From Fusobacteriia bacterium UBA1095 (lineage in GTDB: Bacteria; Fusobacteriota; Fusobacteriia; Bac17; UBA816): DNA of 64,000 bases. This document shows positions 1 through 64,000 of the stretch, piece by piece. The DNA is taken from assembly GCA_002313635.1 (NCBI GenBank), contig DCBY01000012.1:7859-71858 (forward strand), written 5' to 3'. The number at the start of each line of letters is the position of its first letter. Within the stretch, counting starts at the first letter, position 1. The translations under genes were made by a program, and so were the position numbers. The notes beneath the pieces were generated by a model. The model searched no databases. It worked only from the letters and a program-made list of their open reading frames with translations, and was not told where the DNA came from.

Positions 1-1368
1 TGCACAGCACTTATGTACGCAACAATAAGTGGATACAAGCAAATATGTGAACTACTATTAATAAAAGGAGCAAAAGTAGATGAAATTAATAATGATGGAT
101 GGTCAGCATTAACATTTGCCGCAAAAGAAGGCCATACAGACATATGTAATTTTCTAGTAACCGTTGGAGCAAAAATTGATTTAGATGGCTTAATACCTCC
201 TATTGTAGTTGCTGTTGCTGCAGGACATGCAGGAATATGCAGAATACTTATAGAAGATGAATCAAAAATTTATTCTTTACTTTATGAAGATATAACATTA
301 TTAATGATTGCAGCGGCCATGGGACAGGTACAAGTTTGTAACCTTTTATTAGAAAGAGGGGCGGATATAAATTTTCAAAATAATAGAGGGTATACTGCAC
401 TTATGTTTGCAGCAGCAATGAATAAAGTTGAAATTTGTAAACTTTTATTAGAAAAAGGAGACGATGTAGATTGCCAAGATAATAAAGGTAACACAGCACT
501 TATATATGCAGCAGAAATGAATAAAGTTGAAGTTTGCAATCTATTATTAACAAGAAGAATAAATGTAAATGCTAAAAATAATCAAAAAAGAAGCGCATTA
601 ATGCTTGCAGCACAAAAAGGACACAAAAAGGTATGTGAACTACTATTAAAAAATGGAGCAGATATTAACGCTATAGAAAACAATGGGGCTACAGCGTTAA
701 CTTTTGCCGCCTGCATGGGAAACAAAGAAGTTTGTGAATTTTTACTAGAAAAAGGAGCAGATATAAACTATAGCAACAGCTTCTCTCCTTTGATAGCTGC
801 AATAGCTTCAAGCCACATAGATATATGCGAATTTTTAATAGATAGGGCGGCAAATGTAAATGTTGCTTTAGAGGGTACGGGATGGACTCCTTTAATGGTT
901 TCATCAGCTAAAGGACAAGTGGAGATATGTCAACTTTTACTAAAAAAGGGTGCAAAGCTAGACAAAAAAGACCACAAAGGCTATACAGCACTTATGCATG
1001 CAGCAGAGAATGGACAAAAAATGACCTGTGAAATGATTTTAAAAGAAGATAAATTATCCGTTGCTGATATCAAAGATGCTTTGATATCAGCAGAATCAAA
1101 TAATCATGAAAATATTGTTAAACTTCTTTCGGATACAATATCAAAAATGGATGATCAAAACTCTGAGGAAGAGGAAGAAAAAAATATACCAAAAGAGGCA
1201 TCTAATGGGGGTGTGTCTAATATTATTAGTATCAATGACAAATTTGAACAAGATCAAGGTATTGAAATACCAAATATGCCCATTTTAGAATCTGCTTCCA
1301 ACCCCTCTTCAACTCCTGCAGAGTCAGATGAATTAGCAAATTTGACTCATAAGATACCGTCAACATAA
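1..1368 (+). CDS. Ankyrin-repeat protein, 5' partial (frame is open from nt 1), with acidic low-complexity C-terminal tail
   Basis: About 10 tandem 33-aa ANK repeats (e.g. TALMFAA..GH.EVC.LLL..GA.VN). The reading frame stays open to the window edge. The tail is SEEEEEKN...STPAESDE. Confidence 0.8.
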   Translation, partial: CTALMYATISGYKQICELLLIKGAKVDEINNDGWSALTFAAKEGHTDICNFLVTVGAKIDLDGLIPPIVVAVAAGHAGICRILIEDESKIYSLLYEDITLLMIAAAMGQVQVCNLLLERGADINFQNNRGYTALMFAAAMNKVEICKLLLEKGDDVDCQDNKGNTALIYAAEMNKVEVCNLLLTRRINVNAKNNQKRSALMLAAQKGHKKVCELLLKNGADINAIENNGATALTFAACMGNKEVCEFLLEKGADINYSNSFSPLIAAIASSHIDICEFLIDRAANVNVALEGTGWTPLMVSSAKGQVEICQLLLKKGAKLDKKDHKGYTALMHAAENGQKMTCEMILKEDKLSVADIKDALISAESNNHENIVKLLSDTISKMDDQNSEEEEEKNIPKEASNGGVSNIISINDKFEQDQGIEIPNMPILESASNPSSTPAESDELANLTHKIPST

Positions 1369-1503
1369 TTAGGTGAAACGTTATTCTATAGAAAAGGTTT
1401 GATGAGGAATAGAAGTAAATAAAATACATTTCAAGTAGGGTAAGTTCGTGCCTTGTCCTGATTGGTCTTATTTTCAATAAGCTTTACTATTTATTTAGTT
1501 TAG

Positions 1504-4236
1504 TTAGGGATGAAATCTTCTTGTCATATTTCCGCTGTACTTAACTTGTTCTAATAAAAGATTATATACTTCTTGATGGGAACCATTCATAGCAATAGTC
1601 AAAGCTGTCTCACCTTTTATATTCTCTGCATCAATAGCAGCTCCTCTTTCTATTAATAATTCACATACTTCTTTATGCCCTCTCTCTGCTGCCCGCATTA
1701 ACGCTCTTCTACCAAAATTATCTTTTGTGTCTACTTTTGCACCTTTTTCTATGAGAATCTTGCACAACTCCTTATGTCCACTACATGCTGCTAGCATCAG
1801 TGCAGTGCTACCAATGTTACTTGCAGTGTCTATAACTGCACCTTTACTTAATAGCAGATTACATATATCTTCATACCCCCAAACTGCTGCCCACATAAGT
1901 GAAGTCCACCCATCTTTGTCCCCTACATTCACTTCTATGCTTCTTTTCAGTAGAAGCTCACAGACACCTTTATGTCCATTTTTGGCAGCTATCATTAGTA
2001 AAGTGGTTCCATTCTTTTTTGTAGAATTAATTTCACCTCCTCTATTTAACAAAAGCTCACAAACTTCTTCCCTTCCACTCTCTACTGCTAATATCAAAGC
2101 TGTATTACCTTCATAATCTTCAGTATTAACATTCACTCCTTTGTCTAAAAGGAGCCCACATATCTCTTTATTTCCCTGAACTGCTGCCACCATCAACACA
2201 GTAGGTCCACCATTGTATGAAGGTGAATCAGACTCATAATAAATTTCTCTTATGTAATGGCTTATATCTCTTTTAGAACGAAAATTAACATTAGCACCTT
2301 TACACAGTAAAACTTTACACACTTCTACATGATTATTCAAAATAGCTAAAATCAGGCTTGTTTCCCCACTAATGTCTGCAGCATCCACTTCTGCTCCTCT
2401 TTCTAGTAATAGCTTACAAATCTCCTTATACCCATTTTGTGCTGCTAATATCAATGCTCTTCGCCCAAGCTCATCTTCTGAATTAACTTCTACTCCTTCA
2501 TCTAATAAAAGCTTACATACTTCCTTATGTCCATTTTGTGCTGCTGCTATTAATGCTCCTCCTACCTTGGTAACATTTATCCCCTTCTTTAATAATAGTT
2601 CAGATATTTCTATATTTCCAGAAGACGCTACTAAAATCAATGCTCTGCTACCAAATTCATCTGACACATCTAATTTTATATCTTTTTCTAGAAGCAACTT
2701 ACATACTTCCATACAACCATTTTCTGATGCTAGCATTAAAACTCTTGATAAATCAATATTTGATCCTTTATCTATTAGTAACCTACACACCTCCTGATGA
2801 CCATTTGTCACTGCTATCATCAGTGCTGTCCACCCACTTTTGCTCACTGCATCCACTTTTGCTTTACTATCTATTAATAACTTACATACTTCCTTATGTC
2901 CATTCTGTGCTGCAAGCATCAATGCTGTCAACCCATCAATAGACGATGTATTAACTTTCGCTCCTTTTTCTATCAATAGCATACACAACTCCTCATTTCC
3001 ATCTTCTGAAGCAAACATCAGTGCGCTCCATCCTATCTTATTAATTGCGTCTACTACTGCCCTTCTTTCTAATAATAAATCACACACTTCTTTTTTCCTA
3101 TTCATTGCTGCCAACATTAATGCTGTCCATCCTTCATTACCTACTGCATTAACTTCTGCCCCCCTTTCTATCAATAGCTCACACACTCTCCTATGTCCAT
3201 TCTGGGCTGCTAGCATTAAAGCTCTCCACCCCTTCTTATTCACCGCATTTATTTCTGTTCCTACATCCAAAAGCAAACTGCAAGTCTCTTTATGACCACT
3301 ATGTGCTGCAAACATTAATGCTCTCCATCCATCTTTATTTACTGCATTTACCCCTGCACCATTATTTAGCAACAGCTTACACATCTCTTCATGTCCATTT
3401 TGTGCTGCTGGCATCAGTGCTCTAATGCCATCCTTTGTTGCTGCATCTATTTCTGCCCCTTTTGCTAATAACAACTTGCACAACTCTTTATGATCATTTT
3501 GGGCTGCTAATATTAGTGTTCTTATCCCATTTTTATCCAACTCTGTATTTACATCAATACCCTCTTTTAACAACCATTTCACTATTTCTATTTTGCCAAA
3601 TTTTGACGCTGTAAGTAACATATATTCTTTTATATCTTTTTTATATTTTTCTAACTCTTTCAAAATTTCTATAGCCAATTCTTCCCTGTATATAAAGAGT
3701 ATTTCTGTCGTATTTATTCTTCTATCATAGATTATTCCTCTATCATCTTTGTAATTCTCTATTATCCATTCAATACCTTTCTCTTTTATCTTTTCAAGTT
3801 TGCCATATATTATTAATCTTTCTAACTCTGTTGCTCCTATTCTTGTTAAAAACTGTGCTTCTAATTTTTTGTCTTCTTTTTCTTTCACTTTAAGTAAAAG
3901 TTTATAAGTTAAATATTCTTCTGGTATCAAATTAAGAATTTCAATACTTATATTATCCACCATTTTCTCGTATACGCTGGCTGGATATTGGCAATCTTCT
4001 ATATTGATTAATAATTTAACAGCTTCTGTATTACCTACTTCTAATGCCTCTTCTATGGGAAATAGGCTACTACTACCTTTAGATAACGCTGTGTACTTAT
4101 CTACACTCTTCAACAAGATTTTGCTATTCTCATCGTCAAAATGGTGTATAGCTCTGCTAAAACTCTCTCTTTTGCCTTTATCTTTCATCTCAGCACTCTT
4201 GAATGCACAACTTAACACCAATATTAAAAATATCAT
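1504..4236 (-). CDS. Ankyrin-repeat lipoprotein, family A (910 aa): signal/lipobox LVLSC, ~230-aa conserved N-terminal domain, then ~20 ANK repeats
   Basis: The N-terminus MIFLILVLSCAF fits a lipoprotein signal. The N-terminal domain is paralogous to ORF 8246-10120 (shared KGKRE..S.AI, LPIEEA, ATELERLII, INTTEIL, DIKEY, VKWLLK). Long ANK array with consensus GWRALMLAAQNGHKEVCELLL. Confidence 0.85.
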   Translation of the reverse strand: MIFLILVLSCAFKSAEMKDKGKRESFSRAIHHFDDENSKILLKSVDKYTALSKGSSSLFPIEEALEVGNTEAVKLLINIEDCQYPASVYEKMVDNISIEILNLIPEEYLTYKLLLKVKEKEDKKLEAQFLTRIGATELERLIIYGKLEKIKEKGIEWIIENYKDDRGIIYDRRINTTEILFIYREELAIEILKELEKYKKDIKEYMLLTASKFGKIEIVKWLLKEGIDVNTELDKNGIRTLILAAQNDHKELCKLLLAKGAEIDAATKDGIRALMPAAQNGHEEMCKLLLNNGAGVNAVNKDGWRALMFAAHSGHKETCSLLLDVGTEINAVNKKGWRALMLAAQNGHRRVCELLIERGAEVNAVGNEGWTALMLAAMNRKKEVCDLLLERRAVVDAINKIGWSALMFASEDGNEELCMLLIEKGAKVNTSSIDGLTALMLAAQNGHKEVCKLLIDSKAKVDAVSKSGWTALMIAVTNGHQEVCRLLIDKGSNIDLSRVLMLASENGCMEVCKLLLEKDIKLDVSDEFGSRALILVASSGNIEISELLLKKGINVTKVGGALIAAAQNGHKEVCKLLLDEGVEVNSEDELGRRALILAAQNGYKEICKLLLERGAEVDAADISGETSLILAILNNHVEVCKVLLCKGANVNFRSKRDISHYIREIYYESDSPSYNGGPTVLMVAAVQGNKEICGLLLDKGVNVNTEDYEGNTALILAVESGREEVCELLLNRGGEINSTKKNGTTLLMIAAKNGHKGVCELLLKRSIEVNVGDKDGWTSLMWAAVWGYEDICNLLLSKGAVIDTASNIGSTALMLAACSGHKELCKILIEKGAKVDTKDNFGRRALMRAAERGHKEVCELLIERGAAIDAENIKGETALTIAMNGSHQEVYNLLLEQVKYSGNMTRRFHP

Positions 4237-4421
4237 ATTTTCTCCTTATATACGAAAACTAAGAACCTAAATCAAAATTTTAATTCTGATTAGAGACAAG
4301 GAATATTTCTTTTAGTCTAGCTTAAAATATGAAAATTAAATTTTCTTACTTATTTTATCATAACTATCTAAAGCCCACAGAAAAGAAGAAGGAACAAAAA
4401 TGAATCAAAATTTTCTAATAC

Positions 4422-5240
4422 CTAAACAGAGGATACCTCATGCTTTTTCCACTTCATACCAATTCGGCCTAAATAATCTGTAAGAGGAGCATACTCAAAT
4501 ACCTGACTAACATCAATTTTGGCATTTTTGTAAATTTCAATTAAGTTTCTAGCTAACATCACTAATCTGTTATCTACTATTAGCTTAGCCAACTTATCAT
4601 TGTCAAGCCACTCTTTTTTCAGGTAATCCTCACCTTTATAACTTAAAATCAAGTCAAAAGGGCCTTTCATATTTTCTGAATCCCAGTATTCCAGGCAAAA
4701 AATCTTTTCTACCATATCATTCTCTAAAAACTCAGACCTGCCTCTATTCTCTTCGAATAGATATTCAAGACTTTCATAAATATCAGCTTCAACTGCATGG
4801 TAATCAAAATATATCTTTTTCTTGCCTTTTTCTACCTTAAAGCAAGTTTTTAATAGTAACTTGAACTCTTCATTAGAAATACTTCCTAATGCCTCAAAAC
4901 TAGCTTTAATAAAGTTAATGGACTTATACAGAAAAGCTACCTTCAAGCACTTAATAAAAATCTCTCTTTTTTTATCTTCATCACCGGAAGAAGCTCCAAT
5001 AATAGCTTGTACGAACTTAGATATGACATCTTTTTTGTCCCAAATAGCTATTATATCTAAAAGGGTATCCCCATCATACTCTTCTTTTATTAACCTATCT
5101 AAGTCTGAATACTCTAAACTATCTAAAAAGCTAAAATCATCCTCTAATGCATTTTCAACAAAGTGCTCATTTAAAATTTTTTCTTTAGCACTAAAGTCAA
5201 ATTTGCTACATCCAAAAGTTAAAAAACAAAACAGAATCAT
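4422..5240 (-). CDS. Family B lipoprotein (272 aa), solo copy
   Basis: Lipobox FGCS. Paralogous to 5432-6262 and 12324-13196 through shared motifs DFSFLD, DLDRLI, DTL.DIIA.WD, FLYKSINFIKASFE, EEFKLLL, VEKGK.KI.FDY, VEADIYESLEYLF, LEYWDS, KLAKLIV..RLV.LARNL. Confidence 0.8.
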   Translation of the reverse strand: MILFCFLTFGCSKFDFSAKEKILNEHFVENALEDDFSFLDSLEYSDLDRLIKEEYDGDTLLDIIAIWDKKDVISKFVQAIIGASSGDEDKKREIFIKCLKVAFLYKSINFIKASFEALGSISNEEFKLLLKTCFKVEKGKKKIYFDYHAVEADIYESLEYLFEENRGRSEFLENDMVEKIFCLEYWDSENMKGPFDLILSYKGEDYLKKEWLDNDKLAKLIVDNRLVMLARNLIEIYKNAKIDVSQVFEYAPLTDYLGRIGMKWKKHEVSSV

Positions 5241-5431
5241 ATTCTCTCCTAAATTAGTCTTATCGACAAGGAAGTTAATTTTTATTACTACTAATATAAT
5301 ACCATTATTTATGCAATTTGTAATAGTATCATATGCATATTATATATTTCTATAAAAGGATGTTTAAGAAAAAGGGAAACTAATTGAAGTTTCCCTTTGA
5401 TATGTATTATTTTGCTAATCAAGTTCCAAAT

Positions 5432-6262
5432 TTAAACTACAGAAATCTTAATCTGTTTTTTTAAGCCAATCCTAGTTAGGTATCTTGCAAGCTTTTCATT
5501 TTGAAGTACCTTATCAACATTAATTTTAGAGCTCTTCTGGATATTAAGCAAATTTCTAGCAAGAATAACTAACCTTTTCTCTACTATTAGCTCAGCTAAC
5601 TTATCACTATCAATCCACTTTTCTTTCAGATATTCCTCACCCTTATATTCTATGATCATATCCAAAAATCCTTTTTTAGTATCTGAATCCCAATATTCTA
5701 AATAAAGTATCTTCTCTACTATCTCATCGCTTACAAGGTCTTTTTTCTTTTTGTTTTTATCCTTGTTAAACAACAATTGAAGACTTTCATAAATATCAGC
5801 TTCAACTGTACGGTAGTCAAAGTGTATCTTCTGTCTTCCTTTCTCTACTCTTAAGCAGTTGTCTAGCAATAACTTAAATTCGTCATCAGAAATCTCATCT
5901 ACCTTATCAAGGATAGATTTAATAAGATTAACAGACTTGTATAGAAAAGCTTTCTCTAGGCACTCCATGAAAATTGCTCTTTTCTTGTCTTCCTCCTTAG
6001 ATGAAGCTTTATCCAAAGTCTCCACAAAATGGGATACAGTATCTTCATAGTCCCAAGTAGCAATAATATCCACTAAGGTGTCCTCTTCATCGTTTTCATC
6101 CTTTTCCTGTATCAACCTATCAAGATCTTCACTTTCCACATCATCTAGAAAATCAAATTCATCTTCTGTTGCTTTTTCAATAAAGTCTTTTTGTAAAGAT
6201 TTTTCCTTAGTACTAAGTTCTGGACTTTCACAGCCAATAGTTAAAAGATAAAATAAAATCAT
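5432..6262 (-). CDS. Family B lipoprotein (276 aa), downstream member of a C->B cassette
   Basis: Lipobox IGCE. Same motif set as the other family B members. Lies 15 nt downstream of the family C gene on the same strand. Confidence 0.8.
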   Translation of the reverse strand: MILFYLLTIGCESPELSTKEKSLQKDFIEKATEDEFDFLDDVESEDLDRLIQEKDENDEEDTLVDIIATWDYEDTVSHFVETLDKASSKEEDKKRAIFMECLEKAFLYKSVNLIKSILDKVDEISDDEFKLLLDNCLRVEKGRQKIHFDYRTVEADIYESLQLLFNKDKNKKKKDLVSDEIVEKILYLEYWDSDTKKGFLDMIIEYKGEEYLKEKWIDSDKLAELIVEKRLVILARNLLNIQKSSKINVDKVLQNEKLARYLTRIGLKKQIKISVV

Positions 6263-6277
6263 TGCTCCTCCTATTTA

Positions 6278-7849
6278 CTATACACTAGATTGCAAAGGAT
6301 CTAGTTGTTGATTCATATTCCTTATAATTCTAACCACCTGGTCATTAATTGAATCAGCACCTCTTTCCAAAATGCTAAGTTGTCGCTTTATATTTTCTAT
6401 AGAGTCCTCTATTATCCCCATTTTCTTAGATAAATTAATTAAATTTATTCCTAGCCTTTCTTTGTCAATGATACCCATGATACTACATAAATTAGACTGC
6501 TGTTTATCAATTCTGTCATATACATCCTTAATTGCAGGAACAGCTCCCTTTTTAAAGCGTTTTGTAATTGCTTTTTCGAGATTTTGTCCATTTTTCTTTA
6601 AATTTTCGATTCTTTCTTTTAGCAGGCCAAAGACACTGTCAAAAAATCCCTTCTCTTTTTTATCAAATTTGACTCTCTCCAGCCAGGCACACTCCATTTC
6701 AATTCCTCTAATGTATTTAAATAATTTTACTATAATATCTTTTTGTTTTTGATCAACTTTAAATTTCTTCAAAATACCCTCTGCACCGGTAGTTAATAAC
6801 TCACTAAAACCAGGTTTGATTCCAGTCGATACAAAAGTAGCTGCGTCAGCTGATAATCCTACTAATTTAACAATAGATTTAAAGGTAACGATCCCTGCTT
6901 TCGTTAATTTATCAAGCATAATGTTCCTTTTTTTCAAATTATTTCCTAAAAGCAGAAATACTTCAATGACTTCTTTATTCTTTTTTAATGCAGCTATCAT
7001 CATAGCATTGAGCTCTTTATTATCATTCATATATACTTCCTGATTTGCTCCCTGCACTAACAACCGTTCACAATAATATGCTCCTTCTCTTACATCCAAA
7101 GCTGATTGAATTAGTGGGTTAATATTGTCATTATTAGAAAATTCGAGCATTTTAACTGACAAGCTATCATAAGGTTCTTTGCTAGCAAGAAGAGAGAGAA
7201 CCCCGTCAAATACAACTCTTCTATTTTGTTTTACACTGTAAAGAAGCATATTATCACCAGAGGAGTTTATCTTTTTTGTTCCCAGATCGTTATACCAGTC
7301 CAATAAGGTTACAGCAAAGTCACTATTACCATCTATAAGGAGTGAAAGTGGGGAATTTCCCTCATCATTAACATAAGTAAGCTCATCTACGATAACTCGG
7401 TCCATCTTTTCAAAATAATCTCTTAATTTTTTTAATTCGTTTCTTTCATCTAGAGAAAGATTCGATACATCTTGTTCTTTCAAACTTAAAAATCTATCCC
7501 TAGGAATAATAGTATCAAGAAATTGTCTGTTATTTATCTTAACAGCATAGTGAAAGCAATTATTATTGTCTTTATCTTTAAGGGATAGTTCCCCAACAAA
7601 GTTATCTTCATGCATAAGTGAAAGTACCTTATTAATTGCAACCTCATTATCCGTATCTAAGGCCACCATAATAAGGCTTCTGTAATTAGGATCTTCTATC
7701 TGAGATTTGTTACCTAACATACTTAAATCTACCTTACCCTGATCCTCGGTCAAGCTTTTCTTTATAACATCCATCTTAACTTTGTCCTTGGAACTAAAGC
7801 TATCTGGCAAACAGGAAATAAGGGACAACAAATAAAAAATACCCAACAT
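6278..7849 (-). CDS. Family C lipoprotein (523 aa): degenerate ankyrin-like repeats plus C-terminal coiled-coil
   Basis: Signal/lipobox LISCL. Paralog of 13214-14794 (GNKSQIEDPNYRSL.M.ALD, ELSLKDK.N.NCFHYA, IIPRDR, NDEGNSPLSLLIDG, GDNMLLY, INPLIQS.D..EGAYYCE.LL..GA). ANK-like helix pairs are present. The heptad-rich C-terminus is my call from the sequence. Confidence 0.8.
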   Translation of the reverse strand: MLGIFYLLSLISCLPDSFSSKDKVKMDVIKKSLTEDQGKVDLSMLGNKSQIEDPNYRSLIMVALDTDNEVAINKVLSLMHEDNFVGELSLKDKDNNNCFHYAVKINNRQFLDTIIPRDRFLSLKEQDVSNLSLDERNELKKLRDYFEKMDRVIVDELTYVNDEGNSPLSLLIDGNSDFAVTLLDWYNDLGTKKINSSGDNMLLYSVKQNRRVVFDGVLSLLASKEPYDSLSVKMLEFSNNDNINPLIQSALDVREGAYYCERLLVQGANQEVYMNDNKELNAMMIAALKKNKEVIEVFLLLGNNLKKRNIMLDKLTKAGIVTFKSIVKLVGLSADAATFVSTGIKPGFSELLTTGAEGILKKFKVDQKQKDIIVKLFKYIRGIEMECAWLERVKFDKKEKGFFDSVFGLLKERIENLKKNGQNLEKAITKRFKKGAVPAIKDVYDRIDKQQSNLCSIMGIIDKERLGINLINLSKKMGIIEDSIENIKRQLSILERGADSINDQVVRIIRNMNQQLDPLQSSV

Positions 7850-7982
7850 TTTATTACCATCCTTTTCTTATTTTAATTAAATTAATCTATCACAATCCAA
7901 TCTTAGATATTACATTATAAAATATAAATGATGTCTTAGCAAATAAAATGAAAGAAAGTAGGTAATAATATCTATTATTTTA

Positions 7983-8011
7983 ATGTTGACAATAAATGCA
8001 CACTTTTCCAT
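7983..8011 (+). promoter_or_regulatory. Sigma70-like promoter: TTGACA, 17-nt spacer, CATAAT
   Basis: Sequence ttgacaataaatgcacacttttccataat sits in the divergent intergenic region. The leader to the 8246 start would be long. Confidence 0.35.
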
Positions 8012-8245
8012 AATAAATGTCCCCTATGCACTATCTAAATTTTTTATTGCTACCAATCAACATTTCATTCCTATCATCACGTTTTAGTACTATCTTGGCT
8101 TTTTGCCATCTCCTATTCTAAATTTCTCGATAGTATGTTAGAATCCTAAGGAATTCAATTTTATGTTCGGAAACTAGGTTTAAGTATTATTTTGTTCAGC
8201 AATTTACTATTGAAGGCTGGTTTTTTTCACAGATAGGGGGAGACT

Positions 8246-10120
8246 GTGCTATTCTTAATCTTAATGTCAAGCTGCATATCTAACAATTTTACAACAAGAA
8301 ATAAAGGAAAAAGAGAGGATATAAGTAAAGCTATACAGAATCCTACTTCTAAAGATAGTAAAATTATATTTGAAAATATAGATGCAAAAACAGCTTTACA
8401 GAAAAACGATGAAGGTCTACTGCCCATAGAAGAAGCAATAAAAGCAAGAAACATAGAAGCAACAAGCTTGCTGATGTCCGTGAAGGATTGCAGATACCCT
8501 ATCTATATATATGACAAAATATTGAACGAGGGGAGGGTAGATATTTTCAAATTAATTCCAGAAAAGCATTTAAGCTACAAGCTACTAAACAAACTAAAGA
8601 AAAGAGCAAACAAAGATTTAGAAAAGGAATTTTTAAAGAGAATAGAAGCAACAGAATTGGAAAGATTAATAATAGAGGGTAGAGCTCATGAGATAAGGAG
8701 TCAAAGTAAGGAGTGGGTAATAGCTAACTACAGAGACAAAAGAGGATCTATTGATAAAAGAAAAATAAATACAACAGAAATATTGTGCATATACGGAGAC
8801 AAATTAGCAAAAGAATTAATAGAAAAACTAAAAGATGATAAAAAAGACATAAAAGAATATTTGCTGTTTGTAGCATCAAAACTAGGGAATAGAAGCATGG
8901 TCAAGTGGCTACTAAAAAGCAATTTAGATATAAACAGTAGACCAGATAACAATGACGGGAGAACAGCATTAGCAGGGGCAGCTTTTAATGGACACAAAGA
9001 AGTTTGTGAGCTCTTGTTAGATAGAGGAGCAGAATTAAACACATCGGGTGAAGATGAATGGGAAGTATTAGTATTAGCAGCACAAGGCGGGCATAAGGAT
9101 GTATGTGAACTTTTGCTTAACAGAGGAGCAAAAGTAAATTCAATAAGAGGAAATAAAATCAGTGCCCTGATGTTAGCAGCACAGAACGGATACAAAGAAG
9201 TTTGTGAACTGCTTTTAAAGAATGGAGCAGAAGTTAATGCAATAAATGAAGGTGGATGGAGAGCATTGATGCTTGCAGCAAAGAATGGACACGAAAAAGT
9301 TTGTGAATTGCTGTTAAAGAATGGAGCAGAAGTCAATGCAATAAATGAAGATAGATGGAGAGCATTGATGCTTGCAGCACAAGGTGGATATATAAAGGTA
9401 TGTGAGTTATTATTGGATAAGGGAGCAGAGGTTGACTTATCAGATAAAGACGGTTGGAAAGCATTAATACTTGCAGCACAATACGGACATAAAGAAGTGT
9501 GTAAGCTATTGATAGAAAGAGGAGCAGAAGCCTATGCTGCAAAGAAGGGTGGGATGACAGCACTGGTTTTAGCAGCACAAAATGGGCATAAAGAGGTATG
9601 TGAGTTGTTGCTCGATAAGGGAGGGGAAGTTAACGCAGTAGAGAGAAGTAAAATTATGGCACTGATGTTTGCAGCAGAAAATGGACATAAGGAAATATGT
9701 GAACTATTGCTGGATAGGGAAACAGAACCCGATACAATAAGTGAAGATGGATGGAGAGCATTAATGTTCGCAGCAAAGAATGGACACAGATTAATTTGTG
9801 AATTACTACTGAATAAGGGAGCAAAAGTTGATGCAGTAGGAAGGAGCAGGGCTAGGGCATTAAATTTTGCTGTAGAAAGTGGGCATGATCAAGTTTACAG
9901 ATTGTTGTTGGAGATAGGAACAGAAGTTGACTTAATAAATGGAGATGGATGTGAGGCTTTGATGTTAGCAGCCCAAAATGGCCACAAAGAAGTTTGTGAA
10001 TTATTGCTGGAAAGAGGAGCAGAATCTGATGCAGTTGAGAAGAATAAGGCTAGAGCATTGGCATTGGCAGCACAAAATGGGCATAAAGAGGTATGCAAAT
10101 TGCTGTTATTAGATAAGTAA
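8246..10120 (+). CDS. Ankyrin-repeat lipoprotein, family A (624 aa), GTG start
   Basis: GTG start preceded by GGGGGAG. Lipobox LMSSC. The N-terminal ~230 aa are paralogous to the 910-aa protein. About 11 ANK repeats follow. Confidence 0.85.
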   Translation: MLFLILMSSCISNNFTTRNKGKREDISKAIQNPTSKDSKIIFENIDAKTALQKNDEGLLPIEEAIKARNIEATSLLMSVKDCRYPIYIYDKILNEGRVDIFKLIPEKHLSYKLLNKLKKRANKDLEKEFLKRIEATELERLIIEGRAHEIRSQSKEWVIANYRDKRGSIDKRKINTTEILCIYGDKLAKELIEKLKDDKKDIKEYLLFVASKLGNRSMVKWLLKSNLDINSRPDNNDGRTALAGAAFNGHKEVCELLLDRGAELNTSGEDEWEVLVLAAQGGHKDVCELLLNRGAKVNSIRGNKISALMLAAQNGYKEVCELLLKNGAEVNAINEGGWRALMLAAKNGHEKVCELLLKNGAEVNAINEDRWRALMLAAQGGYIKVCELLLDKGAEVDLSDKDGWKALILAAQYGHKEVCKLLIERGAEAYAAKKGGMTALVLAAQNGHKEVCELLLDKGGEVNAVERSKIMALMFAAENGHKEICELLLDRETEPDTISEDGWRALMFAAKNGHRLICELLLNKGAKVDAVGRSRARALNFAVESGHDQVYRLLLEIGTEVDLINGDGCEALMLAAQNGHKEVCELLLERGAESDAVEKNKARALALAAQNGHKEVCKLLLLDK

Positions 10121-10336
10121 AGAGCAGATGTAAAGAGCTTTATAAACTCTTTTTAAAAGGATAACTATTGGAAAATTACACCAATGGTTTAGGGGGTTAT
10201 TGAAGTGGAAGAACAATAAAGTATACAGATTCTAATTTTGTAAGGAGAGAGAGAATATCAGGACATTTTGAATGAATTTCTAAATATTAGGTAAGCATTT
10301 GCACAATTTGATGTTATAAAGATTAGGTAGTAAAAT

Positions 10337-20038: not shown

Positions 20039-20653
20039 TCATACATATTCCTTAAGGTTAGTACTTAGACCTAATTCCTCCATTTTCCTAATCTCTTTCC
20101 TAACTCTATAGTTGTTTAAATCAAGTGTTTGCAGAGCTTCTTCTACCTCTTTTCGTGTTGAATCAGAAAAATCAAAATTCAAAATAGCCCTAAATCTTAT
20201 AGCTCTTACCACTCTAGAAGGATCATCTTCAAAGCTAGCTACTCTTCTTATTATTCCATTGCGTAGATCCCTCATTCCGCTGAGATAATCTATATACTTG
20301 TGCTTATTTATGTCAAACATTATGGTATTTATAGTAAAATCCCTCCTATTAGCATCTTCCTCTAAGGTGGCTCTCTCACAGTGGAAAGGATTGTAAAAAT
20401 CTTTCCTAGCGTTAGTTATAGTAAAATCAAAACCCCTGTAGCTGAAAGAGATAGAAAGATAGTTAGGATTATCTTTTACATTTACCAAACTAAAAGAGGA
20501 GCACAATTTACTTCTCAGGGAAGAGATATCTGCACAATATATGAGATCTATGTCTTTAGTTGGAAGTGAAAGAATGTAATCTCTAACCACTCCGCCCACA
20601 GCTATAAAATTTTCTGAATTTAATATCTCTTCTATCTCTTTAGCAAACTCCAT
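20039..20653 (-). CDS. Minimal Pol-beta-type nucleotidyltransferase head domain (CCA-adding / poly(A) polymerase family), 204 aa
   Basis: Motifs GGVVRDYIL, DIDL and RRDFTINT match the PolyA_pol head domain (PF01743). The protein is too short to contain the body/tail domains. Overlaps the surE start. Confidence 0.6.
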   Translation of the reverse strand: MEFAKEIEEILNSENFIAVGGVVRDYILSLPTKDIDLIYCADISSLRSKLCSSFSLVNVKDNPNYLSISFSYRGFDFTITNARKDFYNPFHCERATLEEDANRRDFTINTIMFDINKHKYIDYLSGMRDLRNGIIRRVASFEDDPSRVVRAIRFRAILNFDFSDSTRKEVEEALQTLDLNNYRVRKEIRKMEELGLSTNLKEYV

Positions 20654-21386
20654 CGCTTAACCTACTTAACATATCATAGTTAGTTCTGTCGGTATGAATA
20701 GGAGTAATTGAGACATAACCATTCAGCAGAGCCTTTAGGTCGTCACAATTTTTCATCTCAGACTCTTTCACCTCACTCTTTTGCCAGTAATAGACATGGC
20801 CTCTTGGGTTTACTCTCTCTTCGAAACTATCTATATATCTCATACCACCTTGCTTTGTATATTTAAACCCCTTGATTTCCTCATATTCTAAATTAGGAAT
20901 ATTTATATTTAAAATAGTACCTTTAGGAAGATCTATCTTTTCTAGTACACCCAAATAGTTTGAAATAAATTTAGCAGCACTTCTTACTTTAGTCGCAGGC
21001 TCACGGAGTGATATGGCAATAGATTTTTTGCCCAAGAGAGAAGCCTCAGTTGCAGCAGATATAGTACCTGAATATATAGCATTAATACCGAGATTGTTCC
21101 CGATATTTATACCTGAAATAACATAATCAAATTTAACATCTTTAAAAATGGCATGCATAGCCATCTTCACACAATCAGCAGGTGTTCCGTCAACATAGTA
21201 ACAGTCAGGTATATCTAGATACTTCTTATAGGTAAGAGGCCTATGCATGGTCATAGCATTACCTACTCCGCTCTGCTGCTCTTTCGGAGCTACTACAAAA
21301 ATATTAGCAACTCCTCTTAATTCTTCTGCTAGAGTCTTTATCCCTTCGGAAGATACTCCATCATCATTAACTAAAAGTATATTCAT
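20640..21386 (-). CDS. surE: 5'/3'-nucleotidase SurE
   Basis: The N-terminus MNILLVNDDGVSSEGI is the SurE signature. 248 aa. Confidence 0.85.
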   Translation of the reverse strand: MNILLVNDDGVSSEGIKTLAEELRGVANIFVVAPKEQQSGVGNAMTMHRPLTYKKYLDIPDCYYVDGTPADCVKMAMHAIFKDVKFDYVISGINIGNNLGINAIYSGTISAATEASLLGKKSIAISLREPATKVRSAAKFISNYLGVLEKIDLPKGTILNINIPNLEYEEIKGFKYTKQGGMRYIDSFEERVNPRGHVYYWQKSEVKESEMKNCDDLKALLNGYVSITPIHTDRTNYDMLSRLSDGVC

Positions 21387-22156
21387 TATAAGTCACTCTC
21401 ACAAATCTTTATTAAATCTATTTTTTTACACTTACCATCTTCCAGTTCTGAGGAAATACCGTGTAGCATAACACTCTCATTACATGGTTGGAACCTATGA
21501 GGCATTGACGTCAAAAATCTAGAGATAACTGCACCCTTGTCAACCCCTATAATTCCTGAGTGAGGTCCTGTCATCCCAATATCTGTGCAGTATCCAGTTC
21601 CTAAAGGAAGTATCTGGGCATCATTGGTCTGAACATGAGTATGAGTCCCATAAAATATAGATATCTTACCATCTAAAAATTTGGCTAGTGCCATCTTTTC
21701 TGAAGTAGCTTCAGCATGGAAATCTAAGATAACATTCTTGCAGCCCATCTCCGCTATGATATCCTCTGCTACTCTAAAAGGAGGATCCACAGTTTGGTTC
21801 ATAAATACAGTCCCTTGTAGATTTAAGACTAACACGCTCTCTCCATTAATCTCTAACTTAACATAACCCTTTCCAGGATTTTGTTCAGGGAAGTTGTGCG
21901 GTCTCAGTATCCTGGAATTACTATCCAAATAAGGATATATGTCTCTTTTGTCCCATATATGATTTCCTGAGGTTATGACATCAACACCAACATCAAATAG
22001 AGAATCAGCTGCTTTGGGTTTAATTCCAAAACCTGAAGAGGCATTCTCTCCATTAGCTACTATCAAATCATAGTCTTGTCTTACTTTTTCAACAAATTTT
22101 ATAGTAATCTCGACACCTTCACTAGAATAAATGTCTCCTATGCATAAAACTTTCAT
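21386..22156 (-). CDS. ymdB: YmdB-family metallophosphoesterase (2',3'-cyclic nucleotide phosphodiesterase-like)
   Basis: MKVLCIGDIYSSEG...GNHIWD is calcineurin-like and YmdB/TIGR00282-like. 256 aa. Stop and start overlap surE by 1 nt. Confidence 0.7.
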   Translation of the reverse strand: MKVLCIGDIYSSEGVEITIKFVEKVRQDYDLIVANGENASSGFGIKPKAADSLFDVGVDVITSGNHIWDKRDIYPYLDSNSRILRPHNFPEQNPGKGYVKLEINGESVLVLNLQGTVFMNQTVDPPFRVAEDIIAEMGCKNVILDFHAEATSEKMALAKFLDGKISIFYGTHTHVQTNDAQILPLGTGYCTDIGMTGPHSGIIGVDKGAVISRFLTSMPHRFQPCNESVMLHGISSELEDGKCKKIDLIKICESDL

Positions 22157-22253
22157 TTTACCTCCAGTGAGATTATAACATCTAAAGCTATTGACTCAAT
22201 TCCCACTTTATGTGATTATATTTTGTATTCAAAATTATCATAAAGGGGGGAAC

Positions 22254-24569
22254 ATGTTCCTAATAATTATTGCGTTACTAAATAGCTGTATCGGATGGAG
22301 TAGCAAAAGGCAGTGTAGATCAAAGGTTATAACAAGAGAACAATCAGGTTTTGCTAAAGAACTGGAAGAGAGTGTAAGAGGAAAGTACAACTCCTATAGA
22401 GAAGATGAGCCAGTTGAAGAAACCAATTTTGAAGATATCAGAAGCATAGTAAGAAAATTAAAAAATTCCGAAGATGGCATAGCCCTCATATGCTTAAAAG
22501 CTTCTACTAGTGCCGATAACTTCAATTTAGAAATTTTCAAGAAAGTAATCAAAATAGCTATCGAAGAGAAAAAGGATTTTGACACAATTTGCCAAAGAAG
22601 CTTTTTGTCTAAGTTAAGTAAAGAAAAAATTAGAGTTAAAAAAAGTGACAAATTTAAAGTAATAGAGTTTCTATTTGATGAAGAAGATTGGGCAATAAGA
22701 CTTTTGGGAGATAAAGATGACCAAGAAAAAATGTCAGAATTCTTTGTCGAACTTATTCCTAGAAAGGAAAACAATCTAAAGGAGGAAGCAAAAAATTTCT
22801 TTACAAACCTTTTAAATTCTACAAATCAAGATTTGGTAGGTGTAGCTGAAACTTTGGTCAGTAATCTAAAGAAATGCTCAGATAGTACCATCAGCAAAAT
22901 TGCACTTCTGGCACTATCTGAGTGGAAAAATGACTTTGACCTGCAAGCATTTAATAAGGAAACAGAAAAAGAAGGAAGAAAAATGCCTCCCCGCTCTGAA
23001 TATGTTGAAGTAGTTGAGAGAAAGAGTAAAATAAAAATAGATGGTACAAAAGAAGTTGTTGTGCTTTCCGGTGTATGTTCAAAAATAACTAATAAAAAGA
23101 GCATAGGATCAATAATATCGGATATGGAGGAATCAAGAGGAAAGTTAGAAGGTGCAACAATGATTCAGCTAAACGATTATTACAGAAACTGGAGCGATGA
23201 TTCAGATTCTGAACTTGAAGAGGAAGATATTGAAAGAATAAAAAACAGCCAGAGTACGACAGCAAATTCAGGAGATAAGATTCATATTCAAAAGTCAGTA
23301 CACAGAAGAAAATGGCTAAGGGGTAACAAAAGAACGGAAAAAAAAGACTTAAACCAGATTTACAAAAAAATAAAGTCAACTGATAAGGATAAAAAAAGCA
23401 AATTTAGAAAAATTGTCAGAAGTAGTACAGTCTCCAATTATCCATTTGGTAAAATGAGAAATTTGCTACTGCAAGACGTATATTATATTGGAAAAGAGTT
23501 TAATCCCAAAATTCTATATTACCATTCTAACGACGCGGACTATGTCAATTTAAACACAAAACCTATTTTCTATCAAAAGATTAAAACTAAATCAGAAATA
23601 GGTAAACAACTGAAAGAGAAAGTAGAAAAGTGCGAAGAAGAGAGACCCATTTGTGAAAGAATGATAGAAGGAATTAAAGCTCACAAAGCAAAAACTAACG
23701 TAAATCCACAATTTTATGGGGGCGCATATGTTTTTGAAATAGGTGAGGAGGGCATAGGTGAAATAATCAATAAAAGAATTATAAAAGAAGAAAAAACATT
23801 AGTAGCTATACAAGCTTTTACTAGGTTTGCCTCTGAGGTGAGTAACGCTTTTGACTATATAATAAGCAAAGAAAACCCCTATGGTGTCTATTTTAGCGAG
23901 GCAAACACCCTTATAAAAATAGATAATAAAGAGATACAATTTGGCGAAATAGCAGAAATGCAAGGGGCTATAGATGAATACTTTGGAAGAAATGGAAAAG
24001 AAGACCCCCGTGAAATTATGGTTTATGACCCCATAAACGTAATAGCAACTTCACAAAAAAGAGCTGGTAACCAACTGTACACAATCTGCACAAGAAGTTA
24101 TCCAAAAACTAAAATAAGGTGGGATGCCAAAAATAAAAAATTCTCTGATTTTGATAGCAAAGATTTGAGCAGTATTGATAGCTTGAAACAGAGTCCCCTT
24201 TCTTCCAGTCAAGTTGGATGGCCAAAGAGTATAAACAGAATATTTACAAGAAAAGTGATCAGCGCAAAATCAAGTATTGTGGAAATATTAGGAAGTGTAA
24301 AAAAATCCTACGACCCTCATGATATTGCTAAGAATCAATCATCCTATGAGGGGAAGAAAGTAAATGAGGAAAATTACAAAGAGAATTTAAAAAAATTACT
24401 AAACCATGAAAATTTGAAAAAATATTGGGAAAAAAAGGAAACAGATAAAGAAAATATGGAAAAGTTAAAAAACATGTATGATGAAGAATCAGCAAGAAAA
24501 ATAATAAACATAGCAAAAGAGTGTGCTGAAATCAAAAGAGCAATGCTGGAGGCGCACCTACAATTTTAA
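22254..24569 (+). CDS. Large K/E-rich hypothetical lipoprotein (772 aa from the internal Met)
   Basis: RBS AAAGGGGGG lies 4 nt upstream of the ATG at 22254. The N-terminus MFLIIIALLNSC looks like a lipoprotein signal. No recognisable catalytic domain. Confidence 0.6.
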   Translation: MFLIIIALLNSCIGWSSKRQCRSKVITREQSGFAKELEESVRGKYNSYREDEPVEETNFEDIRSIVRKLKNSEDGIALICLKASTSADNFNLEIFKKVIKIAIEEKKDFDTICQRSFLSKLSKEKIRVKKSDKFKVIEFLFDEEDWAIRLLGDKDDQEKMSEFFVELIPRKENNLKEEAKNFFTNLLNSTNQDLVGVAETLVSNLKKCSDSTISKIALLALSEWKNDFDLQAFNKETEKEGRKMPPRSEYVEVVERKSKIKIDGTKEVVVLSGVCSKITNKKSIGSIISDMEESRGKLEGATMIQLNDYYRNWSDDSDSELEEEDIERIKNSQSTTANSGDKIHIQKSVHRRKWLRGNKRTEKKDLNQIYKKIKSTDKDKKSKFRKIVRSSTVSNYPFGKMRNLLLQDVYYIGKEFNPKILYYHSNDADYVNLNTKPIFYQKIKTKSEIGKQLKEKVEKCEEERPICERMIEGIKAHKAKTNVNPQFYGGAYVFEIGEEGIGEIINKRIIKEEKTLVAIQAFTRFASEVSNAFDYIISKENPYGVYFSEANTLIKIDNKEIQFGEIAEMQGAIDEYFGRNGKEDPREIMVYDPINVIATSQKRAGNQLYTICTRSYPKTKIRWDAKNKKFSDFDSKDLSSIDSLKQSPLSSSQVGWPKSINRIFTRKVISAKSSIVEILGSVKKSYDPHDIAKNQSSYEGKKVNEENYKENLKKLLNHENLKKYWEKKETDKENMEKLKNMYDEESARKIINIAKECAEIKRAMLEAHLQF

Positions 24570-24635
24570 TTTTTAACCTTAACTTGTTGATAATTAGTCC
24601 AACTCATGATATATTCGGAAGCGGAGGGAAAGAAA

Positions 24636-25250
24636 ATGTTTAAATTACCAGAATTAGAATACAGCTATGATGCACTAGAACCATTCATAGATAGAGAGAC
24701 TATGGAACTTCACCATTCCAAGCACCATGCAGGCTATATTGCAAAACTAAACAAAGCTCTTGAGGGCTTTGAGCTAGACAAGGGTGCAAGTATAGAGAAA
24801 ATAATAATCAATCTGAAAAAAGATATCCCGATTGATATATACTGGGATATTAGAAATAATGGTGGTGGACACTTGAACCACTCTCTTTTCTTCAAAATGA
24901 TGTCACCTAAAGCAAGCAGAGAACCAAAAGGTCATCTGCTAGATTTAATTAAAAAAGTCTTTGGTGGATTTGAAGGTTTTAAAGAGAGATTCAAATCATC
25001 CGCACTGTCAAGGTTTGGTAGTGGTTGGGCATGGCTGCTTCTAGACGAACAAAATAAGATATTTATAAAGTCTACTCCGAACCAAGACTGCCCGGTGTCT
25101 GACGACAAAAAAGTGCTCCTGTGCTTAGATTTGTGGGAACATGCTTACTATCTAAATTACAGAAACAGAAGAGGCGAATATATAGACAAATGGTGGAACG
25201 TTGTCAATTGGGACTACGTTACAGATAGGTTTGAAGAATTTAAAAACTAG
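24636..25250 (+). CDS. sodA: Fe/Mn superoxide dismutase
   Basis: FKLPELEY..ALEP...HHSKHH...DLWEHAYY are SOD motifs. I placed the start at the Met after the GGAGGG RBS. Confidence 0.9.
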   Translation: MFKLPELEYSYDALEPFIDRETMELHHSKHHAGYIAKLNKALEGFELDKGASIEKIIINLKKDIPIDIYWDIRNNGGGHLNHSLFFKMMSPKASREPKGHLLDLIKKVFGGFEGFKERFKSSALSRFGSGWAWLLLDEQNKIFIKSTPNQDCPVSDDKKVLLCLDLWEHAYYLNYRNRRGEYIDKWWNVVNWDYVTDRFEEFKN

Positions 25251-25428
25251 CTTTTTTATTCATTCTCTTTATGTACTTGGCACAAGCCCTTATCTTCACC
25301 TTTTCTCCATCGATGGTTATAACTTTGGTTTGAAGATTGGGCTTCCATATTCTCTTTGTACTTTTCTTAGAGTGACTCACGTTGTTGCCATGCATTGTCT
25401 TCTTACCGCTTATATCACAAATTCTCAT
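25240..25428 (-). CDS. rpmB: 50S ribosomal protein L28
   Basis: MRICDISGKKTMHGNNVSHSKKSTKRIWKPNLQ matches the L28 N-terminus MSRVCQVTGK..GNN.SHA.N.TKR.F.PNL. The start is trimmed to the internal Met. The 3' end overlaps sodA in convergent orientation. Confidence 0.8.
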   Translation of the reverse strand: MRICDISGKKTMHGNNVSHSKKSTKRIWKPNLQTKVITIDGEKVKIRACAKYIKRMNKKASF

Positions 25429-25553
25429 TAATACTCCTAATCCTTTTTTGTTATATTTTAACACAGGGTAATTAAAATCTCCAATATCAGTTTGATTGAC
25501 TCTTAAGAACATTTAGATTAAAATCTATTTATACCAATAATTAAGGGGGAATA

Positions 25554-26381
25554 GTGCTTTTAAACAGAATATTAGTATCTATCATTGCTATTCCTTTACT
25601 TTTATTTATCGTTATGTGTGGAGAGATCTCCTCTTTCGTAGTCTTAGAGGCATCCATAGTGATAATGATGAATGAATTTTATAGCATGCTTAAAAGAAAC
25701 AAAGTAAAAGTAAGTGCAAAGACTGGAATAGTCATAGGAATCTTGATACCTTTGATATGCCATTTTTCAGGAAAGAGCTATCCAGATTCTATATCACTCT
25801 TGTTAGCCTCTTCTGTTATCTTGTTTATAACTAGAAGAGTATCGCAAGAGAGTATAAGAGAGTCTATAGACAGCATATCTTATACCCTATTTGGAATTTT
25901 ATACATACCTTACTTGTTCAATTATGCTCTTTTGTTAAGAATGGAGTTTGGATCAGCAATTACATTTTTAGGCATTAACATTACAAATGGAAGATTTTGG
26001 CTACTAGTTATGTTTGGTATATCTTTCGGTTCAGACATAGCATCATTCGCTGCTGGCAAATTATTTGGTAGAAACAGATTAACAACTATAAGCCCCAATA
26101 AAACTATAGAAGGCCTAATTGGAGCAGTATTATTTGGCTTTGCTTTAGGATTATACCTAAACAGAATAATTGACATAAGTATATACAAATCTCTAGCATT
26201 GACAGTTATAGGTGTAATTTTAGCTCAACTTGGAGATTTGGGATCATCTCTATTCAAAAGAGAGTTTGGGATAAAGGATTATAGCTCTATAATGATGTCT
26301 CATGGGGGATTGTTAGATAGATGTGATAGTGTGTTATTTACAGCACCTTTCGTCTTCTACTTTGTTAAATTTCTAATTTAG
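25554..26381 (+). CDS. cdsA: Phosphatidate cytidylyltransferase, GTG start
   Basis: CdsA signature ISPNKTIEGLIGA...SHGGLLDRCDS. Multi-TM protein. Confidence 0.85.
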   Translation: MLLNRILVSIIAIPLLLFIVMCGEISSFVVLEASIVIMMNEFYSMLKRNKVKVSAKTGIVIGILIPLICHFSGKSYPDSISLLLASSVILFITRRVSQESIRESIDSISYTLFGILYIPYLFNYALLLRMEFGSAITFLGINITNGRFWLLVMFGISFGSDIASFAAGKLFGRNRLTTISPNKTIEGLIGAVLFGFALGLYLNRIIDISIYKSLALTVIGVILAQLGDLGSSLFKREFGIKDYSSIMMSHGGLLDRCDSVLFTAPFVFYFVKFLI

Positions 26382-26391
26382 AGGTATTTAT

Positions 26392-26991
26392 ATGTTTATA
26401 ACTTTTGAAGGAATCGATGGGGCGGGTAAAACCACCCAGATAAAGAGTCTAGCTAATCTTTTTACAGAATTAGGCAGAGAATACATAGTCACTAGAGAAC
26501 CTGGAGGTACTGAGCTAGGTGAGCAAATAAGGGATATCTTGAAAAAATACCAATTGGACCCTAAAAACGAAACATTGCTTCTCTATGCTAATAGACTAGA
26601 TCACGTAGAAAAACTAATAAAGCCTAGTATAAAACAGGGGAAAATAGTGATATCGGATAGATTTGATGACTCAACTGTAGCCTATCAGCACTTTGGTAGA
26701 GGCATTCCAATTGAAGATATTGATAAAATAAGATCATTTACCATAGGAACTTTTGAGCCTGACCTAACCTTTTTCTTAGATTTAGATTTAGAAGAGAAAT
26801 ATGACAGAATGAGTAGTAGAAAGTTAGACACAATAGAGAAGAGTGGCACAGAATTTTTTAGTAGAGTAGTTGATGGATATAGAAAAATGGCATCAAACAC
26901 TCCTAGAATAGTAAGGATAGATGGATCGCAAAGACAAGAAAAGGTATTTGAAGACATAAAGTCTATTCTTTTGGAGAAGATAAATCTATGA
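26392..26991 (+). CDS. tmk: Thymidylate kinase
   Basis: P-loop ITFEGIDGAGKTTQ plus an LID region. 199 aa. Confidence 0.88.
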   Translation: MFITFEGIDGAGKTTQIKSLANLFTELGREYIVTREPGGTELGEQIRDILKKYQLDPKNETLLLYANRLDHVEKLIKPSIKQGKIVISDRFDDSTVAYQHFGRGIPIEDIDKIRSFTIGTFEPDLTFFLDLDLEEKYDRMSSRKLDTIEKSGTEFFSRVVDGYRKMASNTPRIVRIDGSQRQEKVFEDIKSILLEKINL

Positions 26992-27989
26992 AGTTCATGA
27001 TTGCAATAGCGGCATTTAGCCTGATAGTATTGGTTCATGAACTAGGCCATTTTCTAGCTGCAAGATATTTCAAAGTAAAAGTTAAGAATTTTTCCGTGGG
27101 ACTAGGCCCCATATTACTATCATTCTCAAGTGGGGATACACTTTTTTGTTTGAGAGCAGTACCATTGGGAGGATTTGTAGACATAGATGGAATGGAGGAA
27201 GATTCAAGATTCGGATTTAATATAAGGCCATACTACCAGAAGGTGCTAATATTGTTTGCTGGGGTCTTTATGAACATTATCCTATCTTTTGTAGCAATGT
27301 TCAGTATATCCATGTATCTAGGTCATATAGACGAAACGTCCAATATTATAACCAGATCGCTATCTTCAGAAGCAATTCTCAAAGTTGATGATAAAGTTGT
27401 GGAAGTTAATGGCAAAAAAATAGATAATTGGAGAGAATTTGAAGATAAAATAGGGGATTCAGAGCAAAAATTCGTTGTTAAAGTGATTAGAGAAGGAAAA
27501 GAAAAAGAGATAGAGATAAAACCAGAAGAGAGAGTTAATTTGCTATTTTTCTCCGTACCTGCCAAAAGATCTATATATCTTTCGCTTAAAAAAGCCTCAA
27601 AAGCTATTGTAATGGGGTTTATTAGAAGTTCAAATGTAATAACTAGGGTATTACAGAAAAAGATAAGAGTAGAAGAGCTGTCTGGACCTATAGGAATAAT
27701 GAAGACAATGGCAGATTCTTCATCTCAAAGTATGATTAATATATTTATATTAATTTCCATGATATCCATAGGAATCGCATTTTTCAACCTTCTACCAATT
27801 CCTCCTCTGGATGGAGGAAAAATATTCCTTGTTACTTTAGATAGGTTAGGTATAAAATTGAGTAAGAAGCTAAAAGATTTAATTTCTGCAATAGGTGTTA
27901 TACTATTTTTAGTTTTAACTATCATTGTAGGTAAGAGTGATATAAATAAGATAAGGAAGGAAAGTGCCAATAGTAGTAGTAAAAGATAA
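26988..27989 (+). CDS. rseP: RIP site-2 metalloprotease (RseP-like, single PDZ)
   Basis: HELGHF in TM1 and a later LDGG motif, with a PDZ-like middle region. 333 aa. Confidence 0.75.
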   Translation: MKFMIAIAAFSLIVLVHELGHFLAARYFKVKVKNFSVGLGPILLSFSSGDTLFCLRAVPLGGFVDIDGMEEDSRFGFNIRPYYQKVLILFAGVFMNIILSFVAMFSISMYLGHIDETSNIITRSLSSEAILKVDDKVVEVNGKKIDNWREFEDKIGDSEQKFVVKVIREGKEKEIEIKPEERVNLLFFSVPAKRSIYLSLKKASKAIVMGFIRSSNVITRVLQKKIRVEELSGPIGIMKTMADSSSQSMINIFILISMISIGIAFFNLLPIPPLDGGKIFLVTLDRLGIKLSKKLKDLISAIGVILFLVLTIIVGKSDINKIRKESANSSSKR

Positions 27990-28971
27990 AAAAAGACTTA
28001 GTAGCCGGGATTCAGAAAAAGACGTATACTCCATAATACTGCATAATGAAGGTTTGGAGTATGAGGTTGGGGATGTTTTGAAGATATATCCTCAAAACAG
28101 CAATGAGCTTTTAGATGAAATGAAGAAATTTTACAAAGACATTGACTTCACTAACTATGACCTAAGATTAACATCAACCAAAATGTTGAAAGTCATTGCT
28201 GATAGATCTGAGCATATTAAAGAACTTTTGAAGCCAATGAATTTTGTAAAGCGACAAGAGTTTATGCTAAACAACAGCATACCAGAAGTGATAAGGGGAT
28301 TTGGCCAACTAGATGAAGAGGTTCTACTCAATAATTTGTTAAAAATGAGACCTAGATCTTATTCAATAGCGTCTTCAATGAAAGAGCATCCTAATGAGAT
28401 TCATCTATTAGTCTCCTTAACCAAATTTAAAACAAAAAGAGGTGAAGAAAAGGGAACAGCATCTTCCTTTCTGATAGATACAATGGATGTAGGTAGCAGC
28501 TTTAGAGCAGAGGTAGGGAAAAAGGAACACTTTAGACCACCTTCTGATGAAAAAGATATTATAATGATAGGTCCTGGAACAGGAATAGCTCCTTTTATAG
28601 GGTTTTTGATGGAAAGAAAAAATTCCAAGGGATTAAATTGGCTATTTTTTGGAGAGAGAAGCAGAAAAAATGAATTTTACTATGAAGATCTTCTTACAGA
28701 TCTTCAACGAGAAGGTAAATTAAGGCTTGATTTGGCATTTTCTAGAGATCAAGAAGAGAAAGTATACGTACAGCACAAAATTAAGGAAAATGAGGGCGAA
28801 ATTAGAGAAATAATAGCTAAGGGAGGACACATATATCTATGTGGTGATGCTAAAAAAATGGCAAAGAGTGTAGAGAGCGTTTTAAAAGAAATATTGAATA
28901 AAAAAGCTAGCTCAGAGTGCGAGCTAGCTAAAATGAAAATGGAAAAGAGATATTTGACAGATGTATACTAG
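27964..28971 (+). CDS. FNR-like FAD/NAD(P)-binding oxidoreductase module (CysJ/CPR C-terminal-type), stand-alone
   Basis: FAD-binding motif RPRSYSIASS and NADPH-binding GPGTGIAPF. The C-terminus matches the CysJ/CPR family. There is no flavodoxin domain. The start overlaps rseP by 26 nt, so the true start could be downstream. Confidence 0.65.
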   Translation: MPIVVVKDKKRLSSRDSEKDVYSIILHNEGLEYEVGDVLKIYPQNSNELLDEMKKFYKDIDFTNYDLRLTSTKMLKVIADRSEHIKELLKPMNFVKRQEFMLNNSIPEVIRGFGQLDEEVLLNNLLKMRPRSYSIASSMKEHPNEIHLLVSLTKFKTKRGEEKGTASSFLIDTMDVGSSFRAEVGKKEHFRPPSDEKDIIMIGPGTGIAPFIGFLMERKNSKGLNWLFFGERSRKNEFYYEDLLTDLQREGKLRLDLAFSRDQEEKVYVQHKIKENEGEIREIIAKGGHIYLCGDAKKMAKSVESVLKEILNKKASSECELAKMKMEKRYLTDVY

Positions 28972-30516
28972 TTACTTCTTGTACTCTTCAGGCTTTTTTC
29001 CATTGCTATCTTCTTTATCCCTACCAAAACCTAAGCTTATAGCCCTGTCTGCTAAATCATTTTGTCCATAGTAGTAAAGGGCATGTAACACGTATGTCCT
29101 CTCATCATTGTCTAATTCAACAATAGACGATTGGCAACCCAGGATTCTTGGAAAACTGAAGTTCCTCTTATCTTTTTTCTGCCTCTCTAGTATATCTAAG
29201 CACTTACCAAATACATCCCATTTTTGCATTTGAACCGATAAGCTCACAAGATTATGAACTACTTCAGCATCATTTCGAGCTCTTCCTGCCATATCAACTC
29301 GAACATCTTTATCCATTTTGTTAAGCACACTCATAACCTGCTTGTCTGCACCTTTACGCAACATTCTAACCAAAAATATTTCATCATAAGGCTCAGCTAT
29401 ATTTACACCATACTTTCTATGATCTTTGCCTTTCTTGTTCAGTTCATGGTCCACAAAATCCACAACTAAGTCAAATAAATTGTTGTCAACCGCTATGTGA
29501 AGTGGAGAGTAACCTCTGCTATTACCTCCTCCGTTCCTATCAGGAAGTGGATCATAAGGAATTGTAAGATTTTTCTCTGATAATTTCCTGAAAGCATACT
29601 CCCAAAATTCAGATTTACTCTGAAGCTTAGCTACATAATTTTCTTTACCCTCTTCCCTACTATTTTCATCCAATACTGAAAGTCCTGAATTACCAAAATT
29701 ATCAACATAAAAATCAAAAGCACACTTGAAAGACTCTATGCTATAACCCAGACAGTGAGCTACCAAAGTCACATCATTAATTTTTTTATATTGTTCTTTA
29801 GAATCTCCAATAGTGTTAAGTAGATATTTGAAAATTTCGGATGAGTTAGCGGCAGCATATAGCAGTGGGTGACTGTCTTCCCCTATAGCCCAATCAAACC
29901 CATCTTGGATAAGAAAATCTATCATCTTTCTATTTTCAATCTTTTCATCTATACAAAATTGAATTAAGTTTTTACCTTCACTTCTAGCATCTTGATATTT
30001 AAAAGGTATCTCTTTTAACAGATCTTCATAACCATTTTTCAATGCAAAAGTGAAAAGAGGCCAGGAATTGTATGAAGAGTACCCCTTGAACATCTCATCA
30101 TATTCAGAGAGGTCATATAGAACTTGTAATCTATTCTCTTCATCTTGTCCAGCTAATTTAGCTAGTACAAAATCTTTTACATCTGGCTTAAGAGAGGAGA
30201 TGACATCTTTAGGGATAGAGGTAGTATCAATAAAACTCCAAACTTCTCTTACGACAGATTCATCCGTATTATTACTTTGCAAAATAGAACAAATACGTTT
30301 ATTCACAAATTTCAAAGTCCCTTCCTTGTCTTCAGATAGCGCTAACTTAAAGGCTTTAACAAAGGCTTCAGGTCCTTCCTTCAGGGATTTATCTAAATCT
30401 ACAGATTCACTGGGTTCTTCAACATCATCTACTAATTGTACATCTTCAACCTCTTTTTTATTAGGAGAACCCTTAAATGAGCACTCACATAAAAAAAGTA
30501 ATAACAAAACAAACAT
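28972..30516 (-). CDS. Hypothetical secreted/lipoprotein (514 aa) with degenerate ankyrin-like segments
   Basis: N-terminal signal MFVLLLLFLCECSF. ANK-like segments GYSPLHIAVDNNLFDLV and HPLLYAAANSSEIFKYLL. The stop abuts the convergent gene. Confidence 0.55.
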   Translation of the reverse strand: MFVLLLLFLCECSFKGSPNKKEVEDVQLVDDVEEPSESVDLDKSLKEGPEAFVKAFKLALSEDKEGTLKFVNKRICSILQSNNTDESVVREVWSFIDTTSIPKDVISSLKPDVKDFVLAKLAGQDEENRLQVLYDLSEYDEMFKGYSSYNSWPLFTFALKNGYEDLLKEIPFKYQDARSEGKNLIQFCIDEKIENRKMIDFLIQDGFDWAIGEDSHPLLYAAANSSEIFKYLLNTIGDSKEQYKKINDVTLVAHCLGYSIESFKCAFDFYVDNFGNSGLSVLDENSREEGKENYVAKLQSKSEFWEYAFRKLSEKNLTIPYDPLPDRNGGGNSRGYSPLHIAVDNNLFDLVVDFVDHELNKKGKDHRKYGVNIAEPYDEIFLVRMLRKGADKQVMSVLNKMDKDVRVDMAGRARNDAEVVHNLVSLSVQMQKWDVFGKCLDILERQKKDKRNFSFPRILGCQSSIVELDNDERTYVLHALYYYGQNDLADRAISLGFGRDKEDSNGKKPEEYKK

Positions 30517-30517
30517 C

Positions 30518-31819
30518 TTACCTCACTTCGATGCTACTTAGAGTATCTCTCTTTTGTTTCAAGATAGCATCTAAATTTCTTAATTCTATTTGCAATGCCT
30601 CACGTGAATCAAAGATTTTCAATATCTCTTCAGCATCCTTAGGATCCTTTGCAAATCTCTCAGTTCCCTTTATAATTTCATCAGAAAGGTAGTTAACCTT
30701 CCCCTCTAGGAATGACTCCAAATCCTTAATTCCGAACTGCTCAAAAAGAAGACTGTTTAACTTAGATGCTCTATCTGATATCCTAGCTATTACCTCATCT
30801 ATCTTTTTCTTTATACTGTCAATTTCATCCTCTATTTTAGCAACAAACTGAGTATGATCTCTTTTGCTCATCTTTCGTGAAATAATTTTACCTTTACGGG
30901 GCGTTGCTTTTGAGGCCAAACCATCAATAAGTTTTACTGACTCTGAAGCTCTCCAGGTAACGTCATCTTCTGAGACTACTTTCTCGTATAAATAGGATGG
31001 TAATTCAAAAATATCCGGGATATCCAGAAGAATATTTAGAATAGATGCTATCTTGTCCTCTTCAGATTTAAGTTCGGTCTTACATACCTCTCTTATCATC
31101 ATCTCTCTCTTTTTATCACCTAGTCCTAGTTTTGAAGCTCTCTGCCTTATCTCCCTTATAGAACTAACTCTTATCTTACATACATCCACAAACAGGTGCA
31201 GAGGATTGTCTATCAATATATCTTCTACACATTCGTAAGCCTGTTTTTTTCGCCCCAACTCTATCTCAGGTAGACTAAGGGTAGAAACAATTAAATCTTT
31301 ATCAAACAGAGCACGGAACAGGCCTGACTTAACAAGAAAGCTTAATATGTTCACAGACTTTTCATTGAAAATAGCCTTGTATATCTGTGAATTGTGGCTT
31401 TCATCTAAATCGCCATCTTTGTAAGAAAGAATTAAATTTTTTATAACATCTTCTTGACTCCTAGCAATCTTAACTCTGAAAGCTATAACATCATCATTTT
31501 CACAAATTCTAAAAGAAAAATTCAGATCAGCTGAATCTCCGTAATTATCCCTAAAGGTGTCCAGAAGACTTTTATGACTCTTGATGTCCACCTCAAAAGA
31601 CCTGGAAAGGAATTTTTTGTAAGTATCTAAAGAATATCTTCCTTTGCTGTCTTTATTTTGTTCTTCAATAGCATTTTTGATATGTAGAAAAAGATCTTGA
31701 TCCTCTTTTCCTAGAGAGTTGAATTCTTTGTCATAAACTTTATGCTTAACCCTGAAATTATATTTACCACAAGACCCCAAAAACAGTAGGCTAGAGAGAA
31801 CCAAAGACCTCTTATCCAT
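30518..31819 (-). CDS. Hypothetical lipoprotein (433 aa)
   Basis: Signal/lipobox LFLGSCG. Its stop lies 1 nt from the start of the downstream 514-aa ORF, which suggests translational coupling. Confidence 0.55.
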   Translation of the reverse strand: MDKRSLVLSSLLFLGSCGKYNFRVKHKVYDKEFNSLGKEDQDLFLHIKNAIEEQNKDSKGRYSLDTYKKFLSRSFEVDIKSHKSLLDTFRDNYGDSADLNFSFRICENDDVIAFRVKIARSQEDVIKNLILSYKDGDLDESHNSQIYKAIFNEKSVNILSFLVKSGLFRALFDKDLIVSTLSLPEIELGRKKQAYECVEDILIDNPLHLFVDVCKIRVSSIREIRQRASKLGLGDKKREMMIREVCKTELKSEEDKIASILNILLDIPDIFELPSYLYEKVVSEDDVTWRASESVKLIDGLASKATPRKGKIISRKMSKRDHTQFVAKIEDEIDSIKKKIDEVIARISDRASKLNSLLFEQFGIKDLESFLEGKVNYLSDEIIKGTERFAKDPKDAEEILKIFDSREALQIELRNLDAILKQKRDTLSSIEVR

Positions 31820-31889
31820 TTTTTCTCCTTAATTGGTATGATAATTGGATACTATCACAGTTCTCTATTATGTGCAATATTTTATTATA

Positions 31890-34082
31890 TTATTGACCAT
31901 TTTTTGAATATTTTCTTATATTCTTACATTTAGGGTAGGAAGAGCATGATAAAAATATTCCCCACTTGCCTTCTCTAACCATCATCTTACTCTCACATTT
32001 CTCACAAGGAGCAGCCTTTTTCTCTATAGCTTCTCTCTCCTTTTTTATGATATCTAGCTTAGCAGCAAGCTCCACAAAATTAGAATTCAAATCTAACTTC
32101 AGATTTTTTGGTATAGATTGTCTTACCTTTTTTCCATCTATTTCTGCCTCTAAGTAGTGTCCATAAGGACCTTGCTTCAATACTGCATCTTTACCAGATA
32201 TCTTTACGTCAGTTTTTACACCTTCTTTTCTTTTTTGCTCTTTTTTTACACTGTTGGCAAGATGCACAAAACCCTCTTTCTCTTCTTCTAAACTAACAGC
32301 TTCTGATGGCACTGATTTTTTGTGCTTATTCTCGCACTCAACATAAGGACCAAACCTTCCTCTTTTCAGCTGCATAGTTAGACCGCAATCTTCACACTTA
32401 AGATCTGTATCAATTTTTCTACTCAAGTCTTCTTGTAATTTATTTTTGAATTTCTCTAAATTTTGCTCAAATCCTTTATAGAACTCTTTTAAAATTGATA
32501 GCCATTCTTTTTTGTCTTCCTCTATATCGTCTAAGTTACTCTCCATATCTGAGGTAAATTTAACATTCATTATATTTGGAAAATTTTCATCTAATATATC
32601 TTTAACAGCATAACCCAAAGGGGTAGGCTGAAACTTCTTCTCTTCTAAGCTCACATAATCTCTACTTTTTAATGTTTCAACAATAGTAGTAAAGGTGGAT
32701 GGTCTTCCTATACCTTCCTTTTCAAGCTTTTTGATTAAAGATGCCTCTGTAAATCTAGCAGGAGGTTTTGTCTGGTTCTCCTTTATCTCTAGCTCATCTA
32801 GTGCAAGACTACTCTTTATTTTGGGAAACTCACTCAAATAGTCTTCTTTTGACTTAGGATAGATTTTGAAATATCCATCAAAGGTGATCTTATTGAAAAG
32901 TGACTTGAATGCAAAGCCTTCTCTATCAGCAATTACCTCTAGCTGGTCATACTTCATGTCTGACATCTGGGATGCCAAAAACCTATTGTATATTAATTTA
33001 TAAAGTTTATACTCTTCACTCTTTAGGAAACTTCTTATAGAATCTGGACTTCTAGAAAGAGTTGTAGGCCTTATAGCTTCATGGGCATCCTGAGCCTTTT
33101 TGTCTTTTTTATCGCCTCTCCTCTGATGATAATTCTTACCAAACTCTTTTGTTATAAATGATCTTGCCTCTTCTCTAGCATCATCAGAGATTCTAGTAGA
33201 ATCAGTTCTCATATAGGTTATAAGACCTGTCATACTACCATTTATATCTATTCCTGAATATAAATTTTGCGCTATTCTCATAGTCCTAGATGGTGAAAAG
33301 CTAAGCTCTGTTGATGCTGTCTGTTGCAAGGTACTTGTCTTGAACGGTAGAGAAGGACTACTCAACTTTTTCTTTATAGAGGAGGATGTGGCAAAAATCT
33401 CCCCTTTCATCTCTTCAAGCTTTGAAAGGGACTTCCTATCACTTACTCTATCAGCCTTTTTATCATTTATCTTAAATAGGGACAATTTGATACCTTCGAA
33501 AAATCCATCTGCTGTCCAATATTTCTCCGGAACAAATTTCTTTATCTCATCTTCAAGCTTACATATAAGCTTTAGAGCCACAGATTGAACTCTACCAGCA
33601 CTTGTACTATATCCTAATTTTTTCCATAAAAGAGGACTTATACTGTAACCTACCAGCCTATCTAAAATTCTTCTTGTCTGCTGTGCATTCACTTTTTTCA
33701 TATCAATCTCTCTAGGAGATGATATTGCATTCTTAACTGCTTTAGAAGTAATCTCGTTAAACTCTATTCTTGTTTTCCCTGAATTAATTCCTAACAGGTC
33801 TGATAAGAAAAAAGAGATAGCTTCACCCTCTCTATCAGGGTCAGAAGCCAGGTAGACTTCAGAAGCTTTCTTTACTCTATCTTTCAAGTCTTTAACTATT
33901 TTTGATTTATTTTTATCTATAACGTATTCTGTTTTAAAATCATTCTCTATATCTACACCCATTTTTGTTTTTGGAAGATCTATTACATGACCGTTAGATG
34001 CAACAACATCATATCCGTCACCCAGTATCTTTCTAATAGTTTTTGCTTTGGATGAAGACTCTACAATTACAAGTTTTGACAT
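31890..34082 (-). CDS. topA: DNA topoisomerase I
   Basis: TOPRIM N-terminus MSKLVIVESSSKAKTI, then the topoisomerase IA core. Two C-terminal C4 zinc ribbons (CEDCG...C..C and CEKCES...C..C). 730 aa. Confidence 0.9.
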   Translation of the reverse strand: MSKLVIVESSSKAKTIRKILGDGYDVVASNGHVIDLPKTKMGVDIENDFKTEYVIDKNKSKIVKDLKDRVKKASEVYLASDPDREGEAISFFLSDLLGINSGKTRIEFNEITSKAVKNAISSPREIDMKKVNAQQTRRILDRLVGYSISPLLWKKLGYSTSAGRVQSVALKLICKLEDEIKKFVPEKYWTADGFFEGIKLSLFKINDKKADRVSDRKSLSKLEEMKGEIFATSSSIKKKLSSPSLPFKTSTLQQTASTELSFSPSRTMRIAQNLYSGIDINGSMTGLITYMRTDSTRISDDAREEARSFITKEFGKNYHQRRGDKKDKKAQDAHEAIRPTTLSRSPDSIRSFLKSEEYKLYKLIYNRFLASQMSDMKYDQLEVIADREGFAFKSLFNKITFDGYFKIYPKSKEDYLSEFPKIKSSLALDELEIKENQTKPPARFTEASLIKKLEKEGIGRPSTFTTIVETLKSRDYVSLEEKKFQPTPLGYAVKDILDENFPNIMNVKFTSDMESNLDDIEEDKKEWLSILKEFYKGFEQNLEKFKNKLQEDLSRKIDTDLKCEDCGLTMQLKRGRFGPYVECENKHKKSVPSEAVSLEEEKEGFVHLANSVKKEQKRKEGVKTDVKISGKDAVLKQGPYGHYLEAEIDGKKVRQSIPKNLKLDLNSNFVELAAKLDIIKKEREAIEKKAAPCEKCESKMMVREGKWGIFLSCSSYPKCKNIRKYSKNGQ

Positions 34083-34089
34083 TTAATTC

Positions 34090-34383
34090 CTAATTTATTA
34101 TTTTATTTTGCCCAATACCCCTATATTCTAAAAGATCTTCAAGGCACTCTAAATCTAGGATACCAAAAATTGATGAAATGTCTACCAATATATTCTCAAA
34201 ACACTCTTCACTTATCGAAAAACTCTGCTTTAAATTGATTAAATGAGCTAATGCATCCTCCGTTAAATTTTCCACCTCCATAGGGTTAATAATCCTAAAA
34301 GAGAAGTTATCACTTTCGTTCAAAAGTGAGTTAACATTGTTGTCTGTATTTTTGAAAACCGGAGTAGATAAAATTGATTGCAT
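34090..34383 (-). CDS. Small hypothetical protein (97 aa). Its position downstream of xseA would fit xseB, but the sequence match is weak.
   Basis: Placed on position only. Acidic helical peptide. Confidence 0.25.
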   Translation of the reverse strand: MQSILSTPVFKNTDNNVNSLLNESDNFSFRIINPMEVENLTEDALAHLINLKQSFSISEECFENILVDISSIFGILDLECLEDLLEYRGIGQNKIIN

Positions 34384-34484
34384 AGCCTCTCCTTGATATT
34401 TAATATTTCCAAACGAAGTTTAATACCATAAAATGAAAAAATCAAAAATTTTATGCCACTTTCCCCAGATAAGCCGGCTAAGTG

Positions 34485-35741
34485 CTATTTTTTAGCTATT
34501 ACCTTACTTCTCACTACACCATCCGTAAGTCTTGTCTCTATTTCATCGTTGATTTCAATCTGTTTCATACTAGAAATATTACTACCTTTCAGAAAAGTTA
34601 ATGAGTATCCTCTAGATAGTATGTCTAGAGGATTAAGGCAGTTAACAAGGTTAACTTTAGGCAAAAAACTACTCTTTAAATTCTCTAGTTTTGCACTAAT
34701 TTTACTATTAAGGTCCTTCAATCTATCATCTACTGCTATGAAATTACTCTCTACCCTATCAGGGAAGTTCTTAAAGGTATATGAGGATACCCTGTTATCC
34801 AACGATCTCGATACATCTTTCAGAAGATTTTGCATAGAAGAGTGCATAACAGACTCTTTTGAAGCCAGTTTTGTAAAGTTACTCTCTACGCAGAAGAGCA
34901 AATTTCTATTTAAGAGGTTAAATCTGCTATTCAAATTATTTATAATCTCTTTTTCATTAAGAACTGCTATAACAGCAGCTTGGGTAGGTGTAGCAGCTCT
35001 AGCATCAGCTACAAAATCAGAAATAACATAATCTGTTTCATGCCCAACTGCTGAAATTATTGGTTTTTTTGATTCAAATATAGCTTCTGCAAGAGATTCA
35101 GAATTGAATAGATTTAAATCTTCAAAGCTTCCTCCACCTCTTCCTATTATGATTATATCTACACTATCAAATGAGTTAAAAAACTCTATTCCTTTAATAA
35201 TGTCCTCTACAGAATCTCCTTGAACCTGAGCAGGATATAAAAAGATATTTACACCCTTTGAACGTGATATAGCAGTGCTAACTATATCCCTTATCACAGC
35301 TCCTTTTTCTGAAGTAACAACTCCTACGTTCAACGAAGGTACTATCTCTTTCTTAAATTTGGAGTCAAAGTAGCCCTTTTCAGATAACTTCTCTTTAAGC
35401 GCTAAATACTTCTTATATAGGTCACCATGATCCTTCTTTTTTTCAATAAAGTTACATAGAATTTGATACTGCCCTGAAGCTTCATATATAGTTAGCCTTC
35501 CATATAATCTCACAGAGTCACCATGCTTCAAACTACTATCTACACCTTTACTTTTATATGAAAATACTACTGCTTTTAAGTTAGCCCTACTATCCTTCAC
35601 TGTAAAGTAGAGATGTCCACTAACATGATAAGTAATGTTAGAAAGCTCTCCCTCCACCGCTATCATGTTAGGACTATTTTTTTCTAATATATTTTTAGCT
35701 ACTCTGTTAGCTTCAGATACTGTTAATATTTCGTTAAACAT
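34485..35741 (-). CDS. xseA: Exodeoxyribonuclease VII large subunit
   Basis: N-terminal OB-fold (VEGELSNITYHVSGHLYFTVKD, AVVF) and the central catalytic domain GRGGGS. 418 aa. Confidence 0.85.
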   Translation of the reverse strand: MFNEILTVSEANRVAKNILEKNSPNMIAVEGELSNITYHVSGHLYFTVKDSRANLKAVVFSYKSKGVDSSLKHGDSVRLYGRLTIYEASGQYQILCNFIEKKKDHGDLYKKYLALKEKLSEKGYFDSKFKKEIVPSLNVGVVTSEKGAVIRDIVSTAISRSKGVNIFLYPAQVQGDSVEDIIKGIEFFNSFDSVDIIIIGRGGGSFEDLNLFNSESLAEAIFESKKPIISAVGHETDYVISDFVADARAATPTQAAVIAVLNEKEIINNLNSRFNLLNRNLLFCVESNFTKLASKESVMHSSMQNLLKDVSRSLDNRVSSYTFKNFPDRVESNFIAVDDRLKDLNSKISAKLENLKSSFLPKVNLVNCLNPLDILSRGYSLTFLKGSNISSMKQIEINDEIETRLTDGVVRSKVIAKK

Positions 35742-36675
35742 TTACTTTCATCCAATCAAAAATAGTTTCATAAACTTTATCTCTGACATCTCTCCTAGAA
35801 AGGAATAGATCATGTATACCATCTTTTATAGGGATGTAAGTAACGTCTCTTCCTAAAAGCTTAGACCTATTCTTTATATCCTCAACATTCAAAAGAATAT
35901 CTGAATCTTGTTTATATTTTTTCAAATTAGATTCACTCTTATCTGAAGATAGTACTAGTACAGGCTTAACTATTCCTAAACCCTCTTCTAGCTCTTTTAT
36001 TCCATCTATCATAGCTCTGAACCACCCCATATATAATGGTATGTTTTTGTGAATAACCAGATCTTCATTGTCTATGTTAAGCCTGGTAATATAATCCTTA
36101 TACTTATCAGTATTGACATTATATTTTATAAAGGGAAATACTTTTGCTATTCCCATTGCTATAGGTCTCAAAATATAATCTCTAAGAGTATTGTCACTAA
36201 ATTTGAAAAGAGGGCTTATCAATATAAGAGCAGATATGTGATCTCTGTAAAAACCTCTTTTCATGTACAAGGAAGAAATCAGGCCACCCATAGAAAAACC
36301 TTTCAATATTATCTTATTGTGCCTCCTCAAAATTTCATATATTGCTATATCAATCTCATTGAAATATTCTTCTATTCTCTCTATATAAAATTTCTCTTCT
36401 TCACTAGTTATAGACCTACCGTGTTCTCTAAGGTCTAGCCCATAAAAAGAGTATCCATTCTTAATATAACTTTGAGCCTCTTCAGGATTGTGGACACAGT
36501 CAGCAAATCCATGTATGTATAGTACAGCTTCATTAGATTTTTGGTCACTGTAAACAAGAGTAGCTCTCTTGTTTTTGCTCAAAGTTATACTTCTCTTTTT
36601 GAATCCACTCAGAATATTATCTTTTTCAGGATCATTTATTTTTCCTTTTAAAGTTCCTGCTATTTCCCTACTCAT
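35734..36675 (-). CDS. Alpha/beta hydrolase (lysophospholipase/monoglyceride lipase-like)
   Basis: HGFADC...GFSMGG nucleophile elbow and a C-terminal DGIHD. 313 aa. Confidence 0.65.
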   Translation of the reverse strand: MSREIAGTLKGKINDPEKDNILSGFKKRSITLSKNKRATLVYSDQKSNEAVLYIHGFADCVHNPEEAQSYIKNGYSFYGLDLREHGRSITSEEEKFYIERIEEYFNEIDIAIYEILRRHNKIILKGFSMGGLISSLYMKRGFYRDHISALILISPLFKFSDNTLRDYILRPIAMGIAKVFPFIKYNVNTDKYKDYITRLNIDNEDLVIHKNIPLYMGWFRAMIDGIKELEEGLGIVKPVLVLSSDKSESNLKKYKQDSDILLNVEDIKNRSKLLGRDVTYIPIKDGIHDLFLSRRDVRDKVYETIFDWMKVNV

Positions 36676-37511
36676 ATCTTCTCCCCAAACTTTATTTCAT
36701 TATATACTTTTTTTAATCTATCTTTAGATATATGGGTATATATCTCTGTAGTAGACACACTGCTGTGACCTAAAATTTCTTGAACGTGCCTGATATTAGC
36801 TCCATTGTTCAACATTATTGTAGCAAAAGAGTGCCTAAATATGTGAGGATATATTTTTTTATCTACCCCAGCCTTAAGGGCATATTTTTTTAGTCTACTC
36901 CAATACAAATTTCTAGAAATATTAGGAAACAAAAGTTCTGTTCTGCCTTTGGTAAAAAGTTCTCTAAAATCTTTTATGTAGCTTGCTAAAGAGTCTGCTA
37001 CACCCTCTTGTATAGGAACTATTCTAACTTTATCTCCTTTACCTAAAATCCTCAAAGTTCTATTCTCTAAGTCAACATCGTGCAATTTTAAATTCACAAC
37101 TTCACTTATCCTAGATCCAGTATAGACTAGAATATCAAATATCATTCTATCTCTAACGCCCTTATAATCACCTGTAAAGGTTTGTGCAATTGCTTTTATC
37201 TCTTCACCGGAGAGGTATGACGGTATTTTTTGATCCATTTTTATACCTTTTATGTTTTCCATAGGGGAAAACTCTACATAATTATTAGAGAGTAAAAATC
37301 TATAGAGAGACTTCAAAGAAGAGATCTTTCTCACTAAACTTCTAGTGGAGCACTCCATAGACAAAAGATAATCTCTCACTTGGTCCTCTGAGACAACAAA
37401 AGTACCAAAAAAATCAAAAAAATCCTCTATATCTCTCTTGTAAGAAGAGAGTGTATTCTTGGAGAGACCCCTCTCCAAAATAATATAATCATAAAAAAGA
37501 TTCTGTAACAT
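36672..37511 (-). CDS. xerD: XerC/XerD-family tyrosine recombinase
   Basis: Catalytic tail HIFRHSFATIMLNNGANIRHVQEILGHSSVSTTEIYTHI (R..H..R..Y). 279 aa. Embedded in a housekeeping operon. Confidence 0.75.
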   Translation of the reverse strand: MLQNLFYDYIILERGLSKNTLSSYKRDIEDFFDFFGTFVVSEDQVRDYLLSMECSTRSLVRKISSLKSLYRFLLSNNYVEFSPMENIKGIKMDQKIPSYLSGEEIKAIAQTFTGDYKGVRDRMIFDILVYTGSRISEVVNLKLHDVDLENRTLRILGKGDKVRIVPIQEGVADSLASYIKDFRELFTKGRTELLFPNISRNLYWSRLKKYALKAGVDKKIYPHIFRHSFATIMLNNGANIRHVQEILGHSSVSTTEIYTHISKDRLKKVYNEIKFGEKI

Positions 37512-38500
37512 TAGTAAAACTGCTTTAATAACCTAAGATCATTCTCATATAGAAGACGTATGTCTTTTATCCCATATTTTATCATTACAAGCCTCTCTAT
37601 GCCCATACCAAAAGCAAAACCCCTAATATCACTCAAGGTATACCCAAAATGCTTCAAAACTTCAGGTGATATCATGCCACAACCCAAAATTTCTATCCAA
37701 CCACTCTTTTTACATACATTGCACCCCATACCACTGCATGAAGGGCAAGACATATCTAACTCAGCTGAAGGCTCTGTAAAGGGGAAAAAGTGTGGTCTAA
37801 ACCTTGTTTTAGCATCAGGAAATAGGGATACTATAAATTCATTCAAAATTGCCTTCAAATTAGCAAAAGTAGCACCTTTAACTAAAAATATCCCATCCAT
37901 CTGGTGGAACATAGGGGTATGAGTAGCATCATAGTCAGGTCTGTACACTTTACCAGCTGATATAGCAACTATTGGTGGTTTTTCCCTCTCTAAGCACCTT
38001 ATTTGTACCGTGGTAGTGTGTGTTCTTAACAACCTATTATCATGGAAATAGAAAGTATCACTTAAGTTCCTTGATGGATGTGAAGGGGGAACATTTAAAG
38101 CGTCAAAATTTCTAAAAACACTCTCTATCTCAGGGCCCTCTACAATATTGAATCCTAATCTAGAAAAAGCAGATCTTATTTCATTAATCATGCTAGTTAT
38201 AGGATGTAATGTACCAGAAGGGATTTCTCTACCTGGGATAGTCCTATCTATGCTTTCTGACTTTAATTTTTGGGCCATTGCCTTCTTATTTAACACAGAC
38301 AGCTGTTTGTTATATATCTCTTCAAGCTCTCTCTTCGTTTGATTTATTATTTTACCTCTCTCAGCTTTTTCGCTAGCATCTAGGTGTTTAAGCTCTTTAG
38401 TCTGTTCTGCTATTATCCCAGATTTACCGAATATCTTTACCCTTAATCTTTCAAGCTCATCCAAACTTTTAGCAACTAAGAGTTGTTCTTTTATTTCCAA
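37511..38500 (-). CDS. pheS: Phenylalanine--tRNA ligase alpha subunit
   Basis: Class II aaRS motifs FRPHFFPFTEPSAE and GFAFGMGIERL. 329 aa. Confidence 0.9.
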   Translation of the reverse strand: MEIKEQLLVAKSLDELERLRVKIFGKSGIIAEQTKELKHLDASEKAERGKIINQTKRELEEIYNKQLSVLNKKAMAQKLKSESIDRTIPGREIPSGTLHPITSMINEIRSAFSRLGFNIVEGPEIESVFRNFDALNVPPSHPSRNLSDTFYFHDNRLLRTHTTTVQIRCLEREKPPIVAISAGKVYRPDYDATHTPMFHQMDGIFLVKGATFANLKAILNEFIVSLFPDAKTRFRPHFFPFTEPSAELDMSCPSCSGMGCNVCKKSGWIEILGCGMISPEVLKHFGYTLSDIRGFAFGMGIERLVMIKYGIKDIRLLYENDLRLLKQFY

Positions 38501-38502
38501 AA

Positions 38503-39768
38503 TTATCTCTCCTTCTTAAAATAGTCTACACTTATCAGGGGTATAAAAAATATCATAGCAAAAAAACCAGAAATAATTAAGGACAAGAAGAAACTTGATG
38601 ATGATAAACGGGGAGTTATAAAATAGGCAAAAGATATGGATATGTATGACCATAACCCTGCAAAACCTGTAGAAGTTGAGACTGCGTCTCTATTTGACAC
38701 CTCCGCTATAGATAGCCCTATTAGCATTTGAGGACCATATACAAAAAATCCTGTTAAAAATATAAATAGTAGCTCTAAGTAGAAAAAGTCAGTAAACACC
38801 CAAGAAAGGTAAGAAAAAATAGCTATCCCGATACTAAATAATATATTGACTAAAGATCTTTTGCCATCAAAGAGCCTATCTGAAGCAAATCCAGATAAAA
38901 AACTACCTAGCATTCCACCAAATTCAAAAAAAGATCTAATCAAAATAGACTGAGAGTAGCTGTAACCTCTCTCTACTAAAAAAATTGTTAAAAATGCTGA
39001 GATAGACCCCCTAACGAAGTATATAAAAACAGAGGAGATTATCAGAGTCCACACGTAAGCATTGGTAAACACGTGAGAAAAGAGTTTATGCAGAAGGAAG
39101 CCCTTTTTTTTCTTAAAACTTTCACTACTATCATGCATCTCAACTATAGGTTCAAGTTCTACCTCTTCAGGTGAAGATCTAAGGCCAAAAAACAGGGCAA
39201 AGCTAAACAATACAGAGATAAATCCTGGAAGGTAAAAACCCATCAACCAATTATTAGCTAAAAAGGCATAGATTAAATTAAGGAAGAATTCACTTATGTT
39301 ATGAGAGGTACTCCATAACCCCCACCAACTACCTCTCTCTTTTTGAGTAAACCAGTTAGTTAACATCTTTGCAACTGGTGGCCAACCGCAGCCTTGGAAT
39401 ATTCCATTAAAAATCCATAAAATCAATATTAGATAAAAGGATCTACTTTGAACTACAAGTAAATTTAAAACACCACTTACAAGAAGTCCTATGGACATCA
39501 ATACACGTGGACTTGTTAAATCGGTTAAAACTCCCATAAAAAATTTACTAAAAGCATAGGCTAGAGAAGATAAGCTCAACACCAAACCTAATTCGTATTT
39601 AGTCAATATTCCATCATTGATAAAAAATAGCCCTGATATTTTTAAGCTACTTCTAGTAAAATAATAAAAAATATAGCCGAAATACATGGACAAAAATATT
39701 CTACTTCTCCAATAGACATATTTTTCATTTAAGTTACCTCTACTAAAAAGTCTATATAAAAAATTCAC
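38503..39768 (-). CDS. MFS organophosphate:Pi antiporter (GlpT/UhpT/UhpC family)
   Basis: 12 predicted TM segments and the family motif GFASDRLFDGKRS. 421 aa. Confidence 0.7.
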   Translation of the reverse strand: MNFLYRLFSRGNLNEKYVYWRSRIFLSMYFGYIFYYFTRSSLKISGLFFINDGILTKYELGLVLSLSSLAYAFSKFFMGVLTDLTSPRVLMSIGLLVSGVLNLLVVQSRSFYLILILWIFNGIFQGCGWPPVAKMLTNWFTQKERGSWWGLWSTSHNISEFFLNLIYAFLANNWLMGFYLPGFISVLFSFALFFGLRSSPEEVELEPIVEMHDSSESFKKKKGFLLHKLFSHVFTNAYVWTLIISSVFIYFVRGSISAFLTIFLVERGYSYSQSILIRSFFEFGGMLGSFLSGFASDRLFDGKRSLVNILFSIGIAIFSYLSWVFTDFFYLELLFIFLTGFFVYGPQMLIGLSIAEVSNRDAVSTSTGFAGLWSYISISFAYFITPRLSSSSFFLSLIISGFFAMIFFIPLISVDYFKKER

Positions 39769-39769
39769 C

Positions 39770-40804
39770 CTATAAAACCCCTATATCTTTGGAAAGGTAG
39801 ATATCGTGCACTAAATTCATTAATTTAACGCTTTCATCAAGATTTTTTCTAAAAATCTTCCTTCCAGGAATAACGCCAGATCCACCAGCAGCCTTGTTAA
39901 CTAAACACGTTAAAGCAAGATCCTTAAGGTCATTTCCGTGGGATGCACCACCAGAGCTTAGCAGAGGAACTCTACCAGATAGGCAACCCAAAAGTTGAAA
40001 TCTTAGCATATCAACTGGATGATCAGTTAAATAAGTGGAATCCTTCATTTTAGGATTGATATCTTGGAACCCTTCAGGAACAGTTGGAAATTTCTGTTTA
40101 ACTATATCTGCTTCTATTGCAGATGCCAGGTAGTTGGCCTGAGCAGTCATATCCGCTGCTGAATGGTAATCTCTCTCTCTTTTAAAGGATTCATTTCGTA
40201 AGTACGCCCAAACTATAGTAAACATACCTTTTTCATGTGCATATTTAAAACACTTGGATACCCTAGATATCTGGTCTTTAGTGTCATTAGCTCCTAAATA
40301 TAGGGTAGCAGCTACCCCTGAAGCTCCCATATCAAAAGCCTGATCAATCTCAGCAAAAAAAGATTGCTTAGGAGATTCATTAGAAAAAATATCATTGTGA
40401 TTTACTTTAAGTATAATAGGAATTTTATGAACATATTTTCTACAGACACTACCTAGGTTTCCTAAAGAGGATGCAACTGCAGAGACCTCTGTTTTTAATG
40501 CAAGTTCAAAGATATTAACTGGATCAAACATTCCAATGTTAGAGGAAAAAGAGACAGCAGCACCATGCTCTATACCATGATCCAATGGAAGAATCGATAA
40601 ATAACCTGTTCCAGAGAGCCTTCCACTATTGAAAAGATGTCCCAAATTTTTCAACACATTAGGGTTTCTATCACTGTTCAGATATGTTCTATCTATGAAA
40701 TCAACCCCTGGCAGACTCAATAGGGACTTATCTATCTTAGGGGTATAGTCTAAAACATTTTTTAAACTATCAACACCGATTATATCCTCTAATAGCTTTA
40801 ACAT
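39770..40804 (-). CDS. fbaB: Class I fructose-bisphosphate aldolase (FbaB/DhnA type)
   Basis: Collinear with E. coli FbaB throughout: GRLSGTGYLSILPLDHGIEHG, LKVNHN, VWAYLRN, DIVKQK, SGGA, NKAAGG.G.I.GRK.F. Confidence 0.88.
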   Translation of the reverse strand: MLKLLEDIIGVDSLKNVLDYTPKIDKSLLSLPGVDFIDRTYLNSDRNPNVLKNLGHLFNSGRLSGTGYLSILPLDHGIEHGAAVSFSSNIGMFDPVNIFELALKTEVSAVASSLGNLGSVCRKYVHKIPIILKVNHNDIFSNESPKQSFFAEIDQAFDMGASGVAATLYLGANDTKDQISRVSKCFKYAHEKGMFTIVWAYLRNESFKRERDYHSAADMTAQANYLASAIEADIVKQKFPTVPEGFQDINPKMKDSTYLTDHPVDMLRFQLLGCLSGRVPLLSSGGASHGNDLKDLALTCLVNKAAGGSGVIPGRKIFRKNLDESVKLMNLVHDIYLSKDIGVL

Positions 40805-40886
40805 TTAACATCCTCCAATAGATCAAAATAAGGGGTGAAGAAAACACCCTTCACCCCTCTCATGCAGATATATGAAAAACAATTAG

Positions 40887-42353
40887 TTACTTAGACTCAC
40901 CTGAAATCTTTTTAAATTCCACATCAAGTCTAGAAACAGCGTAAATCCATATAAGAAGTGCTCCTCCTATTATAAACAGAAGGTAAGGTATAACAGCCTC
41001 TATCTTACCTCCAAACAGAGGCAGAAGGAACATAGACAGCAAAGAAGCACCTAAGCTCTTTCCTAACCTACCTCCAGCACCGTCAACAGCAGCTTTACCC
41101 TTAATCTTTGTCTCTTGATCTAAAGGAATATATACAGCTTCCTTTGTAGGATCAAATAGAGTATATTTAAAGGCTTTTATGAACACAACCTGCAACATTC
41201 CAACCATAACAGCCAAGAATAGTGAAGACACTCCAAATGTTGTCTCAAATATAGCCAAATCTCGTCCAAAAAGCATAAAAGTAAAGAAGATCGCACCCAA
41301 AATAGAAGCTATCAAAGGTGTCAAAAGCGCTGCAAGCTTCCAACTCTTTCTTATTATCCATGAGGATGCAAAAAGTATAAGTATTATAGAAGTTATACCT
41401 ATCAAGAAAACCTCTGCAGAGTATATGTTTGAAAGAGTTTGGAAGTCACCACCAGAAGCTTTTTGTAAAGCTTTAACCTGACTCTTCCAAACAGCCTCTA
41501 TAAGACTTATAACAAAACCGTAAGAAAACACAAGTACAGCTATCAATCCTAAATATTTTGATCTAGCCAAAAACATGAAAGATTCCACAAGCCCTAGTTT
41601 TGGCTTCTTTTTCTTGTCTTTCTTTTCTTCTATCTGATAGGCATCAGGATCAGCTGCAATTTTGTCAGTAAACCATTTGTATATAAACATAATAGCCGCA
41701 CCAGAGACTAAAACTATGTATACAAGGTATAACATTGTCTCTCTGCTACCAAACATTCTCAAGAATGCTGCTGAAAAAAGAAGAGCAACATTAGGGCCCA
41801 ATGCCAAGAAACTGTAAAATCTCTTAGATTGTGCAACACTAGTTATCTCATTTATAAATGTCCATATAGCAATAGACATGCCAAATGTTCCCCAAAGCTC
41901 AGCGTGTATGTAAAACAGTGAAAAGAACCAATATCTTATAGCCCCCCACAAACCAAATAAATTTGGTGCAACTGAAATAGCGTAATCAAAAAATGAGTGT
42001 AGAGCTAAGTAATTGCGAGCTGGATAAAGAACAAAGGCAAACAGGGCAAAGAAAGCCACAAAATAAGATATGACTATGTAGAATAGCCCGTGTCTACCAA
42101 ATACGTTACTCAAAGAGTTATACACCAAAGTATATATGATAACCATCGGAGTAACACCAAAAGTCTTTACATAGTAAAGAGTCTCAGCACCAGCGCTGTC
42201 CAAAATGAATATGTCCTTCATATTTCTTAGCATTGAATAATTCAAGCTAACTAAAAGGAAAAGAATAGTCAAAGGTAAAAATTTCTTTAACTCATATCCG
42301 TGTATAGGCCATATAACCGACCTAATAGGACCAAACTTTTTTTGTTCTTGCAT
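40887..42353 (-). CDS. tlc: Nucleotide transporter, ATP/ADP translocase family (NTT/Tlc)
   Basis: The N-terminus IRSVIWPIHGYELKKFLPLTILFLLVSLNYSMLRNMKD closely parallels rickettsial and chlamydial Tlc/Npt1. About 12 TM segments. 488 aa. Confidence 0.85.
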   Translation of the reverse strand: MQEQKKFGPIRSVIWPIHGYELKKFLPLTILFLLVSLNYSMLRNMKDIFILDSAGAETLYYVKTFGVTPMVIIYTLVYNSLSNVFGRHGLFYIVISYFVAFFALFAFVLYPARNYLALHSFFDYAISVAPNLFGLWGAIRYWFFSLFYIHAELWGTFGMSIAIWTFINEITSVAQSKRFYSFLALGPNVALLFSAAFLRMFGSRETMLYLVYIVLVSGAAIMFIYKWFTDKIAADPDAYQIEEKKDKKKKPKLGLVESFMFLARSKYLGLIAVLVFSYGFVISLIEAVWKSQVKALQKASGGDFQTLSNIYSAEVFLIGITSIILILFASSWIIRKSWKLAALLTPLIASILGAIFFTFMLFGRDLAIFETTFGVSSLFLAVMVGMLQVVFIKAFKYTLFDPTKEAVYIPLDQETKIKGKAAVDGAGGRLGKSLGASLLSMFLLPLFGGKIEAVIPYLLFIIGGALLIWIYAVSRLDVEFKKISGESK

Positions 42354-42419
42354 AATTTCTCCTTCTTAAATTTAGAAAATTACAGCTTAAGTATACCAAT
42401 ATAACAATGAGCATGTCAA

Positions 42420-42448
42420 TTGACACTAAGGTTCAAAAAGTGATAATA
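42420..42448 (+). promoter_or_regulatory. Sigma70-like promoter for the tRNA cluster: TTGACA, 16-17-nt spacer, (TG)ATAATA
   Basis: ttgacactaaggttcaaaaagtgataata ends ~12 nt before tRNA-Leu. Confidence 0.6.
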
Positions 42449-42459
42449 TCTCTTGTAGT

Positions 42460-42546
42460 GCCGCGGTGGCGGAATGGTAGACGCACAGGACTTAAAATCC
42501 TGAGGGCTTTTTGCCCGTGCCGGTTCAAGTCCGGCTCGCGGTACCA
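42460..42546 (+). tRNA. tRNA-Leu (anticodon UAA), long variable arm, CCA encoded
   Basis: Cloverleaf folded by eye: acceptor GCCGCGG, anticodon loop cuUAAaa, T-arm GCCGGTTCAAGTCCGGC, ACCA end. Confidence 0.85.
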
Positions 42547-42555
42547 GAGTATAGG

Positions 42556-42632
<77 letters not shown>

Positions 42633-42660
42633 AGTGACACTCTGATCCAATTTTTATTGA

Positions 42661-42737
<77 letters not shown>

Positions 42738-42740
42738 AGA

Positions 42741-42817
42741 GGCGATGTAGCTCAGTTGGTAAGAGCGTGCGGTTCATACCCGCAAGGTCGGTGGTTCAAA
42801 TCCACTCATCGCTACCA
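42741..42817 (+). tRNA. tRNA with a CAU anticodon (elongator Met, or Ile2 if lysidinylated)
   Basis: GGCGATGTAGCTCAGTTGGTAAGAGC...uuCAUac...GGTTCAAATCC...CCA. It lacks the initiator features. Confidence 0.8.
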
Positions 42818-42976
42818 GAGTTTTGCTGCGCCTGAACTAGGTACCTTACCTATGCACTTATTTTCCCTTATATTTAGACAAGCTATGAAGTTTGTTACTG
42901 ATTTTTTTCAAAATTTTTCTGAAATTAATATGTCATCAAAAGTTCCCTTATCACCCCAAAAATTCAGAACTCATAC

Positions 42977-44278
42977 CTAAACTAAGTATCTTGCCCATAT
43001 GTAGAAAGCACTAACAGCTGTAGTAGCTATGGAGAATACAATTCCGTACTTAGTAAACTCCATAAAACTTATCTTATATCCGCTCTTCTTTGAAATATCC
43101 GAAGCTAGTATATTAGCAGATGCCCCTATAAGGGTTCCATTACCCCCTAGACAAGCTCCTAAAGATAGAGCCCACCACATAGCTCCCTTTATTACAGAAA
43201 GTGGAATGTCACCATAAATATGGGAAATTTCAGGTATCACCGAATTTTTTATCATAGGAGCTATAGTAGCTGTAAAAGGTATGTTATCTAACAAGGATGA
43301 GACAATACTTGAGACCCACAATACCATCATAGAAGTAAGAGCAAGGCTACCTCCTGTTATTACTAATACAAATTCTCCTATCATCTTAAGTAGTCCTACT
43401 TTATTCAAACCACCAACTAACACAAAAAGCCCAGCAAAGAAGAGAATAGTGTTCCATTCAACTTTATGGAGGATTTTTTCAGGATTTTTACCTGTAACTA
43501 TAACCATGAAAGCAGCTCCTAGAAGAGAAGATACAGCAGGACTTAGATTTAGAACTCTGTGAAGAAGAAAACTAAGCAAAACTAGAGAAAAGATAGATAG
43601 AGACCTCTTAAGAGCAACAAACTTACCTATAGCTCTTGTAGGATCCATATCCATAAGCTGAGCTCTTCTATATCTTGTTACTTTAAGTCTTTTTCTAAAA
43701 AATAACCAAGATATCAGACAGAAGACTACCATATTCATTATAGAAATAGGCACAAGGTTGAACAAGAAATCATTAAAAGTGTATCCAGAGTAAGCTGCCA
43801 CTATTAAGTTAGGTGGATCACCTATCAAAGTTGAGGCTCCACCTATATTTGAAGCTATAGCTTGAGATATAACAAAAGGAACAGGTGTTATATCCAACTG
43901 CTTAGCTAACAGAATAGTAATAGGTGTTAAAACCATTATCGTAGTAACATTGTCTAGAAAAGCAGACAGAAATGCCGTCATTAAACTTAAAACAATTAGT
44001 AGAGGGAAAGGAAAACCCTTAACCAATTGAGCTATCTTTATAGCTATCCATTCAAAAATACCCGTCTCAGCTATAACAGCTACCATTATCATCATTCCCA
44101 GTAAAAGAGCCAATATCTCAAAATCTATGGCTGCTAAGGCCTCTTCACTACTTAAAACCCCCGTAGCTATCATCAAAGTGGAACCAAGAACAACCACCAT
44201 GGAAGAAGGCAACTTTTCTGTGGCTATTGCTAAATAACTAAATAAAAAAATAGAAACCGCAATTAAAAACTTTAGCAT
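42977..44278 (-). CDS. ArsB/NhaD-superfamily anion permease (CitMHS/YbiR-like)
   Basis: 433-aa polytopic membrane protein. Two repeated halves, each with a GDPPN / G..LIGASAN re-entrant-loop-like motif typical of the ArsB/NhaD ion-transporter superfamily. Confidence 0.6.
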   Translation of the reverse strand: MLKFLIAVSIFLFSYLAIATEKLPSSMVVVLGSTLMIATGVLSSEEALAAIDFEILALLLGMMIMVAVIAETGIFEWIAIKIAQLVKGFPFPLLIVLSLMTAFLSAFLDNVTTIMVLTPITILLAKQLDITPVPFVISQAIASNIGGASTLIGDPPNLIVAAYSGYTFNDFLFNLVPISIMNMVVFCLISWLFFRKRLKVTRYRRAQLMDMDPTRAIGKFVALKRSLSIFSLVLLSFLLHRVLNLSPAVSSLLGAAFMVIVTGKNPEKILHKVEWNTILFFAGLFVLVGGLNKVGLLKMIGEFVLVITGGSLALTSMMVLWVSSIVSSLLDNIPFTATIAPMIKNSVIPEISHIYGDIPLSVIKGAMWWALSLGACLGGNGTLIGASANILASDISKKSGYKISFMEFTKYGIVFSIATTAVSAFYIWARYLV

Positions 44279-44287
44279 GTGTATCTC

Positions 44288-45196
44288 CTATAAGTGCAGT
44301 ACTTTTTTTACTATATCTTCGGCAGATATCCTGCCGATGTACTTCCCCCTCTCAACAACATAAACTGTATTAACCTTTTTCTTTACCATCAAAAAGGCAA
44401 CCTCTAAGACAGATGCTTTTCTGTCCACTACCAGTGCCTTTTTACAAATATCCCCTACTTTGAGCTTTTTTTCCATCTTGAAGTAATCCTCAAAGGGTTC
44501 AGAGCTTCTTAAAAACCCTAAATTACTTAGAGAGAGTGCCTCTTTTGGCATACCTATCTTTATAAGTTCTATACTGCCAACTTTCCCAATAAATTTCCCA
44601 TTATCAACTACAGGTAGCTCAAAATATCCTTCACAAATAAGCTTGGAAGCTAACTCATGAAGGGCAGAATTAGCATTTACAGATGGTACTGCCTCTAAAA
44701 TATGTTCCGCGTTTATTTGATCATCGAATTGAGGTTGGTTATCAGTTATAAAATCAACTATCTCTTTTGTGGTTTTTGCATTACGTAAAATATCGAAGGC
44801 TAAGCCTTCAGATGCCATCTGACTTATTGCCCCCATAACCGAGAGAAGTATTCTATTTTGAAATTCAGGGACAACTACTAGGAATATTATTTTTATTTCT
44901 TCTAGTTCACCAGAAAGAGATTTGACAGAGACTCTTTTTTTAGGTATCCCCACAGCTAGCATAACGTCCTTGTAATCAGGAGATCTAGTGTGGGGTAAAA
45001 AAATACCCTCTCCTATTGCCGTAGGGAGGGTTTGCTCTCTATTTAATAAATCTTCTTTTATAGCTTTTTTATATCTTTTAAAATATTTATCTTTTGAAGA
45101 GACACTGTCTACCATAGCACCTATAAGCTGCTCGGCACTCTCCCCTTCTACTTCCAAAAAGATAAAATTGTTATCTAAATAATTCGACAGCTTCAT
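44288..45196 (-). CDS. PTS EIIA(Ntr/Fru)-type domain fused to a tandem CBS pair; likely regulator of the adjacent permease
   Basis: The N-terminus NFIFLEVEGES...LPTAIGEGIFLPHTR is EIIA-2-like, with His in the PHTR motif. C-terminal CBS motifs ELPVVDNGKFIGKV and VYVVERGKYIGRISAEDIV. Confidence 0.6.
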   Translation of the reverse strand: MKLSNYLDNNFIFLEVEGESAEQLIGAMVDSVSSKDKYFKRYKKAIKEDLLNREQTLPTAIGEGIFLPHTRSPDYKDVMLAVGIPKKRVSVKSLSGELEEIKIIFLVVVPEFQNRILLSVMGAISQMASEGLAFDILRNAKTTKEIVDFITDNQPQFDDQINAEHILEAVPSVNANSALHELASKLICEGYFELPVVDNGKFIGKVGSIELIKIGMPKEALSLSNLGFLRSSEPFEDYFKMEKKLKVGDICKKALVVDRKASVLEVAFLMVKKKVNTVYVVERGKYIGRISAEDIVKKVLHL

Positions 45197-45217
45197 AATT
45201 TCACCTAGTACATCCTA

Positions 45218-45712
45218 TCACAAAACAGTCAGCCTAGACAAAAATCTTCTCTCAGAGATCTTTTTCAGGACCTTCTCTGCATGGCCTAACACTTCAAAAT
45301 TGCGCCATATAAACTCAACATTCCCATTAGGGTTTATTAAGTAAGTGGTCCTAGGAATAGATCTTATTTCTCTATCTAATACCTGCTTTGTAACCTTAGG
45401 ACTATACAATTTAGTTATAGAAGACTCTGAATCACTTAAAAAGGAGAATTGTGCATTAATTTTATTGATAAAATTAAGATTGCTATCAACAGATGAGTTA
45501 GAAACTCCCACTACAATAGCACCAAGAGAATCAAATTTCTTTATAAGCTTGTTGAAATCACTTGCTAATTTCAGTGAATTTGGATTAAAGTTTTTGGAAA
45601 CGAAGTAAACAACTACCCATTTACCTTTGAAATCACTTAACTTAAAATCATTGTTATTTTGATCCCTCAGCAAAAAGTCAGGGGCTTTGTCCCCTACTAA
45701 TAACTTCTGCAT
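45218..45712 (-). CDS. Thioredoxin-fold protein (AhpC/TSA-TlpA-like) lacking the CxxC/peroxidatic Cys
   Basis: GDKAPDF.L.D..G..F.LSDFKGKWVVVYF follows the AhpC/TSA pattern. The redox position reads SKNF instead of the redox Cys, and the protein has no Cys at all. Confidence 0.55.
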   Translation of the reverse strand: MQKLLVGDKAPDFLLRDQNNNDFKLSDFKGKWVVVYFVSKNFNPNSLKLASDFNKLIKKFDSLGAIVVGVSNSSVDSNLNFINKINAQFSFLSDSESSITKLYSPKVTKQVLDREIRSIPRTTYLINPNGNVEFIWRNFEVLGHAEKVLKKISERRFLSRLTVL

Positions 45713-45837
45713 CTAAGTCCCCTTTTTTCTTTATTTTGACTTCAGATATTCTAACAAAAGCTATTAATTTTGTAAATATTTTAATTTGAATATGATTTCT
45801 TAATTACCTATATTTGAGCTCTTTAAAAGGGGAATAT

Positions 45838-46392
45838 CTAGTTAAAAAGGTATCTTAAAGAAAACATTAAATGTGCATCATGAAGGCCGTCATCTATAAA
45901 AAGTCTGTCTAAAAACAGTGTTCCATGTATCTCAAAAGAGACGTTATCACTTATCATTTTTCTTATGCTTGCATTCACTCCCCATAGATAAGTCGCACCC
46001 AAAGTAATCAGGGTCTCATCCTTAAATTTGTATCCCACATATACATAGATAACAGGGATAACTAAAAGAAAAGTTTTTGGGAACAAGAATCGTCCAAAAA
46101 CAGGCTGAGACATAATTTGGCCTCCACTAAACATCTGATCATAATATGGAAATCCTAATTCAACAGAGAGATAGTAATTTTCTGGTATAAAGTCAAAAGC
46201 ATACTCTAAACCAAATCCTGCAAGTACACCCATTCCCTTCTCTGAATCATTTATTCCTAATTCCTCATTCACCATCTTTCTCCACTTTGCATGAACACCT
46301 GATATGCTTCTTAGAGATAGACCTCTCCAATCCGCAAAAGAGGAGATACTAAAGGCAGAAAATATAATAAAGGATAAAAATTTTTTATTCAT
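45838..46392 (-). CDS. Small putative outer-membrane beta-barrel protein (184 aa)
   Basis: N-terminal signal peptide, alternating amphipathic beta-like segments, C-terminal aromatic-rich LRYLFN. Confidence 0.35.
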   Translation of the reverse strand: MNKKFLSFIIFSAFSISSFADWRGLSLRSISGVHAKWRKMVNEELGINDSEKGMGVLAGFGLEYAFDFIPENYYLSVELGFPYYDQMFSGGQIMSQPVFGRFLFPKTFLLVIPVIYVYVGYKFKDETLITLGATYLWGVNASIRKMISDNVSFEIHGTLFLDRLFIDDGLHDAHLMFSLRYLFN

Positions 46393-46412
46393 AATATCTT
46401 AATTATACCATT

Positions 46413-47819
46413 TTATTTAATAAAAGCGAAGCGAAAATCAGGCCCTGACGCTCCACTAACTATTTTTACACCTTTAATTGAGTCCTTTATTAAATAAAAA
46501 GATTTGGGGAAAAATAGAGGAATAACAGGAAGAGATTGTAAAATTTCTTCCTCAGCTTTTGAGAGCAGATCTCTTTTTTCACCTGTACTATATGAAGAGT
46601 AAGCTTTTCTAACTAAAATATCAAAGTCATGACTAATAAATTTGAAATAATTATCTTTTGATCCTGAAACAAAAATAGATAAAAAATCAAAGGGTAAGGA
46701 TAGGTTATCAACAGCCCAAATAGATAGATAAAGATCAAAATCACCAGAAGCTAGTTTTCTATTTTTTACAAAGATCGGAAGAGTAACAATTTCAATATCT
46801 AGACCTATTTTTGAAAGAGATGATTTTAGGTATCTTGCAACTGTTAAACTAATAGTACCTCTAGAGCACAGAAGTCTGAGCTTTCTACTTTTTTGAACAC
46901 TTTCACCTTTTTTTTCCATATTTATACGATTATTAAATCCTTGATACTCTTTGGGGACAAAGGAATAGGCGGGCTGATACCCATACCCTATCAAATTACA
47001 TACCTCTTCTCTATCCACACTAGAAGATATTAGTTGCCTTAACTCTTGGGAAACAGTAGAGGTATTTACCCCTACAAAAAATGTTTTAAAATTCGTACTA
47101 TACTCTCTATAGTTTAAATCTTCTATCGGCAAAAGATTTAATACAACATCTAGCTCTCCATTTCTGAACATATTCACCGCCACAAAGCTATCTTTAACTG
47201 ATATAAACTCTATTTCATCTATCTGTGTTGCTTCATAAAATGGATTTTTCTTCAGCATTATACTATCTTCTGCTACACTATCTGGAATAAAAGGACCATT
47301 GTATTTACCATTAACAAAAGGTACAAAAAGCGGAAAAGAGAAGAGTGAGCCATAGACTAGGATAGGGTCTTCAACTTCATATTTTAAGATTATCGTTAAC
47401 TCTCTACCTTTTGTTCTAACCCCTACTCTGTCAAAGGGCACTTTGCCTTTAGAGTAGAGCTCTGCATTCTCTATCAAGAAATATTTTTCAGCAAAATTGG
47501 ACTCTTCTAATATCAGCTTAAGAGAATCAGCAAAATCTTTAGCTTCCACATTAGATCCGTCATTAAATTTACTGTCTATGTAGAATATTATCTTTCTACC
47601 CTCACACCTTATATGACTGGCAGCACACTTAACAAAATGGCCTTCTTCATCAATCCTCAGCAGAGGGTCATAGATACTGGAAAAAATTGAAGATGCTGAA
47701 GAGTTAAAAAATAAGGGGTTAATTCCTCCTAAATTTTTTACCCTAACCTTTATACTGTTCTTCGACAAAGAAACAAGAGATAGGGCACAAAATAGCGCAA
47801 AACGGCCTAATAGTTTCAT
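46413..47819 (-). CDS. Solute-binding protein, family 5 (OppA/DppA-like), orphan (no permease genes adjacent)
   Basis: Signal peptide. Length and conserved blocks resemble SBP_bac_5. 1-nt gap to the upstream histidine kinase gene. Confidence 0.5.
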   Translation of the reverse strand: MKLLGRFALFCALSLVSLSKNSIKVRVKNLGGINPLFFNSSASSIFSSIYDPLLRIDEEGHFVKCAASHIRCEGRKIIFYIDSKFNDGSNVEAKDFADSLKLILEESNFAEKYFLIENAELYSKGKVPFDRVGVRTKGRELTIILKYEVEDPILVYGSLFSFPLFVPFVNGKYNGPFIPDSVAEDSIMLKKNPFYEATQIDEIEFISVKDSFVAVNMFRNGELDVVLNLLPIEDLNYREYSTNFKTFFVGVNTSTVSQELRQLISSSVDREEVCNLIGYGYQPAYSFVPKEYQGFNNRINMEKKGESVQKSRKLRLLCSRGTISLTVARYLKSSLSKIGLDIEIVTLPIFVKNRKLASGDFDLYLSIWAVDNLSLPFDFLSIFVSGSKDNYFKFISHDFDILVRKAYSSYSTGEKRDLLSKAEEEILQSLPVIPLFFPKSFYLIKDSIKGVKIVSGASGPDFRFAFIK

Positions 47820-47820
47820 A

Positions 47821-50181
47821 TTACCCTTTGTAGACTATGTCAAAACTAAAAGAGACTTTAGTAAATAGGTTTGGAGAAGAGTTAATATTTATATCTCCTC
47901 CTAACTTGTTTATTATAGCCTTACATATCATCAAGCCTTGCCCAGAACTAAGCATTTTACCCTCAGTATAGAGCTTAAACAGATTACGTTTAGCCTCTTC
48001 ACTCATACCATAGCCATTATCTATTATAGTTATTAGCAACTTTCCATCTTCAATGATGAAGTCCATCTTTATTATCTTTTTTCTGTTCAACTTTGTCTTT
48101 TCAAGAGCTTCAATTGCATTCTTAAATATCATGTTAACTACATTTTTGATGGATTTTTTTGGACCAAACAATTCTGTATCAAGGGGCAAAAGGTAATCTT
48201 CTTCTAACCTTATATCTAGAAAGTGGCATAGCTTTCTTAAGCTAGACATATTATCTTTGATATAGGAGACATCAAAAACCACACTCTCTTCTTCTCCAAC
48301 CATGGATAGGCTCTCTTCTATCTGGTCCATAGATGATTCTAATGACTCTTCTATGCTATCTAGGTATTGAACTATGTCTTCTCTCTCATTCTTGTAGTAT
48401 GATCCATAAATATTTTTAAGCTGTGTTAGAGAGTCAGACAGAGAAAAAAGAGGTATTTTTATCTCATGAACACTATTCTTATGGAATAGCCCCATATTTT
48501 GATATATCTCTATAGCTTTCTCTTTCTCATTTAGAGCCTGCACATTTTTGAAATGCTCTATAACAAACGCAGCTTTACTAGCAAAATCTTTAACCAGGTC
48601 TAGCTCTATTCCCTCATAAAATTCATTTTCTTTACTTATCAAAATAACATAACCTAACATGTTGTCTTGTATGCTAATAGGAATGATAAGCGATGAATTA
48701 GCATTTTTGAAAAATTTAGACATTCCACTCTTGTTAAACATAGAGAAGTAATTCTTCTCTATCTCTTCTTTGTTAGCAATTATGAAGTTAAAAATATCTT
48801 CCTCTTTGTCCTGCAAACTAGGTATTGAGGTCAAAAGCACCATCCCTATATCATTTAAAATGAAGTAAGCTCTGTCATAGTATATATATGATTTAAGTGA
48901 CAGGAGGGCTTTAGAGAATATTTCATCTTTTCTCTCTGAAGTGCCAAGAGCAAACACGAATCTTTCTGAATTCTTATCAATAGCACTTTCAACTCTTGCA
49001 ACATGCATTCTATCCAAAATAAGGGCAAAAACAATTAAAACATCAGATGCTATATCGTAAGATCCAAAGAAGTGTGGAGATAGCCCTACTGTAAAAATAC
49101 CTAAAATCTGTTCCATAACAAAACGAGATATGGAAGATAAAATACCAAACATGTGAACAACAAAAAACAGAGTAGCATATCTGTACCTTATCTTGAACAA
49201 AATCATGAAAAAGAGCTGTGTAACAGCAAGGAAAACAAAGAAAGACAGGTAGTGAAAATAGTAAAAAATACTGTTTCCTGTAACTAACTTAAGCAGGGTT
49301 AAAAGGTTAAAGAAAGTTATTAAGATAAAGCTATTTCTGAAAAAGGAATCTATTTTTCTAGCTTTTATATAAAATCTTCTCCTTAAAAACTCAAGTGCAA
49401 ATTTGAAAAAAGAGTAGACTTGAAGTGTCTTCAATGAGTACCACAGAATAAGGAAATAAAAGAAGCTAGGAAAAATATTTGGATTAGTCCACAGCCATAA
49501 CAGAAGTAAGTTGATAAAGCTGTATATCCCAAAGTATAGGAAGTACACGTACTTAGTGTAGAAACCAACTATAAAAAGGAATATAAATGATAAAACAGAA
49601 AATAAAACTGTCAGCGTGTAGTAACTAGAGGAGTCATAAGAGAACTTCAAGTGTGTATATATATCAACAGCATATAGGTTAGTTTTTATATTGTGCCCTT
49701 GGGTAGGCAATTCAATTACAACTCTAACATTGGATTTAGGTCTTATCTTTATAAAATGACCTTTATCTAGCTTTTGAGACTTCTTTCTTTCAAAATCTTT
49801 CTTTGAATCCTCATTATTGTATCTTTTATCAAAAACGTCATCTATGTACACATAAAATACAAGGTCTGATCCAACTAACTTATTTTGAAACCAACCACCT
49901 AAGAATACTTCATTTTCTTCACTATCATTGAAAAATTCTGATATTATCCAATACTTTCTATTGGTTTTGCTGAAAAGATGTGAATTCCTCTCAAAATTCT
50001 TCCACTCTTTTCTTAGAGATAGAACTTCATCTAAAGAAAGGTCCCCATCTACATCTTCTATATAGTAGGAACTTTTCATAAGATCCATGAATCCAGATTT
50101 AAATCTTCCATCATTATCGGTCCTAATCGAATATGAGAAAGAATTAAGAAGAAATAATAAAATTGGAAAAAGTGCTTTCAT
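47821..50181 (-). CDS. Sensor histidine kinase with N-terminal periplasmic 7TMR-DISMED2-like domain, 7TM region, GAF-like region, HisKA and HATPase_c
   Basis: H-box HEIKIPL. N/G boxes NAIEA...DNGYGM...GQGLMICKAI. Seven closely spaced TM helices around aa 190-370 after a ~170-aa signal-anchored ectodomain. No response regulator gene nearby. Confidence 0.8.
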   Translation of the reverse strand: MKALFPILLFLLNSFSYSIRTDNDGRFKSGFMDLMKSSYYIEDVDGDLSLDEVLSLRKEWKNFERNSHLFSKTNRKYWIISEFFNDSEENEVFLGGWFQNKLVGSDLVFYVYIDDVFDKRYNNEDSKKDFERKKSQKLDKGHFIKIRPKSNVRVVIELPTQGHNIKTNLYAVDIYTHLKFSYDSSSYYTLTVLFSVLSFIFLFIVGFYTKYVYFLYFGIYSFINLLLLWLWTNPNIFPSFFYFLILWYSLKTLQVYSFFKFALEFLRRRFYIKARKIDSFFRNSFILITFFNLLTLLKLVTGNSIFYYFHYLSFFVFLAVTQLFFMILFKIRYRYATLFFVVHMFGILSSISRFVMEQILGIFTVGLSPHFFGSYDIASDVLIVFALILDRMHVARVESAIDKNSERFVFALGTSERKDEIFSKALLSLKSYIYYDRAYFILNDIGMVLLTSIPSLQDKEEDIFNFIIANKEEIEKNYFSMFNKSGMSKFFKNANSSLIIPISIQDNMLGYVILISKENEFYEGIELDLVKDFASKAAFVIEHFKNVQALNEKEKAIEIYQNMGLFHKNSVHEIKIPLFSLSDSLTQLKNIYGSYYKNEREDIVQYLDSIEESLESSMDQIEESLSMVGEEESVVFDVSYIKDNMSSLRKLCHFLDIRLEEDYLLPLDTELFGPKKSIKNVVNMIFKNAIEALEKTKLNRKKIIKMDFIIEDGKLLITIIDNGYGMSEEAKRNLFKLYTEGKMLSSGQGLMICKAIINKLGGDININSSPNLFTKVSFSFDIVYKG

Positions 50182-50269
50182 GAAATTAGGATACCGAATT
50201 TACAAATCTATTTCAAGACAAAAATAAAATAATTTTAAAATTTATCTTTTTTAGTCCAATTTTTATTTT

Positions 50270-50344
50270 CTTTTGCATTTATTCAGCATATTTGGTAGAT
50301 TGTTTTCGCGTTGAAGGCTGCTTTGCAATTCTAGTTAAGGGGGG
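50270..50344 (+). repeat. Promoter+leader unit, copy 1: TTGCAT, 17-nt spacer, TAGATT, then a conserved leader ending in AAGGGGGG (no ATG follows)
   Basis: Roughly 80% identical by eye to the copy at 50856-50930. Followed ~330 nt later by a terminator hairpin at 50671-50701. Confidence 0.5.
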
Positions 50345-50670
50345 ATTTTTTACTAATATCTATTCTTCACAATTTTTATCACTGAGAAAAACTGCGAGCA
50401 ATTCCATTTACAAACCTACTTATTACAGCCTACAATAACATTATCTTTCATTTAGTTTTCAAGTAAGGAAAAATCACCAAATCATTAGGCGAATCTTTTT
50501 CCCAAAAATATCATAAAATTTACGGAAGTATATTCTAACATATTCTCATTTTCACGGCAACGTTTTCGTGTGAAATGAAAAAAATACATTCTTCACGTAA
50601 AAAATAGTGAAATTTCTTCTTTGTCCCCATAGCGGCTTCTTTTAGGAAGCATCTCTTTTACCAAGTATCC

Positions 50671-50701
50671 ATTAACACTACAGCCATAGTGTTAATTTTT
50701 G
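50671..50701 (+). terminator. Rho-independent terminator (attaacact-loop-agtgttaat + TTTTT)
   Basis: 9-bp inverted repeat followed by a T-run. Would terminate a ~400-nt non-coding transcript starting at the copy-1 promoter. Confidence 0.45.
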
Positions 50702-50855
50702 CTAATATGCCTAAACAAAAATACAGAGTAAAATTAAAAAAATATTTTCATAAAATTAAAGTGCGCAAATTATAAGATAATCTTTGAAAAATAAGGGATC
50801 AGAAAACAGAATAATTATTTTAAAGAAATAATTTTTTGAAAATAACAATATTTTT

Positions 50856-50930
50856 CTTTGCATTTATTTAATATATTTGATAGATTAATTGTGCGTTATA
50901 GGTTGCTTTGCAATTCTAAACTAAAGGAGG
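50856..50930 (+). repeat. Promoter+leader unit, copy 2: TTGCAT, 17-nt spacer, TAGATT, then the conserved leader ending in AAGGAGG
   Basis: Paralogous to 50270-50344. Immediately followed by a 20-codon sORF. Confidence 0.5.
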
Positions 50931-50938
50931 AGTTTATT

Positions 50939-51001
50939 ATGAACATTCCAGTTTTCAAGCCTTTACTAAAAGGACCATTTAGCGTTGATATCGCTTGGTA
51001 G
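50939..51001 (+). CDS. Candidate 20-aa micro-ORF MNIPVFKPLLKGPFSVDIAW (possible leader peptide or small protein)
   Basis: Perfect AAGGAGG RBS 8 nt upstream of the ATG. A terminator lies 30 nt downstream. Sits in an otherwise non-coding 900-bp region. Confidence 0.35.
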   Translation: MNIPVFKPLLKGPFSVDIAW

Positions 51002-51031
51002 TATTAAGGCGAATTTTAGTTAATATAAAAA

Positions 51032-51063
51032 AGAGGGAGGTTTTTGACCTCTCTCTTTTTTTG
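51032..51063. terminator. Bidirectional rho-independent terminator (agagggagg-tttttga-cctctctct flanked by an A-run and a T-run)
   Basis: Could serve the plus-strand sORF transcript and the minus-strand 622-aa gene that ends at 51094. Confidence 0.6.
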
Positions 51064-51093
51064 TCTTGTATTAATATTTATATGCAACAAGGA

Positions 51094-52962
51094 CTAATAG
51101 AAATTGGATTCTAGTTTCAGCTCGAATCTATTTTCCTTTTCAATATTAAATTTCATACCACTTTTAGGAAAGGAAGTTAAGAAATTCTCCGTAGTAATCA
51201 CATCTCTATTTCCACTTAATCTTCCTAAATTAAATTCAAAGAAAGAGTTAGCAGCAATTAAGTACCTAATATTGAAAGCAATCCCGAATAGCGATTCTGA
51301 TGACTCATAACCATAGACAAAATTAAAGCTAGAAGAGAGCCTTTCTGTAAATAAATTATACTTAAATAGAGAACAATGCAGGTGAAAAACAATATCTCCA
51401 TCATATAAAATTTTCCCCTTTTTCTGAATATCCATCCCTAGTTCAACAAAATCACTATCATCAAAAACAAAATATTGAACAAGCTTTCCTATACCAAAAT
51501 TTGAATAAAGTACAGACAAAGTTATCCCCTTATCTTCCATCATCTCTAATCCTAGTACGGACGCTTTTATATAATTAAAGTCAAGAAAGCCTACTTCATA
51601 ATCAAAAAATGAACCAAAAATAGATATATGGTCACTAAACTTAACCAAACTTTTGAAGTTAAAGTCGTACAAGCTACCATACCCTTCTACTTTGTAAGAG
51701 TCTTGCATTATACCAAAGCTCAAATACAAATTGGCAAGCATAATTCGAAAATGTGAACTTAGAGAAATTAAGTATTTACTATCTTTTAAGTTATTAGTAT
51801 AGGATATCTTAGGAGAAACATACTTCCCTTCAAACATAGAGGCTTCTATAAACGACGCAGCACTCTTTTTCTTATACTTAATGAAAGAGTTGGCAAACAC
51901 CTCTTTCTCATTGCTCTTACTATCATTGAAATACTGTCCAGCCTCAAATATTCCTGCTCTGATCCGGAAAATATCCAAATCTACATCGGTGTAAAGAAGT
52001 ATGGCATCGGTAGGTGCTAGTCTTAAAATAGGTACAGTAGACATATTACCTGAAGCTCCATAGGTGGCATTTTCCATGCTATTTACAGAGGTAAGGTAGC
52101 TCAATCTAACAAAACTTAAGTTGGGAAAAGAAGTTTTAAAGAAAATACTTGAATCCAAGGAGAGGATCCCAGAACTAGATAACCTATCTTCTAAAGATAT
52201 TTCAGTTCTTGAACTAGCTACAATCTCATCAAAATAGTTTATGTTGAAGTTGAAATCTACACCATTATCCAAGCTAAATTTGTTGTCTAATGTAAGTAAG
52301 ACATCGCTTTTAAATACGTTCTGTTCTGAATCGTCTGATCCTAACAAAAATACAATATTTGATCTATAAATTTTATGTGCAAAAGAGTAATTTATCAAAA
52401 AGCCTTCTCTAGGTTTAGCAACAGGAGAGTAGTAAGAAACTAAAAAATCAGATGAAGATGGAAGTTGTGCATCACCTGAGAAAAAAGAGATACTAGCTCT
52501 GTTAATTTTAAATAAAAGATTAAACCTGTAAAGGGGTAAATTTGTCATAGACACTTCTAAGTTAGAGACCATATTTTCTAAACATAGATTGGCCCTTAAT
52601 CCCACTAAGGGCTTTGAAGAACCAAGAGTAGCACACGGAAAGTATGCTAAATACTCATTACTGTTTTCATTCGAAAGAAAAGAGCCTTTAAAATTTATAT
52701 TATTGAAGATGGACAATCTCAGTTGTTCTTCCTTTTCACTAACTGCTTCTAAATTCTTTACCTGCTCTAATTCCTCATATATATTAGATATTTTATATTC
52801 ATGTTCTGAGGAGAGTGATGCAACTTCTGACAAAACACTCTTAATAGGCGCAACATCAGGATTTTCCAACAAAATCTCTTTGTCTTTAATTGGCACACTA
52901 GCCTTACTATCATCCTCACTTCTCTCACAAGATACAAAAAGAATCAAAAATAAAAGTATCAT
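51094..52962 (-). CDS. Hypothetical lipoprotein / putative outer-membrane protein (622 aa)
   Basis: Lipobox LFVSCE. Beta-rich composition. C-terminal ...LKLESNFY with a terminal aromatic residue. Lies directly downstream of gyrA. Confidence 0.55.
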   Translation of the reverse strand: MILLFLILFVSCERSEDDSKASVPIKDKEILLENPDVAPIKSVLSEVASLSSEHEYKISNIYEELEQVKNLEAVSEKEEQLRLSIFNNINFKGSFLSNENSNEYLAYFPCATLGSSKPLVGLRANLCLENMVSNLEVSMTNLPLYRFNLLFKINRASISFFSGDAQLPSSSDFLVSYYSPVAKPREGFLINYSFAHKIYRSNIVFLLGSDDSEQNVFKSDVLLTLDNKFSLDNGVDFNFNINYFDEIVASSRTEISLEDRLSSSGILSLDSSIFFKTSFPNLSFVRLSYLTSVNSMENATYGASGNMSTVPILRLAPTDAILLYTDVDLDIFRIRAGIFEAGQYFNDSKSNEKEVFANSFIKYKKKSAASFIEASMFEGKYVSPKISYTNNLKDSKYLISLSSHFRIMLANLYLSFGIMQDSYKVEGYGSLYDFNFKSLVKFSDHISIFGSFFDYEVGFLDFNYIKASVLGLEMMEDKGITLSVLYSNFGIGKLVQYFVFDDSDFVELGMDIQKKGKILYDGDIVFHLHCSLFKYNLFTERLSSSFNFVYGYESSESLFGIAFNIRYLIAANSFFEFNLGRLSGNRDVITTENFLTSFPKSGMKFNIEKENRFELKLESNFY

Positions 52963-52973
52963 CTTACCTCACT

Positions 52974-55385
52974 CTATATCCTAAGTTTGGCCATATCCAC
53001 AACAGTCTCTTCTTCTCTCAGCTTCATTATTCTAACACCCTGGGTAGCTCTACCAGTAGTAGAAATGTTTTTAGATATAGTCCTTATTATGGAACCCTTT
53101 GAAGTTATCAATATAACCTCATCCTCTGGAGATACATCCTCAGTAGTTATAACCCTACCTGTTTTTTCTGTAACTCTCATGTTGATAACTCCCTTTCCAC
53201 CTCTGGAAATTATCCTATAATTAGATATTTTACTCTTCTTACCATAACCTTTTTCAGAAATAGTTAGCACTTGAGTTTCAGGAGAAGATACGGCTACTCC
53301 AGCTACTACCTTATCCTCTGATCTAAGGTTAATTCCCTTCACACCGAATGAGTTTCTACCAGAACCTCTTACATCTGCAGACTTAAATCTAATAGAATAA
53401 CCATTTCTGGTTGCCATTAATATGTTATCGTCCTCATTCACCAACAGGGTATTTATCAAATCATCACTAGGCCTCAATTTTATAGCTATAATTCCAGACT
53501 TATTAATGTTTTTAAACAGATTTAGACTTGTCTTCTTGACTATACCGGCCGTTGTTACAAAAATTAAGTTCTTATCCTCACTCATATCTCTTGTCTTTAT
53601 AATGGACTTAACTCTCTCTCCTACACTTAGAGGAACTATATTAGAGAAGAGTCTTCCCTTTGAAGAACGGCTCAGTTCAGGAATATCATAAACCTTTATG
53701 CTGTAAACTTTTCCTCTATTTGTAAATAGTAGAAGGGTATCTAAATTTTTGGCATAAGTTGCACTTCTTAGGAAGTCTTCATCTGAAAGATTTTGACCTA
53801 TATAACCCTTACCTCCTCTATTCTGTGTCTTATAGTTGTCAAGATTTATTCTCTTAACATAACCTCTATTTGTTATAGTTATCAAGACATGATCATCACT
53901 TATCATATCTTCTATAGAGATGTTATCTATGTCTCCAACTATCTCACTTCTTCTTTTGTCACCATAGTTATCCTTTATCTCTCTAAGTTCTTTCTTTATT
54001 ATGTCATAAATCCTAGACTCATCTTGCAATATTGCTTTTAGTTCTTTTATACTTTCCTCTAAAGATGCTATCTCTTCATCCAACTTTTCAACTTCTAAGC
54101 TGGTAAGTTTTTGAAGTCTCATCTCCAATATTGCTTTTGCTTGTACTTCACTCAAGTCAAATCTTACCATTAAAGTACCATGAGCTTCTTTAACATCTTT
54201 AGAAGATTTAATTATCCTTACAACTTCATCAATATTGGATATAGCTATTTTAAATCCTAAAAGTATATGGTATCTTCTCTCAGCTTTATCCAACTCAAAT
54301 TGTGTTCTTCTAGTTACAACTTCAAACCTATGAGATGTATGAAGACCAATTATCTCCTTTAGATTAAGGACTTTTGGGATATTTTTGTCTAAGGCAAGCA
54401 TAATAGCACCAAAGGTTACCTCTAAGTTAGTGAATTTATAGATTTTATTTAAAACTATATCTGCATCCTCTCCCTTTTTAACCTCTATATATATTCTTAT
54501 CCCATTCCTATCTGATTCATCTCTCAAATCAGAGATACCTTCTAATTTTTTTTCTCTAGCTAAATCAGCTATTTGCTCTACAAGTTTGGACTTGTTTACC
54601 TGATAGGGAAGCTCTGTTATTATTATTGACTCTACTCCAGATTTGCTCTCCTCTATATGAGCTCTTCCTCTAACCTTCATTTTTCCTCTACCCTTAGTAT
54701 AGGTATCTATAAGTCCTTGCTTTCCATATACTATCCCAGCTGTAGGAAAGTCAGGTCCTTTTACATACTCCATAAGTTCTAAAGCTGTTATCTCCATATT
54801 ATCTATATAAGCTAAAGTTGCATCAATAACTTCAGAAAGGTTGTGTGGAGGAATGTTGGTAGCCATACCTACAGCTATACCTGAAGATCCATTCAGAAGA
54901 AGGTTAGGAACTTTAGCAGGAAGAACTTCTGGCTCATACAGTGTCTCATCAAAATTCTTTCTAAAAGGAACAGTGTTTTTGTCAATGTCAACGATAAGTT
55001 CATTAGTAATTTTAGTCATTCTAACTTCTGTATATCTTAGAGATGCTGCAGAGTCACCATCTACAGATCCAAAATTACCTTGACCATCAATTAGAAGATG
55101 TCTTGTATTAAAGTTTTGTGCCATTCTAACCATAGAATTATAAACAGCTTGGTCACCATGAGGGTGATACTTAGCAAGTACATCCCCAACTACTCTTGCG
55201 GATTTTTTGTAAGGCCTGTTGTAGTTCATACCATTTTCATTCATTGAAAATAGTATTCTTCTATGAACAGGTTTTAACCCATCTCTGACATCTGGCAGTG
55301 CTCTACCTACAATGACACTCATCGAGTAATCTAAATAAGATTTCTTTATTTCATTCTCTATAAATACTTTAATATCTTCTGACAT
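52974..55385 (-). CDS. gyrA: DNA gyrase subunit A
   Basis: AMRYTE-like active-site region [12 protein letters not shown] and QRD-like region [17 protein letters not shown]. 803 aa with a beta-pinwheel C-terminal domain. Confidence 0.95.
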
Positions 55386-55395
55386 TTTTCTCCTT

Positions 55396-57297
55396 TTAAA
55401 TATCTAAATTTTCTACATAAAGAGCGTTCTTCTCAATAAACTCTCTTCTGTCACTCACTTCATCTCCCATGAGCATTGTGAATAGTCTATCAGCTTCTAC
55501 AGCATCTTCAACTGTAACTTGAAATAACCTTCTATTCTCTTTATTCATAGTAGTCTCCCAAAGCTGGTCAGTATTCATTTCACCCAGACCCTTGTATCTC
55601 TGTATGTCAAAGGAGTCTTTACCGTTTGTCTTTTCACGAAGATCTTCTTCATCGTAGCAATAAATTATCTTTTTACCCCTCTTAATTCCATATAGGGGTG
55701 GATTAGCCTTGTAGACATTACCATTAGTTATAAGCTCTGACATGAATCTATAGAAGAATGTAAGAAGAAGAGTTGCTATATGAGCTCCGTCAACGTCAGC
55801 ATCCGTCATTATTATTATTTTTGAATATCTAAGCTTATCAATATTAAATTCATCACCTATACCTGCACCAAACGCAGTTATCATATTTCTTATTTCTTCG
55901 TTAGAAAGGGCCTTGGCAAGACCAGATTTCTCAACATTTAGAACCTTACCTTTTAAAGGAAGTACAGCTTGTGTCTTCCTATCTCTAGCATTTTTTGTAG
56001 TTCCTCCCGCTGATTCACCCTCTACCAGGTATATCTCACTTTCAAAAGGATCTTTTGATGAACAATCGTACAACTTTCCAGGAAGTGTAGAGACCTCAAG
56101 AGGATTCTTTCTAAGAACCATCTCTCTTGCTTTCTTCGCAGCTTCTCTTGCTTTCTTAGATAACAACATCCTATCAACCAATACTTTTGGAACCTTAGGT
56201 TTATCTAAAAAATAATCTTTTAGCTTTTCAAGCATCATTGCAGAAACTATACCTGATACCTTAGAATTTCCTAGCTTTGTCTTAGTTTGTCCTTCAAATT
56301 GAGGTTCAGGAATTTTTACACTTACTATTGCAACTATTCCTTCTCTAACATCGCTACCAACAAATCCATCTTTACTATTCTTGAAGTAACCTAACTCTTT
56401 AGCAGCATCATTGAAGACTCTAGTAAGCGAAGACTTAAATCCACTAACGTGAGTTCCTCCCTCATGCGTATTTATGTTGTTAACAAAAGAGAATATACTC
56501 TCCTTTTGTCTGTTGTTATAGACAATAGCTACCTCGATTGATGCATCCTTTGATTCAGATTTCATGTAAATAGGTTCAATTAAATTCTCTTGATCTCTAG
56601 TTATGTCCTTAACAAAGTCAACTATACCTCCCTCAAAGTAGAAATCATTTTTTAATATATTTTCATAATCTCTCTCATCACTTACCAAAATTCTTAGTCC
56701 CTTGTTAAGATAAGCAAGTTCCTTACACCTCTTAGATATTGTCTCAAAAGAGAAGTCAACAGTCTCAAAAATGGTAGGTTCAGCTTTGAACCTAACGGTA
56801 GTCCCTGTATTTTCTGCATCACCAATAATTTTTATCTCTTCTTCAGGAACTCCAAGATTGTACTTTTGATAATGAACTTTGCCATCTCTCTTAATTTCTG
56901 CTTCAAGCCAGGTAGATAGGGCATTCACAACAGAGACACCCACACCATGAAGTCCTCCTGATATCTTATACCCTTTGTTCTCAAACTTACCTCCAGCATG
57001 AAGAACAGTCATAACAATCTCTAATGCTGATTTATTATGCTTAGAATTTTTTTCTACAGGAATACCTCTACCATTGTCTGATATTTCAATAATATTGTCT
57101 GGTAAAATTCTAACATTTATAACATCACAATAACCTGCTAAAGCCTCGTCAACACTGTTGTCAACTACTTCATAAACAAGATGGTGTAATCCTCTCTCTG
57201 AGGTAGATCCAATATACATACCCGGTCTTTTACGGACAGCATCCAGTCCCTCCAGGACGGTTATATCATTAGCACCATATTCTTCTCTTTTTTTCAA
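55396..57297 (-). CDS. gyrB: DNA gyrase subunit B
   Basis: GHKL ATPase (GLHHLVYEVVDNSVDE, GLHGVGVSVVNALS), TOPRIM (EGESAGG) and PLKGKVLNVEK. 633 aa. Confidence 0.95.
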   Translation of the reverse strand: MKKREEYGANDITVLEGLDAVRKRPGMYIGSTSERGLHHLVYEVVDNSVDEALAGYCDVINVRILPDNIIEISDNGRGIPVEKNSKHNKSALEIVMTVLHAGGKFENKGYKISGGLHGVGVSVVNALSTWLEAEIKRDGKVHYQKYNLGVPEEEIKIIGDAENTGTTVRFKAEPTIFETVDFSFETISKRCKELAYLNKGLRILVSDERDYENILKNDFYFEGGIVDFVKDITRDQENLIEPIYMKSESKDASIEVAIVYNNRQKESIFSFVNNINTHEGGTHVSGFKSSLTRVFNDAAKELGYFKNSKDGFVGSDVREGIVAIVSVKIPEPQFEGQTKTKLGNSKVSGIVSAMMLEKLKDYFLDKPKVPKVLVDRMLLSKKAREAAKKAREMVLRKNPLEVSTLPGKLYDCSSKDPFESEIYLVEGESAGGTTKNARDRKTQAVLPLKGKVLNVEKSGLAKALSNEEIRNMITAFGAGIGDEFNIDKLRYSKIIIMTDADVDGAHIATLLLTFFYRFMSELITNGNVYKANPPLYGIKRGKKIIYCYDEEDLREKTNGKDSFDIQRYKGLGEMNTDQLWETTMNKENRRLFQVTVEDAVEADRLFTMLMGDEVSDRREFIEKNALYVENLDI

Positions 57298-57728
57298 ACT
57301 TCCTCCGATCTCATTCTGGTTAAAGAGTAAGAAGATATACTCTCCAATCTCTCTCTTAAATCCCTATCTTTTATCCTAGAAAATAGATTCTTGGTATTAA
57401 AGAGCTTTTCTCCTACATATTTTACATTCTGGTTATAAAAAGCTAAGTTCTCTGATGAAGACCTACTGTAAGACGTATTTAGGATTTTTACTCTCTTAAT
57501 CTGTACGCCCATTTTTTCTCTGATATTTTTCATTATATCATGTCTTAGAGCATTTATGTGATGAGACCAAGAAGGAGATAAAACGTATATAAAAAGCACT
57601 CCTCTTTCTATTTTCTGAGGAGAACACTTTTCAGAAAGCCTCTCACCCACTATTGATCTCCATAGTACCCCTATGTTGCACTTACCTAAACATTGATCTG
57701 TATCCGATATTTTCTTCAAAGATATCAT
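57294..57728 (-). CDS. DUF721-like protein (the small gene conserved upstream of gyrB)
   Basis: 144 aa. WRSIVGE...GVLFIYVLSPSWSHHINALRHDI follows the DUF721 pattern. ATGA overlaps with both gyrB and dnaA. Confidence 0.5.
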   Translation of the reverse strand: MISLKKISDTDQCLGKCNIGVLWRSIVGERLSEKCSPQKIERGVLFIYVLSPSWSHHINALRHDIMKNIREKMGVQIKRVKILNTSYSRSSSENLAFYNQNVKYVGEKLFNTKNLFSRIKDRDLRERLESISSYSLTRMRSEEV

Positions 57729-59062
57729 TTTAATATATTCTGCCTTATTTGATCTATCTCAAATTTGAGTGATTTATCAAATGCTACTTCTGAATCTATC
57801 TTATTAACACTGTGCATAACAGTCGTGTGATCTCTTCCACCAAAAGAGTCTCCTATAGATGAGAAAGGTAAATTTAACATGTCCCTTAAAAGGTACATAG
57901 ATATTTGCCTCGCTTTTGCTATCTCTTTTTTTCTTTTGTTTGACTCAATATCCGATATAGGCACACCAAAGAATTCTGACACAGTTTTTATTATTTTACC
58001 TTTGTTTATTTTTTTGGCTCTGTCTTCCATAAAGCCTTTAAAAACTTCTTTTATCATATCAAAGTCTACGTCTCTACCTAGAAGGGAGGCTTTTGCTACA
58101 ACCCTATTTAAAGAGCCTTCTAATTCTCTTATGTTTGATTTGATAGCTTCAGCAATATAGTTTATTGCATCTTCTGGGATGGTTATCCCCTCTGCCTCCG
58201 CCTTATTTTTCAAAATGGCTACTCTAGTCTCATAATCAGGCGCTTTGATATCTGCCACTAATCCCCAAGTAAAACGAGAAACCAAACGCTCCTCAATGTT
58301 TTTTATCTCTTGGGGAGGTCTGTCACTAGATACTACTATCTGTCTGGAGTACTGATGAAGAGAATTAAAAGTATGGAAGAACTCTTCTTGTGTACTCTCC
58401 TTCCCAGCTATGAATTGTATGTCATCTATCAGTAGTGCATCTAATTTTCTATACTTCTCCCTGAACTGTGCCATTCTGTCCTTTTTTAGAGAGTTTATAA
58501 GATCATTGGTAAATTGCTCCGATGAACAGTAATAAACTTTTGCCTCTGGATTTTGAGAAGTTATGTAGTTACCTATTGAGTGCATAAGGTGAGTTTTTCC
58601 TAGTCCTACCCCTCCATATATGAAAAGCGGATTGTAGACCTTACCAGGGGATATTGCAACTGCTCTGGAAGCAGCATGTGCAAACTCATTACTCTTTCCA
58701 ACAATAAAATTTGAAAAGTTATATTTAGAGTCGGGTAGGTTATTCTTTTTAGTGTTGGCATTGAAACCTCTCTCTCTTGTTTCAACTAACCTCTCCTCGT
58801 TCAATTTTTTATTTGGGGATACAACTACTTCCACATCTTTGCCATCGCCATCTATGAATAGCTCTCTTATACTCTCTTTTATTGCATCTCTGTACTCTTT
58901 GTTTATCTTCTCTTTAGTGAACTCATTATCTACAGCTATAACTAATTTGTCATCTTCAAAACTCATAGGGCTAGCTGAAGAGAACCAAGTTTTAAATTCG
59001 CTCTTGCTGAGCTTGAGTTCCAGATTCTTTTTTATACTTTCCCAAGCTCTATTGGCCTGCAT
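57725..59062 (-). CDS. dnaA: Chromosomal replication initiator protein DnaA
   Basis: AAA+ box YNPLFIYGGVGLGKTHLMHSIGN, sensor motifs, and the C-terminal DNA-binding domain (SDIESNKRKKEIAKARQISMYL..). 445 aa. Confidence 0.95.
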   Translation of the reverse strand: MQANRAWESIKKNLELKLSKSEFKTWFSSASPMSFEDDKLVIAVDNEFTKEKINKEYRDAIKESIRELFIDGDGKDVEVVVSPNKKLNEERLVETRERGFNANTKKNNLPDSKYNFSNFIVGKSNEFAHAASRAVAISPGKVYNPLFIYGGVGLGKTHLMHSIGNYITSQNPEAKVYYCSSEQFTNDLINSLKKDRMAQFREKYRKLDALLIDDIQFIAGKESTQEEFFHTFNSLHQYSRQIVVSSDRPPQEIKNIEERLVSRFTWGLVADIKAPDYETRVAILKNKAEAEGITIPEDAINYIAEAIKSNIRELEGSLNRVVAKASLLGRDVDFDMIKEVFKGFMEDRAKKINKGKIIKTVSEFFGVPISDIESNKRKKEIAKARQISMYLLRDMLNLPFSSIGDSFGGRDHTTVMHSVNKIDSEVAFDKSLKFEIDQIRQNILK

Positions 59063-59495
59063 TCTTCCTCCTAAATTTTAAGAAGATTATATCATCTAAT
59101 TCTTAATAAATTTAGTGTTTTTTAACAAATTACCTCTCAAACTTTGTTTTTGTTAACTTATCTTCATTTTCCACTTTTTAACATTGTTTTCAACATATTG
59201 TTTTTATTCACTTTAACTTTTTTCAAAAATTTTAAAGCTAGAATTTATCTTCCTTTCTAAGTACATTACTTTATGTTGAAAATTGTGTTGAAAACTTTTT
59301 ATTAAAATTCTGTTTTTTAGTTTTCTCCATCTTTTCATATAATTTTAAACGTTATTTTTAACATACTTTTTAACAATTGAAATTCAGTATTAATAGAGTA
59401 TAGCGTACTGTTTCAACAAATTAACATCCCCTAATACTATAACTACTTAACATTTTAGTAGTTAAGAGTCTCTTAATAGGGATTGTTTAAAACTT
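59063..59495. promoter_or_regulatory. Candidate oriC / divergent dnaA-rpmH control region with four copies of a DnaA-box-like 9-mer TTTTCAACA/TGTTGAAAA
   Basis: Very AT-rich 433-bp spacer. The 9-mers lie at about 59187-59195 and 59410-59418 (forward) and 59274-59282 and 59287-59295 (inverted). Additional TTTTCCACT and TTATCTTCA variants are present. Confidence 0.5.
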
Positions 59496-59501
59496 TTGTA
59501 T

Positions 59502-59530
59502 TTGACAGTATCCGCTAAATTTTGTAGAAT
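59502..59530 (+). promoter_or_regulatory. Consensus sigma70 promoter for rpmH-rnpA-yidC: TTGACA, 17-nt spacer, TAGAAT
   Basis: tttgacagtatccgctaaattttgtagaat lies ~50 nt upstream of the rpmH TTG start. Confidence 0.7.
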
Positions 59531-59579
59531 TTCTAGAGTAGAAAAACCAAAAAATAAAATTGAGAGATTAGGTGAGAAA

Positions 59580-59711
59580 TTGAAACGAACTTATCAACCC
59601 AACAAATCGAAGAGAAAGAAAAATCACGGATTTAGAGCTAGAACTAGAAAGAGTTCGGGCAGTGTTTTGAAAAGCAGAAGAGCCAAAGGTAGAAAAGTTT
59701 TGTCAGCTTGA
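59580..59711 (+). CDS. rpmH: 50S ribosomal protein L34 (TTG start)
   Basis: (M)[42 protein letters not shown] is canonical L34. The longer ORF in the supplied track is a 5' over-extension. RBS AGGTGA. Confidence 0.9.
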
Positions 59712-60013
59712 ATACACTGAAGACTTCTAAAGACTTTTCAAATGTGTTTGATGGAGGTAAAAAATTTATTACAGCGACCTCTATATTCTTTTATTTAAAA
59801 ACTTCTTCAGGTGACGGGAGGTTAGGTATATCCGTGAGTAGAAGAGTGGGAAATGCTGTTCAGAGGAATAAGATCAAGAGAATAGTTAGAAATATCTTTA
59901 GATTCTTTTCCCCGAAAGGTTTTGATGTTGTAGTCTTGTGTAGAAGAGGCGAGGTATTTAACATGTCTACTTTTGCCAGAGACTTTCTAAAATTTTGGAA
60001 GAAGGTGTACTAA
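59708..60013 (+). CDS. rnpA: RNase P protein component
   Basis: Position immediately after rpmH with overlap. Basic 101-aa protein with an RnpA-like motif ([19 protein letters not shown]). Confidence 0.75.
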
Positions 60014-60014
60014 A

Positions 60015-60629
60015 ATGTTCAAAAGTTTTTTTAATTTTGTTTTTCAATCTTTTTTAAATCTATTTATCTTTATAGATGGCTATGTTGGGAATAAGTCTAT
60101 AACTATAATTATAGTAGCCATACTGCTGAGGTTAATTCTTTTTCCTTTCAGTGCTAACTATACTAAATTTACGACTTCAGTTAAAAAATTAGATCCTGAA
60201 ATAAAGAGAATTAGAGAACAAGAAAAAGATTTGGCTAAAGCTGAAATGAAAATTTCTGAAATTTACAAAAGAGAGGGAGTTAGTCCTTTTTCTGGACTTC
60301 TGTATATCGCACTTCAAATATTTTTGATGATTTCCTCTATCTCCGTAATTAGAAGTCAAAGCTTTGTTGGTGCTGATGATCTCCTTTTTGGATTTAAATT
60401 AGTTGAGAGAGATCCATACTACATACTACCTATCATCTCTACGTTGGTATTTTTTGTAAATATGCCTAGGTCAAATCCATCAAAGGGAATTTCTGAATAT
60501 GCCCTAGTTGGAATTATGTTTTTTGTAAATATGAGATGGTCAATTGCCTTGTTGTTATTTTTTACAACTACTTCTGTTGTATCATTAGCTCAAGATTTTT
60601 TAATAAAGAGATTTTCTTTAAACTCTTAA
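60015..60629 (+). CDS. yidC: Membrane protein insertase YidC/Oxa1 family, minimal form (204 aa)
   Basis: The core IIIVAILLRLILFPFS...KKLDPEIKRIREQ...EMKISEIYKREGVSPFSGLLYIALQIFLMISS matches the conserved YidC TM2-loop-TM3 core. There is no large periplasmic domain. Confidence 0.7.
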   Translation: MFKSFFNFVFQSFLNLFIFIDGYVGNKSITIIIVAILLRLILFPFSANYTKFTTSVKKLDPEIKRIREQEKDLAKAEMKISEIYKREGVSPFSGLLYIALQIFLMISSISVIRSQSFVGADDLLFGFKLVERDPYYILPIISTLVFFVNMPRSNPSKGISEYALVGIMFFVNMRWSIALLLFFTTTSVVSLAQDFLIKRFSLNS

Positions 60630-60639
60630 GGAGTACAAA

Positions 60640-61932
60640 TTGGACGATACCATAGTAGGAATATCTTCTTCTGGAGCCATTTCTATATTAAGACTCTCAG
60701 GAAGTAAGAGTTTAGAAATAGTCTCTGAGTTACTCTCTTCTAAAAATAAGTTGAAGGATAGGGAGATATGTTATGGAAAGATTGTTGACAAAGGTGTAGA
60801 GATAGACGAGGTCTTGGTTGCTTTTATGAAATCTCCAAAATCATATACCAAAGAAGATGTTGTCGAGATTTATTGTCATGGTAATAGAATAATAGCTCAA
60901 AAGATAATGAATTCTCTAGTAGATAGGGGTGCTAAGATAGCAGACAGAGGGGAATTTACTAAAAGAGCTTTCCTAAATGGAAGAATAGATTTGACTCAAG
61001 CTGAGTCTGTATATGACCTGATTAATGCCAATTCTGAAAAGAGTATAGAAAATTCATTAAGGAATTTAAATGGATTTTTAAGAAAAAAAGTACAAAAAAT
61101 GAGAGAGGTCATATTAAATTCCTTGGCCAATATAAATGTTGTCTCAGATTACCCTGAAGAGGTAGAGGATGAATTTTTTCATAGAAAAGAGATAGAGAGT
61201 CTCTTAACTGAGATTGACTCTCTAATTTCATCTTACTCTACAGGAAGAATTTTAAGGGAGGGTATAAAAGTTGTTATAGTTGGTAGACCTAATGTAGGTA
61301 AGTCTAGCCTCATGAATAGACTTTTGAAGAGCGATAGAGCAATAGTTAGTGACGTAAAAGGAACTACGAGAGATATTATAGAAGAGAGAATTAGAATAAA
61401 GGATATACCTATAACTATCCTGGATACTGCTGGTATAAGAGATAGCCAAGATAAGGTAGAGAAAATAGGGATAGATCTTTCCAAAAAGAGTATTGAAGAT
61501 GCAGATATCATACTTTTTGTTCTGGATTCTAGTGAAGGTTTTACTGAAGAAGATAGAAAAATAATGGAAATAGTTAAGCATAAAAAATACATTTTAATAA
61601 AAAATAAGAGAGATTTAGCTTACTTAGATCAGATAGATGGTCTGAATTTCTCTGCTACAGAGGATGAGATAGAGATAATAGAAAATAGAATAGAAAAATT
61701 GGCATTAGATTGTGATGTATCACAAGAAGCTATAGTAGATAACTTGAGGCATAAAAATCTCTTTGTCAAAACCAAAAAATCTCTAGAAGAATTTTTGCAA
61801 AGTGATGCTCCACTTGATATAGCTTCTATTCATTTGTCCCAGGCTATAAACAGCTTAGGTGAAATAATAGGAGAGGTCACAACTGAAGACTTGCTTGACA
61901 ACATATTTCAAAATTTTTGTGTAGGAAAATAA
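60640..61932 (+). CDS. mnmE: tRNA modification GTPase MnmE
   Basis: G-domain VVIVGRPNVGKSSLMNRL...DTAGIR...KNKRDL and the C-terminal CVGK motif. 430 aa. Confidence 0.88.
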   Translation: MDDTIVGISSSGAISILRLSGSKSLEIVSELLSSKNKLKDREICYGKIVDKGVEIDEVLVAFMKSPKSYTKEDVVEIYCHGNRIIAQKIMNSLVDRGAKIADRGEFTKRAFLNGRIDLTQAESVYDLINANSEKSIENSLRNLNGFLRKKVQKMREVILNSLANINVVSDYPEEVEDEFFHRKEIESLLTEIDSLISSYSTGRILREGIKVVIVGRPNVGKSSLMNRLLKSDRAIVSDVKGTTRDIIEERIRIKDIPITILDTAGIRDSQDKVEKIGIDLSKKSIEDADIILFVLDSSEGFTEEDRKIMEIVKHKKYILIKNKRDLAYLDQIDGLNFSATEDEIEIIENRIEKLALDCDVSQEAIVDNLRHKNLFVKTKKSLEEFLQSDAPLDIASIHLSQAINSLGEIIGEVTTEDLLDNIFQNFCVGK

Positions 61933-61991
61933 TATAAAAGTACTAAAGAAATTGACCAATAGCACATAAAATTGTTAGAATAACTCTGTGT

Positions 61992-62066
61992 TGGGCTGTA
62001 GCCAAGCGGTAAGGCACGGGACTTTGACTCCCGCATGCGATGGTTCGAATCCATCCAGCCCAGCCA
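61992..62066 (+). tRNA. tRNA-Gln (UUG), CCA encoded
   Basis: Acceptor TGGGCTG/CAGCCCA. Anticodon loop cuUUGac. T-loop GGTTCGAATCC. Confidence 0.8.
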
Positions 62067-62081
62067 TGATTAGGTGTAATT

Positions 62082-63626
62082 ATGTTAATTTTTATTTTCT
62101 TTTTTAGTTTTTTGAATGCATTTTCTGTTTCAAAAGAGCTGAGTAATCTAGATAAGCATCTTGAGTATCTATCGGAGAGAGGTGTTATAGATTCAACACA
62201 TGTTTCCTTTATAAAGAACAACAATTTAACAAAAAAAGATAGCATATTCTATTTTTATAAAGTGCTGAAGGTTGTAGACAGAGATAAAGCTACCAAGGAA
62301 GATTTAGAAGTTTTAGAGAGTATAGTAGCGGATATATCAGAGTATATAAATGAGTTTAAATTAGAATTAGAGAGTAATGACAGTAAGTTTAAATCCTACT
62401 CAAGACAATTCGAAGATACTTTAGATAAAGTAGAAGAGTACGAAAAGACACTTCATGATCTGGAAGAAGAACTTTCAAAATTGAGAGAAGTAGTGGAGAA
62501 AAGCATAGATTATGACAAAAATAACTTAAGGAAATTTTTGAAAAAAGTTGACGTCTCTTTAGGCCTTAAAGGTGCTTTTGGTAAATCTAAACTCTCTTCA
62601 AAGTATGTTTATGAAATAGACCTTAATATGAAAATAGATGGAGATTTTAAGGTCAGAGCCTATAACTCTAATTTTCAATCCTTTACCAGTCTCTACACCT
62701 TTACTTCTACAACTGAGTTAGGTAACCTAAATTTCCATTCTCCTAAATATAAGAAAGCGTTTGTATCTCCTACAAAAGAGATTTTTCTAGAAATATTTGA
62801 CAAATTTGGTCTGGGTTTTTACAATGATTCATTTCAGTCCTATGTACTTTTTCCATCAGAAGGAAGTGATGAAGATATAAACTTCATCTTTAATTTAGAT
62901 ACGTCCATATTAGGTCTGTCACTGCTTGTAGATCCTTTTAGGGTAGATAATAGTATTTTAAGTTATGTTCCTTTTGCTGAATTATCCCTGAATATACCTG
63001 TATCTAGCTCATTTTTCTTTGGACCTGGTTTGGAAAAAGGGAATGACAAATATATGGCTCTATTGTTTTTAGGGTTTGAAGGATATGGCATAGATCTGAA
63101 TTTGAAATACAAGCATGAGCTGCTTGGTGAGAAAGATATGGTTTTAGTCCCAAGATTTGCTTATAGGTTCAATGATAAAAATAAAATAGGTGCCCTCATT
63201 GATTGGTCCCTACTAGAAAAAGAGGATTTTATAAACAGATTTAAGATAGTACTTGACAGTTTTATATCCAGTCATTTTGAAATGAGACTAATTTTTGGTA
63301 TGAAAAAGGAGAATGGCTATTCAGTGAACTTTTTAGCAGGTAGAGTGAATTATAGTAGCGAAGATATCAACTTTTTCTTGGGAGCCTTTTTAAAAGATCT
63401 GAATGAGAGAAAATTGGCTCTAGCAGTAAATGTAGATTTTCCAACTGAATTTTACAAAATTTTTGTAAGGTACATATACAGTAACTTTTTGGAATGCTAT
63501 AAGGATTTAAATTTTGATTTTGAAGGAAATCATGTCTCCACTACCTCTCAGGTTGGGTGCCTAGAGTGCACCGGTTCAAACAGAAATTTTGGAGAACTGT
63601 TTATAGGTTTAGAAATAGATATATGA
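62082..63626 (+). CDS. Hypothetical secreted protein (514 aa): N-terminal coiled-coil then a beta-rich domain
   Basis: Signal peptide MLIFIFFFSFLNAFS. Heptad-rich E/K/L segment at aa 60-150. Beta-strand-like remainder. Confidence 0.5.
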   Translation: MLIFIFFFSFLNAFSVSKELSNLDKHLEYLSERGVIDSTHVSFIKNNNLTKKDSIFYFYKVLKVVDRDKATKEDLEVLESIVADISEYINEFKLELESNDSKFKSYSRQFEDTLDKVEEYEKTLHDLEEELSKLREVVEKSIDYDKNNLRKFLKKVDVSLGLKGAFGKSKLSSKYVYEIDLNMKIDGDFKVRAYNSNFQSFTSLYTFTSTTELGNLNFHSPKYKKAFVSPTKEIFLEIFDKFGLGFYNDSFQSYVLFPSEGSDEDINFIFNLDTSILGLSLLVDPFRVDNSILSYVPFAELSLNIPVSSSFFFGPGLEKGNDKYMALLFLGFEGYGIDLNLKYKHELLGEKDMVLVPRFAYRFNDKNKIGALIDWSLLEKEDFINRFKIVLDSFISSHFEMRLIFGMKKENGYSVNFLAGRVNYSSEDINFFLGAFLKDLNERKLALAVNVDFPTEFYKIFVRYIYSNFLECYKDLNFDFEGNHVSTTSQVGCLECTGSNRNFGELFIGLEIDI

Positions 63627-64000
63627 TAAAGATAGAAAATATAAAAATAAGAGATGAAGAGATATTAAAAGTTCAAGATATGTTTGACAAATCTCTCTCC
63701 TTGGATGGATCTATATGGATGGATCAAAACATATACAAAATAAAAAAAATTAATTTAGACTCTGATTTCTTAGTTATTATTGGAGCAGGAGGCTCTTATC
63801 TGGGTATAGAGGCTGCTATAAATTTCCTGGGAAAGAACGAAAAAGTAATATTTATAGGGAATAATTTTGATGCAGAAGACATTTTAAGAGAACTTTCTAA
63901 AATAAAAGGAAAAAGTATAATTGTCAATGTGATATCAAGATCTTCTAATACTTTAGAGCCAATTCTGTCCTTAAAAATCTTAGAGAAATTTATTGAAGAA
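63623..64000 (+). CDS. pgi: Glucose-6-phosphate isomerase, N-terminal fragment (3' partial at the window edge)
   Basis: DFLVIIGAGGSYLG and NVISRSSNTLEP resemble the PGI SIS-domain motifs (GIGGS.LG, ISKSG.T.E). ATGA overlap with the upstream gene. Confidence 0.5.
   Translation, partial: MIKIENIKIRDEEILKVQDMFDKSLSLDGSIWMDQNIYKIKKINLDSDFLVIIGAGGSYLGIEAAINFLGKNEKVIFIGNNFDAEDILRELSKIKGKSIIVNVISRSSNTLEPILSLKILEKFIEE

What the first reader, a model, noticed from the sequence alone, without database searches (positions are those of the whole stretch)
38503..42353. Energy- and carbon-parasitism module: NTT ATP/ADP translocase, class I FbaB aldolase and UhpC/GlpT-type sugar-phosphate antiporter in a row
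A Tlc/NTT nucleotide transporter lies upstream of fbaB and an organophosphate:Pi antiporter, all on one strand. They are followed by pheS, xerD and other core genes, so this is core-genome rather than island DNA. Importing host ATP and phosphorylated sugars is the hallmark of obligate intracellular or epibiotic bacteria (Chlamydiae, Rickettsiales, Dependentiae, Cardinium-like). Together with the ankyrin expansion, it argues that this organism depends on a eukaryotic host.
Basis: partly seen in the sequence, partly recalled or inferred. Interest (0 to 1): 0.6.

Follow-up and report, generated by a model that had tools for sequence, protein, structure and literature searches.

The report
ATP-importer gene cluster in marine Fusobacteria
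A widespread, uncultured planktonic member of the Fusobacteria carries, next to its replication origin, the transporters that Chlamydia-like intracellular bacteria use to take ATP and sugar phosphates from a host cell, so this phylum probably contains a host-dependent "energy parasite" lineage that has not been described.

Summary
Three intact minus-strand genes fill 38503-42353 exactly: an NTT/Tlc nucleotide transporter (488 aa), a class I FbaB-type aldolase (344 aa) and an OPA-family organophosphate:phosphate MFS antiporter (421 aa). They are followed by pheS and a xerD-like gene. The order NTT-aldolase-MFS recurs in four diverged relatives (NTT 58-64% identical), and the pheS-xerD continuation in the three whose contigs reach that far, so it is old core DNA, not an island.

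It is an uncultured Fusobacteriota MAG (NCBI HCB63973-75; GyrB 63-65% identical to Fusobacterium/Ilyobacter). A 2017 survey found no NTT in that phylum. The NTT groups with those of Cytophagales/Amoebophilaceae/Cardinium endosymbionts. This points to horizontal transfer; its direction is unresolved.

Host dependence is plausible but not shown. Supporting evidence is the ankyrin expansion, a G6P isomerase-like gene nearby, and a phosphoglycerate mutase inside the cluster in one relative. Three points count against a tight "module". The NTT has its own promoter and terminator. One relative has the NTT without the other two genes. Substrates are inferred only; neither ATP/ADP versus NTPs nor G6P versus G3P is settled.

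Verdict: a new member of a known kind, in a new phylum.

The parts
42390..42419 (-). Sigma-70-like promoter for the NTT gene: TTGACA-18 nt-TATACT with an extended -10 TG. An AAGGAG ribosome-binding site and the ATG at 42353 follow.
   Evidence: (11 of 12 matches, the best in the region) and the sequence. Its -35 is part of a palindrome, TGTCAATTGACA, shared with a divergent plus-strand promoter at 42420-42447 that faces the tRNA cluster. This is a consensus match only; no transcript data exist.
40887..42353 (-). NTT/Tlc nucleotide transporter, 488 aa (NCBI HCB63973.1, 'ADP/ATP carrier protein').
   Evidence: PF03219 447.5 bits and TIGR00769 405.9 bits against a cut-off of 387.2. Full-length alignment to the solved ATP/ADP exchangers 9j3n (E 7e-103, residues 3-480) and 9j3j (E 1e-85). 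Residues K63, E152, E286 and K432 align with Arabidopsis NTT1 K155, E245, E385 and K527. Exact-sequence match to the NCBI record.
40830..40859 (-). Intrinsic-terminator-like hairpin (13-bp stem, U-rich tail) in the 82-nt gap between the NTT gene and fbaB.
   Evidence: The RNA fold of the gap gives -25.6 kcal/mol, z = -3.35, and 0 of 200 shuffles fold as well. Relative L001 has an analogous hairpin with a U tract (z = -3.45). L087 (32-nt gap) and L085 (11-nt gap) have none.
39770..40804 (-). Class I fructose-1,6-bisphosphate aldolase, FbaB/DhnA type, 344 aa (HCB63974.1).
   Evidence: NF006707 415.1 bits against a cut-off of 327; PF01791. Homologous to Thermoproteus tenax class I FBPA 1ojx, with D75, Y201 and K236 aligned to its D24, Y146 and K177 (residues counted along the printed alignment). 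A GGAGGA ribosome-binding site precedes the ATG.
38503..39768 (-). OPA-family MFS organophosphate:phosphate antiporter, UhpC-like, 421 aa (HCB63975.1, annotated 'hypothetical protein').
   Evidence: PF07690 136 bits. NCBIfam order: UhpC 292.9 > OPA subfamily TIGR00881 273.7 > GlpT 219 > UhpT 155, all below their cut-offs. PDB: GlpT 1pw4 at E 1e-54 and SLC37A4 at E 1e-40; R39, K75, H156 and R253 align with GlpT R45, K80, H165 and R269. The nearest proteins outside the lineage are 34-41% identical, and the named ones are mostly Chlamydiota UhpC-like. The GTG start lies 1 nt after the fbaB stop codon.
36672..38500 (-). pheS (38500..37511) and a xerD-like recombinase (37511..36672), packed tightly behind the MFS gene (a 2-nt gap, then a 1-nt overlap). 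These are context that shows the DNA is core genome.
   Evidence: The same order occurs in L001, L085 and L087.
42460..42817 (+). tRNA cluster (Leu-UAA and three CAU tRNAs), divergent from the NTT gene. It neighbours the NTT gene in every relative examined.
   Evidence: relatives.
42977..45196 (-). CitMHS/ArsB-superfamily anion permease (44278..42977) and a PTS-EIIA(Ntr)-like protein with a CBS pair (45196..44288). This gene pair is a conserved neighbour of the NTT gene.
   Evidence: Also present next to the NTT in L001, L085 and L088/L089.
63623..64000 (+). 5' part of a glucose-6-phosphate isomerase-like gene (374 aa in full), cut off by the end of the window.
   Evidence: The window translation is identical to the start of L090:11542-12666. 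The full protein scores NF010697 280.3 bits (cut-off 443, not reached) and PF00342 38.4 bits (cut-off 22).

Best explanation
The window comes from an uncultured, globally detected planktonic Fusobacteriota lineage that probably lives in or on eukaryotic cells and takes energy and carbon from them.

Shown:
- The three genes are intact and belong to their families.
- Known catalytic or substrate-binding residues are conserved in all three proteins.
- The gene order is conserved across four deeply diverged relatives.
- The organism is a member of the Fusobacteriota.

Inferred mechanism:
- The NTT sits in the inner membrane and exchanges host ATP for bacterial ADP (plus phosphate), as chlamydial Npt1 and plastid NTT1 do.
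- The UhpC-like antiporter imports a phosphorylated sugar, most likely glucose-6-phosphate, in exchange for phosphate.
- The G6P isomerase-like enzyme encoded about 24 kb away converts it to fructose-6-phosphate.
- After phosphorylation, FbaB splits fructose-1,6-bisphosphate into triose phosphates for lower glycolysis.

Transcription: the NTT gene is probably transcribed from its own strong promoter and mostly terminated at the hairpin. fbaB, the MFS gene, pheS and xerD form a translationally coupled string. It is read either by terminator read-through or from an unidentified promoter inside the NTT gene.

Origin: the NTT gene was exchanged horizontally with Cytophagales/Amoebophilaceae-type endosymbionts before the lineage diversified.
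For: Gene identities and residues.

Organism: GyrB is 63-65% identical to Fusobacterium and Ilyobacter GyrB, and every named protein among the top 120 hits is from those genera. The exact window proteins are deposited as 'MAG TPA ... [Fusobacteriota bacterium]'. The NTT lies on the same contig as dnaA, gyrB and gyrA, and the same arrangement is seen on roughly 100-130 independent contigs. It is therefore neither a binning error nor a chimera.

Conservation: TLC-DeoC-MFS is found in L001, L085, L087 and the P0006 contig. Identities to the window in L001, L085 and L087 are NTT 58-64%, FbaB 49% and MFS 43-48%.

Glycolytic link: relative L085 has a dPGM phosphoglycerate mutase (TIGR01258, 260.7 bits) inserted between the NTT gene and fbaB. 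The window organism has a PGI-like gene.

Horizontal transfer: in an NJ tree, the lineage NTTs form one clade (99% support). Together with the Cytophagales/Amoebophilus/Cardinium NTTs and P0054 they form a 100%-supported clade, separate from the Chlamydiae/Legionella/plant NTTs. The NTT is 50% identical to that of a Cytophagales MAG, while PheS from that same MAG is only 40% identical.

Signs of host interaction: three large and three weaker ankyrin proteins in the window and two more of 1196 and 975 aa just outside it. Ankyrin proteins also occur in relatives. SOD and a peroxiredoxin are present in a phylum of anaerobes.

Literature: the nearest named NTTs belong to obligate intracellular Amoebophilaceae, where they are predicted ATP/ADP antiporters (PMC12342168).
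Against: There is no functional assay. The lineage's NTT is not in the subclade that holds the two solved ATP/ADP exchangers. No characterised NTP/H+ or NAD-type NTT could be added to the tree, so the substrate class is open.

The MFS protein fails every curated equivalog cut-off. In an NJ tree it sits on a long branch outside the group that contains chlamydial and gammaproteobacterial UhpC and E. coli GlpT.

The NTT has its own promoter and terminator. It occurs without fbaB or the MFS gene beside it in L088/L089.

NTTs also exist in free-living bacteria (PMC5381601). One Tara identifier is from the 0.22-3 um fraction, which is not what is expected of a bacterium that lives only inside larger cells. 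Genome-wide pathway loss was not examined.
Confidence: 0.6

Rival explanations
1. The NTT supplies nucleotides rather than energy. It would be a proton-coupled or exchange importer of several NTPs (like Chlamydia Npt2, Protochlamydia NTT2/3/5 or Rickettsia Tlc4/5) that compensates for lost nucleotide synthesis. The organism would still be host-dependent, but not an ATP parasite.
For: The lineage's NTT clade is separate from the clade that holds the solved ATP/ADP exchangers. The four conserved charged residues are invariant in all 56 NTTs aligned, so they say nothing about substrate. Only one NTT gene is visible per locus, and a single broad-specificity carrier could cover both needs.
Against: The best PDB match is the chlamydial ATP/ADP carrier, over its full length (348.7 bits). 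The nearest named relatives are annotated or predicted as ATP/ADP antiporters in Amoebophilaceae, though these too are untested.
Confidence: 0.2
2. The organism is a free-living or loosely particle-associated bacterium. The NTT scavenges extracellular nucleotides, and the three genes are neighbours only through inherited synteny in a housekeeping region near the origin of replication. There would be no functional module.
For: NTTs occur in free-living bacteria (PMC5381601). A Tara gene identifier comes from the 0.22-3 um fraction. The NTT has its own promoter and terminator. In L088/L089 the NTT is not next to fbaB or the MFS gene. fbaB and the MFS gene are packed with pheS and xerD, which are functionally unrelated.
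Against: According to PMC5381601, the free-living NTTs are largely multidomain or lie outside the clade of characterised transporters. This protein is a single-domain NTT that passes TIGR00769. Its closest named relatives are from obligate endosymbionts. Ankyrin genes are densely expanded. A glycolytic gene is inserted into the cluster in L085. Ambient ATP in sea water is far too low for counter-exchange to be useful (general knowledge).
Confidence: 0.15
3. The MFS carrier imports glycerol-3-phosphate, a triose phosphate or phosphoglycerate rather than glucose-6-phosphate, and FbaB runs in the gluconeogenic direction, as E. coli FbaB does on C3 substrates. The pair would then build hexose phosphates for the cell envelope from imported C3 phosphates. 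This can hold together with host dependence.
For: The MFS protein keeps all four GlpT substrate-site residues. It fails the UhpC equivalog cut-off (292.9 against 564). It is not nested among UhpC proteins in the NJ tree. Cardinium, whose NTT is in the sister clade, retains only the three-carbon part of glycolysis (PMC12342168).
Against: Scores favour UhpC-like over GlpT-like by 70-100 bits: NCBIfam 292.9 against 219, and about 290-300 bits to chlamydial homologues against 189.6 to GlpT. A PGI-like gene is present, and that enzyme is needed in either direction.
Confidence: 0.25

Closest known systems
Chlamydial host-metabolite import set: Npt1 ATP/ADP exchanger (solved as PDB 9j3n; Lin et al., Nature 2025, 641:797, cited in PMC13176400), the UhpC-type glucose-6-phosphate/phosphate antiporter (HPTcp of C. 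pneumoniae; from my own knowledge) and a DhnA/FbaB-type class I aldolase (C. trachomatis CT215; from my own knowledge)
   Same: The same three protein families serve the same proposed logic: import ATP and a hexose phosphate, then run glycolysis without a hexokinase step. The NTT aligns over its full length with 9j3n. The nearest named homologues of the MFS protein outside the lineage are mostly chlamydial UhpC-like proteins at 34-41% identity.
   Different: The phylum is different (Fusobacteriota). None of the chlamydial NTT loci fetched has fbaB or an OPA-family gene within 10 kb, whereas here the three genes are a conserved neighbourhood. The NTT belongs to a different subclade from chlamydial Npt1. 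Only one NTT gene is seen per locus.
NTTs of Amoebophilaceae and other Cytophagales endosymbionts (Candidatus Amoebophilus, Candidatus Cardinium, Cytophagales MAGs)
   Same: These are the closest named sequences, at 42-51% identity, and they form the sister clade, with 100% support for the joint clade. They are single-domain NTTs in AT-rich genomes that also encode many ankyrin-type proteins for host interaction.
   Different: The host phylum of the gene differs, so the relationship is through horizontal transfer, whose direction is unresolved. The Bacteroidota loci lack the fbaB-MFS neighbours. Their NTTs are predicted, not assayed, to be ATP/ADP antiporters (PMC12342168).
Plastid ATP/ADP transporter NTT1 of Arabidopsis (PDB 9j3j)
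   Same: Same family, E 1e-85. K155, E245, E385 and K527, reported as functionally important (Trentmann et al. 2000; from my own knowledge), are all conserved.
   Different: It is more distant than the chlamydial protein, and it is an organelle envelope carrier, not a bacterial one.
E. coli GlpT and UhpC (OPA family, TC 2.A.1.4) and E. coli FbaB
   Same: The MFS protein has the MFS fold family and keeps the paired arginines of the phosphate-binding site. FbaB passes an NCBIfam equivalog model for class I FBA.
   Different: The MFS protein reaches no equivalog cut-off and lies on a separate long branch. In E. coli these genes are not linked to each other or to an NTT.

Membership tests
NTT / Tlc nucleotide transporter family (Pfam PF03219; TIGR00769; TC 2.A.12) | Profile match above the curated thresholds over the full length | tested here: met
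   PF03219 447.5 bits (cut-off 21), model positions 3-491 of 491. TIGR00769 405.9 bits (cut-off 387.2).
NTT / Tlc nucleotide transporter family (Pfam PF03219; TIGR00769; TC 2.A.12) | Colinear homology to structurally solved NTTs | tested here: met
   9j3n at E 6.9e-103, query residues 3-480. 9j3j at E 1.1e-85, query residues 17-486.
NTT / Tlc nucleotide transporter family (Pfam PF03219; TIGR00769; TC 2.A.12) | Conserved charged transmembrane residues (Arabidopsis NTT1 K155, E245, E385, K527; Trentmann et al. 2000, from my own knowledge) | tested here: met
   One unique spacing match locates them in 9j3j. The window has K63, E152, E286 and K432, and the residues are invariant across the 56 aligned NTTs (one sequence has a gap at the K155 column).
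NTT / Tlc nucleotide transporter family (Pfam PF03219; TIGR00769; TC 2.A.12) | About 12 transmembrane helices | tested here: inconclusive
   A crude Kyte-Doolittle scan found 9 partly merged segments. Twelve are implied only by the full-length alignment to the solved 12-helix proteins.
Class I NTT (ATP/ADP counter-exchangers such as Npt1, PamNTT1, Tlc1, AtNTT1) | Falls inside the clade of characterised ATP/ADP exchangers, away from NTP/H+ and NAD types | tested here: inconclusive
   In the NJ tree it is in a sister clade with Bacteroidota endosymbiont NTTs, not with 9j3n or 9j3j. No characterised class II or class III sequence was available to place.
Class I NTT (ATP/ADP counter-exchangers such as Npt1, PamNTT1, Tlc1, AtNTT1) | Measured ATP/ADP counter-exchange | not testable with these tools
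   This needs radiolabelled uptake and back-exchange assays in E. coli or proteoliposomes.
Class I fructose-bisphosphate aldolase, FbaB/DhnA (archaeal-type IA) family | Equivalog-level profile match | tested here: met
   NF006707 415.1 bits against a cut-off of 327, model positions 9-354 of 355.
Class I fructose-bisphosphate aldolase, FbaB/DhnA (archaeal-type IA) family | Schiff-base lysine with the catalytic Tyr and Asp (T. tenax FBPA K177, Y146, D24; from my own knowledge) | tested here: met
   K236, Y201 and D75 align with them. The Y146F mutant entry 2yce confirms the register.
OPA family of the MFS (organophosphate:phosphate antiporters; GlpT, UhpT, UhpC, PgtP, SLC37) | Homology to solved OPA members, and the two substrate-binding arginines plus Lys and His of GlpT (R45, R269, K80, H165; from my own knowledge) | tested here: met
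   1pw4 at E 1.1e-54 and SLC37A4 at E 8.5e-41. R39, R253, K75 and H156 are aligned.
UhpC (glucose-6-phosphate receptor/transporter) equivalog | Score above the curated cut-off of NF008661 | tested here: not met
   292.9 bits against a cut-off of 564. It is still the best-scoring OPA model. In the NJ tree the lineage clade lies outside the group that contains chlamydial and gammaproteobacterial UhpC and E. coli GlpT. I therefore file it as 'UhpC-like OPA antiporter', not as UhpC.
Obligate host-dependent (energy-parasitic) bacteria | Loss of nucleotide, ATP-generating or hexose-phosphorylation pathways across the genome | not tested
Within that view, tmk, surE and a PGI-like gene are present and no de novo pur or pyr genes were seen.
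Obligate host-dependent (energy-parasitic) bacteria | Physical association with a eukaryotic host | not testable with these tools
   The only indirect evidence is the ankyrin expansion. Against it, one Tara identifier is from the 0.22-3 um fraction.

The most novel reading that the evidence does not exclude
A deep-branching Fusobacteriota lineage, found in Tara Oceans surface water and in Lake Mendota, has become an energy parasite or endosymbiont of eukaryotes, probably protists. It would have done so by sharing an NTT gene with Amoebophilaceae-like Bacteroidota and fixing it near the replication origin, next to a sugar-phosphate importer and an aldolase. This would be the first NTT-bearing, host-dependent clade in a phylum previously reported to have no NTT. 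It would also be an independent origin of the Chlamydia-style 'ATP plus hexose-phosphate' lifestyle.
Probability: 0.5. Interest if true: 0.75.

Novelty: new member of a known kind. Interest (0 to 1): 0.6.

Why it matters
NTT-based ATP theft is the textbook signature of Chlamydiae, Rickettsiales, Amoebophilaceae, Microsporidia and plastids. The 2017 cross-domain survey states that no NTT was found in Fusobacteria (PMC5381601). None of the eight papers in the searchable library that mention both Fusobacteria and an ADP translocase reports one.

Here the NTT lies on the same contig as dnaA, gyrB and gyrA of a Fusobacteriota MAG. That MAG recurs on about a hundred or more contigs from ocean metagenomes, and it has relatives in a freshwater lake. 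If the lineage is host-dependent, it adds a new phylum to the short list of bacteria that evolved energy parasitism. It would also give a clear case of NTT exchange between unrelated symbiont lineages. And it points to an overlooked, widespread symbiont or parasite of plankton that could be targeted with FISH and single-cell methods.

The genes are already deposited and auto-annotated (HCB63973-75), so the sequence is not new.

Tried and rejected
1. A genome-contig scan with the NTT alone found no relative. The second scan, with a clade alignment, returned 80 named loci, none from the window's own lineage. The organism therefore had to be identified through GyrB homologues and exact-sequence look-up.
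2. My first guess of a spirochaete, based on the Borrelia-like gyrA-gyrB-dnaA layout and the strand-linked GC skew, was rejected.
3. I looked for the triplet in other NTT-bearing phyla. tblastn of FbaB and the MFS protein against all 84 loci then held found them only in the lineage relative L001/L002. The one exception was a 30%-identical MFS gene about 2 kb from the NTT in a Caedimonas MAG.
4. A Biopython BLOSUM-distance tree timed out. I replaced it with a Kimura-corrected NJ tree with 200 bootstraps.
5. The structure paper for 9j3n and 9j3j (Lin et al. 2025) is not held, so the ATP-binding residues could not be checked. No characterised class II or III NTT sequences were obtainable.
6. The MFS NJ tree did not resolve the substrate class, and GlpT was placed implausibly among the chlamydial sequences.
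7. The nearest FbaB relatives are generic: an Acidobacteria-type cluster at 50% and Deltaproteobacteria at 38%. This gives no clear sign of where fbaB came from.
None found a report of this lineage or of an NTT in Fusobacteria.
10. E. coli-type DnaA boxes are not enriched in the window: 21 matches against 19.6 expected.

Full report
**Observation.** The three ORFs are present exactly as reported, all on the minus strand:
- NTT, 42353..40887 (488 aa)
- aldolase, 40804..39770 (344 aa)
- MFS transporter, 39768..38503 (421 aa)

They are followed by pheS (38500..37511), a xerD-like recombinase (37511..36672), an alpha/beta hydrolase, xseA and topA. G+C content (0.34-0.36) is close to that of the rest of the window (0.30-0.38).

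**What the proteins are.**

ORF1 is a true NTT.
- It scores PF03219 447.5 bits and TIGR00769 405.9 bits, above the 387.2 cut-off.
- It aligns end to end with the two solved ATP/ADP exchangers, 9j3n (E 7e-103) and Arabidopsis NTT1 9j3j (E 1e-85).
- It keeps the four charged residues that correspond to AtNTT1 K155, E245, E385 and K527, here K63, E152, E286 and K432. Their functional importance is from my own knowledge (Trentmann et al. 2000).
- The alignment starts at residue 3, so the 488-aa reading is right and the shorter Tara gene call (444 aa) is not.

ORF2 passes an equivalog model for class I fructose-bisphosphate aldolase (NF006707, 415 bits against 327). It keeps the Asp, Tyr and Schiff-base Lys of the Thermoproteus tenax enzyme, here D75, Y201 and K236.

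ORF3 is an OPA-family MFS antiporter.
- It matches GlpT 1pw4 at E 1e-54 and SLC37A4 at E 1e-40, and R39, K75, H156 and R253 align with GlpT R45, K80, H165 and R269.
- Among curated models UhpC scores best (292.9 bits), ahead of GlpT (219) and UhpT (155), but no equivalog cut-off is reached.
- I therefore call it UhpC-like, not UhpC.

**Anatomy.**
- A near-consensus promoter (TTGACA-18-TATACT, with an extended -10 TG) ends 36 nt upstream of the NTT start codon. An AAGGAG ribosome-binding site lies between them.
- The -35 element of this promoter is half of a palindrome shared with a divergent promoter that faces a tRNA cluster (Leu-UAA and three CAU tRNAs, 42460-42817).
- The 82-nt gap after the NTT holds a 13-bp hairpin with a U-rich tail (-25.6 kcal/mol, z = -3.35). 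It leaves only about 25 nt before the fbaB start codon, which is too little for a promoter.
- fbaB, the MFS gene, pheS and xerD are separated by 1 nt, 2 nt and a 1-nt overlap.
- So the NTT looks like its own transcription unit. The downstream string must be read through the hairpin or from a promoter inside the NTT gene (inference).
- Relative L001 has an analogous terminator. L087 and L085, with gaps of 32 and 11 nt, do not.

**Organism.**
- The window also carries gyrA, gyrB, dciA and dnaA on one side, and rpmH, rnpA, yidC and mnmE on the other, with a GC-skew sign change at about 59-60 kb. This is the replication-origin region.
- GyrB is 63-65% identical to Fusobacterium and Ilyobacter GyrB. 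Every named protein among the top 120 hits is from those genera. Unnamed relatives are 70-74% identical.
- Exact look-up shows that the window proteins are deposited as 'MAG TPA ... [Fusobacteria/Fusobacteriota bacterium]': the NTT is HCB63973.1 'ADP/ATP carrier protein', FbaB is HCB63974.1, and the MFS protein is HCB63975.1 'hypothetical protein'.
- The proteins looked up are seen on roughly 95-130 contigs each, the longest 174 kb, including Tara Oceans samples. One identifier reads TARA_138_SRF_0.22-3.
- One relative comes from the Lake Mendota time series (PMC11374980).

**Conservation.**
- The order TLC-DeoC-MFS occurs in L001/L002, L085/L086, L087 and the P0006 contig. The pheS-xerD continuation is seen in the first three; the P0006 contig ends before it.
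- Protein identities to the window in L001, L085 and L087 are NTT 58-64%, FbaB 49%, MFS 43-48% and PheS 59-63%. The arrangement is therefore old and is kept by selection or by strong synteny.
- In L085 a 2,3-BPG-dependent phosphoglycerate mutase (TIGR01258, 260.7 bits) sits between the NTT gene and fbaB. This ties the neighbourhood to glycolysis.
- In L088/L089 (NCBI GCA_964342345.1) the NTT lies beside the same tRNA cluster and the same CitMHS and EIIA-CBS genes, but it is inverted, only 44% identical, and has no fbaB or MFS gene nearby.
- None of the 80 named NTT loci from other phyla has the triplet.

**Origin of the NTT.**
- In an NJ tree of 56 NTTs (477 columns, 200 bootstraps) the lineage NTTs are monophyletic (99%).
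- Together with the Cytophagales MAG, Amoebophilus and Cardinium NTTs and the divergent L088-type protein P0054, they form a 100%-supported clade. It is separate from the clade that contains Chlamydiae, Legionellales, 9j3n and 9j3j.
- The NTT is 50% identical to that of a Cytophagales MAG whose PheS is only 40% identical to the window's. This is the signature of horizontal transfer.
- The direction of transfer is open, because the Fusobacteriota clade is sister to the Bacteroidota clade rather than nested in it, and P0054 branches outside both.
- Major et al. 2017 state that no NTT was found in Fusobacteria (PMC5381601).

**Mechanism (inferred).** The proposed scheme is:
- ATP enters in exchange for ADP through the NTT.
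- A sugar phosphate, most likely G6P, enters in exchange for phosphate through the UhpC-like carrier.
- The G6P isomerase-like protein, whose gene begins at window 63623, isomerises it. That protein scores NF010697 280 bits (below the cut-off) and PF00342 above its cut-off.
- FbaB cleaves the resulting fructose-1,6-bisphosphate.

This is the set of families used by Chlamydia (Npt1, UhpC/HPTcp, DhnA; from my own knowledge). Other features fit a bacterium that interacts with aerobic eukaryotic cells. The window has three large and three weaker ankyrin proteins, two more of 1196 and 975 aa lie just outside it, and relatives have them too. SOD and a peroxiredoxin are also present.

**Caveats.**
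- The substrate class of the NTT (ATP/ADP, several NTPs, or NAD) was not resolved.
- The MFS clade sits on a long branch outside the group that contains chlamydial and gammaproteobacterial UhpC and GlpT.
- NTTs exist in free-living bacteria, and the 0.22-3 um fraction identifier is not what is expected of a strictly intracellular organism.
- Genome-wide pathway loss could not be examined.

**Verdict.** Host dependence is plausible (about 0.6). The 'module' is a conserved neighbourhood, not a proven operon. The most interesting result is taxonomic: a standard single-domain NTT, with its sugar-phosphate partner, in a widespread planktonic Fusobacteriota lineage. I found no report of this. It is a new member of a known kind.

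Noticed in passing
window 13-1368 (+), 1504-4236 (-), 8246-10120 (+); weaker 6278-7849, 13214-14794, 28972-30516 (all -); L092:12869-16459 and L092:16984-19911: A dense ankyrin-repeat expansion. The window has three large ANK proteins (451, 910 and 624 aa) and three ~520-aa paralogue-like proteins with weak Ank_2 hits. Two more giants (1196 and 975 aa) lie just left of the window on the same contig. Several neighbouring ORFs have no Pfam match (4422-5240, 5432-6262, 12324-13196).
   Followed up: partly
window 57294-60014: The replication-origin region. It holds gyrA, gyrB, dciA (57294-57728) and dnaA on the minus strand, a gap of about 430 bp, then rpmH (about 59496-59711), rnpA (59708-60013), yidC and mnmE on the plus strand, with a GC-skew sign change. 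E. coli-type DnaA boxes are not enriched in the window (21 matches against 19.6 expected).
   Followed up: partly
window 42390-42817: Back-to-back promoter-like sites share the palindrome TGTCAATTGACA. One drives the NTT gene and the other a tRNA cluster (Leu-UAA and three CAU tRNAs). The tRNA-Leu/Met cluster is next to the NTT gene in every relative examined (L001, L085, L087, L088).
   Followed up: partly
window 42977-45196 (-): A CitMHS/ArsB-superfamily anion permease and a fusion of a PTS-EIIA(Ntr)-like domain with a CBS pair form a gene pair next to the NTT in L001, L085 and L088/L089 as well. A CBS (adenosyl-ligand sensing) regulator beside an ATP importer is suggestive, but its function is unknown.
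   Followed up: no
L088:2832-4295 and L089:2768-4231 (NCBI GCA_964342345.1): One lineage member has its NTT at the same tRNA/CitMHS locus, but inverted, only 44% identical (its CitMHS is 51-52% identical), and without fbaB or the MFS gene beside it. In the NJ tree this NTT branches outside both the lineage clade and the Bacteroidota clade. It could be a replacement by a second transfer or a fast-evolving copy; this is unresolved.
   Followed up: partly
L085:4262-4894: In one relative, a 2,3-BPG-dependent phosphoglycerate mutase gene (TIGR01258, 260.7 bits) is inserted between the NTT gene and fbaB.
   Followed up: yes
L090:15285-20088 (same organism, about 3-8 kb beyond the right end of the window): A Peptidase_C11 gene is followed by an array of about 14 small ORFs (54-100 aa). 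Most begin with a leader that ends in a double glycine (..VSGG, ..ASGG or ..AGG), like precursors of bacteriocins or RiPP peptides. Two Peripla_BP_6 binding-protein genes follow.
   Followed up: partly
window 24606-25250 (+) and 45218-45712 (-): An Fe/Mn superoxide dismutase and an AhpC/Prx-type peroxiredoxin occur in a member of a phylum known for anaerobes. This fits life in oxic surface water or inside aerobic host cells.
   Followed up: no
window 62082-63626 (+) and 63623-64000 (+): A 514-aa ORF with no family match overlaps by 4 nt the start of the glucose-6-phosphate isomerase-like gene, which the window end cuts off. The two look translationally coupled.
   Followed up: partly
window 10337-11953 (+): A gene for a protein with AAA-ATPase_like and PDDEXK_9 domains sits among the ankyrin genes.
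   Followed up: no

What the first reader, a model, noticed from the sequence alone, without database searches (positions are those of the whole stretch)
50182..51093. 900-bp non-coding gap with two paralogous promoter+leader units, one leading into a 20-codon sORF and a bidirectional terminator
Two ~75-nt segments (50270-50344 and 50856-50930) are about 80% identical by eye. Each contains a good sigma70-like promoter (TTGCAT-N17-TAGATT) followed by a conserved leader ending in a strong Shine-Dalgarno. Copy 2 runs straight into MNIPVFKPLLKGPFSVDIAW and a terminator. Copy 1 has no ATG after its SD but is followed ~330 nt later by a separate terminator hairpin. These look like two related small transcription units, either sRNAs with or without a small peptide, or the decayed 5' end of a duplicated gene. 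Neither relates to the flanking kinase or lipoprotein genes, which are on the opposite strand.
Basis: seen in the sequence. Interest (0 to 1): 0.55.

Follow-up and report, generated by a model that had tools for sequence, protein, structure and literature searches.

The report
Duplicated tiny-peptide gene beside sensor kinase
The gap holds two related mini transcription units: one encodes an unannotated 20-residue peptide whose counterparts sit beside the same sensor-kinase operon in five related lineages of uncultured, mostly marine bacteria, and the other is a copy that has lost its start codon.

Summary
A 70-nt direct repeat (50264-50333 and 50849-50918) is 81% identical, far beyond chance. 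Each copy carries TTGCAT-N17-TAGATT with an extended -10 (TGn), a leader and a Shine-Dalgarno. Copy 2 runs into a 20-codon sORF (50939-51001) and a strong bidirectional terminator. Copy 1 has ACT where the ATG should be.

I found kinase orthologues in seven further lineages. In all five whose kinase-upstream sequence is readable, the same spot holds an extended -10 promoter, a strong SD, a 7-20-codon sORF and a terminator, all antisense to the kinase. A sixth contig ends at the promoter's -10. The seventh, which shows no other shared neighbours on its incomplete contig, has only an 85-nt gap that I read by eye but did not scan. One further non-syntenic homologue lacks the unit.

The peptide sequences are hypervariable, yet they look coding:
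- Pro, Gly and Trp are enriched only in the sORF frame.
- GC at the third codon position is lowest.
- A Gly-Pro pair recurs with third-position changes.

There are no Rfam, Pfam or NCBIfam matches. My best reading is a real, fast-evolving micro-peptide gene linked to an orphan kinase and solute-binding-protein operon, tandemly duplicated here. The kinase-proximal copy is now non-coding. That the peptide signals to this sensor is inferred only.

The parts
50188..50216 (-). Predicted promoter of the histidine-kinase operon (-35 TTGAAA, 17 nt, -10 TATCCT), back to back with unit 1. The -10 ends 6 nt before the kinase ATG, and there is no SD.
   Evidence: Promoter scan and table of upstream sequences. 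The same region is conserved in L003 and between L022 and L024.
50273..50301 (+). Unit 1 promoter: -35 TTGCAT (50273-78), 17-nt spacer, TGn (50293-95), -10 TAGATT (50296-301).
   Evidence: It matches copy 2 at 25 of 29 positions.
50308..50351 (+). Unit 1 leader (GCGTTGAAGGCTGCTTTGCAATTCTA...) ending in the SD-like AAGGGGGG (50337-44). The transcription start is inferred, not mapped.
   Evidence: 26 of 36 identical to copy 2. No significant RNA structure.
50352..50438 (+). Decayed sORF of unit 1. ACT replaces ATG, followed by TNIYSSQFLSLRKTASNSIYKPTYYSLQ and a stop. Probably not translated.
   Evidence: The first 18 nt match copy 2 at only 7 of 18, whereas copy 2 matches relative L003 at 12 of 18.
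50634..50696 (+). Two hairpins (50634-51 and 50671-96, each followed by a U-rich stretch). They are candidate 3' ends for the unit 1 transcript and are weak.
   Evidence: combined z=-2.6.
50858..50886 (+). Unit 2 promoter: -35 TTGCAT (50858-63), 17-nt spacer, TGn (50878-80), -10 TAGATT (50881-86).
   Evidence: The -35 region TTTCTTTGC also appears at the end of L016.
50893..50938 (+). Unit 2 leader (GCGTTATAGGTTGCTTTGCAATTCTAAAC) with SD AGGAGG at 50925-30.
   Evidence: The core AGGTTGCTTTG is shared with L003.
50939..51001 (+). sORF of 20 codons plus stop: MNIPVFKPLLKGPFSVDIAW.
   Evidence: Four of the 6 AGGAGG-ATG pairs in the window mark the start of a long ORF and a fifth lies just inside one.
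51027..51067 (.). Bidirectional intrinsic terminator with a 15-16-bp stem, an A-run before and a T-run after. It is shared with the convergent lipoprotein gene (stop at 51094).
   Evidence: (I7).
45838..50181 (-). Linked operon: 7TM sensor histidine kinase (47821-50181), SBP_bac_5 solute-binding protein (46413-47819), and a 184-aa protein with a signal-peptide-like N terminus (read by eye) and unknown function (45838-46392).
   Evidence: Pfam, precomputed Pfam hits for the orthologues, synteny, sequences.

Best explanation
The gap contains a tandem pair of paralogous mini-genes.

Unit 2 runs from about 50890 to 51065 and would give a transcript of roughly 175 nt. It is a self-contained gene with an extended -10 sigma-70-type promoter, a 45-nt leader, a consensus SD, a 20-codon ORF and an intrinsic terminator. 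It is most likely translated into the peptide MNIPVFKPLLKGPFSVDIAW.

This unit belongs to a micro-peptide locus that is fixed in position but hypervariable in sequence. The locus lies divergently upstream of an orphan sensor operon (7TM histidine kinase, family-5 solute-binding protein, and in some lineages a small 184-186-aa protein with a signal-peptide-like N terminus) in a sparsely sampled clade. The source bacterium is marine, AT-rich and, judging from its ankyrin-repeat proteins and a TLC ATP/ADP translocase, probably host-associated. These gene-content features were checked only in the window organism, apart from a few precomputed ankyrin hits next to the locus in three relatives.

Unit 1 occupies the ancestral, kinase-proximal position. 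It keeps the promoter, leader and SD but has ACT for ATG, and its coding part has decayed. It is now either a non-coding transcript or a dead copy. Related lineages also carry sORF-less sister units.

Proposed function, which is inferred and not shown: the peptide or a processed fragment acts on the adjacent sensor, either as a ligand of the solute-binding protein and kinase pair or as a regulator of it. Rapid sequence turnover would then mirror what is seen in pheromone-receptor pairs.
For: The repeat is highly significant and sharply bounded to the promoter, leader and SD.

A full HMMER search returned full-length kinase orthologues, and their contigs were fetched. In all five lineages with readable kinase-upstream sequence there is a TGnTAnnnT promoter, a strong SD, a tiny ORF and a terminator, antisense to the kinase and 81-165 nt from its ATG. 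The peptides are:
- L003: MNNPIFVGYFPISADGPTYF
- L018: MNFFIEKGPGTRINWM
- L017: MKLGPAP
- L022: MFIAPHVVSGWW
- L024: MTINIPDGLETY

Between L022 and L024, whose kinases are 39% identical, only the two promoters, the two SDs and the ATG stay aligned.

Coding signature pooled over the six sORFs:
- Pro is 13.6% against 2.3% in window proteins (binomial P=2.6e-6), and Trp is 4.9% against 0.6%.
- Pro+Gly+Trp make up 28% in the sORF frame against 8% and 4% in the other two frames.
- There are 0 in-frame stops against 4 and 7 in the other frames.
- GC by codon position is 0.43, 0.43 and 0.25.
- Each sORF is more GC-rich than the rest of its gap.
- Gly-Pro occurs in 4 of 6 peptides, with differences only at third positions (GGA CCA, GGT CCA, GGA CCT).

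Four of the 6 AGGAGG-ATG pairs in the window mark the start of a long ORF and a fifth lies just inside one. The window sORF and the L003 sORF are both exactly 20 codons.

Sister units without an sORF, and promoter-plus-leader paralogy, also occur in L018 and L017.
Against: - There is no expression or proteomic evidence, and the start sites are inferred.
- Peptide sequences are barely alignable. Window versus L003 gives P of about 0.04, and 0.25 once the initial Met-Asn is removed. L017 has only 7 codons. 'Conserved peptide' therefore means position, signals and composition, not sequence.
- The peptides have no signal peptide or double-glycine leader. No exporter, processing enzyme, response regulator or ABC permease lies nearby. 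The ligand idea rests on adjacency alone.
- The most conserved part in the window/L003 subclade is the untranslated leader, which would also fit an RNA-level function.
- Only six lineages are available. Population data add nothing because the gap is identical in all assemblies checked.
- One kinase homologue outside the synteny (L019) lacks the unit in the scan. For a second (L025, 85-nt gap, read by eye but not scanned) I saw no unit.
Confidence: 0.62

Rival explanations
1. The units are paralogous trans-acting small RNAs, like OmrA/OmrB or PrrF1/PrrF2. The conserved 5' leader would be the functional base-pairing seed. The sORF in unit 2 would be incidental, or the RNA would be dual-function.
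For: Conservation between the two copies, and with L003, is strongest in the promoter and the 5' leader (AGGYTGCTTTGMAAT) and vanishes after the start position. Unit 1, and sister units in L017 and L018, have no ORF yet keep a promoter and, in L017 and L018, a nearby terminator. Tandem sRNA paralogues that share a promoter and 5' end are a known pattern (my own knowledge).
Against: A strong SD and an ATG at correct spacing are kept in all five relatives' kinase-proximal units and in window unit 2, while the leader sequence itself is not conserved beyond the closest relatives. The compositional bias and GC periodicity are specific to the sORF frame. The window leaders show no significant structure. 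There is no Rfam hit. No target complementarity was identified.
Confidence: 0.2
2. The sORF is a cis-acting sensor ORF, that is a leader or arrest peptide rich in Pro, Gly and Trp. Its translation would control read-through of the terminator and so produce antisense transcription into the convergent lipoprotein or solute-binding-protein gene. Alternatively, divergent transcription would modulate the kinase promoter.
For: Pro-rich and Trp-containing leader peptides are classic sensors: L022 ends in SGWW and resembles TrpL, which ends in KGWW, and MgtL is Pro-rich (my own knowledge). What is conserved is the expression signals rather than the peptide sequence. A small hairpin overlaps the last codons in the window (50990-51013).
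Against: No gene lies downstream in the sense orientation in any lineage. The terminators are strong, bidirectional and not obviously paired with an anti-terminator. ORF length and the position of Pro and Trp vary freely.
Confidence: 0.08
3. The whole feature is non-functional debris. A local duplication of a promoter-containing segment would be decaying neutrally, and the tiny ORFs in relatives would be chance.
For: Unit 1 has lost its start codon. Upstream flank similarity, including a TTTCATRAAATTA that echoes the kinase start, hints at a segmental duplication. The middle 400 nt has no conserved or coding signal.
Against: The architecture recurs at the same position in the window and in all five lineages with readable kinase-upstream sequence, whose kinases have diverged to 39-54% identity where measured. 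Frame-specific composition has P=2.6e-6 for Pro. The contrast in unit 1 between a well-kept promoter and leader and a decayed ORF argues for selection or gene conversion rather than uniform decay.
Confidence: 0.07

Closest known systems
Short pheromone genes encoded divergently next to their receptor (shp/rgg and comS/comR in streptococci, papR/plcR in Bacillus; RRNPP systems)
   Same: An unannotated ORF of about 7-24 codons in its own tiny transcription unit directly beside, and often divergent from, the receptor gene. The peptide is hypervariable and rich in aromatic and Pro residues, with position conserved and sequence not. An Opp-type (family-5) binding protein is involved. This comparison rests on my own knowledge.
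   Different: Here the neighbour is a membrane histidine kinase, not a cytoplasmic TPR regulator. The binding protein has no adjacent permease or ATPase. No exporter or processing protease is linked. The organism is labelled Fusobacteriota, which would make it diderm, but I did not test that. There is no sequence similarity to these peptides.
agrD/agrC and comC/comD peptide-plus-histidine-kinase quorum-sensing modules
   Same: A self-encoded small peptide next to a multi-pass membrane histidine kinase, with rapid co-diversification (pherotypes).
   Different: There is no AgrB-like peptidase, no double-glycine leader or ComAB exporter, and no LytTR response regulator in the locus. The peptide gene is divergent rather than in the operon. 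The kinase appears to be of the 7TMR-DISM type, on weak and partial Pfam hits to different orthologues.
Small-protein modulators of sensor kinases (MgrB/PhoQ, SafA/PhoQ)
   Same: A tiny unannotated gene functionally tied to a sensor kinase.
   Different: Those are 47-65-aa membrane-inserted proteins and are not adjacent to the kinase gene. These peptides are 7-20 aa, Pro-rich, and have no transmembrane segment.
Tandem paralogous sRNAs (OmrA/OmrB, PrrF1/PrrF2, AbcR1/2) and dual-function sRNAs (SgrS/SgrT, RNAIII/hld)
   Same: Two adjacent units share a promoter and 5' end while the rest diverges. One unit has a small ORF and the other does not.
   Different: There is no Rfam match, no identified target and no significant structure. 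The coding signature of the sORF is stronger than the RNA conservation across the clade.
Leader or arrest peptides (TrpL, MgtL, SecM, TnaC)
   Same: Very short ORFs enriched in Pro, Gly and Trp with strong translation signals. The peptide sequence is loosely conserved.
   Different: There is no downstream gene to regulate, and a strong terminator follows directly.

Membership tests
Any Rfam RNA family (sRNA, leader, riboswitch) | Covariance-model score at or above the family gathering threshold | tested here: not met
   The only hits at gathering score in the window and in L003, L017, L018, L022 and L024 are tRNAs. In the permissive search of 50100-51150 every hit is far below threshold and most sit on the terminator hairpin.
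Known small-peptide or RiPP-precursor protein families (Pfam, NCBIfam) | Profile-HMM match of the peptide | tested here: not met
   No family at E<=10 for the window peptide, the L003 peptide or the decayed copy-1 ORF.
RiPP biosynthetic locus | A tailoring enzyme (radical SAM, YcaO, lanthipeptide synthetase, peptidase or exporter) next to the precursor gene | tested here: not met
   The neighbours are gyrA, a lipoprotein, the kinase, SBP_bac_5, a 184-aa protein with a signal-peptide-like N terminus, AhpC, EIIA-CBS and CitMHS. The relatives show the same set.
RRNPP peptide-receptor system (shp/rgg, comS/comR, papR/plcR) | An adjacent cytoplasmic TPR/HTH receptor gene | tested here: not met
   No such gene lies within 10 kb on either side in the window or in relatives. 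The adjacent gene is a membrane histidine kinase.
RRNPP peptide-receptor system | Peptide exported, processed and re-imported by an Opp permease | not testable with these tools
   An SBP_bac_5 protein is present, but no permease or ATPase genes are adjacent. Export and processing need experiments.
Agr-type or Com-type peptide-kinase quorum sensing | A dedicated processing or export gene (AgrB, or ComAB with a GG-leader) and a cognate response regulator in the locus | tested here: not met
   No such Pfam domain was found in the 33 of about 45 long ORFs of the window that I scanned, nor in the precomputed hits for 8 more. The peptides lack a GG motif.
Type I toxin-antitoxin | A hydrophobic transmembrane toxin peptide with an overlapping antisense RNA | tested here: not met
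   The peptides are Pro- and Gly-rich with no transmembrane stretch. The only antisense promoter-like site, at 50958-50931, is at the chance level (10 found against 8.3 expected) and by eye has no counterpart in L003.
Transcription-attenuation leader peptide | A regulated gene downstream in the same orientation, with alternative terminator and anti-terminator hairpins | tested here: not met
   The sORF is followed by a terminator and then a convergent gene in the window, L017, L018, L022 and L024; in L003 the contig ends 30 nt after the terminator. No alternative pairing was seen.
Independent small protein-coding gene | Promoter, SD at functional spacing, start codon, open frame and terminator, with a coding signature across orthologues | tested here: met
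   frame-specific Pro/Gly/Trp enrichment, lowest GC at the third codon position, and 6 of 6 lineages including the window. Translation itself is not shown.
Pseudogene remnant of a larger gene | Residual protein-domain similarity in the gap | tested here: not met
   Six-frame translation of 50350-50860 gave no Pfam family at E<=1. The gap shows no similarity to the flanking genes beyond a marginal echo of the kinase start.

The most novel reading that the evidence does not exclude
The hypervariable Pro/Gly/aromatic micro-peptides are self-made signals sensed through the adjacent solute-binding protein and its 7TM histidine kinase. That would be a peptide autoinducer circuit of a new architecture, with an orphan kinase, a periplasmic binding protein and no RRNPP or Agr parts, in a bacterium that is probably host-associated (ankyrin-repeat proteins and a TLC transporter) and presumed diderm from its NCBI Fusobacteriota label. 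The start-less sister units would add an RNA-level layer.
Probability: 0.15. Interest if true: 0.8.

Novelty: new member of a known kind. Interest (0 to 1): 0.5.

Why it matters
Genes of 7-20 codons are invisible to standard annotation; none was called in any of the assemblies examined. Here a micro-peptide gene is retained next to the same orphan sensor operon in six lineages, while its sequence turns over almost completely. Cognate peptide-receptor pairs show the same pattern.

If the peptide does talk to the kinase and binding-protein sensor, it would extend self-encoded peptide signalling to an uncultured, probably host-associated lineage of presumed diderm bacteria, with an architecture unlike the known Gram-positive systems. 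It would also assign a ligand class to a 7TMR-DISM-type kinase.

Even without that, the locus is a clean example of birth, duplication and loss of coding capacity in mini-genes.

Tried and rejected
- Rfam at gathering threshold and a permissive Rfam search: only tRNAs and sub-threshold terminator look-alikes.
- Pfam and NCBIfam on the peptides, and Pfam on the six-frame translation of the middle of the gap: nothing.
- Word-index protein searches with the lipoprotein, the kinase and a kinase C-terminal profile: only the same species plus one relative.
- Two genome-contig scans and one metagenome-contig scan with kinase profiles: only unrelated kinases at 26-34% identity, so the lineage was not detected among the GTDB representative genomes.
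- A viral-contig scan for the leader-plus-start pattern: 0 hits.
- Population variation: the gap is identical in three assemblies that cover all of it and in two more over the part fetched, so it is uninformative.
- A conserved 5' hairpin as the meaning of the leader: significant in the L018 units, marginal in L017, and not in the window, L003, L022 or L024.
- Long-range pairing of the 5' and 3' ends, and an RNAalifold consensus: weak and inconsistent.
- Tandem duplication carrying the kinase 5' end or the lipoprotein 3' end: flank similarity is marginal on one side and absent on the other.
- A leader motif regulon elsewhere in the window: no more matches than chance.
- Two usable literature searches found no description of such a module or of this organism.
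- Type I toxin, RiPP precursor and attenuator were each considered and rejected. The reasons are in the membership test.
Full report
**What is in the window**

The 912-nt gap (50182-51093) lies between two genes on the minus strand. One is a 786-aa sensor histidine kinase (47821-50181). The other is a 622-aa protein with a lipoprotein signal (51094-52962), which follows gyrA.

The repeat finder reports one long direct repeat, 50264-50333 and 50849-50918. It is 70 nt long and 81% identical. With a 2-nt indel the similarity continues through the Shine-Dalgarno to the start-codon position, at 77% over 93-95 nt.

The core scores z=23.5 against shuffles. The upstream flanks are only marginally similar (z=2.2). 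Everything after the start position is unrelated (z=0.5). A profile of the unit finds no third copy in the 64 kb.

Both copies read TTGCAT-N17-TAGATT with TGn immediately before the -10, which makes an extended -10 promoter. Copy 2 has AGGAGG 8 nt before an ATG (50939), then 20 codons (MNIPVFKPLLKGPFSVDIAW, stop at 50999-51001). It ends at a 15-16-bp bidirectional terminator at 51027-61 (-22.9 kcal/mol, z=-6.5).

Copy 1 has AAGGGGGG and then ACT where the ATG should be. Its first 18 'coding' nucleotides match copy 2 at only 7 of 18, whereas its promoter matches at 25 of 29 and its leader at 26 of 36. The one qualification is that the hairpins downstream of copy 1 are weak as terminators.

**Source organism**

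The flanking proteins are found in many Tara Oceans and other marine assemblies and in an NCBI metagenome-assembled genome labelled 'Fusobacteria bacterium'. The window runs dnaA-dciA-gyrB-gyrA-lipoprotein-[gap]-kinase-SBP_bac_5. It also carries at least six ankyrin-repeat proteins and a TLC ATP/ADP translocase, which points to a host-associated lifestyle. The gap is identical in three other assemblies that cover all of it and in two more over the part fetched.

**Finding relatives**

Word-index protein searches and the scans of genome and metagenome collections found almost nothing. One kinase at 53-54% identity turned up (P0016, contig L003).

Its 284 nt of upstream sequence, read on the strand opposite the kinase, contains the following:
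- the same promoter, TTGTAC-N17-TATATT with TGn;
- the same leader core, AGGTTGCTTTGAAAT;
- an SD;
- a 20-codon ORF, MNNPIFVGYFPISADGPTYF;
- a terminator.

An exhaustive HMMER search with the two kinases then returned a series of full-length orthologues, and their contigs could be fetched.

**The unit is tied to the kinase**

Three lineages (L017, L018, L022) show the window's gyrA-lipoprotein-kinase order. L024 matches L022, although gyrA lies outside the fetched stretch, and L016 shares the downstream genes. L018, L022, L024 and L016 have the solute-binding protein right after the kinase, and L003 has an unannotated partial gene in that place.

In each lineage where sequence upstream of the kinase exists, the strand opposite the kinase carries a TGnTAnnnT promoter, a strong SD, a tiny ORF and a terminator. 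The unit starts 81-165 nt from the kinase ATG.

| Locus | Peptide | Codons |
|---|---|---|
| window unit 2 | MNIPVFKPLLKGPFSVDIAW | 20 |
| L003 | MNNPIFVGYFPISADGPTYF | 20 |
| L018 | MNFFIEKGPGTRINWM | 16 |
| L017 | MKLGPAP | 7 |
| L022 | MFIAPHVVSGWW | 12 |
| L024 | MTINIPDGLETY | 12 |

L016's contig ends at the -10, but it shows the TTTCTTTGC -35 region seen in the window. One non-syntenic kinase homologue (L019) lacks the unit in my scan. I saw none in the 85-nt gap of another homologue with no other shared neighbours on its contig (L025), which I did not scan.

Between L022 and L024, whose kinases are 39% identical, the alignable islands are exactly the kinase SD, the kinase -10, the unit's -10, the unit's SD and the ATG.

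**Coding or not**

The peptide sequences hardly align. Window versus L003 gives P of about 0.04, driven by MNxP[VI]F. Pooled, however, the six ORFs behave like coding sequence:
- Pro is 13.6% against 2.3% in the window's proteins and 1.8% in translated intergenic DNA (P=2.6e-6).
- Trp is 4.9% against 0.6%.
- Pro+Gly+Trp make up 28% in the ORF frame but 8% and 4% in the other two frames.
- There are no in-frame stops, against 4 and 7 in the other frames.
- GC by codon position is 0.43, 0.43 and 0.25.
- Each ORF is more GC-rich than its surrounding gap.

A Gly-Pro pair occurs in four of the six peptides, with differences only at third codon positions. The genome uses SD sequences widely, and of the 6 AGGAGG-ATG pairs in the window 4 mark the start of a long ORF and a fifth lies just inside one. 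I conclude that unit 2 most likely is a translated mini-gene. Translation itself has not been shown.

**Unit 1 and sister units**

Unit 1 sits at the ancestral, kinase-proximal position, 112 nt from the kinase ATG. That spacing is comparable with the single units of relatives. It has lost the start codon and the reading frame content while keeping the promoter and leader.

Related gaps also contain extra units without an ORF. L018 has at least four promoter-terminator mini-units, with promoter-plus-leader paralogy at 75% and a second internal repeat at 89%. L017 has two units.

Duplication, followed by loss of coding capacity in one copy, thus appears to recur at this locus. I cannot tell whether unit 1 still makes a useful RNA, whether it is kept similar by gene conversion, or whether it is simply a young pseudogene.

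The leader has no significant secondary structure in the window. The apparent 5' hairpin is significant only in L018 and marginal in L017.

**Mechanism**

Shown here:
- the architecture of the unit;
- its linkage to the kinase operon;
- the coding signature;
- the absence of any known family.

Inferred: the peptide works with the adjacent sensor. The operon encodes a 7TM kinase, a family-5 (peptide-type) solute-binding protein with no transporter genes beside it, and in some lineages a small 184-186-aa protein with a signal-peptide-like N terminus. Precomputed Pfam hits to 7TMR-DISMED2 (unflagged for P0019, weak for P0016 and P0022), to 7TMR-DISM_7TM (weak) and to GAF (weak) were reported for different orthologues. 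A self-encoded, fast-evolving peptide next to such a sensor recalls shp/rgg, comS/comR and agrD/agrC.

None of the defining parts of those systems is present, and no export route is evident. I put the signalling model at about 0.15 and treat it as the novel case, not as the finding.

Rival readings are listed with their evidence:
- tandem sRNAs with a conserved 5' seed;
- a sensor ORF that controls antisense read-through;
- neutral debris.

**Verdict**

This is a real, previously unannotated mini-gene pair. It belongs to a clade-wide, kinase-linked micro-peptide locus with no similarity to known RNA or peptide families. It is a new member of the broad class of small-ORF and small-RNA genes. 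Its interest is moderate and would rise sharply if the peptide-sensor link were demonstrated.

Noticed in passing
window 50182-50216 (minus strand); compare L003:230-287, L022:3970-4003, L024:2970-3003: The kinase gene in the window has no Shine-Dalgarno, and its predicted -10 (TATCCT, 50193-50188) ends 6 nt before the ATG, so the mRNA may be leaderless. Relatives keep a 20-30-nt leader with an SD (AAGGA or GGAGAA). The window species seems to have lost about 15 nt here.
   Followed up: partly
window 13-1368, 1504-4236, 6278-7849, 8246-10120, 13214-14794, 28972-30516; 40887-42353: At least six ankyrin-repeat proteins and a TLC ATP/ADP translocase lie in a 64-kb stretch of about 34% GC. This suggests a host-associated, energy-parasitic lifestyle for a metagenome-assembled genome labelled 'Fusobacteria bacterium' at NCBI. 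The lineage was not detected among the GTDB representative genomes searched.
   Followed up: partly
window about 59063-60014 (between dnaA 57725-59062 and yidC 60015-60629): GC skew changes sign here, from negative to positive, next to dnaA-dciA-gyrB-gyrA. This is likely the replication origin. A simple TTATCCACA search with up to 1 mismatch shows no DnaA-box cluster in the gap.
   Followed up: partly
L018:2542-4000 (minus strand): A 1459-nt gap holds at least four extended -10 promoters, each followed by a strong 5' hairpin, with five terminator-like hairpins across the gap. Only the kinase-proximal unit has an sORF. Internal repeats cover the promoter plus leader (75%) and a 27-nt 3' element (89%). 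It looks like a small array of mini transcription units.
   Followed up: partly
window 45838-46392 (minus strand); L016:4041-4601: A 184-186-aa protein with a signal-peptide-like N terminus (read by eye), a C-terminal ...YLFN or ...YIFN and no Pfam family follows the solute-binding protein gene in two lineages. It may be a small outer-membrane or periplasmic partner of the sensor operon.
   Followed up: no
L022:436-6334 and L024:1-5400: In two lineages a second SBP_bac_5 gene sits between the lipoprotein-like gene and the sORF unit, so the kinase is flanked by two binding-protein genes.
   Followed up: no
window 42460-42814 and 61992-62063: There is a cluster of four tRNA genes between the TLC transporter and CitMHS genes, and a single tRNA after mnmE.
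   Followed up: no
window 50717-50760: Upstream of unit 2, the sequence ATATTTTCATAAAATTA echoes the kinase start region GTGCTTTCATGAAATTA (50170-50186). This may be a relic of a duplication that included the first kinase codons, but the similarity is only marginally significant (23 of 500 shuffles).
   Followed up: yes

Follow-up and report, generated by a model that had tools for sequence, protein, structure and literature searches.

A candidate replication origin with AT-rich DnaA boxes in the rpmH-dnaA spacer of an uncultured Fusobacteriota-affiliated bacterium

Introduction

The dnaA locus of Fusobacteriia bacterium UBA1095 raises the question of where chromosome replication starts, and on which initiator sites, when dnaA is accompanied by neither dnaN nor recF and the adjoining spacer carries no canonical DnaA box. 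The locus was analysed within a 64-kb stretch of DNA, referred to below as the window. Gene order, motif content and comparison with relatives suggest that the 517-nt rpmH-dnaA spacer (59063-59579) is very probably the single, monopartite chromosomal origin of this uncultured marine bacterium.

Gene content and operon layout

Pfam assignments place gyrA, gyrB, dciA and dnaA on the minus strand, with rpmH-rnpA-yidC-mnmE diverging from dnaA on the plus strand:

52974..55385, minus strand: gyrA, 803 aa; DNA_topoisoIV (E=6.6e-166) and DNA_gyraseA_C
55396..57297, minus strand: gyrB, 633 aa; HATPase_c, DNA_gyraseB, Toprim and DNA_gyraseB_C
57294..57728, minus strand: dciA, 144 aa; PF05258 DciA, E=1.4e-13, 51.3 bits (score cut-off 24 bits)
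57725..59062, minus strand: dnaA, 445 aa; DnaA_N, Bac_DnaA and Bac_DnaA_C
59580..59711, plus strand: rpmH (L34); Ribosomal_L34, TTG start set by comparison with relatives
59708-60013, 60015-60629 and 60640-61932, plus strand: rnpA, yidC (204 aa) and mnmE, respectively

The dnaA product matches B. subtilis DnaA (8btg) with E=2.7e-130 and carries Walker A (GGVGLGKT) and Walker B (LLIDD) motifs. In the dciA product, the DUF721/DciA domain spans approximately residues 14-82, includes the conserved Trp (VLWRSIVGE), and is 38% identical to that of the 284-aa DciA of relative L093; some 60 further residues form a C-terminal tail. Each junction is a 4-nt overlap, with ATGA combining the dnaA stop and dciA start and TTGA the dciA stop and the TTG start of gyrB; the latter start is preceded by a GGAGGA Shine-Dalgarno motif and public contigs give an identical gyrB gene call. 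The mechanically called rpmH reading frame (59496-59711) was rejected as too long, the true start being TTG 59580 (LKRTYQPN..., 43 aa before the stop), and the spacer is therefore bounded at 59063 and 59579.

No open reading frame of at least 90 aa across the 64-kb window matched DNA_pol3_beta or SMC_N/RecF, and neither dnaN nor recF was found within about 5 kb past the right end of the window on contigs of the same organism. The earlier note on this DNA had described a dnaA-gyrA run lacking dnaN and recF, with dnaA overlapping a 144-aa DUF721 gene that itself overlaps gyrB, and a divergent rpmH-rnpA-yidC-mnmE group without dnaN; all of this is upheld. A dnaN immediately outside the window would have spoken against that account, and the roughly 5 kb past the right end contain none.

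Since the window comes from metagenomic assemblies, the apparent loss of dnaN and recF could in principle reflect a chimeric join or a collapsed region. We consider the likelihood of such an artefact negligible, given that 145 collection blocks have an index entry for the same DnaA, that independent NCBI, JGI and ENA contigs (57-154 kb) agree on the gene order, that the dnaA/dciA/gyrB coding overlaps leave no space for an insertion, and that six other lineages show the same arrangement. The replication operon has shrunk to dnaA-dciA-gyrB-gyrA.

Absence of dnaN beside dnaA is not peculiar to the UBA1095 genome. The order dnaA-yaaA-recF-dciA-gyrB-gyrA, likewise without dnaN, occurs in Haliovirga abyssi and in two further Fusobacteriota (L087, L093 and L094), and because these deeper relatives have mostly canonical boxes, the displacement of dnaN predates the box change described below. 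What is lineage-specific here is the additional loss of yaaA and recF from the locus and the shortening of DciA.

A variant DnaA box

No canonical DnaA box occurs in the rpmH-dnaA spacer of the window. Instead, the spacer contains three exact copies of TTTTCAACA (59187+, 59274- and 59286-). Seven of 15 window matches to TTTTYAACA lie within 59119-59375, against an expectation of 4.25 for the whole window, and 8/18 matches to TTTT[CTA]AACA fall in 0.8% of the window (binomial P ~7e-13), a clustering that far exceeds chance. De novo searching over seven diverged spacers ranked TGTTGAAAA first among 9-mers (24 copies, present in 7/7) and TGTTAAAAA second, with 88-fold and 52-fold enrichment, respectively, relative to 164 kb of flanking sequence. 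In TGTTGAAAA, position 5 is the only one that varies freely, coinciding with the N of TTATNCACA, and a position-by-position alignment with TGTGNATAA (= TTATNCACA), in which the degenerate position also corresponds, gives 7/9 matches. All full-consensus boxes of the origin have A instead of C at position 6 (8:0); C persists at a single degenerate site, aGTGGAAAA at 59167-59175.

The predicted sites, together with the putative promoters, are distributed as follows, most of the boxes lying in 12-nt tandem arrays:

59064-59071: dnaA Shine-Dalgarno motif GGAGGAAG
59086..59094, minus strand: probable dnaA promoter, extended -10 TGATATAAT
59119..59127, minus strand: predicted box TGTTAAAAA just upstream of the dnaA promoter
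59167..59195, minus strand: promoter-proximal three-box array; TGTTGAAAA 59187-59195, TGTTAAAAA 59175-59183, aGTGGAAAA 59167-59175
59274..59294, plus strand: pair of TGTTGAAAA boxes 12 nt apart, oriented opposite to the other arrays
59343..59375, minus strand: three-box array with 12-nt spacing; TGTTAAAAA 59367-59375, TGTTAAAAA 59355-59363, weak cGTTTAAAA 59343-59351
59502..59530, plus strand: rpmH promoter TTGACA-17-TAGAAT, 11/12 consensus match, firing away from the putative unwinding element

A TG-N-TATAAT-like element occupies the same place in most relatives' spacers. In the promoter-proximal array, TGTTGAAAA is invariant in 7/7 aligned spacers and the remainder is kept in 6/7, in a 12-nt register; L093, L094 and L087 have the same array with TGTGGAAAA-type flanking boxes, and it is probably a region of dnaA autoregulation and DnaA oligomerisation. 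The 59274..59294 pair is at least partly conserved in 7/7 spacers. The rpmH promoter hexamers are largely conserved, with three invariant columns in the -10, and a tally from the list of invariant alignment columns places 46/60 within annotated boxes, trios, the G-rich 4-mer (see below) and the rpmH -10.

A 9-mer of this kind might be bound by another protein, such as a nucleoid or transcription factor, or be a by-product of AT-rich composition: the spacer is 77% A+T and devoid of canonical boxes, and TGTTGAAAA contains a -35-like TTGAAA used by two weak promoter-like matches. This is very unlikely, as dinucleotide-preserving shuffles fail to reach the observed count, the 88-fold enrichment was measured against flanks of like composition, and the sole variable position in the 7/9 match to TGTGNATAA is the N. 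Moreover, canonical TGTGGATAA/TGTGGAAAA boxes occupy the homologous positions in deep relatives, a link between the variant and DnaA that also marks the change as a lineage-specific G-to-T drift. The variant also falls within the Mollicute/Acholeplasma DnaA-box consensus, TT(A/T)TC(C/A)ACA and TT(T/A)T(C/T)(C/A)ACA, which both TTTTCAACA and TTTTTAACA fit and which belongs to AT-rich, PolC-containing, Firmicutes-related lineages (PMC3322544).

The earlier proposal that the 9-mer is this organism's DnaA-box variant is thus supported by its de novo rank, enrichment, 12-nt arrays and trio-adjacent polarity. Two details require amendment: three of the four reported copies are exact, the fourth, at 59410, being GTTTCAACA; and the box is non-canonical in that the spacer lacks a canonical one, but the variant has a precedent in the Mollicute/Acholeplasma consensus (PMC3322544).

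A conserved unwinding core

Towards rpmH, the arrays give way to a group of elements resembling a basal unwinding system:

59410..59426, minus strand: box pair; trio-proximal TGTTAATTT 59418-59426, distal TGTTGAAAC 59410-59418
59427..59430, minus strand: G-rich 4-mer GGGA, separating box pair and trios
59431..59448, minus strand: six DnaA-trios, 5'-AAG TAG TTA TAG TAT TAG-3', central A in 5/6
59449..59483, strand not assigned: putative DNA unwinding element of about 35 nt, without sequence conservation
59484..59492, plus strand: 'left' box TGTTTAAAA, inverted; 53 nt separate it from the G-rich 4-mer, and the rpmH -35 lies 10 nt downstream of it

This core of six TAG-type trios, a 4-nt G-rich spacer and two tandem boxes, in which the first trio lies 12 bp from the distal box, was found in 9/9 lineages, namely those with a complete spacer (for L087, 100 nt of spacer were compared). 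The box pair, whose start-to-start offset in the window is 8 nt, is conserved in all nine and reads TGTGGAAAA-GTTGAAAC and TGTGGAAAT-GTGAGAAG in deep relatives; the 4-mer is GGGA, GGGG, GGAG, GTGG, GTGA, GTAT or GTAA; and central A is present in 6/6 or 5/6 of the box-proximal triplets throughout. All nine lineages have a box in 'left' orientation at 50-53 nt from the 4-mer; in L094 it is canonical, TTATCCACA. The trios match the published consensus 3'-GAT-5' / 5'-TA(A/G)-3' (PMC8287927, PMC5742627), and the core conforms to published search rules (PMC8287927) and shares the polarity of the C. difficile trio. It is this polarity that would place the unwinding element between the trios and the conserved inverted box. 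Two observations count against the origin reading: the A+T content of the spacer peaks outside the putative unwinding stretch, and the trio-proximal box TGTTAATTT matches the lineage consensus poorly; the trio-proximal box is usually the less conserved one (PMC8287927).

Relatives and strand bias

Comparison of the spacer with related genomes, which the earlier note had advised, revealed the same synteny in six relatives with DnaA 59-78% identical, and TGTTGAAAA in all seven spacers. Fusobacteria possess PolC and a strong strand bias (PMC4070872). In the window, gene strand bias switches at the spacer, with 36/45 genes on the minus strand to the left and 5/5 on the plus strand to the right, where contig L081 has 11/11 called genes and rpmH on the plus strand; third-position AT skew also flips there, in the direction expected of an origin. 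GC skew in the window tracks the coding strand (on the sense strand it is 0.22, whichever strand a gene occupies) and therefore provides no origin placement independent of gene orientation.

The boxes could be genuine DnaA sites and yet act merely as operators of the divergent dnaA and rpmH promoters, with replication starting elsewhere, such as next to the displaced dnaN. The dnaA extended -10 and the rpmH -35 are flanked by several boxes, model bacteria are well known to autoregulate dnaA through DnaA boxes in its promoter, oriC is not adjacent to dnaA in some phyla, and a second box cluster is conceivable beside dnaN, which was found neither in the 64 kb nor in the adjoining 5 kb or so. Nevertheless, we regard this as unlikely: a pure operator needs no six trios, G-rich spacer and box pair in the right polarity and spacing, the core is kept in nine lineages while nearby sequence diverges, and gene orientation and AT3 skew switch exactly at the spacer. 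The spacer, described earlier as a good oriC candidate, is supported as such by its boxes, trios, conservation and strand switch.

Proposed mechanism

For the spacer as origin, we infer the following sequence of events. DnaA would bind about a dozen TGTT[G/A/T]AAAA 9-mers (= TTTTNAACA), this lineage's version of TGTGNATAA, most of them held in 12-nt tandem arrays whose spacing could support a DnaA oligomer. The array would end in the unwinding core on the dnaA strand, from which an ATP-DnaA filament may extend onto the trio strand and open about 35 nt towards rpmH, closed on the far side by the inverted box and the outward-firing rpmH promoter. Loading of DnaB would follow, assisted by DciA, whose gene is apparently coupled translationally to dnaA and gyrB in the compacted operon; this operon is probably autoregulated through the boxes surrounding the dnaA promoter.

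Comparison with known systems

The Pseudomonas oriC is likewise intergenic, flanked by rpmH and dnaA in divergent orientation, but such origins are gammaproteobacterial, with canonical boxes and dnaN following dnaA. Within the Fusobacteriota, L087, L093 and L094 share the divergence of rpmH-rnpA-yidC-mnmE from dnaA and a box array just upstream of dnaA (judged on 100 nt for L087), and L093 and L094 the trio, G-rich 4-mer and box-pair core; they differ in retaining yaaA (S4_2), recF, a 280-aa DciA and an approximately 85-aa gene before gyrB, in carrying jag, yidD and mnmG on the other side, and in their mostly canonical TGTGGATAA/TGTGGAAAA boxes.

The Firmicute basal unwinding system (B. subtilis incC boxes 6/7 and trios; C. 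difficile oriC2) is alike in its tandem boxes, G/C-rich spacer of about 4 nt, repeated 5'-TAG-3' trios that run into the unwinding region, polarity and distance of about 12 bp from distal box to trios (PMC8287927, PMC7561715). In contrast, the UBA1095 core lies upstream of dnaA rather than in a dnaA-dnaN gap, and the origin would be monopartite because dnaA runs directly into dciA; its boxes are TGTT[G/A/T]AAAA with none canonical, a conserved inverted box at 50-53 nt closes the putative unwinding region, and the likely helicase partner is DciA, not DnaD/DnaB/DnaI. Mollicutes allow either C or A at position 6, whereas UBA1095, from another phylum, has A in all full-consensus boxes; for Lawsonia, too, TTTTCAACA has served as the motif of an 'imperfect DnaA box' (PMC2671203). 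The position of dciA beside gyrB-gyrA, downstream of dnaA, has been reported from 15 phyla, Fusobacteria among them (PMC5109545), and in the dnaA-dnaN-recF-dciA-gyrB-gyrA operon (e.g., M. tuberculosis Rv0001-Rv0006) dciA likewise lies just upstream of gyrB-gyrA, while UBA1095 lacks dnaN, yaaA and recF and joins dnaA, dciA and gyrB by 4-nt coding overlaps.

Every feature has a precedent: the unwinding system in Firmicutes, the box consensus in Mollicutes and the placement of dciA in the replication operon. The layout of the candidate origin is ordinary, but the predicted initiator-binding sites have all drifted to an AT-richer form.

Gene organisation of the replication locus

Pfam searches of the locus matched the gene content listed in the earlier note, namely dnaA, a DUF721-like gene and gyrBA diverging from rpmH, rnpA, yidC and mnmE. 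The features are as follows.

52974-55385, minus strand, gyrA (Pfam)
55396-57297, minus strand, gyrB (Pfam)
57294-57728, minus strand, dciA, 144 aa, with DciA/DUF721 domain (PF05258, E=1.4e-13)
57725-59062, minus strand, dnaA (Pfam)
59063-59579, intergenic spacer between dnaA and rpmH
plus strand, rpmH, rnpA, a short yidC (204 aa) and mnmE (Pfam for the protein genes), then tRNA-Gln

The gene overlaps that had been claimed were seen when the junctions were read: ATGA is common to the dnaA stop and dciA start codons, and TTGA to the dciA stop and the TTG start of gyrB, which is preceded by GGAGGA, and the gap from gyrB to gyrA is 10 nt. dnaA-dciA-gyrB-gyrA is thus a closely packed operon, probably with translational coupling. 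Comparison with relatives places the rpmH start at a TTG codon at 59580, the mechanically called ORF being overlong, and the spacer therefore covers 517 nt (23% G+C).

The reported absence of dnaN and recF was borne out, with no beta-clamp or RecF/SMC_N match from Pfam among all window ORFs of at least 90 aa. Neither gene is present in the approximately 5 kb beyond the right end on contigs of the same organism, which puts dnaN at a distance of more than 59 kb on one side and over 10 kb on the other. Public assemblies contain the DnaA sequence in 145 indexed blocks, with contigs reaching 174 kb, those shown being from marine metagenomes, including Tara Oceans, and the gene arrangement is not an assembly artefact.

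The DciA domain match scores 51.3 bits against a Pfam cut-off of 24, and the protein is homologous to DciA of other Fusobacteriota by sequence alignment. It retains the conserved tryptophan (W23 in VLWRSIVGE), aligning with that of DciA on L093, a contig from a deeper Fusobacteriota lineage; the relevance of this DciA domain tryptophan has been treated elsewhere (bioRxiv 10.1101/2022.01.24.477630). The position of dciA, directly upstream of gyrB and overlapping it, agrees with the replication-operon context rule of PMC5109545, where location in the replication operon beside gyrB is the norm, Fusobacteria included. DciA is 140-165 aa long in the window clade versus 280-284 aa in deeper Fusobacteriota (window, 57294-57728; L093, 12723-13577; L094, a second deeper lineage, 12979-13821; Haliovirga abyssi, L087, 2863-3708). 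Alignment between the two groups is confined to the N-terminal DUF721 domain, and the long C-terminal part has been either lost or swapped for a tail of about 60 aa in the window clade.

Gene order in related Fusobacteriota

Relatives were gathered by protein search and contig look-ups. Among named organisms Haliovirga abyssi is the closest, with a DnaA identity of 55%, and the metagenomic relatives show 59-78%. The comparison of spacers in related genomes that had been proposed demonstrated that six relatives, with DnaA 59-78% identical, share the layout of the window: rnpA-rpmH, a spacer of 425-542 nt, dnaA, dciA (140-165 aa), gyrB and gyrA. Haliovirga, L093 and L094 (DnaA 52-55%) carry the order dnaA, yaaA (S4_2), recF, dciA (about 280 aa), a gene of about 85 aa, gyrB and gyrA, and in all three dnaN is also missing beside dnaA. 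Thus, dnaN departed from the locus before the window clade and these deeper Fusobacteriota diverged. In the window clade yaaA and recF subsequently disappeared from the locus as well and DciA became shorter, while the rpmH side lost jag and mnmG, and yidD in most members.

Strand bias and skew

Over the 64 kb of the window and the approximately 5 kb beyond it, gene orientation switches at the spacer and is informative in itself: within the window the minus strand carries 36 of the 45 genes on the left and the plus strand all five on the right, and on L081, a contig of the same organism, the right side carries 11 of 11 called genes, and rpmH, on the plus strand. Fusobacteria are known to carry PolC together with a strongly strand-biased gene distribution (PMC4070872). 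The cumulative GC skew of the window has its minimum at about 59-60 kb. Genes of the two strands have the same sense-strand GC skew, 0.22, so the minimum mainly mirrors gene orientation, and GC skew was discarded as independent evidence for an origin. Third-position AT skew is -0.07 for left minus-strand (presumed leading) genes, -0.055 for right plus-strand (presumed leading) genes and +0.18 for left plus-strand (presumed lagging) genes; its direction is as expected for forks diverging from the spacer, and it adds a little.

A probable divergent DnaA box

The earlier note described four copies of a repeated 9-mer in the spacer. The repeat is real and the count requires amendment: TTTTCAACA occurs exactly three times and the fourth copy is GTTTCAACA. 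For TTTTYAACA, seven of the 15 hits in the window fall within 260 nt of spacer, and 4.25 are expected for the whole window. When 9-mers were counted without assumptions in the seven spacers of the window and its six relatives, TGTTGAAAA came out on top, with 24 copies spread over all seven, followed by TGTTAAAAA; compared with 164 kb of sequence flanking these spacers, the two are enriched 88-fold and 52-fold, respectively. Among single-base variants, variation is free at position 5 only (G > A > T), and in a same-strand alignment this is the N of the canonical box TGTGNATAA. There are two differences from TGTGNATAA, G4 to T and T7 to A, equivalent to C6 to A and A3 to T in TTATCCACA, of which C6 is the base normally read directly by DnaA. 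The spacer contains no TTATCCACA with up to one mismatch and no TTWTNCACA; a search with the E. coli box, allowing one mismatch, reports no boxes here and origin finders of that kind would miss the spacer. An independent repeat finder grouped the boxes into tandem pairs and triplets at 12-nt spacing and also returned one inverted pair. Enrichment, alignment to the canonical box and position beside the DnaA-trios (see below) together support the proposal that the 9-mer is the DnaA-box variant of this organism.

Canonical and variant spellings were counted in the nine lineages with a complete spacer.

DnaA-box spelling in probable origin spacers. Columns: lineage; identity of DnaA to that of the window; G4 boxes (TGTG.A[AT]AA, canonical type); T4 boxes (TGTT.A[AT]AA, variant).
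L094; 52%; 5; 1
L093; 54%; 6; 3
L091; 59%; 3; 3
L092; 59%; 1; 3
L090; 61%; 0; 9
L086; 64%; 0; 8
L089; 69%; 1; 7
L088; 78%; 0; 6
window; 100%; 0; 8

Haliovirga carries two TGTTGAAAA and one TGTGGATAA in the 100 nt available upstream of dnaA. These counts, and the Haliovirga mixture, indicate that the T4 variant lies within the box repertoire of the Fusobacteriota and that the canonical form was displaced in the window clade. Along the series TGTGGATAA, TGTGGAAAA, TGTTGAAAA, TGTTAAAAA the G+C content drops from 33% to 11%, which fits AT mutational pressure acting inside the set of sequences tolerated by the initiator. The window boxes TTTTCAACA and TTTTTAACA conform to the consensus proposed for Mollicutes, TT(A/T)TC(C/A)ACA, and Acholeplasma, TT(T/A)T(C/T)(C/A)ACA (PMC3322544), whereas TTTTAAACA, with one full copy at 59484-59492 and a one-mismatch form, TTTTAAACG, at 59343-59351, does not.

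Predicted origin architecture

The alignment of the seven spacers has 60 invariant columns, 46 of which, tallied from the column list, fall in a few blocks. The order, in the dnaA direction, is as follows.

Block 1, rpmH promoter TTGACA-17-TAGAAT, 11/12 match
Block 2, 59484-59492, inverted box
Block 3, about 35 nt, sequence not conserved
Block 4, 59431-59448, six triplets AAG TAG TTA TAG TAT TAG
Block 5, 59427-59430, G-rich 4-mer GGGA
Block 6, 59410-59426, tandem boxes TGTTAATTT and TGTTGAAAC
Block 7, additional box arrays
Block 8, 59167-59195, three-box array TGTTGAAAA-caa-TGTTAAAAA-GTGGAAAA
Block 9, 59119-59127, single box, followed at 59086-59094 by an extended -10 element TGATATAAT

Blocks 4 to 6 read as a basal unwinding system like that of B. 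subtilis, a type that a survey predicted for 85% of its bacterial origins (PMC8287927). By the rule given there, one or two tandem boxes stand directly beside a run of three or more consecutive trios of the form 3'-NAN-5' (consensus 3'-GAT-5', with a central A). The intervening gap is G/C-rich and about 4 bp long, the trios are no farther than 16 bp from a box, and the better-conserved box is usually 10-13 bp away from them. In the window, five of the six triplets carry the central A, with TAG TAT TAG proximal, the gap is the 4-nt GGGA, and the distal box is 12 bp from the trios. The tandem pair beside the trios, and the unwinding core as a whole, are kept in all nine lineages. In L093 the core is (TAG)6-GTGG-TGTGGAAAA-GTTGAAAC, where TGTGGAAAA is canonical, and in L094 it is TAGTAGTATTAGTAGTAG-GTGA-TGTGGAAAT-GTGAGAAG. 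The polarity is the same as that of the C. difficile element 5'-(TAG)n-GGTG and also as that of the R1 side of E. coli oriC. The Firmicute unwinding system lies between dnaA and dnaN; the predicted one of the window belongs to a monopartite origin and precedes dnaA.

The distance between the inverted left box and the G-rich 4-mer is 50-53 nt in each of the nine lineages, and in L094 this box is a perfect TTATCCACA. In the window ATCC and several CTA triplets come after the box, and there is a palindrome at 59440-59464, raising the idea of a mirror-image counterpart of the unwinding system on the opposite strand; the other eight lineages do not keep the bottom-strand triplets and the idea was rejected, conservation on this side being limited to the inverted box and its distance. 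The proposal that the spacer is an oriC candidate with a non-canonical box is strengthened by the box clusters, the unwinding core shared by nine lineages and, over the 64 kb and approximately 5 kb covered, the switch in gene orientation.

DnaA and box recognition

Domains I, III (AAA+) and IV of DnaA are all present as Pfam matches. In an alignment with 1J1V, the crystal sequence of E. coli domain IV, the residues R399, R432, D433, H434, T435 and H439, all listed as base-contacting (PMC5043019, PMC5742627), are conserved. P423 is replaced by Ser in the window and by Ser, Ala, Val, Thr or Met across the Fusobacteriota-like clade, users of canonical boxes included. A change in DnaA specificity was considered as the cause of the box shift and set aside, since the contact residues are unaltered and the P423 replacement is common to canonical-box relatives, such that no listed contact residue tracks the shift. 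The sole clade-specific change noticed is at the position of E. coli A410, off the contact list, which is Ser in the window clade and Ala in deep relatives.

Full-consensus origin boxes of the window clade have shifted from TGTGGAWAA to TGTT(G/A/T)AAAA. It is conceivable, if rather unlikely, that the DnaA of the clade now prefers or requires the T/A form, initiator and origin having been retuned together under AT mutational pressure. The phylum-wide change of P423 to Ser or Ala is a candidate for what permitted the box change, and one may speculate that position 423 helps to tolerate A at box position 6.

Neighbouring genes and side observations

After gyrA a protein of about 560-705 aa without a Pfam match is encoded in the window (51094-52962, minus strand), L085/L086 (L085, 16149-17972), L090 (16762-18879), L091 (16251-17969) and L092 (16354-18042), 11-18 nt downstream of gyrA except in L090 (about 520 nt). 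Deeper relatives carry an ABC transporter after gyrA and lack this protein, which may represent an extension of the replication/gyrase operon specific to the clade. Beyond it, about 900 nt (50182-51093) are gene free, also on other contigs of the organism, and include an intrinsic terminator for the upstream gene and two 70-nt direct repeats (50264-50333 and 50849-50918), 81% identical and 585 nt apart; an Rfam E-value search of this gap yielded nothing credible. At 42460-42817 (plus strand) a tRNA-Leu(taa) precedes three tandem tRNA-Met(cat), and all four run against the orientation of the neighbouring genes.

On the other side, a conserved 514-aa protein without a Pfam hit (62082-63626, plus strand) follows mnmE and tRNA-Gln, with counterparts of 513-578 aa in the relatives whose contigs reach there. 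The next gene (L081, 4316-5440) has a weak PGI match only, in the window, L085/L086 and L089. At 10337-11953 (plus strand) the window encodes a predicted AAA-ATPase (PF09820) that includes a PD-(D/E)XK nuclease domain (PF08011), and L091 carries several copies of such genes between yidC and mnmE (3185-4552, 6177-6491, 6510-7889); they may be mobile or defence related.

Several large proteins with ankyrin repeats (lowest Ank_2 E-value 1e-154) are also encoded in the window, as is a full-length TLC/NTT ATP/ADP transporter (PF03219, E=8e-134); NTTs were not reported in Fusobacteria in a 2017 survey (PMC5381601).

13-1368, plus strand; 1504-4236, minus strand; 8246-10120, plus strand: ankyrin/NTT group
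6278-7849, 13214-14794 and 28972-30516, all minus strand: weaker matches
40887-42353, minus strand: ankyrin/NTT group

Together with gene loss at the origin locus, these predicted proteins suggest a host-associated, possibly intracellular energy-parasite lifestyle, and this marine Fusobacteriota clade is probably host associated. A literature search for Fusobacteria endosymbionts with nucleotide transporters found no such lineage described; a globally distributed, host-associated Fusobacteriota-like lineage may outweigh the origin itself in interest.

Implications

Each element of the origin has precedent and current models are not overturned. As far as we found, the new features are the complete replacement of full-consensus canonical boxes across a clade, the conserved inverted box that bounds the predicted unwinding region and keeps its distance, the extent to which the operon is compacted and an origin map for a previously undescribed marine lineage. 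We found no experimental work on origins of this phylum in the literature, and the predicted map of boxes, trios, unwinding stretch and promoters is testable for a lineage known only from metagenomes. The replication operon can evidently contract far, to dnaA-dciA-gyrB-gyrA, with initiator and helicase-operator genes probably translationally coupled.

The box set has moved to an AT-richer spelling with the unwinding geometry unchanged, a turnover under a fixed layout, and this fits geometry, rather than exact box sequence, being the conserved core. If initiator and origin were indeed retuned together, the clade would offer a case from nature of an initiator and its origin being retuned step by step, in which the intermediates L091 and L092 and the ancestral-like states of L093, L094 and Haliovirga would be open to direct comparison.
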